A DNA stretch of 64,000 nucleotides, from the NCBI GenBank assembly GCA_001724265.1, contig MEDY01000050.1, positions 1-64,000 on the forward strand, in the 5' to 3' direction. This DNA comes from Rhizaria sp. SCN 62-66 (taxonomy: Eukaryota). This document shows, piece by piece, positions 1 to 64,000 of the stretch (the first letter of the stretch is position 1; every line of letters starts with the position of its first letter). A program made the translations under genes and the position numbers. The notes under the pieces were generated by a model that worked only from the letters and a program-made list of their open reading frames with translations, was not told where the DNA came from and searched no databases.

Positions 1-1
1 C

Positions 2-199
2 ACCCTCGTCACTGGTGGCCACATCCGTGTCGCCAAGCGCATTGTCGATGCCCCCGCCTTCATGGTCCGCACCGAGTCCGACATGCACATCGGCTTCGCC
101 CCCTTCTCCGCCTTCCGCAAGGGCTCTGGCGCCAAGGTCCGCCTCGGTCGCTACGCCAAGCGCACTGCCGCTGCTGCCGGCGGTGAGGCTGACGAGTAA
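2..199 (+). CDS. RPS9: 40S ribosomal protein S9 (uS4), 3' end (5'-partial)
   Basis: Frame 2 (not in the ORF track) reads TLVTGGHIRVAKRIVDAPAFMVRTESDMHIGFAPFSAFRKGSGAKVRLGRYAKRTAAAAGGEADE then TAA (197-199). This matches the uS4 C-terminus pattern HIRV..Q.V..P.F.VR..S..HI.F...S with an acidic tail. Strong C-ending codon bias fits a highly expressed gene. Confidence 0.93.
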   Translation, partial: TLVTGGHIRVAKRIVDAPAFMVRTESDMHIGFAPFSAFRKGSGAKVRLGRYAKRTAAAAGGEADE

Positions 200-836
200 A
201 GTGTTTTAACCCCACCCGCACGAAACACAATGCTCTGCCCCCTTATATAACGGGGGGAGAAATCTCTCTTCATCTCCTTTCCTCTTCGAATACGGACCAT
301 CTTGCAGTGGTAGTAATACAACAAACTTACTGAAATCCCAATCTCTCTCGTCATCATGCCAACTTCTATTTGACTTTGCTGGGCGTTGCACAATCGTTGT
401 ATAGCGCTATAACTTGACTCTCAAGGATGATCTGAACTTGGACTTAATTTGTTTAATATTATCATCGCTCATATCGCACGTCTCCCTCTTCTACGCACAG
501 CGGCGATCGGCACCTTTTTGACCGACGTTCCTCGCAACCCTTCGTCCTCTCTCATGAGAGCGATCTGACGCCACAAACACTCTCTCCAATCAACAAGAGA
601 CGGTTGTAGCATATTTCCTTTTTGGTTGATTGCTATTTGCTGTTTTATTACGCTATAACTGCGTATCCGCGGTTGCTATGACGCCGCCCTCGCGCGCCCT
701 CGTCGCTCGCCATCCCAAAGCAAACAACTTCAAAAGCGACATCCGTACAGTCACAATCGATTCCAGTTGTCGATCGATCTCCCCACACGCTACTAAAACT
801 AGTTTAGCTGGCTTCTGTGGTGGTTTCAAGCGGAGT

Positions 837-1116
837 ATGATTTCGCTCGCTTTTGTTGGGCTCTTGCTACTCTCGAGCCTTGCTGCGACTGCTGCAGTTG
901 GCGCAACGACAGACAAGCCAGCTGTGCGTCCAGTTGACCCCACTGCGAGTGGCCATCGCGGTGCTGCCGAGAGTCCGCTACAGCTGCAGCTGTCCGTTGA
1001 TGCCCTGCTGTCTTAGTACGTAGGCTGCTTCAGCAACCCAGCCTCAGATCCCAGCTTCACGTCGTCTTTTGCGCTTCTGTCGCATCCAACACTGCTCTAT
1101 CTGCAACAACAATACC

Positions 1117-1154
<38 letters not shown>

Positions 1155-4100
1155 GCACAAGAGCAACAGCATAAGCAGAAACAGCAACAGCAACAACACT
1201 CGTCGTCATTGTCGCTGTCACTGTCATTGCCCCCGCGGCTGGTAGAGCTGTGTATCTCCCTCTGTCACGCCCACGGTCACTCATTCGCAGCGGTGGAGCA
1301 AGCCTCCCGTTGCTATTGCGCTCAGGCGCTGCCACGGTCACGCTTTACTGTCGCTACGACTAGCAGCAGCAGTGAGAGCAAAGCGTCTTCAGACGTGACC
1401 ACGCCACCATAGGTCAGTGACCTCAATGTGTGCAACACGAAGTGCTTTGATCCGAACGCGCAGCTTCGCAATGTGGGTGCTTCGAGTGGCATTGAAAGGC
1501 CCTGGGTTCCCTGCGGAGGCGTGAGCGCGGCCAGTTTGTACAGCACTGCGGTTGCGGGACCTCTCCTGCTGCGCACAGATGGGGCAAGTGGAGAGGAACT
1601 GACAAGCAGTCGCAGCAAGGCGAGCACGAATGATGTTAACAACAATGATGGTGATGATGCGGGTGCTGTTGAGACTGTGACGCTGCCGTTTGTGACTGTC
1701 ATCGTCCACGCTGCCGCCGCCCCTGACGCGGCCACCCCCTTTGCTCACGGTCACCCGAGCGCCCGCAGGCTTCCGCAGTCTCGCTCTTAGTCTGCCAGGC
1801 GGTCACGGACGCTTGTTGGCATGACCGAGCGAGAGGCTGATGCAGCTGAGGCGTACATCGAATCACTTTCCAACACAAAGAACAGCAACCAGAATTCAGC
1901 AAGCTCCGCCGCAAACCCGGCTCTAGTTAGGCCGCCCCCGGATGTGGTGTCGAATGCGGTGTGGTACCGCAAGGCGTCGGCCGTGGCGGCGACACTGCGC
2001 ACTGTGGCTCCAGTGGGTGTGAGCAGCAGGAGTCACAAAGCGAAGAGTGCTGAGACGAAGCAAGCTCACGACAACGTTGATGATGGTGATGAAAATGTAT
2101 GTGGTGATTTTGTCATGGTTTTGTGGGAAGACAGCAACAGTTAGAATAATGACAGCAGTGCAAATCACAATAGCGATGACTTCGATGTAACTGTGAACTC
2201 ATTGACTGATGCACTGACAGGCCAACCCCCCATTAGTCTCCTGAAATCACTCTTTCCCAACGACAATGTCACTCAAAGTCAAGCGGGTTTAAGTCATAAG
2301 AACGGTGTTGGTGCCGTTGTGTTTGCTCCGGGCAACACCACGATCACCACTGCATCGACTGATAACCCTGCGAGTAATGCCGTGCATGCTGTGTGGCGTG
2401 CGCGTGACTTTGTCAACACTGCGCTCGACACGCTTGAAGCCTCCGTTATGTCATTGTCATTTTCGCAAAATACGCCTAAAAATTCGCATAGGCGCTCAAA
2501 TGAGAAGCGTGATAAGTTTGACATTTGGTCAACAATGTTCTCGTCTTTCTCGTCGCCTGTTGCAACTGCATCAGCGATCGTGACTGTGACCAGTGACAAT
2601 GACTATGATGTTAACGTCAGTTTGAGTGAGAGTAGCTCAAGCGCGAGTGCTGTGCTGACCAACAAATTGCGAGTTCTCTGGCAGTCGCAGTCGCAACAGG
2701 CGCGCTCACAGACGCAGTCCGTCACAGCTGTTGATGCTACCACTGCGTCGATCCGCGCACGGCAACAACAGTTAGCCACGAGCTACGCACACCGTAATGC
2801 GCTTAAACGCGCACGCAAAGACGGTTCAGCTAGAGACATCACAACAAATAAGCTTGTGTACAACACTGCGACTGGAACGTACACGAACAAAACCATCACA
2901 AAGAAGAACGTAAAAGGGAATAATCGCTCTGTAAAGAGGCGATATAACGTTGTTTTTGAGCATTTTGCGTTCTTACTTCGCGCCGATGAGCTGCCCTTGC
3001 GGTGTCAAGTGATGCGCAAGTCCCTTACGCAGCTGTCATCTCAAAGCAGCGCTGGTACTTCTGAGAGACAAAACGCATTGTCATCCGACTTTTTCGGCCC
3101 CGCACATGGTGCGTACGCACTGCCGATGTGGTCTGGACTCAGCGACGACACAACCGAGCGTTATCCGCTGCAATCTGATCTCTATGTCGTCCCTTCGCAA
3201 TCGCATTTTAATAACTCTTCTGCTGGAAGTTCTCGGATTAGTACCCCTTCGCAGTCTCAGACACACAGCAATACTTATAGCAACGATGATATTCTCGCAA
3301 ACAAGCGCGCTGCCGCTGAAGCCGCTGCCGTTGCGGCAGAGGCCGTTGCCGCCAAGGCTGCCGCGCGCGCAGCCGCGACCGCTGCATTCGCCACAGCGCC
3401 CGGCCCCGTCGCCTTTGCGGGCTCACTCCTCCCCATGAACGCAAACATGAACGCTGACTCCAAGTCTGCGTCTAATCGCTCTTCTGTTGGCGGGATAGTC
3501 AGTGCTACTATTGCCGCGGCCCACGGCGTCCTCGTCGTTGGCGACCCCGCCGCGAGCGGGCTCGGCGCCCCGCGGGCCCCGCGGCTGCTGCGGCTGACGC
3601 ACCGGTGGCGAGTGCGCGGCGCGCTGGCCGACGTCGCGCGCCCGCCGTGGTTTCCACTCCACAAAGCGGCGCCGGCAGTCGCACAGTCAACCGCAACCAA
3701 CAATGGCTCTGATGTGGATAGGGGCAGCAGTTTGGGTGTCGGTATTGAGGTGTTGGCGCTGTGTGACCGCTGGCTCGGAGCTGAGGCCGCTGCAGTTGCC
3801 GCTGCTGGCGAAGCAGGCGCGCGCGCACCGGGCCTTGATGTCAGCACTGACGAATACGGCGTGCTTAAAGCACAACAGCATCAGCATCAACACAGTAGCT
3901 TAGGCTCTGCATTGAGAGAGAAACTGTACTTGGATTTGCCACCCTTACATCGCCCTAGCGGCAGTACGGTTCTTAACGCGACAAATACCTCTCTCTTCTC
4001 CGCAATGACACGCTCGCAGTGTCTGGCGTACCTCTCGGCCCACAGCCGCTCACTCGCGCTTGCGGCGACGCGACCCCCGTCCTTGCACGCCGCCGCTCGG

Positions 4101-6897
4101 CCCTACTGCGTCGCCGCCCACAGTCACTTATCTCCGACTGCGGCCCACAGTTACAGCCAGAGTCAGAGTCGCTTTGGTGACAGTGCTACGATGGCTGTTG
4201 TGAAGGCGGGCGCACAATGCTCACAGGGAGCTCTCATTCATCTCCACGCTCAAGGTAGATAAACTTAAGAAATCGCACTTATTTCGTTTAATCAACATCA
4301 TTTAGCTTTTATTTATGTTTAATCTCTTACAAAATTTGTTTTCTTATTGCTTTTGTCTTGTTTTAGCTTTAATCACTGCGGGTATTCTCTCGGATCCCTT
4401 TGACCTGTCGCTCCCCCTCCACTTCCCCACCGCACGCTCACAGTCTCTGAGCAAGCCTTCACAGTCGTCGTCGCTTGCGACTGTGATTCCCCTGTGGGCC
4501 CCGCACGCCCCCGTGGCGTCCCCGCTGGCGTTGTCCCGCGCCGTAGAGCACTGGGTCCACACCTCCGCCGCCGCCGCTGCAGCCACCGCCGCCGCCGCGG
4601 CCGCCGCAGCGGGCGCCGGCGGCGGCACCGGGCTCAGCGGCGGCGGGCGCGGGTTCAGGCCCGTGCCTGGCGCTGCGCTCACGCCCGGCGTCGACACAGC
4701 CGCGAGCGCTGCCAATGCAGCCGCGAATGCAGCAGTGGAGGCAGCGGCGGAGGCGCAGGCGCATCGCGGCGCGAAAGGCAACAGCGGTGGCGCGCAGTCT
4801 GGCACTAAGAGTGTGAATACCCGTCGCGTCACTGTCAGAGCGACCGTGGGCGTCAGCAGTGGCACCGTGGCCGCGTTCGGCGACCTATCAGCGCCCGTCT
4901 CGGCCTGGGCCGGCGCGGCGAACGCGGCGGCGACCGCGGCAGCGAGGTACGTCAAGCGGGCCAACGCGGCCGCCGGGGCTGCGGGGGCCGGCGGCGGGCA
5001 CGATCACGACCACAGTGGCGGTGGCGGCGACAGCGACGACGACGATGACGAGAAAGAAGAAGAACATGAACATAATCTTGAGCACAGTGATTCGCAATCG
5101 CATGCGGTGGCAGCAGCGCAGTTGCCGCCTTTGACGCCCGCAATGAACGCTTTGGCTGACAGCACTGCGCCGTACGTCCCGCCGCGGCTGAGTTTGCTGC
5201 TCGCGCGGCTTAACTTAAAGATCGCGCGGTGCGTCCGTGTCGCCATGACGATCGCCTGGCTGGCCGCGAATCCTGAGTTCCCTTCGAAGCACCACAAGAC
5301 GAAGCAGCTGCAGCAACAGCAGCAGCAAGAGCAAGAGGAGCGGCAACGCATGCCACTTTTCGACGGATCCAAGTACTCTCTAAGTCGCGCCTCTAAATAC
5401 CCTTCCCTGTCTAAGTACCCCCATCTAAGTGCTTCCTACTTCACCCCCGCGGACGCCCTGCCCTTCGCCTCCACGGCCACGCGCTGGGCCCGGCTGCTCT
5501 TGGCCACTGCGGCGTGGGAAATGGACCGTTACACTGCGCTGTACTACTTAGCCGTGGCGAGCGAGGAGGCCGGCGCGGAGACTGGGGACTACACCGAGCC
5601 CCTTACACTGGCGCTGGGGTACCTACACCGCGAGACCACGGCCCCGCTGTGGCTGCTGGAGCGCACCGCCGCTGCGCCGCTAGGGGACATCCACCAGGTG
5701 CACAACACGCTTGAGTCGCTGCAGACCCACTGGGCGGCCCGGGTTGCGCGCGCGCGCGAGGCGTCGGCCACCGCGACGGCGATGACGCGCGCACTCGCAC
5801 TCTCGGCCCTGAGCTCGAGTGACAGCAGTGGCCACGATGGTGACGATGAGTTGGCCAATAGTAGCAGCGGCGGCGGCGGCTGGGGCGTGTTGCAAGAGCG
5901 CGCGCTGCTGCTGCTCGACGGTGACGAGCCCGCGTCCTCATCCCCGGTCTCCGGGTCCGGCTCCGGCTCCAGCGCGACCTCAAGCGGCGGCGGCGGCGGC
6001 GGCATGGCCGTGGGCGGGTGGGAAAAGGGCGGCGGCGGCGGCGAGCGCGGGCAATACCGCGCCCCGCTTGCGGTCGCGGCCGCGGCGCTCGTGGCCGGAG
6101 ACTGGGGCGGCTGCGTTGGGTGGAGCACCGTGGCGCTGCTGTGGCGGCCGGGGCACAAAACCATCGGACACAGCAAAGGCAGCAGCAAAGACAGCAGCAA
6201 AGACAGCAGCAAAGACAAGAACATCAACAACAACGAGGACAAGCGCGTCGATAGCGACGGTGATGAAGACTTTGTGTATGCTGACGGGTACTCCGACCAG
6301 GACGAGTACGACGGCGAGGCCGCCAAAGCGGTCGAGGAGGCCGGCGCGCGGCTGATGTGGGAGCAGTGCCTCAAGTACCGCGCCCGGCTCGTCAAGGGCG
6401 AAGCCGCCGCTATCTCCGCCACAACCGCGGCTAAACAAGACGAACACGCTGCCAATATTGGGGTTATTGGTCAAGGGAGTGGTTTGCTGGAGGAGAGCGC
6501 CCGGAGTCTCCGGCGCCGGCAACGCGAGAAGCTGGGGCAGATCAGTTTGGCCAGCCTGCTGCCTTCACCCGCGCTGCCAGCGGCGCACAGCCAAACGCGC
6601 GGGGGAGCCGCCGTCGCCGTGCTTGGGCTCGCGATGCTCGCTACAGTTGTTCTCGCGGTGCTCTGGGCGGCGGGGCGCGTGCCAGGCGTCGGCTGGGGCA
6701 AGCGGGGGAAGAGCAAGCGGAGTGAGAGGGAAAATGGTGGCGGTGTTGGGATGGCAAGCGGCGAGGGCGTGAGGTTGCGTAGGGATAGGAGCGGGGTTCT
6801 GGGCGATTACAGCAGTAGTGACAGCGAGGAAGAGGACGGCAGCGCTGATGGGGCTCCGATCAGGCGCAGGCAGAATCAAGACCTGCAGCTGATGTAA
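837..6897 (+). CDS. WSC-domain type I membrane/secretory protein, ~1982 aa, with four in-frame TAG codons
   Basis: join(837..4254,4367..6897). Signal peptide MISLAFVGLLLLSSLAATAA. WSC motifs YVGCF...VELCISLCHAHGHSFAAVEQASRCYC...CNTKC...CGG...SLY all lie in one frame across TAGs at 1014 and 1410; further in-frame TAGs at 1788 and 2142. Intron 4255..4366 (GT..TTTTAG, phase 1) joins the next ORF. C-terminal TM segment AAVAVLGLAMLATVVLAVLWAA followed by basic residues. Ends TAA. Confidence 0.75.
1116..1154 (+). repeat. (CAA)13 microsatellite encoding polyQ inside the WSC domain
   Basis: Perfect CAA run read directly; in frame between YVGCF and the CxxxC motif. Confidence 0.9.
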
Positions 6898-7361
6898 AAT
6901 AGCATCCTACGTCTGCGTTACAAAGTGACTTGCCAGAAACAAATTCTATTTGATACTATAGCACACATGGTTAAATTAGTCAATTCAATCGTAATACAAG
7001 TTAAAACATCTGTTTTCACTGCTACACGACTTGAATACCATCGCAACAGGGGTCGTTAACTGGCTGGCCAGTGTGCCGACTGTGACCCGCCCGTTCTCGA
7101 CCCACGGTCAGTCGGTGGGAACGCTCTGGGGAAAGCGCGCAGGGACGTCGGGAAACGTGGCTTAGATGGCCTTGTCATCAGTGTTTAGTTATATGAAAAA
7201 TCAAAATATAGACTGCATGTTCTGTTTCAATTAAATGTTGTTGCTAAATCTGCTCTGGTCGTTGCCTCAGCGCGCCCCACATTGACTTAGTACCCCGATT
7301 TCTCACACCTCCGCTTTGCTCTGTGTGCCTCCGCATTTCCCGCCCCAGAGACGGAAATCAC

Positions 7362-10300
7362 ATGATTCCGTCACCGTCCATCGCCCCGCTGGTTGTCTTC
7401 GGGTCCAAGGGCGTGGCCGTCGGTGTTTCCGCCGGTCCCAAAGACACCCTGATCGTCACATACCCGACGCAAGTGGACGTCTACGCCCACCTCAGTCACC
7501 TCGCCGCCACCTTGCCCGCCACCGTCGCTGGCGCCCGGCCGCACTCGCTGCCCGCGCCTGACGTCAAGCCGCTCTTCTCCTACGCGCTGACGCGCCCCAA
7601 GGGCAAGAAGTGGGCTGCGGTGCCCGCGCCCTTCGCAGCCTTCTCGCACGCTGTCGTCTACCACCCGGGCACCGATTCGTTCGTGGGCGTTGCCGACAAC
7701 GACGCGCTGGTCGCCTGGTCCGCCTCCTCCGCGCTGCCTGACACGCTCCCCAGCGAGATGGCCGACGAGGACACCGCCGCGACCGAGGAGGAGGCCGACG
7801 CACTCGCCGCCATCGCCGCCGCCACCGCCGAGGACGCGGCGTCGGCCCAGTCGCTGTTCAAGGCCCTAACGTGCCCGCTCTTCGCCACCCCGGCGCCCAC
7901 GAGCGTCTTCACCCTATGCGCTGCCTCGGCCGCGCTGCTGCCCGCGCAAGTGCTGCTCGTCGACGGCTCGGGCCGGCCCTCGCTGCACCCGGTCCCGACG
8001 GCGGCCATCCCCGCCCCGCAGCCGCCCGCGGCGCCGGCCAAGACCGTCATCGCATCCAAGCCCGTGTACGCGGCCGTGCTCGACCCCCACGCGCCCCTCG
8101 GCCCCGCCGGGGAGGCCGTCGCCACCGCCAGCGCCGCCGCTGCCGGGGCCGGCAACGGCGCCGTGTCCGCCGCCGCGACTGGCGCTGCTGCTGCCGCGGG
8201 TGGTGCGAATGCTGGTAGCAACAGCGTGCGCGCGCTGCAGTCGCCCGTGACGGCCACGCCTACCGTCGTCGTCGTGACGCGCGGCTCCGACGGCGCCTTC
8301 TCCGCCAAAATTCACCTCATCGCCCCCGTCTCCACCGCCGCCACAAACACCGCCAACGGCACTGCGAACGCGAACACGTCGGTGGTCAACGGCCGGCGCG
8401 TGTCGCGCCCCCGCGCGCTGACGGCGCTGACTGTCATCCCCCTCAAGGCGCCCTCGGCGGCGGACACCGCGGCCGCGGCGCCGGCCCCCGCGCTGAGCGC
8501 CACGCCGGTCCTGCTGCCGCCGCTGCCCGCCTCGGCCGCCGCCGCGGTGCCCGGCGTGACGGTGAGCGCCGCAGCGCCGTCCCCACTTGCGTGCTTCGGC
8601 TCGCTCGCGCTTCTGTGGCCCGTGTCGGGCGTGTGGCAGCTCGCGCACCTCACCTACACCGGCTCCGCGAAGGTCTCCTCCAAGAAGGCCGCCGCAGCCG
8701 CGGCTGCAGCCGCAGCCGCCGCCGCTGCTGCCGGCAACGCCAGTCCGACAGACAGCGCGGCTGCGACGGATGCTGCCGCCGGTGCCGTCGCGGGCGGGGT
8801 GCAGAGCGCGGCTCTGGAGCTCATTGCCCAGCGCAACACGGCGTTCCTTCCCGGCGCCAGCGGCGCCAATGGCGTCGTCGCGGCCGCGATGGCCGACCCG
8901 TACTACCACTACACGCTCACCGTCACGCCCCTCAACAACAACAACAGTAGCAACAGCGCGAACAGCTCTAACACTGCTACGAGCGCGAGTGCGAAGGCGA
9001 AGGCAGCGAGCGCGCTGGACGCGTCCCCCGTCGGTGCGGCGTTGGCCGTGACCGCGACCGAGCTCGTGTACGGCACTGTGGCCGCACACGCCACCTCGGC
9101 CTCGGCCGCCGCCGTGCCCGCCGCCGCCGCGGCGCTGGCCCCCGCCGTCGCCGTCGCCCGCGCCGCCAAGACCGCGGCCTCCAAGGCCGACTCCGCCTCA
9201 GCTGCTCCGGCCGCGGCCGCCAAGAAGGGCGGCAAGGGCAGCGGCAAGGGCGGCAGCGCCGAGGAGGCCGCCGCGCTCGCCACGCTGACCGCCACCGCCT
9301 CGGCCTCCGACTCCGGCGCCGTCTCGGTGACCGGCGCGGATGTTCTGTCCGCTGTGGCCGTGCACACGCCTCACGGCGGGCCCGCCCCCGCGCACCTGCT
9401 CCGCACGCTGCCCCCGTTGCCCCGCTCCGCCGCCGCCGCCGGACACGGGCAGGGCGGCTACACCGCCGCGGGCGCAGTCGTGGTGGTCACGGCCTGGGGG
9501 CTCGCGCTGGTGTCGGCCGCGGGCGCCAAGCCCTCGGTGCTGAGCACGATGGGCAAGGCCGCCCCCTCGCTCCGCTTCTACCCTCCCGCTCTCGCCACAG
9601 CCGCCGCCGCCACTGCCGCTGCCGCTGCCTCCGCTGCCAACACAGACAGCGCGGGCGCGAGCGCGAGCTCTAGCGCTAACGCCGCTGCGGCCGTGGCAGG
9701 CAGTGCGGGCGCCGCGGCAGCCGTGGGCGGCGCGCGCACCCTGGGCGTCTACTGCCCCTTCGACAACAACAACAACAGCAGCAGCAGCAGCGACAGTGCA
9801 ACTACCAGCAATGCCGTGACGAGCGGCGCCGGCTTCGAGTCGCTGCTGAGCAACGCGCTGACGACCCCGTCGTCGGCGTCCTTCTCCAACACCATCAGCG
9901 ACCAGTGGTCCTCGGCGCTGGCGCAGTCCGACACCGCTACCGCGCGGTCTCTCAGCCATCTCTTCCCGCACCTCGCGCCGCACTTCGCCCACGGACACTC
10001 CGCCGCCGTCGCCGCCTCCTCCTCGGCCGCCGCCTCCTCCGCGAAGGAGGGCATGCTGAGTGCGGACGAGTTCGCAGCCCGCTTCTTCGCCCTCGCCGCC
10101 ACTCTGTCCCCCGCCACTGCCCCCGCGGCTCTGCGCGAGGCCGCCGCGGCGCACTGGGACCAGCCTGCCGTGGCCGCCGCCGCCGCCAAGAGCCCCGCGG
10201 CGTGGCGTGCGCTTGCCGCCGCCGCCGCCGCCGCCGCCGAGGGCAACGGAAACGACAAGAGCGGCGCTTCCAGCAAGGGCGCGACCGTGCTGCTGTCGAT

Positions 10301-11831
10301 TCCCAACAAGAACAGCGCGAGCGCTACCAAGTCTAAGTCCGCCACCGCCGCGGTTGCCGCTGCCGCTGCGAAGGGCAAGAAGGGCAAGGCCGCCGCCGCC
10401 GCCGCTGCTTCTGAGGCTGAGGCTGAGGTTGGTGATGAGGTGACCGTGAGCGTGACCGTGGGCGTGTCGATGGCCGCGCTGTCCCCGCTCACGGTTACCC
10501 TCACGGCGGCCTACTGCACCTCCCTCCTCCGCGCCGCCCTCAACAGCAAGGACAACAGCAAGGATGCCGCTCACAAGGACGGTTTCGACGCGCGTCTGCT
10601 GTCGCTGCTGCCGCTGTCGGTGCTAATCTCCTCCCACTGCCTCTCGGCGCGCGCCGTCCCGGGCGTCTCGGCGCTGCTGCGGCGCGCCCAGCGCTGGGAC
10701 ATGCTCACTGCGGCGCTCACCAGCATGCCCGACCTGGCCGAGGGTGACCTCGTCGAGACGCTCTCCGCCACCCTCGACGGCTGGGCCTCGGCTGCCTCGG
10801 TCGCTGCCAACTCAGCCGACTCTAGCTACAATGGCTCCGCTGCTGCGAGAGCCGGCCTGGAGTCTCTGGCCGCGCCGCAGTCGCTGACGGTGCCCGCGGC
10901 CAAGGCGCTGCTGCTCTCGGTGCTCGACGCGCCGGCCTCGCGCCGCTTCCTCACGGCCGAGCTGCGCAGCCTCGACGCCTCGCAGGTGATCGCGCTGCTC
11001 GAGTACCTGCTCGCGTGGATCACGCTGCTCTGGGTTGCGAACCCCGCCGTCGCCGCCGGCGCCGGCGCTGTGGTTCAGGGCGGGACTCAGACTGGCAAGG
11101 GCGGCAAGAAGGCCGCCAAGCGCCGCCTCCAGAAGCGCCACGCACGCGCCCAGGACGCGCGCGACGCGTACCAGGCGCTCGCGCTCACCGCGAAGACCGT
11201 CGGGAAGAACAGCGGCGACTGGGTTCCCAGTTCGATGACTGACAGCGACGACGACGACGAGGCCGAGGCTGAGGGCGACGACAGCGACGAGCCCGAGGTT
11301 AGCCCCCGCGCCAAGCGCAGCAGCTCGCTGGTGAGCCTGGAGCGCAGCATCAACGCCGGCGCCCAGCTCCTGCTTCCCGCCCGCAGCAGCGCGACGGGCG
11401 GCAGCAACGGCCACGGTTTCTCGACCAGCGGCGCGAACCTGTCGTGCCCGACGCTGGGCAAGGTGCTCGACTGGGTGTCGATGCTGCTCGACGCCCACTT
11501 CCCTCAGCTACTGCTGCTGGTGACGCTGCACGCGCAGCAGTCGGCCGCCGCCGCGAAGGCTAGCGTCAACACGAACGCGCTCGTCCAGTCCGGATCGGGC
11601 GCCGCCGCGGCGGCCTCCACGGCGGCTGTGAAGGGCGGCAGCGTGGGCAAGAGCGCCGTCTCGGTGCTGCTGCGGCTGCGCGCCCTGGTGGCGGAGCGGC
11701 ACTGCCAGGTCAGCGCCGAGGCCGAGGGCATCAAGGAGGTGCTCAAGTTCTGGGCCAGTCAGGCCACGGGCAACGCGCCCAAGCCCATGCCCGCGCAGGG
11801 CGACTACAACGTGCACGTCATCCGCATCTGA
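7362..11831 (+). CDS. NOL11: Nucleolar protein 11 (NOL11/Utp8-like) with large Ala-rich insertions
   Basis: Single ORF from ATG 7362 to TGA. C-terminal LEYLLAWI...CPTLGKVLDWVSMLLDAHFPQLLL...YNVHVIRI resembles the NOL11 C-terminal domain (PTL.Q..DW..LLLDA.F...Y.I..L.L). Confidence 0.75.
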   Translation: MIPSPSIAPLVVFGSKGVAVGVSAGPKDTLIVTYPTQVDVYAHLSHLAATLPATVAGARPHSLPAPDVKPLFSYALTRPKGKKWAAVPAPFAAFSHAVVYHPGTDSFVGVADNDALVAWSASSALPDTLPSEMADEDTAATEEEADALAAIAAATAEDAASAQSLFKALTCPLFATPAPTSVFTLCAASAALLPAQVLLVDGSGRPSLHPVPTAAIPAPQPPAAPAKTVIASKPVYAAVLDPHAPLGPAGEAVATASAAAAGAGNGAVSAAATGAAAAAGGANAGSNSVRALQSPVTATPTVVVVTRGSDGAFSAKIHLIAPVSTAATNTANGTANANTSVVNGRRVSRPRALTALTVIPLKAPSAADTAAAAPAPALSATPVLLPPLPASAAAAVPGVTVSAAAPSPLACFGSLALLWPVSGVWQLAHLTYTGSAKVSSKKAAAAAAAAAAAAAAAGNASPTDSAAATDAAAGAVAGGVQSAALELIAQRNTAFLPGASGANGVVAAAMADPYYHYTLTVTPLNNNNSSNSANSSNTATSASAKAKAASALDASPVGAALAVTATELVYGTVAAHATSASAAAVPAAAAALAPAVAVARAAKTAASKADSASAAPAAAAKKGGKGSGKGGSAEEAAALATLTATASASDSGAVSVTGADVLSAVAVHTPHGGPAPAHLLRTLPPLPRSAAAAGHGQGGYTAAGAVVVVTAWGLALVSAAGAKPSVLSTMGKAAPSLRFYPPALATAAAATAAAAASAANTDSAGASASSSANAAAAVAGSAGAAAAVGGARTLGVYCPFDNNNNSSSSSDSATTSNAVTSGAGFESLLSNALTTPSSASFSNTISDQWSSALAQSDTATARSLSHLFPHLAPHFAHGHSAAVAASSSAAASSAKEGMLSADEFAARFFALAATLSPATAPAALREAAAAHWDQPAVAAAAAKSPAAWRALAAAAAAAAEGNGNDKSGASSKGATVLLSIPNKNSASATKSKSATAAVAAAAAKGKKGKAAAAAAASEAEAEVGDEVTVSVTVGVSMAALSPLTVTLTAAYCTSLLRAALNSKDNSKDAAHKDGFDARLLSLLPLSVLISSHCLSARAVPGVSALLRRAQRWDMLTAALTSMPDLAEGDLVETLSATLDGWASAASVAANSADSSYNGSAAARAGLESLAAPQSLTVPAAKALLLSVLDAPASRRFLTAELRSLDASQVIALLEYLLAWITLLWVANPAVAAGAGAVVQGGTQTGKGGKKAAKRRLQKRHARAQDARDAYQALALTAKTVGKNSGDWVPSSMTDSDDDDEAEAEGDDSDEPEVSPRAKRSSSLVSLERSINAGAQLLLPARSSATGGSNGHGFSTSGANLSCPTLGKVLDWVSMLLDAHFPQLLLLVTLHAQQSAAAAKASVNTNALVQSGSGAAAAASTAAVKGGSVGKSAVSVLLRLRALVAERHCQVSAEAEGIKEVLKFWASQATGNAPKPMPAQGDYNVHVIRI

Positions 11832-12389
11832 AGTAGTCATCTGCTCTGCTGGGAGATGTGCGACTTGAAGCCAACGTGGACTGTGTCACTGTGATTTGCG
11901 GCCATGCTAGGGCCAGCTCTAAGCTAGGGATATATATTTACAACTACATATATTCAAATTCTTTTACACTGTTAATACTATCACGTCAATACAGAAAATC
12001 AAACTCATTAATATCACTACAAAAGCGCTCACACTCTTGCTTAAGACACGAAACCAAGATATTATCAAGAGTAAACTCGAATCGCTACTTGCAAAAGTAG
12101 TCTCATTAGATTTGCATTGAACTCTCATATGACATAACCCGAATTTGTATCGATTAGCGATTGGTAAATGTTGTTTATAGAGTGAAAGTACTCAAGACGG
12201 ATGCGAAAAGTCGTTTGTGGTGGTGGTGGCCGGTTGCCACTCAGAGCGAGGGCAAAGCGAGCGCGGGTCATTTCATCGACCTTTTGCCCTGTTTCCAGCT
12301 CCTACACGACTCATTGTTCGCTGTATTTGAATATTTCCATCAGTGATATATCTGTTTTTATTTGTTTAATCTTGTTGTCTGCTGGTTGT

Positions 12390-15300
12390 ATGCCTGTACA
12401 AGGCTCGAATCCTGCGGCCCTCGATATCCTCTCGGCTGCCGTATCACGCCTCCGTATCTCCCCTGCCCGCCACGTGCTCTCACCTCTTTACTCATTCACA
12501 AACTGTTTCTCCTTTTTATGTTTATTTTATATCTTTTAGTGCGCTTTCTGTGTCCGTAACATCGCAGTAACACCCACAGGAGTCGTCCTTTAACTCCCTT
12601 CCCCCTCTCGCGTGCGTGCGACCGTCACACACACCCGAAACCACACACTTCAGCAGGACTGCTAACTCACCCTCCTTCCCTTTAGCCGTGTTCCCGCGAT
12701 GCTTGTCTCGTCCATCTCGCGTCCGGCCTACTCCCCGGCCGTGACGCGCGCGCTGGCCGCGGCCGCCACGCCCCAGGCCACCGCGACTTTGCGCCACGCC
12801 GCACTGCCCCCGCCGTCGACGGATCCTTCGACGTCGACCACCACGGCCTCCGCCTCTGCCGCCACGGCCGCCGCGCAGGGTCTCGCGCCGCGCCTTGCCC
12901 GCAGCCTGCTCGACGGCTCGTTCGCGGACACTCTGCTCGTGATCCGTCCCTTCTTCCCACTGTCCCCGCTCCCCCCCGGCTCCGAGGCCGCAGCCATTGC
13001 GTGCCCGCCGCAGGTCGCACTGACCGTGCACCGCGCCGTGCTCGCCTCGCGCTCCCCCATCCTTGCCTCGACCTTCTTCGGCGCGCTCGCCTCCGCCAAC
13101 AGCACCGGTGGCGCCGACAAGAACGCCAAGAATGCCAAGGGCGCGAACAAGAGCGCGAGTGCAGCCAACGGCGGCGTCGGCGATGAGAACAAGTGCAACA
13201 GCAGCGACTACATGACGCGTTTTGAGCTCATCCTGCCCCTGATTGCGCCCCCCGCGGTGATGACGGCCACGGCGCCCTACATCCTCGCTACCGCGGCCGC
13301 TGCGGCGCACACCGCAGCCTTCCTGCCGCCCGCCGTCGCCGCCGCGCTCACCGCCAGCGCCAGCGCCACGGCCGCAACTGTCGCGCGCGCCGCGGCCGTG
13401 CTGCCGCCGGACCACCTGGCGTGGGCCGCCACGGTCCAGGCCTTCCAGATCTTTATTGCGCATTTGTACCTTACCCCCACCATCGCAGACCTCGCCAGCG
13501 CAAACAACAACAACAGCAGCTCTAGCACGAGCTCTGGCTCTGGCTCTGGCTCTGGCGCTGCAGCGTCCAACGCGAACGCCGCCAACGGCGACTCTGGCTC
13601 CAGCAAGGCTGTCACCGTGTTTTCTAGCGCGAACACGATGAACAGCAACAACAACAGCAACAGCTCCGCTCGCGGCAGCGGCAGCGCGCGGCTGGCCCCG
13701 CAGGCGACGCTGCCGGCGCCGCTGGCCTTCGCTCTGCTGGAGCTGGCCAACTTCTTCGACGTGCCCGCCATCCGCACGCTCGCGCACCGCGCCTTGGTAC
13801 GCAGAAACAACCAATTCGCGTCGTCTTTCATTCACCATGTTGCTGTTGGATCCCTTTATGCTTGACTCTCTTCTCGCTATCCTCATGTCCTCACACAATG
13901 TGTTCTCTCCGACCTTTTGCTTTCTGCTTTGTTTTTCTTGCTCTCAACGCTACTCCAGGCCCCGTCGCTGTCTCTGCGGTCCGCGGCGCGGCTGCTGCGC
14001 GACGCTGCGCCCTACGCCGCCGCCGCGCCGCTCGTGTCTGACGCCGTGGTGGCCTTCGCGGAGCACGCCGACGACATCTTCCGCCGCGGCCACCACCTCG
14101 CGCTGCCCTTCGAGGTTTTCCACGCGCTCCTGGCCTCTGCCGCCGACGTCGCGCCCGCCACCCACGCCACGGCCACCGCGGCCGCCGCCGCCACGGCCGC
14201 GCTGAGCCAGACCAGCAGCAGTAGCAGCAGCCTCAGCGGGCTGGGCGCTGGCGGGCCGCCCGGGCTCGCGCGCGCGGGGTCGCTGCTCACTGCCACGGCG
14301 GCGGCGCGGAGCACGGCGGGCTCCCCGCTGCCCGGGCTGTGCGCGAGCGAGCCCGTCGTCGCAGAGGCCATCTGGGCCTGGATCCTTGCTAATAGGGCCA
14401 CGCGCCGCCAAGTACGTCCATTTCACTCGCTAAAGATAAATACTGCAATCTACTTGTAATATACTGTGTATTCAAACAAATTTAATGTTTATTATAAGAT
14501 TCATTGTGAGCATTAAAAATCGTTTCACTCACTTTGCACTCGCGCACTTCTTGTTTCTTGTTTCTCTCGTTTGTACTCCTTAGGCGCGCGCCCTGCTGCT
14601 GACGCTGCGCCTGGGCGGCCTAGCGCTGGACGCGCTTGTGGCGCGCTACCTGGGTCCCGTGCTGACGCCCGCCGAGCTGTCCTTCGCCCTGCGCGCGCGC
14701 GCCGCCGCCGAGGCTGTGCTCCGTGCCCGCGCGCCCGTGGCCTGGGAGAACTGCCGCCTTGTCGCCGCCGCTGCCGCCGCCGAGGCCGCCGCCGCGGAGG
14801 CCGAGGTCACGGCGGGCTCGGTCGCGCGCGCTGCCGCCGCCTCCGCCGCCGCGGCCGCGGCCGCCGCCGCAAAGACCCCCGGGCACGTGAGCTCGACGGT
14901 GTGGTGGCAGCCACAGTCGCCTGGCGGGCCTATCGTCGCCGACAACGCCGCCTACACCGCGGCCTATGCGCTCTTCCCGGCCGCGCTCTTCGCCCCGTCC
15001 GGCTCCGGCAACGGCCCGCTGGCGGCTGGGCTGAGCAACACGTTCGTGGGCGCGCTGTCGGCCGCGCGCAGGGCCTGGGAGGCGCAGGGCATCGCCGGCG
15101 CGCGCGCGGGGGCCGCCGCGGCTGTGGCGGCCGCAGAGGCCGCGCAGGCGCGGCTGCCGTCGCGCTTCGTCAACGCCAGCGCGGGCGGCAAGAGCAACAA
15201 CAGCAGTGGCATCACCGACTACAAGAATAAGAACAAGGTTATTGCGAACATCAAGGGCAAGAACAACAACAGCGCGAGCTACGAAGTGATCCCGACGCTG

Positions 15301-18300
15301 CGCTACTGGGCGCGCATCCCCGCCGTCGTCGTCCCCGGCAGCGGCGACGACGCCATCAACGCCCACACCGGCAGCACTCTGGGTTCCGGCACCCCCCGCA
15401 GCGCGACCCACGGCCTCCTCCCGTCCAGCGCCGGCATTGGCATTGGCGCTGGATCTAACGCTGGCGCGAGCTCTGCGCTGAAGCAGCAACCTGCGCAGGG
15501 CACCTGCATCGCCGTTGGGCTCGAGAACCACCCCGCGGCGTACCTTTACTCCGAGCTGCACCGCGTCACCAACATCAACGCCAACAACACGACCACCGGC
15601 GGCCGCAACGCAGGCAACGCCGCGCTGCTCCAGGCCAGCAGCGGCTCCATGCCCAGTCTGCTCGACGGCCCCAGCAACGCCGGCGGCATCGGCGGCAGCT
15701 CCGGCGTGGCGGCGGCGCGCGCGTTTAACCGCATGGCCTCGCGCCACAACCTCATCATGAACACCTCCGGCGCCAACAACAACGCCAACGCCGGTGACGG
15801 CAACTTCAGCAGCATCGCGCAGTACGACAACGACACCTCCGCGGTCGCCGCCGCCGCCGAGGCTGCGGCGCAGTCGCTTGAGTCCGCGAGCGCGCTCATC
15901 GACCGTCGCGAGGGCGACCGTGTCGCGCGGCTTAACTTCCTCTCCTCGCTGTCGCCGGCGCTGGCGCGTTGGGTGAACCGCTTCGCACTGCCCGTGACCA
16001 CGGCCTCGGTCTTCCACGAGGTCACCGCCACGGCCACGCCCGCCGCCGCCGCCGCCAAGGCGCGCGCCACGGCTTTCCCCACCGCCTCTGCGGTCAACAG
16101 CCACCTCAAGGACCTCGACACCGGCGCCGCGGCGACTGCGACGGCGGCCGCCCGCGGCCCCGTGCGCTCCGGCGTGACCCTGCGCGAGCTCCTCGCGGGC
16201 GCGGGCACTGGCCACTACTCGCGCGCGCGCTACCTGCAGGCGATGCGCAGCGCGGGTGCCTCGAGCGAGGCCGTGGACTACGCCGCCGCCATCCTGCCCG
16301 TCGAAGACCCCCTGTTCTGCCCACAGTCCAACAGCAGCGGCAGCGGCGGCTTCCTCGCTGCGGCGGCGTCGAACAACATCATCAGCAACCTCGACGAGTT
16401 CCCGCCCGTGTACTTCCCGTGGACGTGTCCGTCGTGCTCGCGCCTCGTGACGCCCGCCGCGCTGACCAGCCACAGCATCCGGCTCCAGACGGGGCCCGTG
16501 GCGCGCGGCGCCCAGTGCCAGTGCGGCGCGCGTCCGCCCCCGGCGGCGCTGAGTCCGCTGCCCGTGGGCTACTGCTGCTCGCGCTGCACCGCCTTCTCCA
16601 TCGGCAACGGCGACCGCAAGGCCTGGGGCGGCAGCCTCGCTAACAGCGCCAACAACAATAGAAACAGCAACAACGCGAACGAGCTCGTTGAAGCTGTGGG
16701 TGCACCGCTCATGAACAAGGCCAACCACGTGCTCGCGCTGACGGCGTGCCGCGAGGTCATCGAGGTGCTCACCACGACTCGCAACGCGCGCGAGAGCATA
16801 GAGAGGGGCAACGCCAAGGCGCTGGTGAACAAGGCGCTCACCGCAGACAACACCAGCGGCAAGGCGGGCAAGAAGCCCGCTGGCAACAACGGCAATGATG
16901 CAGACGAGGAGGACGGCCCCAGCGGCGGCGCCAAATCTTCCACTGCAACTGCGATTGAGGAGCCTGACGCGCTGGCCGTGACCACGGTGGGCGCGGCGCA
17001 GATCCGCACGGCGCTGGCGCGCGCCGCCAACGGCACCGCGGCGAACACGGTTGCGCTGGCCGCGCTGGAGAAGGAGCTCATCAGCCGGCTTGTGCTGGAC
17101 CTGGTGCTGTCGCCGCAGCAGCTCGCTCTGTCATACTACGCCACGCCGAACGACAGCGGGCTCGGCGAAAGCACCTACTACGTACGTCGCAAATTTAAAC
17201 AAAAACAAAACAATGAAATGAAATGAAATGATTGCTTCAATGTAATTCAACTACTTTTATTTACTCCTGAACATCTCTAACCAATATCTTGTCTTTTGTG
17301 TCTTTTTCGCTGTTTTACACCATCCATCATGTCCAGGGCCGCACGATCGAGCCCCGCTGCCACGTGTGCGACTCGCCCTTCCAGCAGCCCTCGGCGCCCG
17401 CGCCCACGGAGGGTCCCGGCGACGGCAACATCAACGCCAACGTGCCGGCCGACTCCGCGGTGCCCATCCTGCGCCCGATGTGCTGGAACTGGGACAACGC
17501 CATCTTGTCCCCGCCATCGCTGTCTCTGTGTGGCGAGCTCCGCAACTTCATCCCGCCTCGCTTCCTTGCCGCGCTCGACAAGACGGCCGCCGCGCTTTAC
17601 CTCGGCGCCGCCTGGGCGCTGCCCGACCCCAACGCCGCAGCTGCCGCCGCCGCGAGCAAGACCGGCGGCGCTGGCGCGAACGCTGGCGGGCCGAACTTGC
17701 TGACCGACGCCGCCACGGCCGCCGCCATCGCCGCCTCGGCCTCCGGCAGCTCGGGCTTCGCTGCTGCAGGCTCAGGAGCGGAGGCGCGCGTGAGCACCAC
17801 GGGCGGCGTCCCCGACTCGCGCGCCGTCGTCATTGCCAAGGCCGAGATCCTCGTCGCCAACGCCGCCGCCGCCGTCTCGAGCAGCGCAAGCTTGATCGCC
17901 GAGGCGTCGCCCGAGACGCAGCTACTGCTGAACATGATTGCCCCCTTGCACCCCTCGCCGCTCGACTCCGAGCAGTCCCCTTCTGCCGCCGCGGCCGCCG
18001 CCGCAGCTGCTAAGTCGGGCTCCGCGTCCCTGTCCGTTATTAACTACACTGGCGCTGGTGCCGCCAGCGGCGACGGCGAGGTGGTCACGGCGCTGTCGTC
18101 GCCTGTGCCCGCCCCTGCGCTGCCGCTGGGCTCGCCGTCGTACCTGTCGCCGCTGCCGTCCTGGCCCGCGCCGCTGGAGCCGCGCCTGCCGTCGCCGCGC
18201 CATAGCACGCGCACGCGCTTCCTCGTCATCGGCGCCCGCTTCGCCGCGCGCACATTTGCGCCGCTGCCGCGCAGCTACTTGCACTGGAAGCGCGCCACGG

Positions 18301-18827
18301 CCGCGCGCTCGCTCTCGGCGCCGCAGCCCGACGCCAGCGACGCCTTCACCCTCGCCTCGGTGACGCCCGCCGCGCTGGCCGCGCTGCCCGCCGCCGCGGC
18401 CGCGGCGCTGCTGGCGCAGTTCGACGCCGTGCTGCTGCTGTCAGGTGGCCGCGGCGACATGAGCGAGAGCGCGCGCAACCCCGTCCCCTCGTTCAACAAC
18501 AACAACAGCTCCAGCTCGAGCTCGAGTGGCTCTAGGTCCGGTGGGCGCCGCGTGCTGTTCGCCGACTCGGCCGACGTAGTGCCCGTCGGGACCAACAGCA
18601 GCGACAACGTCGACAACGGCGGCTTCGGCAGCGCCACGGGCAACGTGCCGCTGCTGCGCGACCTGATGCTGGCTTACGTCGCCAAGGGCGGCTCGCTGGT
18701 AGCCGAGGCGGAGAACTGTGTGCTGTCGAGCAGCGCGCTCGACGGCAGCAGCCTCGCCTTCCGCACCAGCGCGCCCACCGTCGCGCCGATCGACGACGAG
18801 GAGACCGTGGCCGCGCCCGCCCTCACC

Positions 18828-18879
<52 letters not shown>

Positions 18880-21191
18880 GCAGCAGCAACAGCAAGACCG
18901 GCGTGCTGAGTGCGCTGCGGTACACGCAGGCCGACGCGCTGGCGGCGAGCTACCGCATCAGCGCCAACACCAGCGCCGCCGCCATCAGCAGCGGCGACAG
19001 CGACCCCAACGCGGGCGCCACCGCCCCGCTGCGCATCTCCAACACGCTCCCCGCCGCGCCCCCCGCGCCCTCAAGCTCTGGCGCCGCGACTGCGAGTGCA
19101 AGTGCTGAGCTGGCACACGGCGTGCTGTTGTGCCCGCCCGTGCCGTCGCCGCTCGCGGGCGATATGCCGCAGCTGCACTGGCTCCTGACGGGCACCCGCG
19201 ACGCTAACGGCTACGACAACAGCACCAGCAGCACCAGCAGTAGCGGCGATAATGGCAGCGCTGGCGCGGCCGCTCCGGCCGCGACGGCCACCGCTGCTGG
19301 AGCCGTCGCCGGTGCTGCGGCTGCGGCCGCAGCTGCGACGGCCGCGACGACCGCAAGCGGTCTGGTGAGCACCACGAACCTGACGAGCGTGGACGGCGCG
19401 GCCTCCGCCGCCAACGGCAACGACAGCACGATCGGCCTCCTGGCCGCCGCCGCCTCCGCCGCCGTCTCCGCCGCTAACAACAACAACAGCAGCAGCAGCA
19501 GTGAGAGCAACGGGAGGAAGGACCCCAACGAGGAGTCGGTCGACGACATCGCTGCCACGATCACCGCCCTCAACACCGAGGCCGCCGCCCTCACCCCCGC
19601 CAGTAGCAACAACAACAACAGCAGCAGCGGGAGCAAGGCTGTGGCCGCCGCGGTGGGTCCCGGCGCGTGCTTCCCCTCTCTGGTGCCGCACTGCTACCTG
19701 CGCCTGCCGCCCGCGTCCCGCACCCATCGAGGCCTCTGGGCCGCGACCGCGCCCCTCACCGCCGCGCCCCTCGCCGCCGCGTCCGCCGCCGCTGCAGCCC
19801 AGTCAAACAACGCCAATGCCCGCACCGACGCCCAGTTCATCTCTAGCGTTAGCTCTAACCCTCGCTCCAGCTCTAGCTCTAGCGCAGGCACGGCGGTGGT
19901 GGCCGCGGACGGCAGCGCGCGCGGCCGCAGTATGGGCGTCGCAGTTTTTGCCGAGCCCGGCGCGGCGGCCGCCTCTGGCGCGGTGGGCGGTCAATGGCAC
20001 CACGTGATCGAGTGCGACGTGCTGCTCGCGCTGCCCAGCGACGCCCTCGCGCTCGTCACCGCCTTCACGCCCGCGCCCGGCTACTCCGCCGCCGCCGCCA
20101 CCAACTCCGGCCCCCCGATCGTCAGCAACATCCCCACGGGCGGCGGCGCGGGCGGTAACGGCAGGAGCGAGCCCGCGCTGGTGGCGGTGCCAGTGCCGCC
20201 CACAGTCGCCAGCACCATCCGCGGCGTCGTCGCCGCCTCGCCAGTCACCTCCACCGTCCCCCACGGCAACAGCAGCGCCGGCACCGGCGCTGGCGGCGTG
20301 ACGGCGAGCCCCAGTAGCCCTAACGCTGCCGCGGCCGCCGCGAGCGCGAGTGCGAAGAAAGCCAGCCGACGGCCGCTGCAGCGCGCGCTGTCGCCGCTGG
20401 TGCCGTGCGCGTCTGTCGAGCTGCTCATCCCGCCCGTCCACAGCGTCTCGCTGCCGCACTTGGCATCGCTGCGCGCCTTCATCGCGGGGCCCTACGCGCC
20501 GCGCACCGCCGCCGCCGCCGCCGCGCTCGCCGCAGCCGGCTTCCCCATGTCCTCTCAGTCTGCGCAGGCCTCTGAGACGCAGGCGCTGGCGCAGGCGCAG
20601 CTGCCGCTGGTGCTGAAGCGCGTGTCGAACCCGCGCGCGGCGACGGGCGCGGCGGTGGGCGGCGTGCGCGCGCCGGTGTACGACGTGTTCGGACTGGCGC
20701 GGCGCGACTTCGTGGTTCCCGCCATGGACCGCCAGGACGAGCCCATCGTGCTGCAGGACGACAGCAACAACACCGCGCACACCAGCACCGCCGACTCGAG
20801 CGCGAGCAGCACGGCTGTGGCGACAACCGCGGTGGCTGCTTCGACTGCTGCTCCTGCTGCTGCGGCTGCGGTTGACTTGCGTCGCTTGGCGCCCGTGCTG
20901 TCCCTGGGCGCGCTGGACGACGCCGTGCACGCGGTGCTGGGCCAGACGGCCGGCATCGAGACGCGCGGCCTCACGCGCGGCGGTAGTGTCATCTTCACCT
21001 CTTTCTCGTTCAACCGCAGCGACAGCTCGATGAGCGCGCTCGAGCAGCAGATGGCGCTCGCGCTGATGCTGCGCGCCGGCCGCAGCTCCGCCATCCGCGC
21101 CGAGGGCGACACGCGCCGCGTCGTGCTCGGCGACGCGCACGCTGTCGTCAACGTCTTCAGCTTCGACAACGCCACCGCCGCGCGCGCGTAA
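12390..21191 (+). CDS. Large BTB/POZ-BACK-like domain protein with Cys-rich segments, ~2710 aa
   Basis: Model join(12390..12473,12580..12611,12686..13796,13959..14411,14584..17181,17337..21191); all junctions are GT-AG and keep frame, but the first two exons are tentative. BTB motifs: FADTLL, VHRAVLASRSPIL, AFQIFIAHLY, LLELANFFDVPAIRTL. BACK-like motifs: HLALPFEVFHALL, LCASEPVVAEAIWAWI. Ends TAA. Confidence 0.75.
18828..18878 (+). repeat. (AAC)17 microsatellite encoding poly-Asn
   Basis: Perfect AAC run within the last exon of the BTB gene. Confidence 0.9.
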
Positions 21192-21834
21192 AGCGCATCA
21201 ATGAAGCGGAACTTGGTGGTTATTTGCAAATGCGTCGCAAAAGTAGATATAGTTTTGGTATGTCATTTGATTTTTCCTTTTTAATCTTTGTTTCTTTCTG
21301 GATCAGTCTCTGTGGATGTGTGTCAAAGTGCGCGTGTGTTTGTCAACGTGACAACAGTGTGATTGTAACTTGGTTTGCGTCGTGTAGTAACGCAATATGT
21401 GTCTCAAACAATAAAATCGGTATGTTTTAACAATATTGCGCTTTATAATATGCTATACTCAACTATCATCTTCGTATGTGTGTGTTCAGGGCAGAATATC
21501 CTTGAATTTGAAGGAACAATATGATTTGTGGTTGCAGCACTGGCTAGCTGGATGTGCAAGCTGGTCAAATCGTTCAAATGAAATGCCGTGCACAATGCGC
21601 ATACGAACGTCACCTTGAGATATTGTTGAATAAATAGTTTTAAACAAGGTTTAAATATAGCTTCCTTTAATAATTTTCTCTCAAACCTCAATTTCACTCC
21701 CAAGTCGCCCTGTTTCTTTCTCCAATCCTCCCAGTCTTGTTTATCCCCGACAACATCACTCCTTTACCAGCTTCCCTCCTTGCAAGCAAGCCCTTTTCTT
21801 CTCTACGCGTCCTTTCGTTACTGGCATACGTGCA

Positions 21835-24774
21835 ATGCCTGTCTCTACGCTGCAGGACTTCGAGATTCTCGGCGTCCTGGGCCAGGGCAGCTTTGGCAAG
21901 GTCTTCCGCGTGCGCCGCCGCGTCGACAACGGAGTCTATGTGCTCAAACAAGTCTCCATCGCCGAGCTGTCACCGCGCGAACAGCAAGAGGCGATCAACG
22001 AGGTCCAGATTATGGCCAGCGTCTCCTCGCCTTATGTTGTCCGCTATTATGACTCGTTTATCGACCAGGGCTGTCTAAACATCATCATGGAGCTGTGCGA
22101 AGGCGGCGACTTACACCACCTGCTGCGCTCGCTCGCAGCGCAGGGCCGCTTCCTTTCTGACGCCATGGTGTGGTACATCTTCATCCAAGTCGCGCTGGGG
22201 CTGCATGCGCTGCACTCGCAACACATCCTGCACCGCGACCTCAAGAGCATGAACGTCTTCATCTCGCACACGCCGCCACCCGACTGCCTCGCCGAGCTCT
22301 ACCCAAACAGCCCCCGCAGCAGTAGCAGCAGCAGCAACAGTAGCGGCAACAACAACAGTGCTGACGGCACGGTCGGCCAGTCGCCGCCCCCAACGGCGCC
22401 GTTCACGGTCAAAATCGGCGATCTGGGCGTCGCCAAGGTCCTGCAGGGCAGCACCAAGTTCGCGCACACGCTCATCGGCACGCCTTACTACCTCTCGCCG
22501 GAGCTGTGCCAGGACAAGCCCTACAACGCCAAGTCAGACGTGTGGGCGCTGGGCTGCATCCTTTACGAGCTGTGCTCGCTGACGTACCCCTTCACGGCTG
22601 TGAACCAGGGCGCGCTCGTGCTCAAGATCATCCGCGGGGAGCTCGCTGCGCCGCTGTCTAAGACGCGATACTCGGCGCACACGCGCGCGGCCGTCGAGGC
22701 GCTGCTGCGGCGCAGCGCGGCGGCGCGGCCCTCGGTGGCGCGCGTGCTGCGCGCGCCCGCGCTTCTGGCCCGGGCTGAGGCCGTGGGGCTCCGGTTCCCG
22801 CTCCCGCCGCTACCCGCCGGCGAGGCCGACGGTGGCGGTCACGGTCACGGTCACTCTGCTGCTGCTGCCAAGGGCAGGAGCTGTGTTGTGACTGCGGGCG
22901 CCAGTGCCAGTGCGGGGGTGGGGAAGCAGAGGGTGAGGCCTGGGGTTGCGCAGAAGCAGCAGAAACAGCAACTGCAGCAGCAGCCTGGGGTTGTGAAGCG
23001 TCGCGTAATAGGCAAAGAACAGCCGCAAAAGCAGAAGCCGCCACAGCAGGGCAACGCTGTCGGCAACAGCAACGTTGGTTTTGCGGCCGCGAGTCCCCGC
23101 AACACGAGCGCCGTGGTCAACGGCGTCGGCGTGGTCGGCGCAGCGGGCGCGGGCGGCAACGGGGCTTTTGCGCTGCAGTCGTACGTCAGCGACCCGGCCG
23201 ACTACGACAACAACTACCCCGCCAATGTCGGCAGCGTGAATAGCAACGACGACGATAACAGTAGCGGTGTTGATGTCAGCAACAGCATCGCCAATAGCGA
23301 GAGTATCGCCGTCAGTGATGACAGTGGCAGAACCGATGTGGGGCCCTTTGGCACGATCGTTGCGCACAAGCCCATCAACAGCAATAGTAGTTGTAACGTC
23401 AATGTGAGTGTGAATGCGAATGCGAATGTGAACAGTACCGCTTTAAGTGCTTCTGGCACTCGCGTGGTGACGAGCGCCACGTGGCTTGGCCCTCCCAGCC
23501 GCACCAGCAGCAATAACACTCTCAACAGCAACAGCAACAACAACAGCGCTCTCGCAAGCAGCAGCGCGCGCGCCGCCTCTGTCTCTGCCCTTAACGCCAA
23601 CGCCGCCGCGCTCGCTGCAATCAACGCTAGCGCTGCCGCGGCCACCATCAAGGCGGCCAATGCTGCCGCTGCTGCTGCTGCCGCGGCTGCTGCTGCTGCC
23701 AATACTGCTGCTGCCGCGGCTGTCATTGGGGCCGTTGCGAGCGAGGATGATTACGACGACGAATATGATGATGACTTTGATGTGTTTGACGAAAACACGC
23801 CCGCTAACACGATTAACAACAACAGCAACGCGCAGAACAACAACAGCGGCGCTAAAGCTTCGGATGTGCCGCTGTTTAGAAGCTCGATCAACAACAGCAG
23901 CAGCAAGAATAGCGCCGACAGTGTAAGTGCTCCTTACACTATGAACACCAACGTCGCCGTCGAGCCCATCCCTGAAGTCATCTCCGCACGCTTGCAGGCG
24001 CATGCCAACGCTAACGCCTCAAAGGCACAGTCCAACGCAAACATTGGCGACGCGCCCGTGCTCTGGGGCAGCGACGACGTGCCGCTGTACAAGAAGCAGG
24101 CCTCAGCGGGCAACTCGTCGCGTGTGACTGTGGGCGGGGCGCCCGCCGCGGCCACTCCCCGATCGGCGAGCGCGCTCACGGTCACCCAGACAGGCGCGAA
24201 CGGGGAGCGCATCAGTGTGAACAAGGAGCTGTTTGCCTCCGTGTTCGGCTCGACTCTCGCGCTCAACAATAACAACAGTAGCAGCAACAGCAACAGCAAC
24301 AGCAACATGAGTGACGCTAAGGCTGAGACGAAGACCAACAACAGTGCTCATACTGCTGTCAATTCGAGTGCCAATATCAAGCCGATTGTGTTCCGTTCTG
24401 CTCACCCTGGTGGGAATGCGAGTGCAAGCACTGCGAAGGCGATAGACAACGGCAACGTGAGTGTTATTGTCGCGAGCCACAGGCGCGGCTCCGACGAAAT
24501 CGGCAGCGACGACGACGACAATGACGGCGAGAACGGTGAAGACGTTGGCGACGCCGTTCACGACGACGGTGATGGCGATGACGGCGACACCCAGGACTAC
24601 TTCGACGACTACGAGGATGACGGTAACGACGACGACGACGACGACTTCGACGACGACGGAAAACTGGCCCTTTCCCTGGCCGACCACTACCTCCACACGG
24701 CTCCCACCGCTGACCAGAGCCAGAGCCAGAGCCAATTCCCCACCCCCTCCAGTCAGTCCCCGTACAGCGAGACC

Positions 24775-24806
<32 letters not shown>

Positions 24807-25149
24807 GTCAGCCAGCCAATCCCCCGCGCACTGCCACCCGCTGTCTGCGCGCGCGCGGTCGGCGGCGGCCGCTGTGCGCGCGCTGCACGGCGCCGCGCTG
24901 GCGCTCTGCGGCGGCCCCGCAGCCGAGGCCGCGTTCCTCGAGCTGCACGCGCACATCGCCGCCGTCGTCCGCGAGGAACAAGCTCTGGCGGGCCGCGGCG
25001 GTGACGATGCTGACGCAGAGGCGGGGGCGCTGGGGGCCGGGGACGGCGGCGCGGCAGGGGTGCACGTGGTGACCGTGATGCGCCGACTGGTCAACAAGGA
25101 GAGGGAGTTGATGGAGCTGCACTACCACATCGCGGAGAACGGCAACTAA
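21835..25149 (+). CDS. NIMA-related (NEK) serine/threonine kinase with long low-complexity tail
   Basis: GQGSFG, YVLKQ, EAINEVQIM, HRDLKSMN, KIGDLGVAK, GTPYYLSPELCQDKPYNAKSDVWALGC are typical NEK subdomains. Single exon, ends TAA. Confidence 0.95.
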
Positions 25150-25598
25150 ACTCGACGAATGCATCGCAATACTGGAACATTGATGTAGCGGGATGCAGAG
25201 TCTATAAACGACGATACCATAATGACAAAAGCTTACCTAGAGTGTTTTTTATGTGAATACAACAAGAATTATCTATGGCGATGCAATGATGTTTTTTCAA
25301 ACTAAAATTAGGTGTGTTTGAGAAGTGTACAAATTTGTAACCTGTAATATTTTTTTTCGTCAAAGGTAGAGATTGTATTTTCAGATTTAAAAATGCCGAT
25401 CTCAATAAAACGATTGTATTTAAGAATGAAATTATTTTGGATATGCACTTTACCATCTGGCCATTTCAATAAAAATAGAAAGAATATACATCTATGAAAG
25501 AGTAACATATATCTGGCCCTTTCTCAAATCTGTTATAAAACAATGTTTGTGCTCCGAATGCGCCACGTGAACATTCGCGCGGATTGTCACGACATCGC

Positions 25599-27270
25599 TC
25601 AATCCTTCTTCGCAGCCGGCTGGCCCTGCTGCTGCTGCTGCTGCTGCCCCTGACCCTGCTGGCCCTGTTGGCCCTGGCCCTGCTGCTCGGGGGGGTTGGT
25701 CATGGCGGAAAAGATGCTCATGAGGAAGAACGGCAGCAGATACATCCAGTACTTGGCCAGGAAGCCGCGGTCGTCCACCGGGGCCGCCGTGTCCGGCGCG
25801 GGCGCCACGTTGATCGGCGGGTGGGGCTCGGCTGTAGTAATAAACAACAATGAAACAACAACGCAGTAACAACGGACGTAACATGTTCAGCGATATTTCA
25901 TTGGTTTTAAGATATCTTGATGTAAAAACAAGACGAAATATCACTATCACAAAAATATTGCGACATCGAATAAAATTAACAAAAAAAATGCAATTTCAGA
26001 TATCGTATCAGTGAAATCTTCGTAATAGTGAGGGAGACGTACTGTTGCCCATGGTGACGGCCTTGCCGCCGTCCTTGGGAGAGCGCACACGCACGGTCGA
26101 CTCGAACTTAAGCACGGGAGCGCTGCCGCCGACGCTGTCGGCGGTGACAAGCGCCTTGTTGAGCTGCGACAGCGCCTGGCTGCACAGGGCCGTCACGCGC
26201 GGGCGCGTCGGCGACGGGGGGATGCTGGAAAGAAGAACACAATTGAGAAGATATAATACGTTAGATTAATATAAACTACATGTAATTCTCAAGCTTCATC
26301 TTCATAACTCGCGATATTTGAGTTCAAGTCAACGTACTTGTAGTAGGCCCCGGCGATGGTGCCAGCGGCGGTGACGTCGAGCACAAGACTCTCCTTGCCA
26401 GCAGCAACCGCGCCCGCGGCCAGCGGCGACGCGAGCAGCGAGCACAGCGACGCCGTGACCGTGGCGGACGCGCCCGTTTCGGGGTCCGTGAGGCGGATGC
26501 GGTAGTGGGGACCGACGAGCGCGGCGTCGGTAGGGCGGGCCTGAGCAACGAGCACGAAAGCACAAAGAAACAACAACAAAAAACATGAGATATATGAGGC
26601 ATGATATAAACTCCATGACAAGAAGTAAAACTATTTTAAAACAACATTGAATACATTATAAAACGATAAAAACAATATTTCCCCAGATATAAGTTAGATA
26701 TTCTTGATTTAGTGATTTGGTAGAGCGTACCTCATCGACGGCGGCGCCGGCGGAGGCGAGCGCAGCGGACTCGACCTGCAGCGCCTGCGCGAGCGCGCGC
26801 GCTGTGTCGGCCGTAAGCACCAGCGCGGGCAGGTCCGCGGAGCCGAACCGCGGGCCCGCGGCGGATACGGCGGCTACGGACGTGGAGAGCGAGGGCAACG
26901 CGACTGTGGCGCTGCCGGCGCCGCGGGGGACGAAGGCGCGGAACGAGGCCGGGTAGTCGCCGCCCGCAGCGCCCGTAAGGGAAGGGAAGAAGAACTGGTG
27001 CTCAATCGTCATGGTGAACTGGGTCCTCTCGGGGAGGATGGGCGCTGGGGCCGATGCGGCCGGCGCGGGGACAGCAGCAGCAGCAACAGCAGAACCAACA
27101 GCGGAAACAGTAGCGGCGACGGTGGCGGGCTTCTTTCCTGCGACAACAGGGGCCGGAGCGGACGAGACAACTGCAGCAGGCGCTGCCTTAACGGGGGCGT
27201 CGGGGACTGAGAACGCAACGGCGTTGCCGAGCATGAGCGCGGTGGCGAGGACGAGGAACGTCAGGCGCAT
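25599..27270 (-). CDS. EMC10: ER membrane protein complex subunit 10
   Basis: complement join(27270..26731,26540..26338,26224..26043,25831..25599), 385 aa, frame kept at all three GTACGY..CAG introns. Signal peptide, YRIRL, SLCSLLAS..KESLVLDV and the C-terminal signature FLAKYWMYLLP. Ends TGA. Confidence 0.88.
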
Positions 27271-27678
27271 TGACGGCTGTTGGAAGTGAGGAGGCAAGGT
27301 GACGAAACATAGATTTTAGCACGAAATGCATCGTTCTTCAAAAAATCAAAAATAATAGTAATACTTAAACACAATTTAATGTGGATTATTCAATCTACAG
27401 TCAGACTGACGCTCATACTGCGGAGATATTCAGGTTTCAAATCGAGCACTCTTGCTCCGCTTTTATCCGAGCTCCACCACAAACGCTGTCGCACTTTGAT
27501 CTCACGCAATAATTGAAGCATATGTCACTTAAAATAGTGTTTTATTGCAATAAAAATTATAAACTTTAATATTTGTTACAAAAATAAATAAGATGAATAT
27601 GTTAAAACTCGGATAAGTTGATAAAAGTGCGATTGAAAATGATAAAGTGATACTACGTCATACGTAGTGAAAGTGCGT

Positions 27679-30648
27679 TTAATGCCTCTTGTGTGCGTGC
27701 TTGCCTGCCTTAAAGTCCTTCTCCACAGCCCGCACCGCGGCAACCACGATTTCGTTTGCGGGCGTGGGCACCCCCAGCTCGCGGCCCCAGCGCACGATCT
27801 GCTCGTTGATGTAGCCGATCTCGGTGTCGGCCCGCGCCAGCACGTCTGACAGCATCGAGCTAGTGTTATTGACGGTGCGCGCGCAGATCAGCCGCACCGA
27901 GTCCAGCGCGGCGTTCACCTCGCCCACACTCACTGCCGCACTCGCATTCACAGTCACGTCGCGGGTGCTTGCACTGGAAGGATTGTTTGCGTTCGTGCTA
28001 ATGCACTGCTCTTGCGCTTCTGGTTGCGGCTGCTGCTGGGGTTGGGGGAAGAGAGTCACGCCCTGGGTCTTGGCCACGGTCACCGCCTCGGTCACCAGCG
28101 CGCGCACAAACACCGGGTCCAGCCCCGAGTCGCGTGTAAGCGCCTCGGTCGCCGCGGCCGTCTTAACGGCGCCGGCCCGGCAATGCGGCAGCAGCCACAG
28201 GGGGGCGACGGCGGCGAAGTTGCAGTGACTGTGATCACTCACAGCGCTGCTGCTCTCGTTCTTGATATTGCTGTTGCTGCTGTTGCAGCTATCGCTCGCG
28301 CTACGTGCGTTGAGGAAGTCGTGCTCGGTGGTCTCGAGCGCGGCGGTGAGGGGCGCCACCAGAGTCCCGTTCTTGCCCCTCGTCAGCGCGGTCAGCGGGT
28401 TGATCACGCAGTTGGCCAGCAGCTTGCGCCACACAACCACGTTCTCGGAGAAGTTAGACCGCGGCAGCTGAGACAACAGGGAGCATGGTGACTGTGGGTC
28501 TGAGGTCGCGGCTTGCATCTCGTTGCGGACACTGACGAAAGTCTTGCTGTTGATGCGAGCGTTTGCCGGAGAGGAATAGGTCAGTTTGGCAGTCACCGAC
28601 GACTGAGCAAAGCAATTGGACATGATTGCAGTCAGAACCTCCGCAGGACTCACGGTCACTTCGCCGTTGCTCACGGTCACCTGCGAAAAAGAAGGGGGTT
28701 CGCAGATGACTGTGTCGCCCCAGCCAGTGATCGTGAGCACCAGAGGATGAGGGACCGTGGGCGCCACAGGTAACCCATGAGCACCCGCAGGTGCCGCAGC
28801 CGGGGTGACTGTGGGCAGGACGATCGCACCCATCGCAGTCGTACCCAACAGCACGATAGGGCCCTCTTCATCGCTGCTGCTGCTGCTGCTCTTGCTGTGG
28901 TTGTTGTTGTTGCTGTTGTTGTTACTGTTGTTGTTGTTGTTGTGGTGGTGGTGGTGAGTTTTGTCGCTGTGAGATGGCGATGACGAGGAAGAGGAGTGCA
29001 TGATCATTTTTAGGTCCCGCTCCATGGTGTCCCTGTGCCCTGCGCCGTTCATCAAACATAGCAGCACGCCGCGGCGGCGCATCGTGCGCACGGCAGCGCC
29101 CCACCCGCAGTCGCCGCCACTGCTCACAGCCGTCTGGTGCTCACGGTCACTTGTCGACCGTCGCTGCTCACGGTCACTCGCAGCTGAACCACTGTCACCG
29201 TGACCGTGCCCGTGACCGTGACCAACGTGGCTGTGGCCGTGGCCGTGGTTGCCATAGCCCAGCGCCCGAGCGGCAGCAGTGACCGCGGTTGACAGACGGT
29301 CGGTGCCCTTTGTCATGATAATTGCAACATCAATGGGGGCGTCCGCCGCCCTCGCAGTAGCGCCAGCGCCAGGAGCAGTGCGCGGGCTAATGCAGGTTGC
29401 GTTGTTTGTGTTGCTGTTGCTGTTTTTGTGACTGCCGCGGCTGTTGTTGTAGAGCGGAGTGACAGGGTAATGACGCACACACAAAGCAGGAGCAACAGCA
29501 ACAGTTGCATTCGCAGTGGCAGCTTTCTCAGATCCCACAGACACTTGCTCAGTACTCATGGTCACTTGTTCTGAGCCCACGGTCACCCAGCGGCCCTCGA
29601 ACGCGGCGGGGTCCGCGTCCACGTCTGCCGCCACCTCAGCGACCGCCGCGGCCTCAGCGGCCAGTTTAGCCAGCAGCGCCGCCGCGGCACCGCGCACCGG
29701 GCACTCGCCGCCCTCGGCAACCGTGAGCAGCGGCGGAGTGACCGCGGGCGAAGCGCCGACGCTGCCACTGACCAGCGGGTCGCTGTTGGTAGTTACCCCA
29801 GCGACTGTGGTGGTGGGGAGTCTGGTGGCGAAAACGAGCCCTCGGTGCGCCTCGATGCGGGCCGCCAGCGCGGTGGCGCGCGATGGCGCGGCCTGGGCGG
29901 CGGCCACGTGCTCAGTCGTCACGTGTCCGGTGGTGTCGTTGTTGATAGTTGGACTGTGGGAAGGTGCTGGAGTGTCGCAGTAGAGAGAGGAGGAGGCGAT
30001 GTGGGGCGAGTCGACGGCCAGTAGGGCCGAGACGAAGGTGCCCATCGCGCCAGTGCCTAAAATACCCAAGTAGAAAACGACGCAGAGACAGAACGAAGCG
30101 GATTAGAGGACCGTGTTGCATTGCGTGATGAGATGACAAAACAAATGACAAGGAGAGCTGAAAATATCAAAAACAAAATGCAACGTCATATCAAGCTAAA
30201 ACACAATAATACTACGCCTTAATATACTCTAAAATATAATTTTCACAATAATCCTGTTTTGTCATAAAAAGTGGCCAGAGTAGCGCATAAATCGAGGATA
30301 CGTACCGAAAGTGCCGACTCGAAGCCGTTCATATCTAGTCTCGCCTCTCGGAGCGAGAGTATACGACGAAGACGACATGTTAGCGTTCGCAGAGTTGATG
30401 TTAATGAGTAAAGCGTAGCGGGAGACAAGATGAGGGCGGGCGGCGCGGCCGCGGAACTGCTGTGCCGCGTAAACTGCAGTCGCAGTGGGAGCTGAGACTG
30501 GCGAAGTTGAGGAAGCGCCGAGCGCGGCACTGCTGCGAGGCGCGAACGCGGACAAGAACGAGGCGGGAAGAGTGCGGAGTGCAAGGAATGGGCGCAGATA
30601 AGCGGGGCGGGCGACAGCGTGCACGGCGCGCAAGCGCGGAGAGAGCAT
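27679..30648 (-). CDS. panE: 2-dehydropantoate 2-reductase (ketopantoate reductase, PanE/ApbA family) with N-terminal presequence, ~906 aa
   Basis: complement join(30648..30306,30056..27679). Splicing rebuilds the Rossmann motif RVGTFGTGAMG. Also IIMTK, LCLMNGAGH, WRKLLANCVINPLTAL (catalytic Lys) and NTSSMLSDV...TEIGYINEQIV (catalytic Glu). Ends TAA. Confidence 0.88.
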
Positions 30649-31352
30649 AGGCGGGGCAACGGGAGTGAGGGTGGGGGTAGACTGTGGCGAAGGTTTAGGC
30701 GAGGTGAGAGCGCCAAGATAACTAAATTGGGTACAGCGAGACACAGTGTCCGTAAAACGAAGTGCAATAACAATATAATATGTTCATTGGAGAATCAAAA
30801 ATTCACACTAAATTAACACTTCTGAGAACGTGTTTGCATGCATATCAATCGTGTGATCCTACTTGACTCAACGGCTTCACCGTCCACCCGACGCCCGCGA
30901 AAAGCGCGCTTACTTTCAACCTCGTAACTCTTTACAAGCACTCTGCTTTTGTAGATCATTATTTGTGTTGCTACCAAAACTTAGATTTATCTCTGTCTGT
31001 TCTGGTTTCAGCGCTTTATCAGTTTCCGATCTTCTCATATCCCCCGTTTGTCGCTCATGACCGCTCCCTCTCGCTCACACCTCTGTCACTCTCTCTTCCC
31101 GCGGTTGCTCTGCCTCGATTTACCTCCTCTCAGCCGACCAAGGCATTACCGTAGCCTTGCCCGCCATCTGCACGTGCGTCCTGTGGTCTAGTGAGCGCGC
31201 CTCAGCCCCACCGCCCGTCCCCCACCGCGGCCCTGTCCAAGTCACGCTTGGACTGACCGCCCGCTTCTGTCCAAACTTCCCCCCCTTCCCTCTGCGCCAC
31301 ACAGCGCAGGTCTAACGCCAGCGAGCCCCTTCGCCGTCTTTCCGCGCGCACC

Positions 31353-34300
31353 ATGGACCCCGCGAACAACCACCTGAAGATCTGCTAGTCGATTGACCCG
31401 GTCCTCTTGATTCTCAGGGCGGAGCATCAGCACCAGCAGCAGCCGCACCGTGGGGCGGCGCTCTTGCCGCAGAAGACGATCGAAAACATGATCGATCGGT
31501 ACGTTTCCCGCTTTAAAATGACACAAACTGACCGCATTTCACTAACATAACACGTTTTGTAAAACAATCGACTGTTTTTATTTCATTATCTCTCTTTCTT
31601 CATTTGCGTGTATCTCATGTTTGTTCTTCGACTCTCTCCTTGTTGTTGGATGCATCTTGGCTTCATGTCTTTTGTCGCTCGGGTGTAGCCTGGAGTACTA
31701 CAAGGCCTACGGACAGCAGTACCAGCGCGGCAACCCGGCGGCGCCCGTGACGTTTGACCAGCAGGGCATCACGGAGGTAAGTACCATCTTCAACGAAGTG
31801 AACAGGCTGTCGCAGTTGCAGCAGCAGCGCCAGCGCCAGCAGGAGCAGCAGCACCAGCAGCACCAGCAGCACCAGCAATATCAGTCGCAGCAGCAGCAGT
31901 ATCAGCAGCAGCAGCAATACCAGCAGCAACAGCAGCAACAGCAGCGGCAGCAGCAGCAGTATCAGCATCAGTACGCCGCCCCAGTCTCCACCGCTGTCCC
32001 AGTCAACATCAACATGAACATGAACCTGAACATGGCTGCGACAAACGGCGGCACGTATGCGCATCAGCCCTACGCTGCCCCCGTGGCCGCTCCCCACGGC
32101 CACCCCGCTACTCACGGTCACCCAGGTGCCCACGGTCACGCGTACTACCCCCAACAGCAGCAACAACAACAACACCAGCAGCAGCTGTACAACAACAATA
32201 ACACGATCAATAACATCAACGCCAACGGCGGCAACGGCGCGATTGTCAACCTGAGCATGAACATGAACCCCCACCCCCATGCCCACGGCCACAGCCACGG
32301 CCAGGCTCCAACAGGCTACCCCCCTTACGCGTCCATCGCGGCCCCCGCCCCCGGCACCGGCAACGCGGGCGTGCCGATCCCCTCGACGACGGCGACTGCT
32401 GCCGGCATGGGCGGTGTGGCGGCGAACGGGCCGCCACCAATGATGATGGCGACAAACCCAATGACGGCGGGCTCTGGGGCAGGGTCGGCGGCTGTGGCGG
32501 GGCCGGGGGCGGGGGCCGGGGGGACTGAGGCCAAGGGCGATGCTTCCGCTCGCGTCGGCGCCAACCCCTTCACAAGTACCTCCGGCATCGGCACCGGTAC
32601 TGGCACAGGGACTGTCACGAGTACTGGTGGTACCTCTGAGAAAGCGATCTCGTCGAAGCTCTTCTCTCGCAACACGACCACCAGCAAGGTCTGGTCCGTC
32701 TCAGCCGTGACGTCGCGCCCCGCCCACAATCACTCGACCGCCCACGGTCACTCCCCTGCCCACGGTCACTCCGCCGCTGCTCACGGTCACGGGCACGGGC
32801 ACGCTGGGCACGGGCAGCAAATGCGGCCGCCGCAGCCGGGCGGTCATCGCAGCAGCGGCAGCGGCAAGATCGTCCACCTTGGCGACGGCGGCGGTGGCGG
32901 CGGCGGGGCCAATGTCGGGCTGCTGTCTTTCATTATCAACAGCCACCTGCCGGCCTCGGGCGCCGGCGCCGAGGCTGCGGCGGCGCAGGCTGAGGCCTTC
33001 GATAAGTACGTCCATCGCAACAACACTGCAGCAGCAGAAGTATATCAATGTCCATCAAACTGCCTTGGATTCATGAAATTCAATTAGTTTAGTAACAGCG
33101 GTCGCAGATGTCCGCCAAGTCGTTCTGTTTTATTGTTTTATTTTTAACATTGAAATATTTTCATGAAAGTATTTTCACTCGCTCTATTTTGAAAAACAAA
33201 TGCGTTATCTCGCCTCCAACAGACTCAACTACCCTCTGCTGCCTTTGCTTCACAAAGCAAGTGCGTTGAGCGAGAGTAACAAAGACAAAGAGCGCCTCAA
33301 GTTCATCGAGTCTGCCGTCTCAGCCCACTTAGCCGCTGTTGCTAAAAAGAGCAAGAGGAATGTCACCAAGAGCATGAAGGACCTCAACAACAACAATAAC
33401 AACAATCCGGATGATTTGGACGACGATGGCGAGGTTGACGGCTACATCAACAGCAGCAGTGCCGCCTACCCGTACCTCCCCTGCAATAGCGCCGAGTTTG
33501 ACTATGACAGTGACAGTGACGTGTTCCTGCGTTCCGTGATCCTCACTCACCTCGCCAATAAGGACCTCGCTCTAAGTACCCCCTTAGCTGCCGTGCCCGT
33601 CTTCAGCTCGCTGAGCGACCCCGCGCTGCCGGCGGCCGTGCGCGACGCAGTGGCGTCCCCGGCCAAGTACGAGGCCGAAGTGTGTCAGTACTACTTACAT
33701 CGCCGCGTCCCCAGCCCCTTACCCTTTCCCAACATGGTCTCGCTCGCATGCTGCGCGGACGCTATTCTTAACAGCTCTGCGGCGACAGCTACGACAACGA
33801 CTCCGATCTCAAACAGCAACAACAAAACCACTGTTGCTGCAGCTGCAGCTCCAGCCACAGCGACTGCGGCCGCTGAGACCCGATCAGCAGCAGCAACAGC
33901 GGCGGCGGCGCCTGCAGCGGCGACAGCGGCGCTGACCGAGGCTGCCCAATACGCCCTGGCCTTGTCGACCGCTGCGGCGACGGCGCACTACATGTACGGC
34001 CCTTTCTCAGCCTCCGCGGCCCCGCTGTCTTCGGCTTTGATCAATGTCGACCTTAGCACACCGGATGGCAAGTTGCTTTTGTCGGCGCCGCTGCTCGCCA
34101 TTTCCGCAGCCGACGCCGCCGCCTCGGTCCGCGCGCTCAGCGCCGCCGCCGCCGCCGCCGCGGGCCCGAGCGCCAACAGCAATAGTGCCAGTGGCAGAGC
34201 GAGTGGTGTCGTGAGCGCGGAGGCCGCGGCAGCCGCCGTAGAGGAGGCCCTAGCGGCGATCCGCGTCGAATACGGAATCACGCAGGACCCGAGATTGCCG

Positions 34301-35806
34301 CTCGACGCCACGGCGCTCAAAGTTGACCTGCGCGGCCTGACTTCTTACCCGGTGCGCCTACTTGCCCTGGCTCCCGCGCTGCGCGTCTCGGTCCCCACGC
34401 TGCCCAGCTCCGCGGGCGTGCTGGGGCTGGTGCCCGAGCGCGCGCGCTCGCACATCACGCGCTCGCTGGCCAAGCTTGAGGCGCACGGCATCGCGCCCGT
34501 CGTCTGCTGCAGCGACCCGCGCGCGCAGCTCATGGCCACCTTCGTCGGTGTCCAGGCGCTCGCGGGCATCACTGTTGCCACGCCCATGCCCGCGGACGCT
34601 AGCATCCGCGCCGTCTCGGCAGCGCACTTCGCGCCCCTGCCGGCCGAGGCGGCCGCGGCGGCGGCGGCGGCCGACCCTGTAGCTGCGGCGGCGGCGGCCA
34701 AGGCGCGCGCGCAGATCGCGGCAACGCTGAGCGCGGGCTGCTCGCTCGCGCCGACGACCTCCGCGCACACAGTACTGGCGCTCAACATCGAGCACGGCCA
34801 TCGCCTGCTGCGGCGCTGCGCCTCAGCCGCCGTGCCCACCGCGACGCCCTACCCGCCGGGCGCGCCGCCCGCGCCGACGCTGCTTGTGCTGGTCCGCACG
34901 CCGGTGACGGTGACGGACACTGCTGACGCGGAGCTGCGCCTGACGGTGCCGTCGGTGTTCATTCCCCTGCTGCCGTGTCTGGGCGTCGTCATTGACCTCG
35001 CGCGCGCCGGCACCGGTGTCCCCGCGGGCGAGACCACGGCGTTCGGCGTCCAGTCCTTCGCGTCGGTCCACGCCGCGCTGGCGGCGCAGCGGCGCGGGTT
35101 CGATACAGCGCCCGCGCCCGTGGACCGGTTCCTGCACGCGGCGTCCCTCTTTACCGTGGAGCGCGTGCGTGTGCTGCTCGACTTGTGTCTCCTCCGCACG
35201 CTCACCAGCGCCGTCGCAGAGCGCGTCCGCCTGGGTGCCGAAGCGCCCGCGCCGGGGACCGTGCTGTCGGACCGCACGCTGTCGACGCTGGGGCTGCTGT
35301 TCCTTAATCTGTGCACGGCAATCGTGGTCAAGGCCGACCGCATGCGCACGGGCGCGATTGGCGTCAACGGCGCCGCCAATAACACCGCCACCGGCACCGC
35401 TGGCGGCGCTGCTGGAGCTGGGAATGCGGAGCCGTTGCCGTCGGTGCTGGACTCGTGGCGGTACGCGCTGATGCGAGAGCGTGAACACCGGCTGGAGAAG
35501 CTCGCCGCGAGCGAGGTCGAGCTCTCAGCGCGGCTCACCGCAGCCTACGGGCACGGCGTCGTGTCGGGGCAGGTCACGCAGGGCCCGCTGGCCGAGGCGT
35601 TCCGCGCGCTGTGGGCCGCGTACGAGCGCGAGAAGGCGCAGTTCGCGCTCAGCGTGGCGCCGTACAAGGAGAAGGTCAGGGAGATGAAGAACGCGATCAT
35701 TGCCGCGCAGCAGCAGCAGGCGCAGCAGCAAGCGCAGGCCCAGGCCCAGGCGCAGGCTCAGCAACAGCAGCAGCAGCAACATGGGCAAGTGCCAGGTCAG
35801 GCGTGA
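31353..35806 (+). CDS. Uncharacterised polyQ/His-rich protein, ~1348 aa, with one in-frame TAG in exon 1
   Basis: join(31353..31498,31689..33005,33223..35806); both introns start GTACGT and keep frame. Exon 1 reads MDPANNHLKIC*SIDPVLLILRAEHQHQQQPH... with TAG at 31386. An alternative start at ATG 31488 would avoid the TAG. No family recognised. Ends TGA. Confidence 0.65.
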
Positions 35807-36139
35807 GGAGAGCTCACTCAGGCTCAGCAGTCCTGATACTTTTCATCCATAACAACAACATAGACCCCAATATAACACGTAAAGCTTAATTGATTATTTA
35901 ATGTTTATGCAGGCTCATACATAACAATCTTATATTTATCGCGAACTGTGACATCACAACGTGTTTTGAGTGTTCTGCCGTATTATCTTATCACGGTGAC
36001 TGATTACTTATTATGCGTCTGCACCTTTGCGTTCTGAGCCCAAAAAAAAAGAGTTTTTACCACCGACAGGCAGACGCCAAAGTGAGAAGGTGGAATGGAA
36101 CAAAAAAGAGCCCCTGGCGGAAGGGTCTTCGAAACGGGC

Positions 36140-36147
36140 AAAAAAAA
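36140..36147 (-). terminator. RNA polymerase III oligo-dT terminator of tRNA-Ala
   Basis: Run of 8 T on the minus strand a few nt after the tRNA 3' end. Confidence 0.7.
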
Positions 36148-36153
36148 GAAGTG

Positions 36154-36226
36154 TGTAGCTTGGGGGCATTGATCCCCCTGCCCCGCGCATGCTAAGCGCA
36201 TACTCTACCATCTGAGCTAAAGCCAC
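36154..36226 (-). tRNA. tRNA-Ala (anticodon AGC)
   Basis: Minus strand GTGGCTT-TAGCTCAGATGGTAGAGT-A-TGCGC-TTAGCAT-GCGCG-GGGCA-GGGGG-ATCAATG-CCCCC-AAGCTAC-A gives a 73-nt cloverleaf with the G3:U70 alanine identity pair and A73 discriminator. Confidence 0.95.
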
Positions 36227-36774
36227 TTGAGTTTTTACTCGACTTGGTGTTTGGTTGAAAATAATAAATATTAATAGCGATAAATATTTTCGTCTGAATT
36301 ATTATTTGTAAGCATTGATTTTTCTTAGTCTCAAATGAACATGTCTATATTTGGGGTTCAACTAAGATATCATATAAAGACTAATTCATGACAGATTCTA
36401 GATAGATGCCGAAAAAGATTAAAATCGTTGTTGGGGAAGATGTTAAGCGCTTGTACAGTACATGTCACTAGTTTTAAAGACACAGTTACTCGTGCTAAAT
36501 ACCTACTGAATCAGTCGTGAGGCGGGCTGAATGCGCGAAATTATTTCAATGGTTGGGATAACAACACAATACTTTGTATTTCTTCGACATATAAAGCATT
36601 CATGCCAATTGCGTTACAGAGAAAATATCATACGGATCCTAAGCACGCTCGCTATCGTATAATCAATGACACCAATGGCGAACTTTACAGGTTACTCACA
36701 CACAAATTGCTTCTTGACCAGCAGTGCCATCACACAAGAGCATCCGCGGCAGTTTAACTTCCGTCGTCGCGCAC

Positions 36775-39700
36775 TTAGAGGCCGTGCATCTTAAGCGCGG
36801 CGTCGAGCCGTGCGCGGACCTGGGCAAACTGCAGCACAAAGCCCCTGGTAGGGTAGTACATCTTGCCCGAGAGCTCCTCTGCCTTGGCGAAGGCGCCGAC
36901 GCCGACGTCCAACTGCGGTGGCAGGCCCCACAGCGCGAGCGTCTCGACAGCGTGGCGCTGCGCAGGAGTAAGAGCGGCCTGAGAGGAAAAGAAGTGAACA
37001 GAAGACAAGAGAACGTTTAGAGACATACATGAGCTCAGGAGACCAAATTAATTGTACAAGATAGTATTTAAAGTGAAATTATCCTAAAATAATCAGGTTT
37101 TGTTTAATTTGGACTTGTTATGAGCGAGATATCTCCCGAAACATACCTGGCGTGCGGCGATTTCGTCGGCGCTGAGCGCCTTGTCAACGGCGCCGGCCTC
37201 GCTGGCGGCGACCGTGGCGTGCGCCAGCGGAGGCACCTCGAGCGCGATGAGGCGGCGCAGCGGCTCGGCCACGGCGCGCGCGTGCGCCACAACGGCGGAG
37301 CGGATGCGCGCAGGCGTCGCAGAGAGTGTCTTTGCAAGCATCGACATGCTCAGCAGCATCGCTTGCTCGTTGTAAGCGATCGACGCCGCAGCAGCCTGAG
37401 AGCAAAAGATACGAGAAACAACGAATAAAAAGAGAAATCAATTGAAGATGAGTTAAAATAAAGGTACAATATATAAGTTCTGAGAAGATTTAATCAATAT
37501 ACGTTGTTTTGTCCCCCCTTCCTTTGTTCGTACCTGGCGGGTGCCGCGGAGCTTATCGTAGCCGGCCTCGTTGTAGTAGGGCTCATTGAGCCCGATGACG
37601 AGGCCTTGGAGCGAGACGATGAGCTGCAGCAGGTTCGAGTGCTGCGCGTTCCAGTTCTGCGTGCCGTGTCCATCCCAGGTGCCCAACAGGGAGAGGCAGA
37701 CGCGACCCGTGTCGTAGAGGTTGGGGTGGATGCGCGTGCCGTACGACGAGAAGACGACCTTGGGCGCGCTGTTGGGGTAGTCGGTCGGCAGCACGACGTG
37801 GAACTCGTACACGCCGTGCGCGTAGGGCGTCCCAGCGGGGCCCGCGATGAGCACGGTGAGCGTGTCGATGCTCGTCTCGTAGCCGTAGATGTGCACGCCT
37901 GGCGGGCAGGACGAGGCCAGCTGGCGCCACTCGGTGTGCACGCGCTTCGACAGGGCCGGGGACATGAGCGCGGCGGGGAACGCGGTGCGCGGGGCGGGCG
38001 CTTCGGTGGTCTCGAAGCCGCCGAAGACGGCATCCGCAGGCACGGGCTCCGTGCTGATCTCGACGGTCTCCTCAACAGGAGAAGTAGCAGCAGCACCAGC
38101 GGCGGCGGGCTCAGCCTTAGCCGCGTCAGCAGCAGGAGCCTCAGTAGCAGCCGCAGCAGCAGCGGGCTCAGCAGCAGCGGCAGCGGCGCCGCTGACACTA
38201 GAGCTCGAGCTGGCTGCATCAGCGTTCGCATCAGCGCTCGCGCCGTCCTTGTTCGCGCTGGCGTTGGCGTTGATGTAGATCTTGCCGTCGGCGGCGCTGG
38301 CGTTGACGGCGAGCCCGTGCGTGCCGGCCTGCTGCGCGATCTGGTTGTTGAGGTTATCCTCGTTGTTGTCGGCGTCCTCGTTGGAGATGACGTAGATCTC
38401 CCACGGCCACACGCGCGAGAAGGTGCCCTGCGACCACTTGACGAGCAGGAAGCCGTGCTCGATAGCCACGATGCAGCCGCTCCACTCCTTGTGCGAGCAC
38501 GTCTCCGTCACGGGCATCAGCCGCACGACGAAGTCGCCGATGTTAACCTCCTGCGTCGCGGTGCGGATGTCGTACACAGAGACCTCCTGCACGGGCGTCG
38601 TCACATACGTCACGCCGTCGGTCACCGTGATCTCGTACGCGTCCACGTCCACCTCCATCGCGGGAGGCTCCGTGCTGGGCGCGTTGTTGTTGCTGCCGAA
38701 CGTCACGTCGCGCACGGCCTTGCCCTCGGCTGCGGCCTTGGCCTCGATGCCCGCGCGCCAGTCGGCGAGCGCCTGCGCCGCGCCGCCCGCCCACGCACTG
38801 TGCGCGTTCTCGGCCTCGTCACTTCCCACGGCGCCCACGGCGGTGCTCGCGCTGCCGCTGCTGTGGTCAAGGATGCTGTTGTTGTTGGTGCTCTTGTTGC
38901 CCGAGCGCGGCGGTGCGGGCGCGTCCTTGTACTGGCGGATCCAACGCACGTACGCCGTCTGCTCGGGCGCGTCCATCTTGACCACATAGCCCGTCAGCGC
39001 GCAGCGGGCGCCGCCGCGGATGACCTCGGCGCGCGACTCGATGAAGTCCATGGCGCAGTGGTCGAAGTCCTGGAGCTGGTCGCGCGGGATCAGGTCGACA
39101 GCGGGCACTTCGCGCGAGATGGTGCCGTCCTGCCACAGCACGTCAGCGACCGTGCGCGTCTTGAACACGCGCGCAATACCCAGGCGCCAGCACGTGTTGA
39201 GCTGCTCGGGGGTCTTGGTGGGCGCGGCGGCGGCGGCGGTGGCGGCAGCCTTCTTGCCGGCGGCGCCCGTCTTCTTGGTGCCGAGGGCGGTCTTCTTGGC
39301 GGGCTTCTTCGCGGCCGCAGCGGTCTCAGTCTCAGCAGCCTCGGCGTCGGCCTCAGGCTCGGCAGCAGCAGCGGTGGCAGAGTCGGCGTCGGCGTCGGCG
39401 TCAGCCTCGGGCTCAGCGGCGGTGGCAGCGGCGGCCTTCTTGCCGTCAGCGGCCCCGTCCTCGTCGTCCTCCTCGCCATCAGCCCCGGCGGCGTCGCCGT
39501 CGGCGGCGTCGTCGTCGGCCTCGGCGTCGTCGCCGAAAAGCGTCTTGGTGTCGGTGTTCTTGACCGAGCGCGGGTCATAAGGGTACTCGACGCCCTCGAA
39601 GTCAGCAACAGCCTAGAACGATAAAACAAACAACAAGATACAAGAAGCACAAAATGTGAGATTTTAGAAGTATATATATAACAAACTATTAAAATAACGT

Positions 39701-40982
39701 GAATAATTTGGTTTTGAGTGCGAGAGATTCATCGTCGTATAGTAATTCTAATTGAAAAAAAAGAAGAACGCACCTTAACCCACTCGGAGACGCTGTCGCC
39801 GCAGTAGAGCTTGGCGAAGCGCTTGCGGAGGCGCGCGGGGAGGTACACACGGTCGTTCATGGTCATGTACACGTGATCAAAGGGATCGATGTCGACGAGC
39901 CGGGCGGGAGAGATGGTGGCGTCCTGGTCCAGGTCCGCGTCCTGCTTGAGCACGGCGACCCACTGCATCTCGACCGACTTGGTGGTGACCTGCGTGACAG
40001 TGCCGCGCAGCGCGGGCTGGCCCTTGAACATCTTGGCGGCGGCGGCGGCGTTGCCCTCGAGCCATGTGCCCTTCTGCAGCAGCGCGGCGCGCGTGACGTC
40101 GACGACGAGTCCCGGGTAGTAAAACATGTCGGGGTCCTCTGGCTCCAGCCCGGACTCGCGCTGCACGGGATCCACTTCGTCGAACTCGGGCGACGCAATG
40201 TCCACCACCAGCTTCGGGCCGAACTTGACCGTGACGTGCGCGCTGCCACCCAGCGCCGTGCCCACCTTTGCGTGGTCGTCCGTCGCCACGAAGACATTGG
40301 GCCGGCCCCACAGGTGCACGCGCTGCAAGATCCAGCTGGGCACGCACGGCAGCACAATGAAGCGTTTCGGGGGTGGGCCGCGGGTCTTGGCGGTCTTCTT
40401 CTTGACGGGAAACTCGAAGACGAGGTCGCAGTAGACCTTGGCGTTGGTGACGATGCCGAACGACGACACGGGGCGGGTCGCCCAGGCCACGGGGCCGCCG
40501 GGGCGCATCGCGCGGTCCACGAGGCGCAGGCGTGAGTGGTGGAACGGGGAGACTTCGCCGTTGATGTACACGGCAGCCTCGCCCTCGTTGAGCGGGACTT
40601 CAGGTTCCTCGTCCTCGTCTTCGTCTTCGTCCTCGTAGCCGTCCTCGTCCTCCTCGCCCTCGAAGCCGTCGCCGTCGACCGCGTCGACGCCGTCGCCGTC
40701 GCGGTTGCCGCCGCTCGAGGAGAGCGTGCGCGTGGGATTGGTCGCGTTGTCAACGACGGTAATGCTGTCGCCCGCGGCGTCGCCGTTGTAGTTGCCGTCG
40801 TCGTCGCCGAAGTCACCGTCATCCTCTGGCGCGCCAGAGTCCCAGGCAGTGTACTCGACGACGCCGAGCGTGTGCGGCCGCGCCTGCTCGTAGACCAGGT
40901 CGCCCTCGTAGAACTGGGGGAAGTCGCGCGACACGGGCGCGCCGGCCGCGGGGTCGGCGGCGGAAGCGACAGGAGTCGACAT
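36775..40982 (-). CDS. UBE2O: UBE2O/PHO2-like E2-E3 hybrid ubiquitin-conjugating enzyme, ~1246 aa
   Basis: complement join(40982..39774,39612..37534,37395..37147,36978..36775), all phase-0 GT-AG introns. N-terminal LRLVDR..RPG.PV and TRTVADVLWQDG motifs. UBC domain GPAGTPYAHGVYEF..LPTDYP..PKV, RIHPNLYDTGRVCLSLLGTW (catalytic Cys), LLQLIVSLQGLV..EPYYNEAGY, SIAYNE. Ends TAA. Confidence 0.9.
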
Positions 40983-41592
40983 GGCGGGGTTAGACGCGTG
41001 AGCTGCGTTGGGTGATTGAGAGGTTCAGGTCTGGGAAAGAGAGAGAAAAAAAGCTTCTGTTTAAGAGCAGGATGGGCATATGATTGAATGAGGATTTACT
41101 GTATAAAATAAAACACATAAAATCAAGGGGTGGAGAGAGCAACGATACACAATGGCGACCAGATAAATCTGCAACAATACCCGCAATGAACCTGCTGCCG
41201 CACGGACCGCTCGTTCATGATTGTGGCCACAGTTTTTTTCGGAACCGAGGGTGGGGGACTGTGGCAGCAGCTCGATGGCGAGGCACTCAAGGGTCCTCGG
41301 ACCGGGACCCACGGTTATTGGACAGGCCGCCTAGATCGACTTAAGGGTACCAGGGTCGCGCGGAAACGCCATGCAAAAGACAAAATGCCTTGACATGACT
41401 CATATGTGCTCATTTCTGTGTCCGCAAGATGCAGACGAAGATCTTCCCACTCTCTAGCAAGCCAAACCAATTCCAAGTGGATCTCTATCACGAGTCCGTT
41501 GTTTATCCAGTTTCCATTTTGCCCACGCTCACGCACCCCTGCCATCATGTCCCGTGTATTAATATTCCTTGCTGCGCAACTGCTCAGGCGCT

Positions 41593-43650
41593 ATGGGAGA
41601 CCCCCGTATGCGGACTTTGATCCACGTTTTCAGCAATGTGGACGAAGTTCCGACTCTTTCCCAGCTCATCTCCACGACAAACTCTCTCCCAACAGCTCGT
41701 GGCGTTGCCATCCTGGGCTTTCCCAGCGACGAGGGCACCACGCGCAACGGTGGGCGCCCCGGTGGCATCGACGGTCCGTCCGCTTTCCGCCGCTTCCTCA
41801 ACTCCAAGGGTCCAGTGATCAACCCCGAGTTCGATATCGACCTTACCAAGGGCGACATCCTCATCGTCGACGCCGGCGACGCCTTTCCGTGCGCCGACTC
41901 CAGCGCCTCCAGCGCCTCGGCGTCCGCTGCCGGGTCCGCCCCGGGTAGTCTGACGCTGGAGCAGCGCCACGCCGCGCTGCGCATGGCGGTGCGCTCGCTG
42001 CTCATCAAGGGATACATCCCTTTCTGCATCGGCGGCAGCAACGACCAGAGCTATCCCAACGCGCGCGCGCTCATGGACTTGGCGGGCGAAGGCAACGTTG
42101 GCGTCGTCAATATTGACGCTCATCTTGACGTCCGTCCTCTCATCGCCAACCCCGCTCTCGCACGCTCCAGCTCCAGCTCCAGCTCTAGCTCAGGTGCCAG
42201 CGCCAGTAGTGCCAGCGCCAGTGCCAGCGCTAGCGCGAGCGCGAGTGAGGCTAATGCAGAGGTGGAGCTGCCGGTCGAGGCGACGCTGATGTTCCCCAAC
42301 GAGCCCGCATCCTCCTTCCCTCTGCCCTGGACGGTCACCAACGTCATGAACAACAACAACAATGTTGATGTAAAGAGCGACACCAGCTCTGACAGCAGTC
42401 GCAGCGCAAGCAAGAACCGCGCTGGCCGCCGCAGCAGCGTGGCTGCGGAGGCTGCGACGACAGCGGCAGAGACTGAGACGGCGTTCCAGCAGCAGCTGCA
42501 GCCGTTGTTGGCCCACTCTGGCTCTCCTTTCCGGCTGCTGCTGGAGACGCCCAGGTTTGACGGCCGCGCGTTCCTGGAGTTTGCGGCGCAGGGCATGCAG
42601 TGCTCGAACGAGCACGCGAACTACGTGTTCAGCAAGGGCGGACGGATCTTCTGGCAGAGCGACACTCATCAAGTGATCGGTGGCATTAACAATCCGCATG
42701 TTCTTGCGCGTGCGAGTGACAAGATTGTCGATAACTATAGCAAAGTTAATGACGAATTCACTGAGTTTTTGAACTCCTATTCTTCCAACTTTGAGCGGTA
42801 TGTGACGCAGCAGATCAATCCTTGCACCATTTACCCCAATGGGTCTCGGTTCTCTTACACATCCAGGAATTTCTTCAAGGATGTGTTCCGTGCGCCCGCT
42901 GCACTGACATCAAATCACAAAGCGATCGTAAAGAAAGCATTCTTGAAGTTCCGGGAGGATCAAGCAAAGCGGTCTCAACCCCTGGGCCAGCAGCCCAAGC
43001 GGCGAATGCTGGCGGACGGCAGCGTCGCCGCTGATGATCAAGACAATGGTGGCGCAGACGCGGGCGATGATGCTGCTATTGATGCGTGTGTTGACGCGTA
43101 TGCTACCTCCTTTATTGTTGAGAGAGAACAATTTTGGTTCTGTTACGGTCCCTCGCTCGTCTTTACTCCTGGCCCCGGCGCTGAAGCTGAGCGCACGCTC
43201 TTTGCGGCGCACCGCCAGCTCGCCCACATCGCCCCCAGCGACCAGAACAAGGCTGCTACCGCGCAGAAGAGCACGGTGGAGGAGGAGAACATCGTTTTCC
43301 GCTCCTGCTGCGGCTGGGAGGGCACCGGCCCCGGCGGCCGCCACAACTGCTACGTGGTCGCCGACTCGGCCGACGCCCTGATCCACCGCGCAATGTTCAT
43401 CTCGTTCGACATCGACGCCGTGATTGGCTCCGCCGCCCCGGGCGTGTCGTGCCCGTCCCCCATCGGCCTGCAGGCGCAGGATGCGCTGGACATCGCGTTC
43501 AGTGCGGGCAGGGACCCACACGTGCGTCTGTTTGACCTCTCTGAGCTGTGTCCGGCGGTGGAGTCCTACCAGACGCCCATGCTCGCCGTGTTTATGTTCT
43601 ACCACTTTGCCATGGGGGTTGCCGTGCGCCCCAAGTGCGCCGCGAAGTAA
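41593..43650 (+). CDS. hutG: Formimidoylglutamase (HutG; arginase/ureohydrolase family)
   Basis: GFPSDEGTTRNGGRPG..GPSAFR, GGSNDQSYPN, NIDAHLDVR, HSGSPFR, FISFDIDAV...APGVSCPSPIGL and DLSELCP are ureohydrolase/HutG motifs. Exact start uncertain (ATG 41593 or 41608). Ends TAA. Confidence 0.85.
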   Translation: MGDPRMRTLIHVFSNVDEVPTLSQLISTTNSLPTARGVAILGFPSDEGTTRNGGRPGGIDGPSAFRRFLNSKGPVINPEFDIDLTKGDILIVDAGDAFPCADSSASSASASAAGSAPGSLTLEQRHAALRMAVRSLLIKGYIPFCIGGSNDQSYPNARALMDLAGEGNVGVVNIDAHLDVRPLIANPALARSSSSSSSSSGASASSASASASASASASEANAEVELPVEATLMFPNEPASSFPLPWTVTNVMNNNNNVDVKSDTSSDSSRSASKNRAGRRSSVAAEAATTAAETETAFQQQLQPLLAHSGSPFRLLLETPRFDGRAFLEFAAQGMQCSNEHANYVFSKGGRIFWQSDTHQVIGGINNPHVLARASDKIVDNYSKVNDEFTEFLNSYSSNFERYVTQQINPCTIYPNGSRFSYTSRNFFKDVFRAPAALTSNHKAIVKKAFLKFREDQAKRSQPLGQQPKRRMLADGSVAADDQDNGGADAGDDAAIDACVDAYATSFIVEREQFWFCYGPSLVFTPGPGAEAERTLFAAHRQLAHIAPSDQNKAATAQKSTVEEENIVFRSCCGWEGTGPGGRHNCYVVADSADALIHRAMFISFDIDAVIGSAAPGVSCPSPIGLQAQDALDIAFSAGRDPHVRLFDLSELCPAVESYQTPMLAVFMFYHFAMGVAVRPKCAAK

Positions 43651-44357
43651 GCTGAGGAGGGCTCGGGCAACAGCGTGCGTGTTAGGTGCAGGGTGTTGTC
43701 AGCGAACAACATTCGGGAGGAACAGGCTGACGAAAAAGAGTGCGTGCTTGGTGCGTTGCAAAGCACAGTCGCAGTGATGCGTATTGAAGATGCAGATTAT
43801 TGTTGAGAGAGCGGATATGTTAAATTATAACATTAGCATGAGGCGTACACAGATGGGAGATGCAGCTTGATATCTCGGTCGGACTAGTTGATGTCAGTGG
43901 AGAATCGTCATGTGTATTCATTGAAAATAAATTATTAATATAATATAATATTTAATTCTTCTGGAAAATCACATTTTTAACGTTTCACTATATATTTCTT
44001 TAATATTAGCCCAGTACACCGATTATAGCACATTGTCACTGACACCACAGCGCCGCGCCGTGTGGTGCAGTCTGCGGCCCACGTGGACGAAATGTAATCG
44101 AGGTTCTTGCAGCAGCTTTATCTCAGTAATATGATCGTCAAACTGAATACGAGCGTCTTTTTTCTTGTGAAACGTTTTTGAAATGTCAATTTATTTACTT
44201 TTTTCCTCATAAGATATGAGTTTTCGTTGTGAAATCTACTGTCTCGCAATCGCAGGTATCCGGTCAGCGGACTCCCACCTCAACCCTCCAGACCCTGCAC
44301 TGCAAGTTCTGCCCGCCTTATTTCTTTCTGCAGTTGCCTTGTAAGCCCGGATACACC

Positions 44358-47300
44358 ATGTTGCGTGGCGTTTCCGCTGCAGCTGCAGCCGATCAGAGCC
44401 GTTCTCCCTCGCGCGGAGCATCTGCTTGCGTCCCTGGTTCTGCATTGTCAGCATCTGCGTCAAGTCCTCACTCTCGCTCTAACTTGACAACAACAACTGC
44501 TGCCGCGTTACATGCGACTCCTGCAGTCAAGCGTGCCCGCGTGGCCCGTACTACGCGCAGTCACAACAGCGCCGACAGTGGTCACAGTGATACCAACAAC
44601 GATGATGATGATAGTTCTCGTGATGACAGCGACGTTAGTAATGACGACTGTGACGGCGATAATGGCAATGATAGTGATGTTGGTGCAGCAGCAAGTCGTT
44701 CCCGCCGCAGCTCTTCTCTGCGCTCTTGCGCTTCCCGTGAGGAAGCATTCTTAACATTGTACACTCGCCCCGCAGCAGCTACTGCACCAAACGTAACAGT
44801 AAGAAACAACAACAGCAACAATGCAACATTGCTCAAGACCCCGTTTAAGACAGCTGCAGCAGCTACTGCTCAGGAAAAAACTCCTGCGAGCGCTAAGCTT
44901 AAGGCTAGCGCGGACTCAAGCGCTGTTAAGTCGCCTTTGAAGCGTCCGTTTTCACCAAGCACACACACTTCTCAACAACTGACTGTGAACAGCTCCCCCG
45001 CGGCCACCGTGAGCGCGGTGGCCGTGAGCACCTCCGCGGCCCCGTTCTGCGCCGCGACCGCGGCAGACGCTGGCACGGCCGTGAGCGCCAGCGGGCGGCT
45101 GCAGCGCAGGCAGCGCGGCCCGGCGCAGCTCTGGCGCGGGGAAGGGGCCTCGCTGGCCGCTGTTGCGCGCTTTGTTGAGTCAGACTCTGGCTCTGAGTCT
45201 GGCTCTGCTTCTGACTCCGGCTCTGGCTCTGGCTTAAGCAACGCCGGCTCTGAGGCTGAGAATGAGGCTGAGAACGAGAGTGTGAGAGTTGACACAAAGA
45301 GTGCTTTGAAGAAGGATGCTGCTAAGGTTGCGACAAAGACCAACAGTTCTGCCAATATTACCGTCAACAAAAACAAGAGCATTGCCGCTGCAAATGGTCA
45401 CAATAAGAGTAGCAGCAGCAAGGCCAAGACTCCCGTGAAGAGTCTAGTGGGTGCGAAAACAACACCGAACAAAAAGTCTTCAACCCCAGTCTCTGTCAAG
45501 ACTATCGCTAAAACTCAAGTGAAGGCTAAGGTCACCAAGAACATTAAGACTGTTTCCAATGCTGATTCCGACTCAGGTAGCGTAGGCGACAGCCATAGTC
45601 ACAGTGTCAGCCAGAGTGGCAGTGACAGCGATGACGACAGTAGTGACGGCGAACGCAGCCAGATCACCCGCGACCCCCTTGGCCGCATTGCACGCTACTC
45701 CTGCGCTCTCGGCGGCGGCGGCCTCGGCCCCTCTCACCTCAACGACACCGCACTTGCGAGCGCGAATTACAACGCGCGCGCTGACGCTGACGCGTCTCGC
45801 GGCCGGTCCAAGGCGAAGGGCGTCGGCAAGGGCCTCGGGCGGCGCCAGTATCACCAGTTCCCCGTCACGGTTGTCTGGCCAGAGCACGGCGATTACTGGC
45901 ACCCGCTGGCCTGCGCGCCGCCGCCGCTGCCGGCCGCCGTTGCGGCCGCAGCCGCGGCCGCTGCGCCCGCGCGCGCGCTGCTGCCGATCATCCCGTACCG
46001 CGCTCCGCCGGTCTCTCATGTTGAGGAGAAGATGAACGCGAAAGCCAGAAGCAACACGAGCGCAGTGAAGGCGAGTGCTCTTGCTGTTGCTGGTGCTCCG
46101 TTATTGCCATCTTCTTCTTCATCTAATCCTCTGTCGTTGCCGTCTTCATCGTCGTCGCTGGCTTTACGACCATCTCCATCCCTTGCAGCAAGCACACACA
46201 AGCCAGAGTCAACGTCACAAGCGCAGTCGCGGTTGACTGCACCGCTGCCGCTGTCTGCGCTGCTGCGCGGCCGCGGCATGGCCGTCATTCGCGGCGGCCC
46301 CGCTGCGCAAGGTTGGGCTGCGATGCTGCTCGATGAAGTGAACTCACGCGTTACTTACCGCAGCAGCACTGTCGTCACGAACGCTCAGAACAGTGCCCAC
46401 AATGGCAGCAACAGCGAGGCGACCATGACCGGCATCAGTGACAGCAACAACCCGAGTAAAGCTCCCGCGAACAGCACTGAGAGCGCGCAGTTGCCCCGCG
46501 CCTCGCGCGTCATTATCTCGCGTCGCACGCTGTTCTCGCTTCCCACGGCATCCGCGATTGTAGAGCAAACAGTGCAGCAAACCGCGGCGGCGGACACGGC
46601 TGCCGCGGTGAGGCTGGCCTCTGCGCAGGCCAACGCAGCTGCGGCGGCGCGCGCGGCAGCAAAGGGACTAACTTCTGTTCAACAGGAGAAACAACAGCGA
46701 ACTAAGGATGCCGAGTTCAAGTCTAAGGGGCTGGTGCCGAGTCCCGAAGACGCTGCTGCGACAGTTCACGCGATTCTGGCCCGGGACACTGAGCCGTACT
46801 GCACGCACGACGGCGACTGCGACTTGTCTGTCATCCACAATCACCACAACGATAATAACGGCGCTGACACTGCGAGTGAGGCTATCAGCCGCAGTAACAA
46901 TACGTACAGTCGTGATGAAGAGCACGATGACTGTGCTGCTGTTGGTGGTCGGTGTAGCTTGTGGTTTCCGCTGCTGAGTAAACGCACAGTGAACACGGTG
47001 ATTAGCCAATACGCAGACTGGACTTGCTACAATAACCCCGCGAACAACGCACGCAACGATGCCGGACCAACAGTAACTCAGAACGGTGACGAGAGCAACT
47101 CCGATTCCACTGAGAGTTCGAGTATTACAACTCCTAGTCCGACGGCGACAATGACCAACACCGCACCTAAGTCTGCGTCTGCGCCTGCGTCTGCGTCGAA
47201 TGCAAGTGCCGCAGTGAGTGTAAGTGTGACTGTGCCCGAGTGTCCGTCCCGCGCGCGCGCCGCGACTCTCAGGGCCCTGGCTGCGGTGCTGCGCCACTGC

Positions 47301-48695
47301 TGCCAGCAATACCGGGATAACAAGGCCAAGCGGCGCCGACAACTGAAGATCAAGCAGGAGCAAGATATGGACGACGATGATGCTGTTGTCAAGACTGAGA
47401 GCAACAAGGGTGACGTCACAGCATCTGATGACGACGATGACGACGTCAATAACGACGATGCTGGCAGCGAGAGTGAAAACGACGATGACGACACAGACAT
47501 CAAATCCCGCCCCAGTGGTGGTGGTGACCGTGAGCAGCTCTGGTCCTCTTCTTCTTGCCGTGCCTGGCTCTACTCCCAGTCCTCGCGCGCAGTCTCCCGC
47601 CTGCGCCGCTCCGCGCTGCGCTGGCTCTGGCGCCACGGCCTGGGCCCCAGCGTGCACGCCGCGGTCGCCGCGCTTCTGGGCCGCGGGTTCCAGTCCCGCG
47701 GCGTGCGCTGCGTGTTTTCTGACCCGCACACCGCGATCCAGACGCCGCACCGCGACACCGTCGCTGTGGAGGTCAACTGCTTCACGGCGCTGACGAGCCT
47801 CACGCCCCGGTCCGGAGCGAGTTGTTTCTACCCGGGTTCGCACAACACGCTCGGTGGACCTCACGATCCCCTGCTCGACTCTGGTAGCAACAATGGCAGC
47901 ACGAAGAACGGGTCTGGTTCGAGCGAGGCCGAGCTCGCGGCCCGCGTCGGCCTGTGTTCCGTGACTGGCCGCAGCGCACAGTCGCCCGCGGTGCAGTTCC
48001 CTCTGCGGCCGGGCGACTGCGTGGTGTTCAACTCGACGCTGGGGCACTACGGCAGCGACTCGCGCGAACTCCGGCCGATGGGTTTTATGGCCTTTAGGGG
48101 GCGCGCGCGCATGCGGGCGCCGACGAGGCGCACTGTGACGCACGGTAGCCACGGCCACGGTCAGAGCGCAAGTCAGCAGAGCGCGAATCAGCAGAGTCAG
48201 GGTCAGGGCAAAGAGTGGTGGGATGAGTGGGATTACCACTCGCAGGAGCACAGTAATACCAATGCGAACAAGAACAACTCGACCAAGAGCGACGCCGCTA
48301 AAGGAAAGAGTGTGAAGAGTGTTGTGAGTCAATCTAGCCCGTCTCCCAAGAACACCTCGAGTAACGTCGATGGCGCTGGCCTGAGCAGTACTCCTGAGTC
48401 TCACTGGCGCGAGTGGGGGTACGATATCAACAACGAGACGCATTATCACACTGCGCTGCACCGGGCGGGCCGCTCCAATAGCAGCAACGCCCACAGCAAC
48501 GGTAACGCTGGGAACAGCAGCAGCCGCAGCAGTCATAATAGTCCCAGTATTGGTCACAGTCGCGGTGCTGATGAGGTTGACACTGGTGCCAGCGGCGGTG
48601 GGTGGCGCGTGCCGGTGGGGCTGCGGTTTGACGTCTTTGACCCGCGCTTCCCGATTATTTTTAAGAATAACGAGGGCGACTCGTATTCTGTTTAA
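44358..48695 (+). CDS. Large low-complexity protein with C-terminal PhyH-like Fe(II)/2-oxoglutarate dioxygenase domain
   Basis: QTPHRDT (HxD), CFTALTSLTPRSGASCFYPGSH and LRPGDCVVFNSTLGHYGS (distal His) follow the phytanoyl-CoA dioxygenase family pattern. First ATG 44358. Ends TAA. Confidence 0.78.
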   Translation: MLRGVSAAAAADQSRSPSRGASACVPGSALSASASSPHSRSNLTTTTAAALHATPAVKRARVARTTRSHNSADSGHSDTNNDDDDSSRDDSDVSNDDCDGDNGNDSDVGAAASRSRRSSSLRSCASREEAFLTLYTRPAAATAPNVTVRNNNSNNATLLKTPFKTAAAATAQEKTPASAKLKASADSSAVKSPLKRPFSPSTHTSQQLTVNSSPAATVSAVAVSTSAAPFCAATAADAGTAVSASGRLQRRQRGPAQLWRGEGASLAAVARFVESDSGSESGSASDSGSGSGLSNAGSEAENEAENESVRVDTKSALKKDAAKVATKTNSSANITVNKNKSIAAANGHNKSSSSKAKTPVKSLVGAKTTPNKKSSTPVSVKTIAKTQVKAKVTKNIKTVSNADSDSGSVGDSHSHSVSQSGSDSDDDSSDGERSQITRDPLGRIARYSCALGGGGLGPSHLNDTALASANYNARADADASRGRSKAKGVGKGLGRRQYHQFPVTVVWPEHGDYWHPLACAPPPLPAAVAAAAAAAAPARALLPIIPYRAPPVSHVEEKMNAKARSNTSAVKASALAVAGAPLLPSSSSSNPLSLPSSSSSLALRPSPSLAASTHKPESTSQAQSRLTAPLPLSALLRGRGMAVIRGGPAAQGWAAMLLDEVNSRVTYRSSTVVTNAQNSAHNGSNSEATMTGISDSNNPSKAPANSTESAQLPRASRVIISRRTLFSLPTASAIVEQTVQQTAAADTAAAVRLASAQANAAAAARAAAKGLTSVQQEKQQRTKDAEFKSKGLVPSPEDAAATVHAILARDTEPYCTHDGDCDLSVIHNHHNDNNGADTASEAISRSNNTYSRDEEHDDCAAVGGRCSLWFPLLSKRTVNTVISQYADWTCYNNPANNARNDAGPTVTQNGDESNSDSTESSSITTPSPTATMTNTAPKSASAPASASNASAAVSVSVTVPECPSRARAATLRALAAVLRHCCQQYRDNKAKRRRQLKIKQEQDMDDDDAVVKTESNKGDVTASDDDDDDVNNDDAGSESENDDDDTDIKSRPSGGGDREQLWSSSSCRAWLYSQSSRAVSRLRRSALRWLWRHGLGPSVHAAVAALLGRGFQSRGVRCVFSDPHTAIQTPHRDTVAVEVNCFTALTSLTPRSGASCFYPGSHNTLGGPHDPLLDSGSNNGSTKNGSGSSEAELAARVGLCSVTGRSAQSPAVQFPLRPGDCVVFNSTLGHYGSDSRELRPMGFMAFRGRARMRAPTRRTVTHGSHGHGQSASQQSANQQSQGQGKEWWDEWDYHSQEHSNTNANKNNSTKSDAAKGKSVKSVVSQSSPSPKNTSSNVDGAGLSSTPESHWREWGYDINNETHYHTALHRAGRSNSSNAHSNGNAGNSSSRSSHNSPSIGHSRGADEVDTGASGGGWRVPVGLRFDVFDPRFPIIFKNNEGDSYSV

Positions 48696-49178
48696 GTTAT
48701 TTCTCTTCGAGGTCACGCTTTGCTGTGAAGATGAAGAGCAAAGATTTGTTATTTAGTTTCAAGATATGACGGCATATATGGCAGTTAATTAAGATTATTG
48801 TCAGGTATACTATACTATATAAATATTTATTTAGCATATTACGTATTAAATTTGATTTACGACTATATTGATTGTCATGCAGCGTAAAAACGTGTTTGCA
48901 CCACAGTGACTCGGATGGACACACAGCGGTGGACAGGTGCCAGAGTGGGGCGACGTAGGGAGGCAATCGGCAATTTTCCAAGAAGATTTCGACATATCAG
49001 ACACGTAATGAGAAATGTTAACAGGACTTCTATGATATGATATAAACTCTAGAATTTGATTCCATTTTGCTCATTTCATACAACGAACTTTGCCGTGTTT
49101 TACAGACCTTTTCTTTCCCCACCCCTCGTCGAAGCACTGAGGACTCGTGCAAGCACAACGTCGCGACGCTGAGGAGCA

Positions 49179-49962
49179 ATGGTGCTCGTTTCTTTTTCTG
49201 GTGTGGTCATCAAGGATCTCACTCCTATTGCTGATCTCGGATCTGATGGTGCGTCCTCTCCTCGAACCGCCTTTATACCACTCGTATCAAAGCTAGTACC
49301 TTGCGTCTTTCTGCCTTGCTTCACCAAACAATAACCCCTATCTCACTCTCTTTGCTACCCGCTATCATCTCTTGTTTTCAATCTTGCCATCCACAGTCTT
49401 CCAAGAGTTCGTGAATTATGCATTGGCGAACGTCTTCGGTCAGAAGACCTCTGCGAAGGCCATCTCGCGCGTCGCCGCGGCGCTGAGCATCGACGCCGAG
49501 CTCGTCCACAAGGCCATCCTCGCCGTCGCCGCCGTGCTCATCGAGTCCGCCAAGCAGAACGCGTCCGACGACGACTTTGCCACCTCGCTCTCCGACCTCC
49601 GCCTTACCGTTGACAACGCCGCCGCGCTGCACAGCGCGTATAAGAGCAACAGCGCAACGCTCCGCGAGTACCTCGCGTCGTCCTCGCTGCAGCTGCCCAG
49701 CTACGCCGACCTGGACTGGCGCCTCGACATCGAGGTCTCCTCGCGCGCGCTGCGCCAGGAAGTCAAGCCACAGTTCCTGCTCGAGCTCAAGACTCACCCC
49801 GGCGGCTCCGCCGAGGCCCAGGGCGGCGCTGGCGTCGAGGCCCAAAGTAAGTACCTCCAGTCCGACTACGCCACGCTGCAGCGCATCGCTGACGAGCTCA
49901 CCAAGGCCGTCGCCGAGGCTAAGTCCGGCCACGCACGCCGCATCATGCGCTACGTCAAGTAA
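49179..49962 (+). CDS. COMMD2: COMM domain-containing protein 2
   Basis: join(49179..49248,49397..49962), 211 aa, intron GTGCGT..CACAG. LPSYADLDWRLDIEVSSRALRQEVKP and LQSDYATL...L..A..E.KS.H.RRIMRYVK match COMMD2. Ends TAA. Confidence 0.9.
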
Positions 49963-50275
49963 GTCCCGACGGGTTTTGCTCAGCGCGCGGGGGGTTGCTA
50001 TTTGATCTTTATTTGTGTCACATTCGTACGTATTGTTTAGTTTAGATTCCGTCTGAAGAGTGCTGTTACGCCGCTCTTCTGTCACCACTCATTTAGAATA
50101 CAAAGTTGTTCATAAAAAGCATTACAAGTTTGTGATAATTCAATAATTTATTGTTTATTGATTGATGTATATGAAAATAATAGCACATTCTGGCCAGCCT
50201 CATACATAAAATACGACTTTTTTCACTCTCAAGCAACCAGTAGCCTACGTTGCTTGTCACTTGTCACTTTTCACT

Positions 50276-52764
50276 TCACTTGCTCACCACAGCGCCGGCG
50301 GCGGGGGCAGCAGCGGCCCGGGCCTTCCCCTGCTGTTGCTGCTGCTGTTCGGCGTACACCGCGGCGGCCGCGGCCATCTTGTAGGCCTTGGGCGGAACGG
50401 GCACCTCGAGCTCCTGCGTGCCGCGGGAGACCTGCCAGAGCCACTTGTTGCGGCGGTACGCGGAGCTGATGCCAAACAGAGAGATGTCCTCGGGCGCAAG
50501 GTACCAGAAATGAGGCTCCTTGACCTCGGCGAACTTGTACGACGCCGCCTCGAACTCTGTGGAGTGAAACAGCAGCAAAACAGAAGTCGAGAAAAAACGG
50601 TGAGGATAAAGCCATGTGAGAAATTCATCGTGGATTCAGAAATGGAAAGCAAAAATTCATTTTAACATGATAATTTAGCAATGAATTGCAGTTATTTAAC
50701 GTCGTAAAGTCGTAAAGCCATCATTTTGTGACGTCTTGCAAGCGTACCAGCGTAGGTGATGCGCTCCTCCTGGGTCTTCTTGAGGACCTGGTAGTAGCGC
50801 GCAGCGATGTCTTTGGGGCTCTGCGCGTGCCAGCGGACCTGTATATGCAGATCAACAAAAATGCAAACAAATACATATGACATATCAGATGAGGTGACAC
50901 TCGTGGACATTGTTTCAGATTCCATTGGATGTGACATAAGTTTACGCATTGAACAACCCAGGATAATACAACAGCGAAAAGCAAGATTATTGTTTCAAGA
51001 CGAGAATTATTTCACAAGCATGCAAGCAATTAGCGTCTCTACGTACGGGCCAGGCGTCGGTGACCATAAGCGAATCAAGGTCGAAGTGGCCAGTCAGACG
51101 CATCTTATCAAGCATCTCTGCAAAGGCGCCGAACCCCAGCTCGTTGCCACTGGTCGCAGTCGCGTTTGCAGCGTTGCCGCCGTTGCTGCCGCTGTTGGCG
51201 GCAACGGTGGCGAGGCGCCAGGCCATGGCGAGCCGCTGCTGCGGCTGCTTGTCGCAGTTGCGTCGGGAGCGCGCCGACACTGTGCGGTGGCGGTACATAT
51301 ACTCCAGGTGGCCGGCGCGCGCGGCCGCGTCTTCGGGGCTCAGCGTGCGCGGGTCCGCGCGGACCACGTGGGGCGGCGCGAAGGCCTTGTGCGCGGGGTG
51401 CGTCGGCGGCATGAAGTCGGTCAGGATGTTGGCCAGCGCGAACATGGCCTCCTGTGTGGAAGTGGAGCAAGAAGGAATAGACAAGATATAATTCAGTGAG
51501 ATAAAGCGATTTCGGAATAATAGTTACAAAAAAGTTATAAAACTATGAAATACATATTAAAATTAAGTGATACACAAATGGAAGTCGATTATCTTGATGA
51601 GATATCTCATAAAGAAAGTTTTTGTGAGCGTTGACGTACGTGTAGACCGACGCCGACGTTGGGCCGCGGGCGGCAACTGCGCAGCAGCACCATGGGGTCC
51701 CACGGCTTGAGGGGCCGCTCGTCGGTCTGCTTGTCCCCGTACCAGTCGTCCGTGTCGGTCAGCGGCACCTGCGTCACGGGCGTCGTGCGCTTGATCGCGG
51801 CTCGCAGCGCCTCGGACTCGGCCGTGGGCACAAACTGCGGCGCCGCCGCGGCAGCAGCCTCCGCCGCGGCTTCGGCCTCGCCGTGGCTCTTGCCGGCCGC
51901 CAGCGCGTCGGCGTGCGCGCGCTCCTTGAGCTGCGCAATGGCGGCGAGCGCGGCGGCCCGCTCTGCGCGCACGACGGCTTCGTAGGCGTCGCGCATGCCG
52001 TCGGTGGCAGCGTAGAACTGCTCGCGCGCGTCACGGTGCGCCTTGAGCGTCTTGAACACGATCTCCGTCAGCGTGTCGGCCGAAACGGCGCCCTGCGGGG
52101 AGGTGCGGGCCGCGGCCTCGGTGTAGATGCGGTCCAGGTCGCGCGAGGTCAGCATGTACGTGTCAGCGATGTAGTCGTAGGTAGAGCCCTCGAGCGGCGC
52201 GTTGGCAGCAGAGAGAATCTGCTTCTTCTTGGCGTCGTAGCGCGTGTGGCGCAGGAAGCCGTAGCACGCAAGAAGGGCCGCGGAGGCAATGCCAAGAAGG
52301 AGGAGAGGCTTGCGGAGCTTCTTGAAGTACTTGTTCTCCTTCTTGTCCTCGTCCTTCTTCTTGTTCTTGTCGTTGTCGTTGTTCGTGTTGTTTGAGTTGT
52401 TGTTCTCACTGCTGCTGCTGTTACTACTGTTGGTGTTGAGAGTGGCGCCGGTGGTGGCGGAGGCGATAGGGTCAACAGCTGCGGAGGCGCTGGGGGCGGC
52501 GGGAGTAGCGGAGGCAGCAACAGCGGCGGAAGCGGCGGGCGCAGAGGTGGCAGCGGGGGCAGCAGCGGCCGAGGCAGCGGGGGTAGCGACGGCGGAGGCG
52601 GCGGGCGCGACAGGAGCGGCAGTGGTAGAGAAAGCAAGCTTGGAGGAGGAGAAGAGCGAGCTCGGGGAAGTGCGCGCAGCGGGAGCGAGCGCGAGAGAGC
52701 GCAGCGCAGGGGAGCTGGCGATGGTGGATGTCACTCCCCGCACCAGCGTCACGGCGCGGCGCAT
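50276..52764 (-). CDS. Uncharacterised, probably mitochondrial, single-pass membrane protein, ~633 aa
   Basis: complement join(52764..51640,51451..51047,50838..50748,50556..50276); three GTACGY..CAG introns keep frame. Arg/Ser/Ala-rich, acid-free N-terminus (MRRAVTLVRGVTSTIASSPALRSLALAP) and one hydrophobic segment LLLLGIASAALLACYGFL. Ends TGA. Confidence 0.7.
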
Positions 52765-53114
52765 TTTCGGAGCACTGGGAGCGCAGAGACGAGAGATTGG
52801 CGTATGATGAGAAATGGAATTGGATATAACAAGAAAAGCTAAATTTAAATCAGGTTCTAGTCCTTTTGTTCTTATTGCTCGGCCTCATTACGGTTTGCCA
52901 GACCCGTTTTGTCACGAGTCTCAACACCACCCAACCGAGCCAGCTCGGCCGGTCCAGCGCGAGCACGTGAACTCAAAAACAGCCATTTTTTTTGTGCATC
53001 TCTGTAGCGCTCTCTCGACCGTCATCCGCAATTCAAAGGGGACCACGCTATTGAACATTTAATCACAGGCTTATTTTTATTATTCGCCCTCCATTCCACT
53101 CCGACCCCAGTTCC

Positions 53115-53879
53115 ATGCGCCAGTACGCCGGGTATGCCACTGCCTTCCTGCTGGGCGGCTTTGCGCTCGCTTACAAGATCGGCTACCGCGTTGCCACGCG
53201 CCGCAGCGAAGCCACAGTCTCGGCCGCGACGTCCCGCCTTCCGCGCCTGCTGACACCGGCCGAGTTCACGGCTGCGCTGGAGACCCTGCGGCACACGATC
53301 CGTCGCTGCGATGACTTCCCCAAGCCGGGCGTTGTTTTCCGCGACTTCCTTCCCATCCTCGCTTCGCCGGCCATTTTCACCACGCTCATCTCCGCGCTCT
53401 ACACCACGGCGACGAACCGCTTCGATGCGCGCATTGATGCCGTTGTGGGGCTTGACGCGCGCGGCTTCCTGCTCGCGCCCGCGCTCGCGCAGGCCTACAA
53501 CGTCCCCTGCCTCGTGATCCGCAAGTCTGGCAAACTCCCCGGCGAGGTCGTCACCTCAGCCTACGACAAGGAGTACGGCTCCGACGTGTTCGCGCTGCAG
53601 GTTGACGCCTGGCGCGAGGTTGTCGACAGCGTGTCCGCCGCCGCCAAGGCCGCGGGCGCGCAGAGCTCGGGTACCCCGCGCGTTCTCATCGTCGACGACG
53701 TGCTCGCGACCGGCGGGACGCTGACGGCCGCTATCGAACTGATCCGCAAAGTCGGCGGCCACGTCGCCGGGTGCATCTGCCCCGTCGGGATTACCGAGCT
53801 AGAGGGCGCGGAGCGCGTCAAGGAGGCCACTGAGGCGCCGGTCGAGGTGCTGCTTAAGTTCGACGACTCGATGGAGTAA
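53115..53879 (+). CDS. APRT: Adenine phosphoribosyltransferase with N-terminal hydrophobic extension
   Basis: DFPKPGVVFRD, VVGLDARGFLLA, IRKSGKLPG, YDKEYG and the PRPP motif VLIVDDVLATGGT. Ends TAA. Confidence 0.95.
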   Translation: MRQYAGYATAFLLGGFALAYKIGYRVATRRSEATVSAATSRLPRLLTPAEFTAALETLRHTIRRCDDFPKPGVVFRDFLPILASPAIFTTLISALYTTATNRFDARIDAVVGLDARGFLLAPALAQAYNVPCLVIRKSGKLPGEVVTSAYDKEYGSDVFALQVDAWREVVDSVSAAAKAAGAQSSGTPRVLIVDDVLATGGTLTAAIELIRKVGGHVAGCICPVGITELEGAERVKEATEAPVEVLLKFDDSME

Positions 53880-55227
53880 ATAGTACATTCCATTCAACAG
53901 GAAATACGTACTCACCTTCATTTCTTAATTTAAGCCTTGTTTTGTGAGAGTCGATAAGTTAAGCCCTGCTTGTAGATAGTGTGTCATAGGACAAACACGA
54001 AAACACTGCGTGTGTCGCTGCATATAGGACTGCTTAGTATGTAACCAAGTTTTCCTTGTTGCTTAATTTGTTTGTTTACTCTCTTCTTGTTCTCAAATTG
54101 TTTAAGCGTATATTTAGTTAGAATTTTTCTGTAACATGTATTGTTATATTGTTATATTATTCTTATATTCTTATAATAATCCTTATTTCCGTTGGAGTTA
54201 TACGTTCCATCCCGACTATAAAGCGCGCAAGATCACGATACGATGTACACACACAGTTGTTGCCACTTTTTGTGTTAACATTCGTGGGAGACATGATCAA
54301 GGACGCATCACATACACAAAAAAGCACTATTATGGATCATGAGTTAAATTACTACCCTTGTTATGAAAGCGAGTGGTGTTGTCATTGAAAGTAGTGCAAG
54401 GATGATAAAATGCGAGAGAAACTGCGAGAGAAGGTGCTGTAGGTAGGAGTTTTACTGTTGTGTCAGATGCTGTTATCGTTTTCTCTGTTGGTGCGCAATT
54501 CAGGAAGCAGTCACAAAACTGCTCTTGAAACTAGTTTTAGTAAAGCACGCGTGAACAAAGCGAACTAAGCAAGCTTAAACAGATTAGCTTTACATAAGCT
54601 ATGTCATATCATATATCATATCATAACCAGATATTGGTGTGATGAAACACACCAGAAAATAAAATGCAAAATGAGACACGGGTGAAAATAGAACATGATT
54701 CGAGGAAAAACAGTTGTAATTATGATGGCATCGGAGTATTGATCCTGTTTGTCTTTGAGTGTACAAGTAAAGAGTTTGTGTGATGTTCAAGAGGGAAGCC
54801 TTTTCAAGTGGGAAAATTCAAGGCATCGCTCACAGTCACAGACACACAAACGGAAAAAAGAAGCATGAGGCTATTTGCTATCACATATCAAACAAAGCCC
54901 ACAGCAAAGAAACAAATGAAAACTCAAAACTCATCGACAAATTGAAGAAAGACACATAGACTACGCATAACACAGTGCGCAGTGAAGCACAGTATGTTCA
55001 CAACACACTGGGCACCAGTCACCTGCACTGTGGGTCGTTGTATAACCATGATAAGTGTTATCGTAGCAGAGGTGTCATAGCGGCAGATATTAAGCCACAT
55101 GGAAGAAACATAACAACAACAACGAATTGTTCTGCTCTTACCCTCAAGAGTGACAACTATGTCAACTCTCACACACACACTTGCGACTTACAAACTTATT
55201 TCCATCACCTAAGTACCCGGACACCGT

Positions 55228-58200
55228 TTACCGCATCTGATGGTGGTGGTGCAGCAAGTGGCCATTCCCCCCTTGCTGCTGCTGCTGCCTGTTCACGCCA
55301 CCGCCGCCGTAGCCGCCGTGGCCGCCGCGGGCGAGCGCGATGGCGGCCTCCTGCAGACTGGCGACGTCGTCGGCCATTGCGTGCTGGTCCTCGCTCATCA
55401 TCTGGCTCGGCGCGTCGGTCGGGGGCGCGCCGCCGATCTCGGTTGCCGCGTCCACCGCATTGGGCGCCAAAGGAGCAGCGCCCGCGACGCCGTCGACCTC
55501 GGAGTTGCCCTCGCTGCCGCTGCCGCTGAAGCCAGAGCCGGCCTCGGAGCGCGGGGCCACGCCGGGGCCCGAGGCGCGGGTGCTGCGCCCGCGGGTCTTG
55601 CTCGCGGCGCCGCCCTAAGTCAGGAACAAGAGGCGAAACACAGAAATAGTGAAAAAGCAATCAAATGAGATGAAGTAAGAAAAAACAGAGTCGGAATACA
55701 ATTTAAAAGAAATGAAACAAACGAATCATAAAATTGAAACGAGTGAAAATAAATATAAATGTTTTTTAAATCATATTTTTCTGTTTTGCGTACCTTTTGG
55801 CGGAAGCCCGCAAGGCCGAGCCCGAGGCCGATGCCGGAGCCGGTGGGTCCGCGCAGCGGTGACGCGGCGGCGGCGTCGGGGTCGAAGCGGTCGCCGCCCT
55901 CGCCGTAGTCCTCGTCCTCGTCCTCGGGCTCACGGTCGTCGTCATCGTCCTCGTCCTCCTCTTCGTCGTCGAGCGGGTGCCTGTGCCCGCCGCGGTGCTT
56001 GCGGCCGTGGCGCCCGCTGCCGCCGCCGTGGCTAGAGCTCACGCGCTCCTCGTCCTCGTCCTCGTCCGCCGCGGCCTCCGCCGCCGCCTCGAGGTATTCG
56101 GCGCCCGTCGTCGCGCTAACCACCGCACCGGGGGACCGCATCGACTCAGGGTCAGGGCTCTGGACCGCCACGTCGATGATCCGCACGCGGTTCCTGTTGT
56201 TACCGTTGCCGTTGCCATTGCCGTTGCCGCTGCCGCTGTGGCCGCCAGTCGCGCGCTTGGGGGCGAGCGCGGCGGCCACCGCGTCGTCAGTGCTGTGCGG
56301 GTGACCGTGACGGCTACTGCTGCTGCCGTTGTTGTTGTGAGAAGGGGATTTGGTCATGGCGACTGAGAGACCTGCGATGCCGCGCTTCGCGGCCGCGGCG
56401 TTGGCTGCAGCGTTTGCGTTGGCGGCGGCGTCAGCGTCGGCCTCGGCACCGGCGCCGGCGTGCGCGTTGACGGTGGGTGCGGGGATCGAGGTCGAGGGCC
56501 GGGAACCGACGCTGATGCGGTGCGGCATCGCGGCGGCGGCGGCGGCGGCGTTGACGCTGATGACGCCGAACAGGTCCACGTCGTCCACCGTGACGGCAGT
56601 CAGTGCTGCGTGGTCGCCGTTGTCGTCAGCGAGGATGTCGCCGGCAAGGCTCTTGTCGACACCAACAGCAGCGCCGCTGCTGTGCGCCGCCGCGTCGCCG
56701 GCCGTGGCTGCGGAGCCGCCGCTGCGGCTGCGGTTATGGTTCCTGCCGCTGCCGCTGCTGCTGCTGCCCGCCGCCGAAGCCGTCGCCGCGGCGGTCGCTG
56801 TTGCGGTCGTCGCGGCCACAGGTACCGAGCCGGAGCCGGAGCCGGCGCTAGAGGCATCGCCAGCGCCAGCAGCGCCAGCGCCAGCGGCGGCGGCGGCGGC
56901 AGAGGCGGGGACTGCGATGTGGCGGTCCGAGCCGACGGGGCTAGCGTCCGGCGACGGGGACGGCGAGATCGAGACGGCGGAGGCCGCGGCGACGGCGGCG
57001 GCGGCGGCCGTGGTAGTCGTGCGCCGCGACAGTGACGGCTGCGACGGCGGCTGCTGGTGCTGCTGGCCGCTGGCGACACTGCTGGCGCTGCTGGTGACGG
57101 CGTTGTTGTTGTTTGCGGCAGGGACGGAGCCGGCGGCGCTGATGATCGAGCCGTTGCGCGAGGCCGGTGCGACGCTGGCGGCCGCGGCGCCCGCGGCACC
57201 GGCGGCGAAGCCCGGGGCGGCTGCGGGGGCGACTGCGGCCTCGGAGCGGCTGCCGCGGCTGCTGGCGCGCTCGGCGGCGGTGCTGTGCAGCGGCGAGGCG
57301 TTGCCCGCGGTGCTCGTGTTTGCGTGCGTGCCGATGGCGTTGTTGTTAAGGTTGTTGAGGTTGAGCCCGTGCGCGTGTGTGTTGAAGCTCGAGTGTGAGA
57401 TGTTGGACCCGGATCTCGGCATCGCGGCGCCAGAGGCCACGTCGCTCGCCACATTGTTGTGACTGTTGTTGTTGTTGTTGTTGTTGTTGTTGCCGTTCGC
57501 GTGGCCGTTGTGGTTGTTTGTGGTGACGAGCGACATGCCAGTCGTGCTGCCCGCGTAGTTGGCCACGCTGCCGTTGTTGACCGTGCTGCCGGCCACCGCA
57601 GGGGCGCGCGCAGTGGCGACCCCGAGGCTCACGCCCGCCGCGGCCGCCGCGGCCACGGCCGTCGCGCCGTTGATGAGCCGGTGTGGCCGCCCGCCCTCCT
57701 GCCCGTGCGCGCCCATGCCGCCGCCGCGGCCGCCACCGCCGCCACTGGCATCGGCGCCCGCGGGGTGGTCCGGGGCGTCGAACTGTCCGGAATAGCCGAA
57801 GCCGCCGTAGCCGAACGAATCCTCGTCGAGCGGCTCCAGCGCCGTGGCCGGAGCCACCCACTCGCTCGTGCTGCCTGCGTGCGCGCTCGACCGGCGCCGG
57901 TCGCGGCGCGCCGTGGAGCCCGCCGCCACGGTCACCGTGACGGGGGACCCCGCGGCGACGCCCGTGGTGTTAGCGGAGGAGCGGCGGCGCGCTGAGTCGA
58001 GGGCGGCGCTGTTGCTGCCGCCGTTGTTGTTGTTGTTGTTGCTACTGTCGGCGGGCTGCATGACCAGGAAGCCGCCGATGCGCGTGGGCCGCGACGACAC
58101 GCTGTCGCGCTCACGGTCACTCTTGCTGTGGGCCGCAGCCGCGCTCGCGCTCGCGGTGTTAGCCCCGTGCGCGTGGCTGTCGCGGACGCTGGCGTCCTTG

Positions 58201-61019
58201 GTGGCGCCGCTGGCGACACTCGCGCGCTCACGGTCACCCGCGCGGTGCTCACGGTCACCCGTGCGCTCACGGTCACGGTCACTGCGGCGCTCACGGTCAC
58301 CCGTGCGTTCACGGTCACCCGTGCGCTCACGGTCACCCCGCGGCTCACGGTCACCACCGCGCTCACGGTCGCGGTCGCTGCGGTGCTCACGGTCCTTGCG
58401 GTGCTCACGGTCACCGCGCTCACGGTCGCTGCGGCCACTCTTGCGAGCAGAACTGCCACCGGCAGCGCTCGCGGCAGCGGCAGAGTCAGCGGCAGAGGCC
58501 TGGAGGGGCTTCGTGGGAGTACCAGACGCAGTCGCCTTGGTCTTGTCTCTGCTCTCGCCCTTGTCCCTGCTGCTTTTAACCTTCTCTTTGTCAGCAGCGG
58601 CAGCCGTGCTCGTGTTGCGCCCGCGCCCGCCGTTGTCGCCTCGGCTGCTCTCGCCGCCGCCGTCGACGGGCGTGGCGCCCGCCGCCGCGCCCGTGGCGCC
58701 CGTGGCCGCGGTGGCGCTGGCCGTGAGCGGGTACGGCGACAACCCACCCCGGTCGTCGATGCCGTCGTGCTCGCCCACCGTCGTCGCCGCCGACGCGCCG
58801 GAGTCGAGCTGGTCCTTGCTCACCGGGGACGCCTCGGCGCCAGTGTTGCCGTCGGCGGGCACGCCCGTAGCCGTCGCAGGGACCGGGGTGCCGTTGCCGT
58901 TGCCGGCGCCGCAGGACTGGTGGCGGTTGCTTCTGCTGTTGTTCAGAGTACCAGTCGCGGTCGCAGTGCCAGTCGCGGTCCCGGTCGCCGTCACGGGGGT
59001 CCCCGGCTTGTTGGGGGTCTCCGCCGCCGCGGCGGCCGCCTTGGCCGCGACGGCAGCCTTGGCGGCCTCAGCGGCGGCGACCTCGGCGGCGGCGGCGATG
59101 ACGGCGGCCGTGAGCGCCGCGCCGCGCGCCGTGGGCTGCGCGTTGGGCGCCCGGATCGCGGCCACGCCGGCCGTCGGGTCGCCCTTCTCCTGAGCCTCGC
59201 GCCAGCGCTGTGTGGCCACGGCGGCCGTCAGGTCGTACCACTGCCCCGCGAGGTAGCGGTCAGGCGCGCGCACGAGCCCTGAGGCGACCATAATGGCAAC
59301 GTTGGACAGCAGCCGGCGCGCGTAGGCGAGCACGACGTTGTTCTCCTTGTGGACCTCGATGGCGGCACGGACGAGCGCAATAACAGAGCCGTAGATGATG
59401 GGCTTGGTGCCCTCTGGCGGGTGCACGATGGGGATCATGCCGGGCAGCGTCGTCGTCACCACCACGGGCGCCGGCGGCGCGGGCATCTTGTGCGGCGCGT
59501 CCGCGGCGGCCGCAACAGCAGAGTGGGGCTTCGCAGAGGCGTTGACCGCGTTGGCGGTGTTGTTGTTCGCATCGCCGTTGACGCTGTCGACGCCGCCGTC
59601 GTCACCGCCGCCGCCAGCAGCGCCGCCGTGGGCGTCGGCGTGCATGTCGCGGTCAATGCGCGCCGGATCCAGCAGCGACTTGTCCTTGAGGTACCGCTCG
59701 AAGGTCTCGGGCACGCCCCCCGGTGCGGCGGGCCGCTGCGGGTCCCCGGGCTCGCAGTCGAAGTTGTCCAGATACTCGCGCGCGATCTCTGCGTCCACAG
59801 CGGCCTGATCCGCTGGGTCCCAAAGCCCCAGCGCGGCGCCGAGGGTCTTGCCGGCCAGCTCGGCGGCCTCGGCGGCCACGGCCGCGGCGGTTGCGGCCGC
59901 CGACTCGACCGCCGCGGCGGCCTCGTCGTGCAGTCTCTGCTGCTGGGCGGGGCTGGCCTGCGCGTCGGATTGACTGTGCTTCGCGCTCTTGTTGCCACTG
60001 CCGCTGCCACTGCCGCTGCCACTGCCGCTGCCGTTGCCGTTGGAGGCGAGCGTGTCGTCGATGTGCGTGTTGAGCAGGCGGCGCGTGCCGTGGCCGGCAC
60101 TGTCGGCCGTGATGGCCATGATTGACGCCAGCGCGGGCGTCGCGACGGCGGCGCACAGCAGGTGCTTGGCCAGCGTCGAGGCCAAGGTATCGAACACGCC
60201 GCCCTGGCCCAGGGGACCGATGGCGAGCAGCACCTGGTAGCTGGACTTGACCAGCTCGTTAGTGGGCTACAGCACGGTCGAGAAGGTGATGACGTCGCTG
60301 AGCAGCGCGGGCACGCCGGCGTCGACGGCCGCCGCGCGGTCTGCGTCGTTGGTGACGAGGTAGCGTACCAGGTCGCAGGCGTGCGTGGCGATCGACGCGT
60401 GCTCCTTGCCCTTGCACGCGCGTAGCGTGTCGCAGCAGATCGCGAACACCGGCTTGTGGCGCGTGATGGACATGGCCTTGGGCTCGCCGCGCGCGCAGCG
60501 TGTGACCTGGGAGATGGCCCGCAGCACCCACTCGCGCGCCTGCAGCGTGTGCACCGTGGCAAAGGCCGCCGTGAGCAGCGGCACCACGTCGGTGATCATC
60601 GCCGCGCGGTTCTGCTCCGTGCCGCCGTGCGACACGTTGACGATCGTGGTGCAGTAATGCCGAAGCATGTCATCCGAGAGCGCAGACACGTTGCGCAGCT
60701 CCTGCGTCGCCGTGGCGACTGACTGCGTGAAGGCTGCGATGCGGCGCGCGCGGCGCGTGTCGTGGCCGCAGTACGCCATCGAGTCCGAGTGCAGCGACGA
60801 CGCGTCGCCTTGCTGGGTGCGCGTGATGGTGCGCAGAGGGCCGCCGAGCGGGGTCGAGTCGGGCTTGTAGTCGTCCCCCGCGCCGCCGCCGCGCGCGCCG
60901 CTGCCGCCGGCCGCGCCGTTCGCGCCGCGGGGGCGGGACTTGCCCCCGTTGCGCGCGCGCTGCTTGGTGTTGCCACCGGAGCTGCCCTTGCCGCCCGGAG
61001 TGCTGCCGCAAGCGCCCAT
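55228..61019 (-). CDS. N-acylated armadillo-like helical protein with long disordered C-terminus, ~1870 aa, with one in-frame TAG
   Basis: complement join(61019..55794,55614..55228). ORFs 60267..61019 and 55620..60233 share a frame and are separated only by TAG 60269..60267 (FSTVL*PTNELVKSSYQVLLAIG). MGACGS N-terminus. ARM-like helices include HACDLVRYLVTNDADRAAAVDAGVPALL. Intron GTACGC..CTGACTTAG. Ends TAA. Confidence 0.72.
58225..58430. repeat. Imperfect tandem repeat built on GCTCACGGTC(AC), encoding GDRER/DREHR mixed-charge repeats
   Basis: About 11 units of 15-24 bp, each containing (C/T)TCACGGTC; translated on the minus strand as SDRERGDREHRKDREHRSDRDRERGGDREPRGDRERTGDRERTGDRERRSDRDRERTGDREHRAGDRER. 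Confidence 0.85.
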
Positions 61020-62433
61020 GCTGTAGCTGTCGAGTCTGCTCTCTCGCTCTCTGTGGGCGCGCTCTGCTGACTGTGTTCTCTCTGGGGCTCGCTGGCGCTC
61101 TCGCTGTTCGCGCGCTAGTCGGGGTGCCGCGGGGGAAGAGTTACGCCGCGCTGCTGGGCTGCTGCTGAGCTGCTGCGGGGGGTGATGCTGGCACGCGGCG
61201 CCGAGTCAAAGGGGCCTCTCTCTAGGCTAAGTGGGCGCTTAAGGGGCGCGATGAGCTGGCGTGTGCGGGCCGGGGGCGGAGAGCGGCTGGGGGAACCGGA
61301 CGGCGCGCGCGGGAGAGGGGCCGAGGCTGCCTCGGAGCGTGCGGAGAAGCGGCGCTCGCGGACGAAGGCACGGGCGGGGGAAACAAGGCACACGGGATTC
61401 GGAGGTTGCTGGGCCGTGCGTCTGTCCGAGCCGCGCTTAACGGAGAGAATTCAGAGGATAAAAGAGGCATGACAGTGAGATACAGGGTTAAAGAACATTA
61501 AGTGATTACATGTAGCGGAAAAAAGGAGCAGCAGGTGCTAAGACTGCGGCTTGGGACGCATGCGGAAGGAGAGGTATCTGCTTTTCGCCGACCAGTGGAG
61601 CATGCATACGACTTCGTTTAGCACGCCACCTGAACGCGTAATTCGCATTGCAGATGAAATTACGGAAGGCAACTACATATATTGTGACAGAGGCTATCTA
61701 AATTCACCGTCAAAATTTCGCCGAACGACGCCAATGCCAAGAAATGCACGGCCTAACGAATTCAACTCCATACCATCGCTCGACGCTGTGTGCAGACACC
61801 CCTCATAGTAATCCTTTTACTCTCACTTGTGACTGACAGCCCAACTGCTCGCCAACCGACGACGTGTCGGCGATTCTTTGAGAGTGCAGTGGGCCTTTTT
61901 TTGTCCGATAACAAGAACATTGCCGACTGTTTTGCGCTTTTTGCTATGCAATTTATATGATCCTTATTTTGTTTTTCTTGTAGTGCTTAGCATTCTGTGC
62001 CGGCAACATCCGAACCGTGGCCCACTCGACGGTCAAGCTCGCAATGCGTTGGTCCTCTCTCTCACTCGGTCTGTCCCCTTTCTTCCCCGCTTTTTACTAA
62101 TGCCACTTATTTTTCGGACATCTCGAAGTTAGTTTACTTATCTCAGCGATTGGTTCACTGCTATCAAGCTTTTCCTGACGTCTATCGCGTCACCCCTCTC
62201 CTCCCAACGGGTGTCTCCGCGCAGCAACCGCCGCAGTCACTCGCCGCTGTTTCACGCTCAGGCCGCTGCCATAGCGATTGCAACACCTGCAGCGCGCTCT
62301 GCCTTTGCTTGGCACCTGCAGTCGTAGGGCCCTCGCGGCTACTCCTTGTTGTTTCGCGCGTCCAGCCCTACTACACTCTTGCGTCACGACATTCCATCAC
62401 AAGCTCGCGAACAGGCGTTTCTCTCACACAACA

Positions 62434-64000
62434 ATGACACTGCTGTCGTCATTGCGACAAATTCTGTCGGCTCCACTGCATTCACACTACACCAATATAT
62501 GTAAACACGCCACTACAATCCCTCACAACACAATCTCTAGCAACAGTACGGTTTCGTTGCGAGCCTCGCTCTCCAACGCACGCTCTCTGCTGCTGTTGCT
62601 CTGCATATTCGCGCTTGCCGCCTGTTGTCGCCACACTGCTGTGCACGCGGCGACCGAGATCCCGTGCTCAACGTACGCCGACCTGACATGCACCTTCACC
62701 GGCAACTTCACCGTCGACGGACTCACGACGCTGGTCATCCCCGAGAAAGCCACGCAGGTCACCCTCAAGGGCGCCGTGTTTGCGCCCGATCCGGCCGCGT
62801 TCTTCCTCTCAACAGCTCTGTATGGCGACTTTGATGGCGATGGTAACGGCGCAGCGACGTCGCCGCAGGTTCAGCTGACGACAACGACAGCGGCGCTCAA
62901 CGTCACCGAGTCCTCGCTGATCAAGGCCACGGTGGTGCTGCTCAAGGCCATGCGCATCACCGTCGACAAGACCTCCAAGATCGTTACCGACGGCCTCGCT
63001 GCCACCGACAAGGACTCTCTCTCCTCTCGTCTCGGTGGTGGTGGCGGTGAGGTTACGCGTGCCAAGAACGGCGGCGGCGGCGGCCACGGCGGCTACGGCG
63101 GCGTCGGCGCCTCCTCCGCCGCTTACACCCACTCTAAGGGCCAGGCTCGGAGTACTTACGTTTCCCCCGATGCTGACGCGGTGGCCGCTTCCGCGGCCTC
63201 GACCCCCGGCTCGCCCCTGGGCTCCATGCGCCGCCCGTCCGCGACCGGCGGCGGCACCGGCGCCTGCATGACCCCGGACAGCCGCCGCGCGCCCGCCGGC
63301 GGCGCCGTCACGCTGTGGACACTAGGCGGGCCGCTGCTGGTCGACGGTCAGGTCTCGGCCATGGGCGCCGTGGGCCCCGCCGTCGGCTGCGGCGGCGGCG
63401 CGGGCGGGACCGTGGTGCTGCGGGCCGGCCCCGAAACCGGCGAGTGCACGGGGATCGTCAACGGCGACGGGTCCGTGGCGGTCGACGGCGGGGCCGGCGT
63501 CGGCGGCGGCGGCGGCGGCAGCGGCGGCCGCGTCATCGTGTGCACCGGCAGCGAGATCTACTCGGTCAAGGTCTCCGCCAGCGGCGGCGAAACGTCCACC
63601 ACCGTGCCAGAGACTGCGACAGCGACTATGACGGAGACAGAGAATCAGAGTGTCAGCGCCAACGCCAGTGCAACAGCGAGTGCGACTGCGGCTGCGCTGA
63701 CTGAGAGCGGCTCGAACGCGGACGCGGAGGCCACCGTCTCCGAGAGCGGCGCTGCCGGCACGGTATTGTATGTGTTCCGTCTCACTGGCGTCAACACGCC
63801 GTATCTCTCGCTGTCAGTGCTTGGCGCACGCATGGGCGCGGTGACGGACATCTCCGACCTCATGCCGGTCAAAGTCAAGACTGCAATGAATAACAACAAG
63901 AATAAGAATAACAACGACATTCATGACGACGGTCGTCGCAGTTTGACTGCGGAGACGGATGACTTGGACGTGGCCATCGTCGACTCGGTGGCACTCAACA
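62434..64000 (+). CDS. Glycine-rich secreted/surface protein, 5' part (3'-partial)
   Basis: Open from ATG 62434 to the window end, so absent from the ORF track. Hydrophobic segment LLLLLCIFALAACC, then GGGGGHGGYGGVG, GGAVTL, GCGGGAGGTVVL and GGGGGGSGGRVIV motifs typical of large Gly-rich beta-solenoid surface proteins of plants and protists. Confidence 0.72.
   Translation, partial: MTLLSSLRQILSAPLHSHYTNICKHATTIPHNTISSNSTVSLRASLSNARSLLLLLCIFALAACCRHTAVHAATEIPCSTYADLTCTFTGNFTVDGLTTLVIPEKATQVTLKGAVFAPDPAAFFLSTALYGDFDGDGNGAATSPQVQLTTTTAALNVTESSLIKATVVLLKAMRITVDKTSKIVTDGLAATDKDSLSSRLGGGGGEVTRAKNGGGGGHGGYGGVGASSAAYTHSKGQARSTYVSPDADAVAASAASTPGSPLGSMRRPSATGGGTGACMTPDSRRAPAGGAVTLWTLGGPLLVDGQVSAMGAVGPAVGCGGGAGGTVVLRAGPETGECTGIVNGDGSVAVDGGAGVGGGGGGSGGRVIVCTGSEIYSVKVSASGGETSTTVPETATATMTETENQSVSANASATASATAAALTESGSNADAEATVSESGAAGTVLYVFRLTGVNTPYLSLSVLGARMGAVTDISDLMPVKVKTAMNNNKNKNNNDIHDDGRRSLTAETDDLDVAIVDSVALN

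Follow-up and report, generated by a model that had tools for sequence, protein, structure and literature searches.

Reassignment of UAG alone has been described for the rhizarian exLh, in which it encodes Leu, and for Iotanema spirale, in which it encodes Gln (PMC5304391). As reported for exLh, 71 genes contained 384 in-frame UAG codons and terminated with UAA (56 genes) or UGA (15 genes), with UAG being scarcest in highly expressed genes (PMC5304391). Phyllopharyngean ciliates are described as reading UAG either as Leu or as Gln, with UAA as the preferred stop, and the same account cites the cases of Protocruzia tuzeti (UAG=Gln) and Scotinosphaera (UAG=Ser) (PMC11687900). Other described codes are those of the crAss-like phages, which are reported to use NCBI table 15, with TAG=Gln (PMC9523058), of Blastocrithidia, in which UAR is reported to encode Glu (PMC12153298), and of a ciliate reported to read UAA as Lys and UAG as Glu (PMC10553269). 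Nuclear codes splitting UAG from UAA are known in just a handful of eukaryotes, and each new lineage tests the possible routes of stop capture: a suppressor tRNA appearing first, eRF1 changing first, or an ambiguous intermediate.

The 64-kb stretch of DNA analyzed here (the window) belongs to an uncultured eukaryote of high GC content, detected to date only in metagenomes from bioreactors and wastewater, which is probably a further case of the UAG-only reassignment already known in a few eukaryotes. Its coding sequence is GC-rich (GC3 0.75–0.95) and the recognized introns are AT-rich, span 110–220 nt, and have GTACGT, GTACGC, GTATGT or GTAGAT as their first bases. The window would be nuclear DNA from a eukaryote of this GC-rich type, whose spliceosomal introns are short and AT-rich. 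GC-rich coding sequences with spliceosomal introns of this length are unlike those of typical ciliate genomes. Our comparative analyses make it likely that UAG specifies an amino acid in this organism, with UAA and UGA terminating translation. As described for exLh and Iotanema, no stop other than UAG occurs in frame and genes terminate with UAA or UGA, and the low use of TAG in strongly biased genes of the window resembles the pattern reported for exLh (PMC5304391). Likewise, the split of UAG from UAA, the use of UAA as main terminator and the origin of the finding in metagenomic data are shared with what is described for the phyllopharyngeans (PMC11687900), and TAG is the sole reassigned stop also in table 15, although this is described as a phage system involving the recoding of late genes (PMC9523058). 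Conversely, UAG is reported to be abundant in exLh and Iotanema, with its meaning deduced from many conserved columns, whereas here we found five codons and one informative column.

The first TAG-bearing gene (positions 837–6897, + strand) encodes a product whose deduced sequence resembles that of type I membrane proteins and includes a WSC-like domain. Its exon 1 (837–4254) is contained in a frame (630–4262; 1,211 codons) that is open when only TAA and TGA are considered as stops, and whose sole breaks are four TAGs. As proposed in an initial annotation of this DNA, the ORF fragments 630, 1209, 1428, 1821, and 2193 were all in the ORF list, shared one frame, and were separated by TAG. Translation of 837–4262 with read-through of TAG produced 1,141 residues with non-standard steps only at codons 60, 192, 318, and 436 (TAGs at 1014–1016, 1410–1412, 1788–1790, and 2142–2144, respectively), which agrees with the absence of TAA, TGA or frameshifts claimed for this exon, albeit it holds only four TAGs and not the six sites then mentioned. 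In the stretch 837–2195, the gene frame contains four TAG, no TAA and no TGA, and the other two frames of the + strand contain 12 and 28 stops, mainly TGA. An AT-rich, phase 1 intron, read from the sequence (4255–4366; GTAGAT...TTTTAG), connects exon 1 in frame with exon 2 (4367–6897), which includes a TM-like hydrophobic stretch near the C-terminus and ends with a TAA stop (6895–6897).

The four TAGs are also present in a JGI contig of 2,721 nt (L001), which corresponds to positions 215–2935 of the window with no mismatches and was the only identical contig (2.7 kb) retrieved in a metagenome scan. Additionally, those at 1410, 1788, and 2142 were confirmed by contigs from a different study, of 2025 (X4), covering 1237–1792 with no differences and 1766–4377 with a single one (at 4143); the latter contig carries the 4255–4366 intron unspliced. 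Scans of prokaryote genomes and of viral contigs produced no matches. Among the matches listed for RNA runs, no contig crossed a TAG; these matches included exact contigs from run X9, at 2861–3156, and a contig at 1430–1659 from run X13, but this run is probably DNA. The organism is present in runs X1–X4, with a contig of about 107 kb on record, and a further run, X5 (share 0.23), may contain a related strain.

Exon 1 is organized as a hydrophobic N-terminus (MISLAFVGLLLLSSLAATAAVGA), followed by a WSC-like domain with a poly-Gln insertion (1017–1544) and by a long region rich in Ser, Ala, and Asn. The WSC domain (PF01822) contains eight conserved cysteines, and the deduced product also has eight, in residues 64, 139, 143, 159, 161, 199, 203, and 226. 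TAG 1014 is immediately followed by the sequence for YVGCF, and TAG 1410 falls in a variable loop within the domain, with five of the cysteines upstream and three downstream, such that the signal-like N-terminus and the eight cysteines are distributed on both sides of these two TAGs. Comparison of the whole protein with PF01822 yielded 20.7 bits, under the gathering cut-off of 27.8, and that of the sub-sequence 1209–1592 yielded 28.7 bits (E 1.5e-6); both matches together covered positions 11–65 of the 82 in the profile. From the signal peptide and complete WSC domain initially annotated, the core of the domain does match Pfam, but only this core, and the term complete was an overstatement. 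The flanks YVGCF and CxxxC...CGG agree with the WSC pattern by eye only, the best PDB sequence matches of the region were weak (WSC domain of Kremen-1, E 0.6–0.8), and an AlphaFold single-sequence model of it (pLDDT 49) was too poor for judging disulfide pairing.

The coding character of the regions flanking the TAGs was evaluated with a strand-specific codon-usage score, using as training set eight Pfam-supported ORFs, which replaced a test based only on flanking GC3 because the latter did not tell apart the sense frame and one antisense frame. The gene frame was the best of six in three of the five segments of exon 1 that were scored in register (1413–1787, 1791–2141, and 2145–3000), was approximately level with an antisense frame in 837–1013 (0.03 vs. 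0.04), and scored lower than frame +1 in the poly-Gln segment 1017–1409 (−0.29 vs. −0.01). Exon 1 scored below the neighboring genes, and its GC3 was just 0.44–0.71. All its TAGs are within the first 436 of around 1,980 codons of the gene (P ~0.002 under an even spread); the low GC3 is an incomplete explanation for this clustering, because region 2196–3300 is equally low in GC3 and lacks TAG. Out of 3,220 stop triplets in the six frames of the window, just three had both 60-codon flanks scoring above 0.25 bits per codon: TAG 2142, TAG 60269 (see below), and an antisense TGA with a further stop in its flank. Looser settings added TAG 35547(−) and TGA 11506(−), both antisense to genes in the + strand, TGA 33874(+), which is out of frame, and TAG 55617(−), which is a 3′ splice site.

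Over the whole window, TAG occurred five times within the 20 in-frame segments of 15 genes (15,851 codons), and TAA and TGA not once. This represents around 3 TAG per 10,000 codons, found in two of the genes and lacking from the other 13. Three other TAGs had the appearance of ORF ends but are intronic; the TAGs assigned to introns or 3′ splice sites are 4303, 14581, 33085, and 55617. Gene ends were inferred for 14 genes, a small sample taken from ORFs and splice-site look-alikes and not from transcripts, and consisted of 11 TAA, three TGA, and no TAG (P = 0.044 if TAG closed 20% of the genes). The initial annotation had contrasted its proposal with a genome in which TAG is a common terminator, or in which TAA and TGA occur in frame as often as TAG, and the window shows neither of these patterns.

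The fifth TAG (60267–60269, − strand) was absent from that annotation and is codon 251 of a strongly codon-biased gene (55228–61019, − strand), with a GC3 of 0.92–0.96 on either side of it. This gene is composed of exon 1 (61019–55794), an intron (55793–55615), and exon 2 (55614–55228), ending in TAA, and is collinear over residues 62–1455 with its homolog P0010, which is encoded in a JGI contig of 18 kb. In the deduced product, an initial MGACGS precedes the armadillo-like domain, after which comes a long tail of low complexity. Nine matches with E ≤ 0.001 were retrieved in a HMMER scan of 1.84 billion representative proteins, including two that are pieces from the same organism and six from other organisms (P0010 to P0015; 39–64% identical) that cover the position of the TAG; blastp identity with P0010 was 63% over residues 62–321. 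The six homologs have an Asp in the TAG column, within the block FSxxL-D-xxNELVKSAFQVLLAIGP, which is the most conserved of the armadillo-like domain. Using the alignment of homologs, AlphaFold produced a model (pLDDT 81.9, pTM 0.77) with a predicted fold similar to armadillo repeats (TM 0.5–0.59), in which the TAG residue would be in an inter-helix loop in the middle of the domain, with eight helices before and four after it. Of the 43 columns that are invariant in at least five homologs, 38 have the same residue in the product, where the real substitutions are conservative ones (T/S, T/M, Y/F). Together with the lack of TAG among gene ends, the continuation of the homologs through TAG 60269 reinforces the initial proposal of TAG as a sense codon, with TAA and TGA as stops.

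Protein searches by word index, using as queries the armadillo-like region, the 5′ portion of the WSC gene in which the TAGs lie (at shorter lengths), and alignment A2, retrieved only pieces from the same organism plus P0013 and P0015, and no variant from any strain or species with a sense codon at any of the TAG sites. Likewise, the protein search with this portion of the WSC gene yielded no homologs alignable at its four TAGs, and tblastn found no paralog of this region within the window. The nearest large look-alike cluster of the armadillo-like family is labeled as eukaryotic, most commonly Bacillariophyta, which we consider a lead only. A taxonomic look-up with the APRT-like protein was uninformative, and we found no support for an aphelid (Amoeboaphelidium) origin, this taxon being cited for UAR=Gln and not for UAG alone.

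TAG 60269 is the only one located in a conserved column, and its alignment with an Asp invariant in the six homologs does not directly support Gln, which was the residue favored in the initial annotation. Judging from the alignment, Glu, or a different polar residue, would match this column no worse than Gln, and the column does not favor Leu, the meaning of UAG in exLh. As an estimate, we tentatively place Gln first, consider Glu possible though doubtful, any residue other than these or Ser unlikely, and Ser itself quite improbable. A Glu in the Asp column would be a conservative change, and there are precedents for UAG encoding Glu; however, the codes described in these reports also reassign UAA (PMC12153298; PMC10553269), which here is the main terminator (11 out of 14). 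A more specific, rather unlikely possibility is that of an early-stage code in which UAG specifies an acidic amino acid (Glu, perhaps even Asp), with UAA and UGA still as stops; if so, the new codon would still be nearly absent from strongly expressed genes. Within the literature searched, including the portions considered of PMC11687900 and PMC5304391, we found no report of a nuclear genome combining an acidic UAG with UAA and UGA stops.

As to the mechanism, UAG would be translated by a putative tRNA that carries a polar residue and has CUA as its anticodon, eRF1 may have lost or weakened its recognition of UAG, and termination would depend mostly on UAA, and also on UGA. Suppressor tRNA genes are reported from the phyllopharyngeans (PMC11687900), whereas the 64-kb window contains none; the sole Rfam match in it was a tRNA, Ala(AGC), and we did not see a gene for eRF1 among the scanned ORFs of the window. 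A codon that is young, or that is decoded with low efficiency, would be consistent with the rarity of TAG and its occurrence mostly in an exon of weak codon bias. Additionally, TAG is very sparse in a GC-rich genome that prefers TAA as stop, and therefore this could be an early-stage case of reassignment.

The five TAGs could also be nonsense mutations in an organism with the standard code, with both genes being young pseudogenes or null alleles, or with a decayed 5′ part preceding a shorter WSC gene. This is improbable, although it would agree with the rarity of TAG and its limitation to two of 15 genes, as well as with the location of four of them within the first 22% of the WSC gene, where codon bias is weak. 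The initial annotation argued that TAA or TGA would likewise be expected from random decay, but this argument is weaker than claimed: considering the codons of the exon itself, TAG is the likeliest nonsense product in 837–2195, with a share of 36–42% (around 0.75 in the second gene), leading to a P of only ~0.02–0.03 for four TAG out of four. The stronger argument against decay is that the remaining ~1,530 codons of the WSC gene lack stops and frameshifts. Four nonsense hits in 452 codons correspond to around 100–130 substitutions (3.1–3.9% of substitutions being nonsense), and the next 686 + 842 codons have not acquired any stop or frameshift; in total, the two genes accumulate five hits, yet no frameshift, TAA or TGA in ~3,860 codons. 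Additionally, conversion of an Asp codon to TAG at the invariant column requires two base changes, the same TAGs appear in assemblies that differ in both study and year, and none of the 14 genes ends in TAG. A shortened WSC gene, in turn, would have lost the signal-like N-terminus while keeping the C-terminal membrane anchor.

It is likewise hardly probable that UAG is still a stop and that a tRNA, either near-cognate or a suppressor present at a low level, provides useful readthrough at these specific sites, which would make the code leaky or ambiguous and not reassigned. Such inefficient decoding would be in line with the small number of TAGs and with most of them being grouped in an exon of weak bias. 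However, the losses would multiply over four readthroughs in a row in the same gene, the bases 3′ of the five TAGs are T, G, T, A, and C, with no common downstream motif visible, and TAG is not used as terminator in any of the 14 inferred ends.

Removal of the TAGs before they reach the ribosome, either as very short in-frame introns or by mRNA editing, is very improbable. The sequence GTGCTGTAGCCCACTAACGAG, around TAG 60269, is 21 nt long, with GT at its start, AG at its end, and an internal ACTAAC, and a pyrimidine-rich CTTAG occurs at TAGs 1014 and 1788. Nevertheless, the surroundings of the TAGs do not resemble the AT-rich, 110–220 nt introns of the window, with their characteristic 5′ ends, and excision of the 21 nt would eliminate the conserved L-D-x-x-N-E block that is maintained in all six homologs. 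Finally, a sequencing or assembly error, which the initial annotation had listed for checking, is practically excluded, because the TAGs are identical in L001 and in the X4 contigs, and the upstream ORF piece terminating at TAG 60269 is on record from seven contigs.

Translation of UAG as an amino acid, which is the reading that we favor, has consequences for annotation, since standard and bacterial gene callers truncate the proteins of this organism at TAG. The resulting pieces are filed as separate proteins in the public collection and, therefore, genes of this organism are mis-annotated there.

The whole analysis draws on a stretch of eukaryotic nuclear DNA, the 64-kb window, together with a few public fragments. 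The window contains genes for protein kinase, UBE2O-like E2, COMM-domain, Nol11-like, APRT-like, arginase-family and PhyH-domain proteins, with GC-rich coding sequences (GC3 of 0.75–0.95) and AT-rich introns of 110–220 nt that start with GTACGT, GTACGC, GTATGT or GTAGAT and end with YAG. Along 15 of its genes, comprising twenty in-frame segments and 15,851 codons, there are five in-frame TAG codons and no internal TAA or TGA. Likewise, the 14 gene ends, inferred from ORF ends and splice sites, are TAA (11) or TGA (3) and never TAG, with a probability of 0.044 if TAG is assumed to represent one fifth of terminators. The claim of the initial annotation that UAG is sense, with UAA and UGA remaining as stops, is well supported for the window, and we consider it likely to be correct. 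TAG is very rare, with 13 of the 15 genes lacking it. Four further TAGs (33085, 14581, 55617, and 4303) that seemed to end ORFs were rejected as gene ends, being inside introns or part of 3′ splice sites. The sole tRNA gene in the window is for tRNA-Ala(AGC) (36153–36226, minus strand), in an AT-rich spacer adjoining the UBE2O-like gene, and no tRNA(CUA) was found within the window. An apparent single gene of ~2,700 codons, with AT-rich introns between plus-strand ORFs 12666–13796, 13958–14413, 14584–17208, and 17343–21191, had no Pfam match apart from a weak BTB hint.

Four of the TAGs are in the WSC gene (837–6897, plus strand), whose frame is open from the ATG at 837 to 4262 and broken only by TAG 1014, 1410, 1788, and 2142; in 837–2195 it contains no TAA or TGA, whereas the other two plus-strand frames have 12 and 28 stops, which confirms the observation of the initial annotation. 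The sequence agreed with a 2.7-kb JGI contig (L001), identical to positions 215–2935, and with contigs from a run of another study (X4), which confirmed three of the four codons; the TAGs are therefore present in DNA. A phase-1 intron (4255–4366) joins this exon in frame to exon 2 (4367–6897), which terminates with TAA. With the TAGs read through, the predicted product has ~1,980 residues, in which a signal-like N-terminus, upstream of TAG 1014, is followed by a WSC-like domain bearing a poly-Gln insertion; a long stretch of low complexity then leads to a hydrophobic anchor and a short basic tail. The domain had been annotated as a complete WSC domain, and its eight cysteines do flank TAG 1410 on both sides; nevertheless, the Pfam WSC match is confined to the domain core, scoring 20.7 bits with the whole protein and 28.7 bits with 1209–1592 (cut-off 27.8 bits). 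The insertion, of ~55 residues and rich in (CAA)n (1104–1200), separates cysteines 1 and 2, and is the probable reason why many unrelated runs share a small fraction of words with the window. All four TAGs lie within the first 22% of the gene, in an exon of weak codon bias, which is equally weak in the TAG-free stretch 2196–3300.

The fifth TAG, at 60269, gives the stronger case; it divides a single frame formed by minus-strand ORFs 60267–61205 and 55620–60266, with GC3 of 0.92–0.96 on either side. A strand-specific codon-usage score was trained on 7,106 codons from eight ORFs with Pfam support. Of 3,220 stop triplets in the six frames, only three scored above 0.25 bits per codon in both of their 60-codon flanks: TAG 2142, TAG 60269 (0.55 and 0.65), and one antisense TGA, whose flank contains another stop. 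This second gene starts with MGACGS at 61019, contains an intron (55793–55615) and ends in TAA (55230–55228). Its protein family has no Pfam match, and an HMMER scan of 1.84 billion representative proteins retrieved nine matches at E ≤ 0.001: two pieces from the organism itself, one weak repeat match and only six homologs, all spanning the TAG position. Members begin at the N-terminus with MG[AV]C..., which resembles an acylation motif, and continue with an armadillo-like domain of ~250 residues and long low-complexity tails. Identity was 64% with P0010 (1,331 aa) and 39–43% with P0011 to P0015; by BLASTP, P0010 was 63% identical over residues 62–321 and collinear up to residue 1455. All six homologs carry Asp at the position aligned with the TAG, within the most conserved block, FSxxL-D-xxNELVKSAFQVLLAIGP. 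An AlphaFold model from a six-row alignment is an all-helical solenoid (pLDDT 81.9, pTM 0.77), closest in the PDB to armadillo-repeat proteins (TM 0.5–0.59, E about 5e-3). In this model eight helices precede the loop that holds the TAG residue and four follow it, so the polypeptide would have to continue through the TAG to build the domain. Another public protein (P0006, from a 4.7-kb ENA contig) is 99–100% identical to residues 264–330 of the second-gene product but runs into unrelated sequence past the Gly-Ser repeat, being either a rearranged copy or the result of chimeric assembly across that repeat.

Splicing out or editing of the TAGs in the mRNA is an improbable alternative; no contig among those listed for runs recorded as RNA spans a TAG. 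However, the TAG surroundings are unlike the introns of this genome, and the sole string with intron-like features, 21 nt long and located at 60269, could not be removed without losing a block kept in all homologs. Gene decay by random nonsense changes is also an unlikely explanation: TAG would represent 36–42% of those expected in 837–2195 from the codons present, so that four of four being TAG has a probability of 0.02–0.03, making the original argument that decay should also yield TAA or TGA real but modest. The substitution load is a stronger argument, since nonsense changes are 3–4% of substitutions and four imply about 100–130 of them in 1.36 kb, whereas the WSC gene has no frameshifts and its following ~1,530 codons lack stops. 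In the second gene, changing the Asp of the homologs at 60269 to TAG requires two base changes.

With UAG as a sense codon, its proposed reading as probably Gln finds no direct support: a protein search aligned no sequence to the four WSC-gene TAGs, whose polar contexts (S*Y, P*V, S*S, and S*N) are variable or of low complexity, and the sole informative site, 60269, is an invariant Asp column. Of 43 columns with the same residue in five or more homologs, the second-gene protein agrees at 38, and its real changes there are conservative (T/S, T/M, and Y/F); because of this, and of the invariant Asp, this single site points to a residue that is polar or acidic. A single base separates TAG from the Glu codon GAG; Gln or Ser are plausible too, and Leu, Trp or Tyr less likely. 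On precedent, Gln is still the favorite, because the anticodon of tRNA-Gln(CUG) differs from CUA by a single base and because lineages with UAR or UAG read as Gln are numerous (PMC5304391, PMC11687900).

The same papers describe reassignment of UAG only, with UAA and UGA still as stops, in the rhizarian exLh (Leu) and Iotanema (Gln) (PMC5304391), and in phyllopharyngean ciliates (Leu, Gln) (PMC11687900), the discussion of the latter citing Protocruzia (Gln) and Scotinosphaera (Ser). The window has the same form of pattern: in-frame TAG only, TAA as the main terminator, and TAG scarcer in strongly biased genes. The organism is thus most likely a further case of the already described UAG-only variants, although an acidic residue would make the variant new. 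The literature searched yielded no report of a UAG-only code for a GC-rich eukaryote of sludge or bioreactor origin. Among large Atlas clusters, the one nearest to the armadillo-like family is eukaryotic and most often labeled as diatoms, which is only a lead to the lineage of the organism.

Several studies contributed the bioreactor and wastewater metagenome runs in which the window sequence occurs. In one run, probably of DNA (X13), word depth was 392 over positions 1–307, which comprise the 3′ end of a gene for a uS4/S9-like ribosomal protein at the window start and ~110 nt past its TAA, followed by adapter sequence, whereas the adjacent DNA was at a depth of only ~0.2–8. This pattern suggests that mRNA from the organism is present in that library.

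Follow-up and report, generated by a model that had tools for sequence, protein, structure and literature searches.

A nuclear code that has turned UAG, and no other stop, into a sense codon has to our knowledge been described in just a few protist lineages, and every such code described so far is "finished", with many UAGs per gene. Codon-capture models predict a stage at which a codon has been reassigned and is still almost unused; few nuclear genomes, as far as we know, have been observed at such a stage. In the sections of the two reports drawn on here, UAG-only codes comprise those of the rhizarian exLh (UAG as Leu), of Iotanema spirale (UAG as Gln) and of phyllopharyngean ciliates (UAG as Leu or Gln) (PMC5304391, PMC11687900); 384 UAGs in 71 genes are given for exLh (PMC5304391), and termination in the described codes is UAA-preferring (PMC11687900; PMC5304391). 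The DNA examined here resembles these codes, as far as those sections describe them, in that only UAG occurs in frame and UAA and UGA terminate, with UAA preferred (PMC5304391, PMC11687900). It differs from them in that their genes each hold several UAGs, frequently at columns with a conserved Leu or Gln, whereas here many in-frame UAGs across conserved genes were not found: there are five in total, in two of 18 long open reading frames (ORFs), and the one site that can be aligned is an Asp column. A second likeness is to the ambiguous stop/sense codes (Condylostoma, karyorelict ciliates, UAA in Blastocrithidia), in which, according to the portions of the literature used, a stop codon both terminates and is translated; an ambiguous code would explain the tolerance of in-frame UAG together with its continued avoidance. 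In those codes, however, in-frame ambiguous codons are abundant, at least in the portions used, whereas here UAG is nearly absent and ends none of 12 genes. Among the papers listed in a literature search on codes altered in eukaryotes of activated sludge, none was relevant.

The window, by which we mean the whole stretch of 64,000 nt that was analysed, comes from an uncultured eukaryote whose exons are GC-rich and which occurs in metagenomes of wastewater and bioreactors; it is part of a contig of about 107 kb. On its minus strand lies a gene of 1,870 codons in two exons, here termed ARM-like for its predicted armadillo-type fold, in which a lone TAG at codon 251 is the only interruption (Table 1). 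The initial annotation had placed there a 250-codon ORF (61019..60270, minus strand, MGACGS...), a TAG, and the same frame open onward; this layout was recovered, and the peptide that it gave across the junction, VITFSTVL*PTNELVKSSYQVLLAIG, matches the sequence exactly. The same-frame continuation stands, but its length of "1537 aa" was counted from the first GTG, 1,548 codons being open after the TAG, and it is not coding throughout, since the final ~58 codons are intron. As had also been noted, no AT-rich stretch adjoins the TAG, no ATG lies beside it (the next one in frame is 50 codons downstream), and codon bias is kept on both sides, at 0.69 bits/codon upstream and 0.66 downstream (median of the reference set of true coding windows, 0.52). 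Among 192 stops, taken from all frames and flanked on either side by 50 or more open codons, the TAG at 60269..60267 was the only stop with both flanks coding-like, and the coding signal that flanks it is beyond chance. The gene frame also scores best for codon usage in all four segments of the ARM-like gene that were tested.

Table 1. Coordinates, in the window, of the two genes with in-frame TAG codons and of their features
Feature	Position	Strand	Details
Exon 1, ARM-like gene	55794..61019	-	1,742 codons including the TAG; start ATG GGC GCT TGC (MGAC...); from homology and codon score
Intron, ARM-like gene	55615..55793	-	179 nt, AT-rich, spliceosomal GT..AG, acceptor TTAG/G (slash, splice site); shifts the frame by 2
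Exon 2, ARM-like gene	55228..55614	-	128 codons plus TAA terminator (55230..55228)
ARM-like helical solenoid (predicted)	60042..60767	-	residues ~85-326, 12 helices; AlphaFold2 and Foldseek
In-frame TAG	60267..60269	-	codon 251; aligns with invariant Asp of relatives
Second gene	630..4259	+	one frame, 1,210 codons; TAG at 1014, 1410, 1788 and 2142

That the two ORFs form one gene, as had been proposed, is borne out by six relatives that align without a gap over the TAG and by the closest of them, P0002, which is homologous from residue 62 through the last exon: exon 1 is colinear with it over residues 62-1455, and homology to its C-terminus resumes in exon 2 (E 5e-8). Identity to P0002 is 111/187 before the TAG (59%) and 53/70 after it (76%). 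No other stop or frameshift was found over the 1,870 codons, the intron is correctly phased, and the 1,619 codons downstream of the TAG show no sign of a pseudogene in the form of further lesions or relaxed constraint. Apart from the TAG, the ARM-like gene is thus intact, with conservation extending to either side of it. Gene callers currently split this organism's genes at TAG, and in databases the 250-aa fragment stands as a protein of its own.

The family is small. Homologue searches gave one match in the near-length search, three in the shorter-length search and eight in the exhaustive one, the last corresponding to eight representatives among 1.84 billion proteins; no close strain variant with a sense codon at the TAG was present among the homologue matches. 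A metagenome scan for the relatives' DNA returned only L001, a public contig of 2,711 nt, and DNA encoding P0002 was not found in the scan. In the orthologue alignment that the initial annotation had called for, the TAG column is Asp in six of six relatives, this being the only TAG site that can be aligned, and the residues that follow depart from the family (X-P-T vs D-[AGS]-[DNE]). The most conserved block of the family begins three residues after the TAG and would therefore be missing from a 250-aa product. Five of the six family members that include the N-terminus begin with MG[AV]C, a start that resembles an acylation signal; P0002, encoded on an 18-kb contig, does not have it and may itself be truncated at an upstream stop. 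No Pfam family, Arm included, matches the protein. The AlphaFold2 model of the solenoid (12 helices, pLDDT 80.6, pTM 0.75) places the TAG in the loop between helices 8 and 9, so that, on this model, a 250-aa product would end inside the solenoid. The predicted right-handed, all-helical solenoid is like that of armadillo-repeat proteins (beta-catenin, APC, designed ARM), and the best 50 Foldseek matches listed against the PDB are almost all armadillo-repeat proteins at TM ~0.5, the very best being so without exception (TM 0.50-0.57); identity is 12-15%. It is unlike them in lacking a Pfam Arm match and in the Foldseek E-values, which are 2.7e-3 or weaker, no PDB match reaching E <= 1e-3.

The TAG itself is genuine and common to independent samples. 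L001 is identical to the window across 261 aligned nt; runs X2 and X3, which give identical figures and are probably one data set, yield contigs with the same letters at the TAG; and a 660-nt contig of run X4, from a different study, covers 59816-60460 with no differing letter. Since the same TAG allele recurs in independent assemblies, a base-call error, which had been named as an outcome that would overturn the annotation, is contradicted. The exact 250-aa ORF ending at the TAG is on record from seven contigs, and the TAG allele is the sole allele seen, in seven contigs from at least two studies; no alternative letter occurs in the contigs of X2/X3, X4 and L001 that cover the site, contigs being a form of data that loses rare variants. 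The proposed check for splicing likewise gave no joint removing the TAG in the contigs of four runs, among which the polyA RNA run X6 has contigs over 59299-60192 and 60371-60533 and none over 60232-60308, and so does not cover the site; no contig of true RNA origin crosses the TAG. A 16-nt GT..AG stretch that holds the TAG was rejected as an intron, its removal breaking the frame and the relatives being gapless here, and a compensated frameshift was rejected as well, the other two frames giving no Asp-containing match.

A second gene, the one pointed to by the initial annotation as evidence of systematic UAG decoding, lies 58 kb away and carries four in-frame TAGs, no TAA, no TGA and no frameshift. 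All four TAGs fall in its first 505 codons, and the following 705 hold none. Over those 505 codons, four TAGs are observed vs 3.7 expected by chance, no TAA vs 3.0 and no TGA vs 8.4; the probability that TAA and TGA are both absent is ~9e-6, which argues against a frameshift in this gene too, and the other five frames of 630-2144 hold 9-24 TAA plus TGA each. Under random nonsense mutation, all four stops would be TAG with a probability of 0.02-0.03 (0.01 with transitions only). The gene's GC3 is 0.57, codon scores near the TAGs are weak (-0.45 to 0.37), and no homologues were found in the searched length band of 665-2,118 aa. A signal-peptide-like start lies at 836, and a weakly matching WSC-like domain at residues 189-241 does not reach the Pfam gathering score (PF01822, 21.0 bits vs a cut-off of 27.8, E 4e-4); we take an eight-cysteine WSC pattern to run across the TAG at 1410. 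RIP-like mutation was rejected as the source of the TAGs, the TpA/ApT (0.71-0.75) and (CpA+TpG)/(ApC+GpT) (1.23-1.32) indices being like those of intact genes. Neither gene is taken for an antisense-frame artefact: homologues exist for the ARM-like gene, and opposite the second gene there is no long ORF.

The claim of systematic decoding fares less well across the rest of the window, where a sense reading of TAG would fuse no further pair of long coding ORFs, so that TAG is missing from the other 16 long ORFs (12,946 codons); six of these 16 would be extended, by only 2-48 AT-rich codons that do not look coding. The distribution of TAG is very uneven (4/505 codons vs 0/12,946, Fisher p 2e-6). 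As to termination, 12 of 19 ORF ends, those GC-rich up to the stop, were kept as well defined, and the seven that run into AT-rich sequence were set aside. TAA ends nine of the 12 genes, TGA three and TAG none, so that within this set UAG is unused as a terminator; in this small sample, the absence has a p of 0.01-0.07 if TAG normally ends 20-30% of genes. The lone ORF end at a TAG (33085) lies in an AT-rich, intron-like tail. No suppressor tRNA was found in the window, in which the only tRNA is Ala-AGC. Many GC3-rich antisense frames in the window are broken only by TAG.

Taken together, the in-frame TAG of an otherwise intact gene suggests, without proving it, that the organism can translate TAG. 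The explanation that we favour, to which we give about an even chance, is that UAG is translated, through either a recent reassignment or efficient suppression. The ARM-like gene would then be live and full-length, with ribosomes presumably reading through the UAG at codon 251, which would be tolerated as sense owing to a recent stop-to-sense reassignment or to a natural suppressor that acts efficiently on UAG, with UAA and UGA still terminating. UAG would still be very rare and would have arisen only at fast-evolving, weakly constrained sites, namely a remodelled loop in the ARM-like gene and, in the gene at 630-4259, the N-terminal region. The Asp column at the alignable site hints that an acidic residue may be inserted, and we know of no code in which UAG is read as Asp; the loss of the invariant Asp also fits decay. 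A more specific and more tentative proposal, which we think somewhat less probable than its opposite, is that a GC-rich lineage of eukaryotes, as yet undescribed and common in wastewater reactors, is early in the sense capture of UAG, having dropped it as a terminator and reading it efficiently, so far only at fast-evolving sites.

The main rival to UAG translation is a recent nonsense allele under the standard code, in which a point mutation made the TAG and the gene yields just the 250-aa N-terminal fragment, or no product at all once the mRNA has decayed; a young event in a nearly clonal sampled population would explain why the remainder of the gene looks intact. We consider this unlikely, at roughly the level of a serious minority view. 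The ARM-like gene is like an ordinary nonsense allele or a young unitary pseudogene in being a conserved gene with one premature stop, and TAG is the type expected in a GC3-rich gene: a random nonsense mutation in it gives TAG ~70% of the time, so that the exclusive presence of TAG says little for this gene alone. In-frame TAG is, moreover, avoided like a stop over 12,946 codons, the invariant Asp is lost and the two next residues are also off-family, and the near-zero variation between contigs of different runs (one differing letter, at 61128, in ~2 kb) fits a clonal population able to fix a mildly harmful allele. A nonsense allele would, however, have had to remain without a second lesion in 1,619 downstream codons, with codon bias and conservation kept and no relaxation downstream, and to be the sole allele seen in the seven contigs and at least two studies; it would also have needed two base changes from either Asp codon. 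It further leaves unexplained the TAG-only pattern of the second gene (four TAG, no TAA or TGA, no frameshift), for which neutral decay has a P <1e-3 by a rough estimate, and leaves to chance the 0/12 TAG terminators (p ~0.01-0.07). Should the TAG be a nonsense allele, the finding would be an ordinary one, a single recently broken gene.

Gene-specific leaky termination, with the standard code retained and a near-cognate tRNA allowing low to moderate readthrough, would yield the 250-aa product for the most part, along with a share of full-length protein. The stop is followed by C (TAG-C), a +4 C being the leakiest stop context in eukaryotes, and the reading frame is kept downstream; this account is nonetheless improbable in our judgement. 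The TMV-type CARYYA context is absent (the next codons are CCC ACU), no stable structure is predicted (z -0.13 over 61 nt and -0.78 over the 120 nt downstream), and the five TAGs share no common context, their next bases being T, G, T, A and C. Known readthrough extensions, in addition, sit near the 3' end, whereas this stop is at codon 251 of 1,870 and inside a predicted folded domain.

Restorative RNA editing, in which the A of UAG would be deaminated in the mRNA to give UGG (Trp), would account for the in-frame stops being TAG only, and we regard it as very improbable. In filamentous ascomycetes, according to the parts of the cited work used here, premature UAG codons are corrected in this way in certain life stages; editing prefers a U before the edited A (PMC11156358), so that UAG is often targeted, and 71 such "pseudogenes" are given for Fusarium graminearum (PMC10776026). 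Like those genes, as far as these parts describe them, the present ones are intact save for their in-frame UAGs and conserved downstream; unlike them, none of the five TAGs has a significant hairpin around it (z -0.04 to -0.95), and Trp would be a poor fit for an invariant Asp. Across the TAG, X4 reads A, in a library labelled RNA-Seq and flagged as probably DNA, and nothing puts the organism among the ascomycetes. Last, an error of sequencing or assembly, or the excision of the TAG with a small intron, for which no support was found, is scarcely credible given the identical letters in L001, X2/X3 and X4, the relatives that align without a gap, the lack of a joint across the site in four runs (X6 without cover there), and the known local introns, which are 161-179 nt and AT-rich, whereas the stretch around the TAG is GC-rich.

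The reading in which UAG is translated is testable, as DNA and polyA RNA data sets that contain the organism exist. If it is true that an abundant uncultured wastewater eukaryote translates a rarely used UAG, this would show the start of a stop-codon takeover.

The ARM-like gene comprises 1,870 codons, of which the only defect is an in-frame TAG at codon 251. The initial annotation had described two minus-strand reading frames in a single frame parted by this TAG, and the sequence confirms that layout; the shared frame thus stands, but the 3' end of the gene had to be redrawn, with exon 1 followed by a short intron and a last exon that matches the extreme C-terminus of P0002, the closest homologous protein (E 5e-8).

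Features of the window that bear on the in-frame TAG codons, with neighbouring features
Feature	Position or extent	Strand	Basis
ARM-like gene, ORF 5' of the TAG (MGACGS)	starts 61019; 250 codons to TAG 60269..60267	-	sequence
ARM-like gene, in-frame continuation after the TAG	1,548 codons	-	sequence
ARM-like gene, end of exon 1 (AAG/GTACGC)	55794	-	sequence
ARM-like gene, AT-rich intron, 179 nt	ends TTAG/G at 55615	-	sequence
ARM-like gene, last exon, 128 codons	terminator TAA 55230..55228	-	sequence and P0002 alignment
Second gene, 1,210 codons, open except for TAG at 1014, 1410, 1788 and 2142; no TAA or TGA	630-4259	+	sequence
Long GC-rich ORFs, different frames, ~45 nt apart	14584-17226 and 17271-21191	+	
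tRNA-Ala (AGC), in AT-rich spacer	36153-36226	-	RNA-family match
UBE2O-like ubiquitin-conjugating enzyme gene	37453-41024	-	Pfam UQ_con and UBE2O SH3 domains
UBE2O-like gene, AT-rich GT..AG intron, 161 nt	39773..39613	-	

The TAG is real, since L001, a public metagenome contig of 2,711 nt, is identical across 261 aligned nt that include it, a 2,708-nt contig from runs X2/X3 covers 60004-61300 with 0 differences (the figures of the two runs are identical, and they are probably a single data set), no letter differs over 59816-60460 in a 660-nt contig from X4, a run of a separate study, and the exact 250-aa ORF ending at the TAG is on record from seven contigs; the base-call error first named as a possible refutation is contradicted by these data. 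In the polyA RNA run X6, contigs 59299-60192 and 60371-60533 flank the TAG and none lies over 60232-60308. At a Gly-Ser repeat (~59990-60040, minus strand), a low-complexity stretch on which many unrelated contigs stack, 3 and 12 letters are omitted or inserted in contigs from other runs, which suggests repeat-length variation. Agreement between the window and P0009, a protein of a different assembly, begins just past the TAG and breaks off at this repeat, probably because of a mis-join.

Coding signal and conservation continue across the TAG. Codon-usage scores are equally high on its two flanks (0.69 and 0.66 bits/codon), with the same outcome in smaller scoring windows, and of the 192 stops, all frames counted, that have 50 open codons on each side, it alone has coding-like sequence on both. 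Searched exhaustively with a profile, 1.84 billion representative proteins yielded only eight family members, two of them the window's own pieces; in the orthologue alignment that the initial annotation had proposed, the TAG column is ungapped and holds Asp in all six relatives, within the motif L-D-x-x-N-[DE]-L-V-K-S, and the block best conserved across the family starts three residues further on. P0002 is colinear with the window protein over residues 62-1455, with 111/187 identities before the TAG and 53/70 after it. This 1,331-aa protein begins at the counterpart of residue 62, without the MG[AV]C start of those other members whose N-terminus is covered; an in-frame stop further upstream may have truncated its gene call. 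An AlphaFold2 model of residues 62-341 predicts a 12-helix solenoid (pLDDT 80.6, pTM 0.75) with the TAG position in the loop joining helices 8 and 9, so that a product stopping at codon 250 would hold two thirds of the solenoid and miss the conserved core. The best Foldseek PDB matches are armadillo-repeat proteins (TM 0.50-0.57, none at E 1e-3) and no Pfam family was found; 'ARM-like' is thus a fair description of the predicted fold rather than a family assignment.

The composition of the window is eukaryotic, with long GC-rich exons (GC3 0.75-0.9) set among AT-rich spacers and with GT..AG introns, likewise AT-rich, that measure 161 and 179 nt, and the host is an uncultured organism, given that this DNA is present in bioreactor, wastewater and activated-sludge metagenomes of eight studies. 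The tRNA-Ala is the sole RNA-family match in the window, the UBE2O-like gene has at least one more intron near 37490, and the two plus-strand ORFs, the first with an AT-rich tail, probably belong, as exons, to a single gene that exceeds 2,100 codons and has no Pfam match.

Systematic UAG decoding, as first inferred, was said to be backed by a second gene. The first 505 codons of the 630-4259 frame contain 4 TAG, 0 TAA and 0 TGA, against 3.7, 3.0 and 8.4 predicted by a model of first-order composition (P for no TAA/TGA ~9e-6), and the other five frames carry 9-24 TAA plus TGA; this is thus a present or former coding frame, and it is free of frameshifts. Random nonsense hits there would give TAG in 38-41% of cases (32% for transitions alone), so that four of four has a probability of 0.01-0.03; RIP-like mutation was rejected as a source, the dinucleotide bias being absent. 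The product starts with a signal-peptide-like segment; its match to WSC is weak (21 bits against a cut-off of 27.8), and by what we take to be the eight-cysteine WSC pattern the domain would run across TAG 1410. An 863-codon ORF (4306-6897) may extend the frame beyond an AT-rich intron. Its value as a witness is weakened by low codon scores near the TAGs (-0.45 to 0.37; GC3 0.57), by the lack of homologues in the single length band searched, and by the clustering of all four TAGs within codons 1-505, the following 705 being free of them. Elsewhere the inference fared worse: reading TAG as sense unites no further long coding frames and lengthens 6 of 16 other ORFs by 2-48 AT-rich, non-coding-looking codons, so TAG is missing from the 12,946 codons of these ORFs (4/505 against 0/12,946, Fisher p 2e-6). 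Among 19 ORF ends, the 12 that stay GC-rich and coding-like to the stop comprise 9 TAA, despite the high coding GC3, 3 TGA and no TAG, a probability of 0.07-0.01 if TAG normally terminated 20-30% of genes; the seven left out, including the sole TAG end (33085), run into AT-rich sequence, probably introns.

We give about even chances to UAG being translated in the host. Such translation would be so recent or imperfect that TAG arose solely at fast-evolving sites, namely the remodelled loop of the ARM-like gene (X-P-T, where the relatives have D-[AGS]-[DNE]) and the second gene's variable N-terminal part. We know of no code that translates UAG as Asp. A recent nonsense allele is possible, at clearly lower probability. 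Taken alone, the ARM-like gene could carry a young nonsense mutation that reached fixation in an almost clonal population, four runs showing one differing letter in ~2 kb; loss of an invariant Asp is expected of decay, and the stop type is uninformative in this gene because ~70% of its possible nonsense mutations give TAG. Against a changed code, besides the TAG-free ORFs, no suppressor tRNA was found within the window, no significant RNA structure around or downstream of the five TAGs (z -0.04 to -0.95; -0.78) and no sequence context common to them. Four facts combined nevertheless shift the reading away from a nonsense allele: the gene is entirely undamaged and remains conserved beyond the TAG, the TAG allele is the only one in all assemblies seen, the second gene has all-TAG defects without frameshift (estimated at <1e-3 under neutral decay), and gene ends lack TAG. 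Translation of UAG covers all four in one hypothesis. Gene-specific leaky termination is improbable, and fungal-type UAG-to-UGG editing very unlikely. Sequence error or a TAG-removing intron is hardly credible, no joint excising the TAG being seen in contigs of the four runs (X6 having none over 60232-60308).

Closest among described systems are nuclear codes of the UAG-only type, as in the rhizarian exLh, Iotanema spirale and phyllopharyngean ciliates; they share with the window the TAG-only pattern and terminators that likewise prefer UAA (PMC5304391; PMC11687900). Their defining molecular parts are tRNA-CUA and eRF1, and the abundant in-frame UAG that defines these codes, 384 in 71 genes in exLh (PMC5304391), is missing here. 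A literature search, short of a full check, found no wastewater eukaryote reported to have a code of this kind. If UAG is translated, this organism would have a further UAG-only code, notable for its scant use of the codon; if it is not, the ARM-like gene would be an ordinary broken gene.
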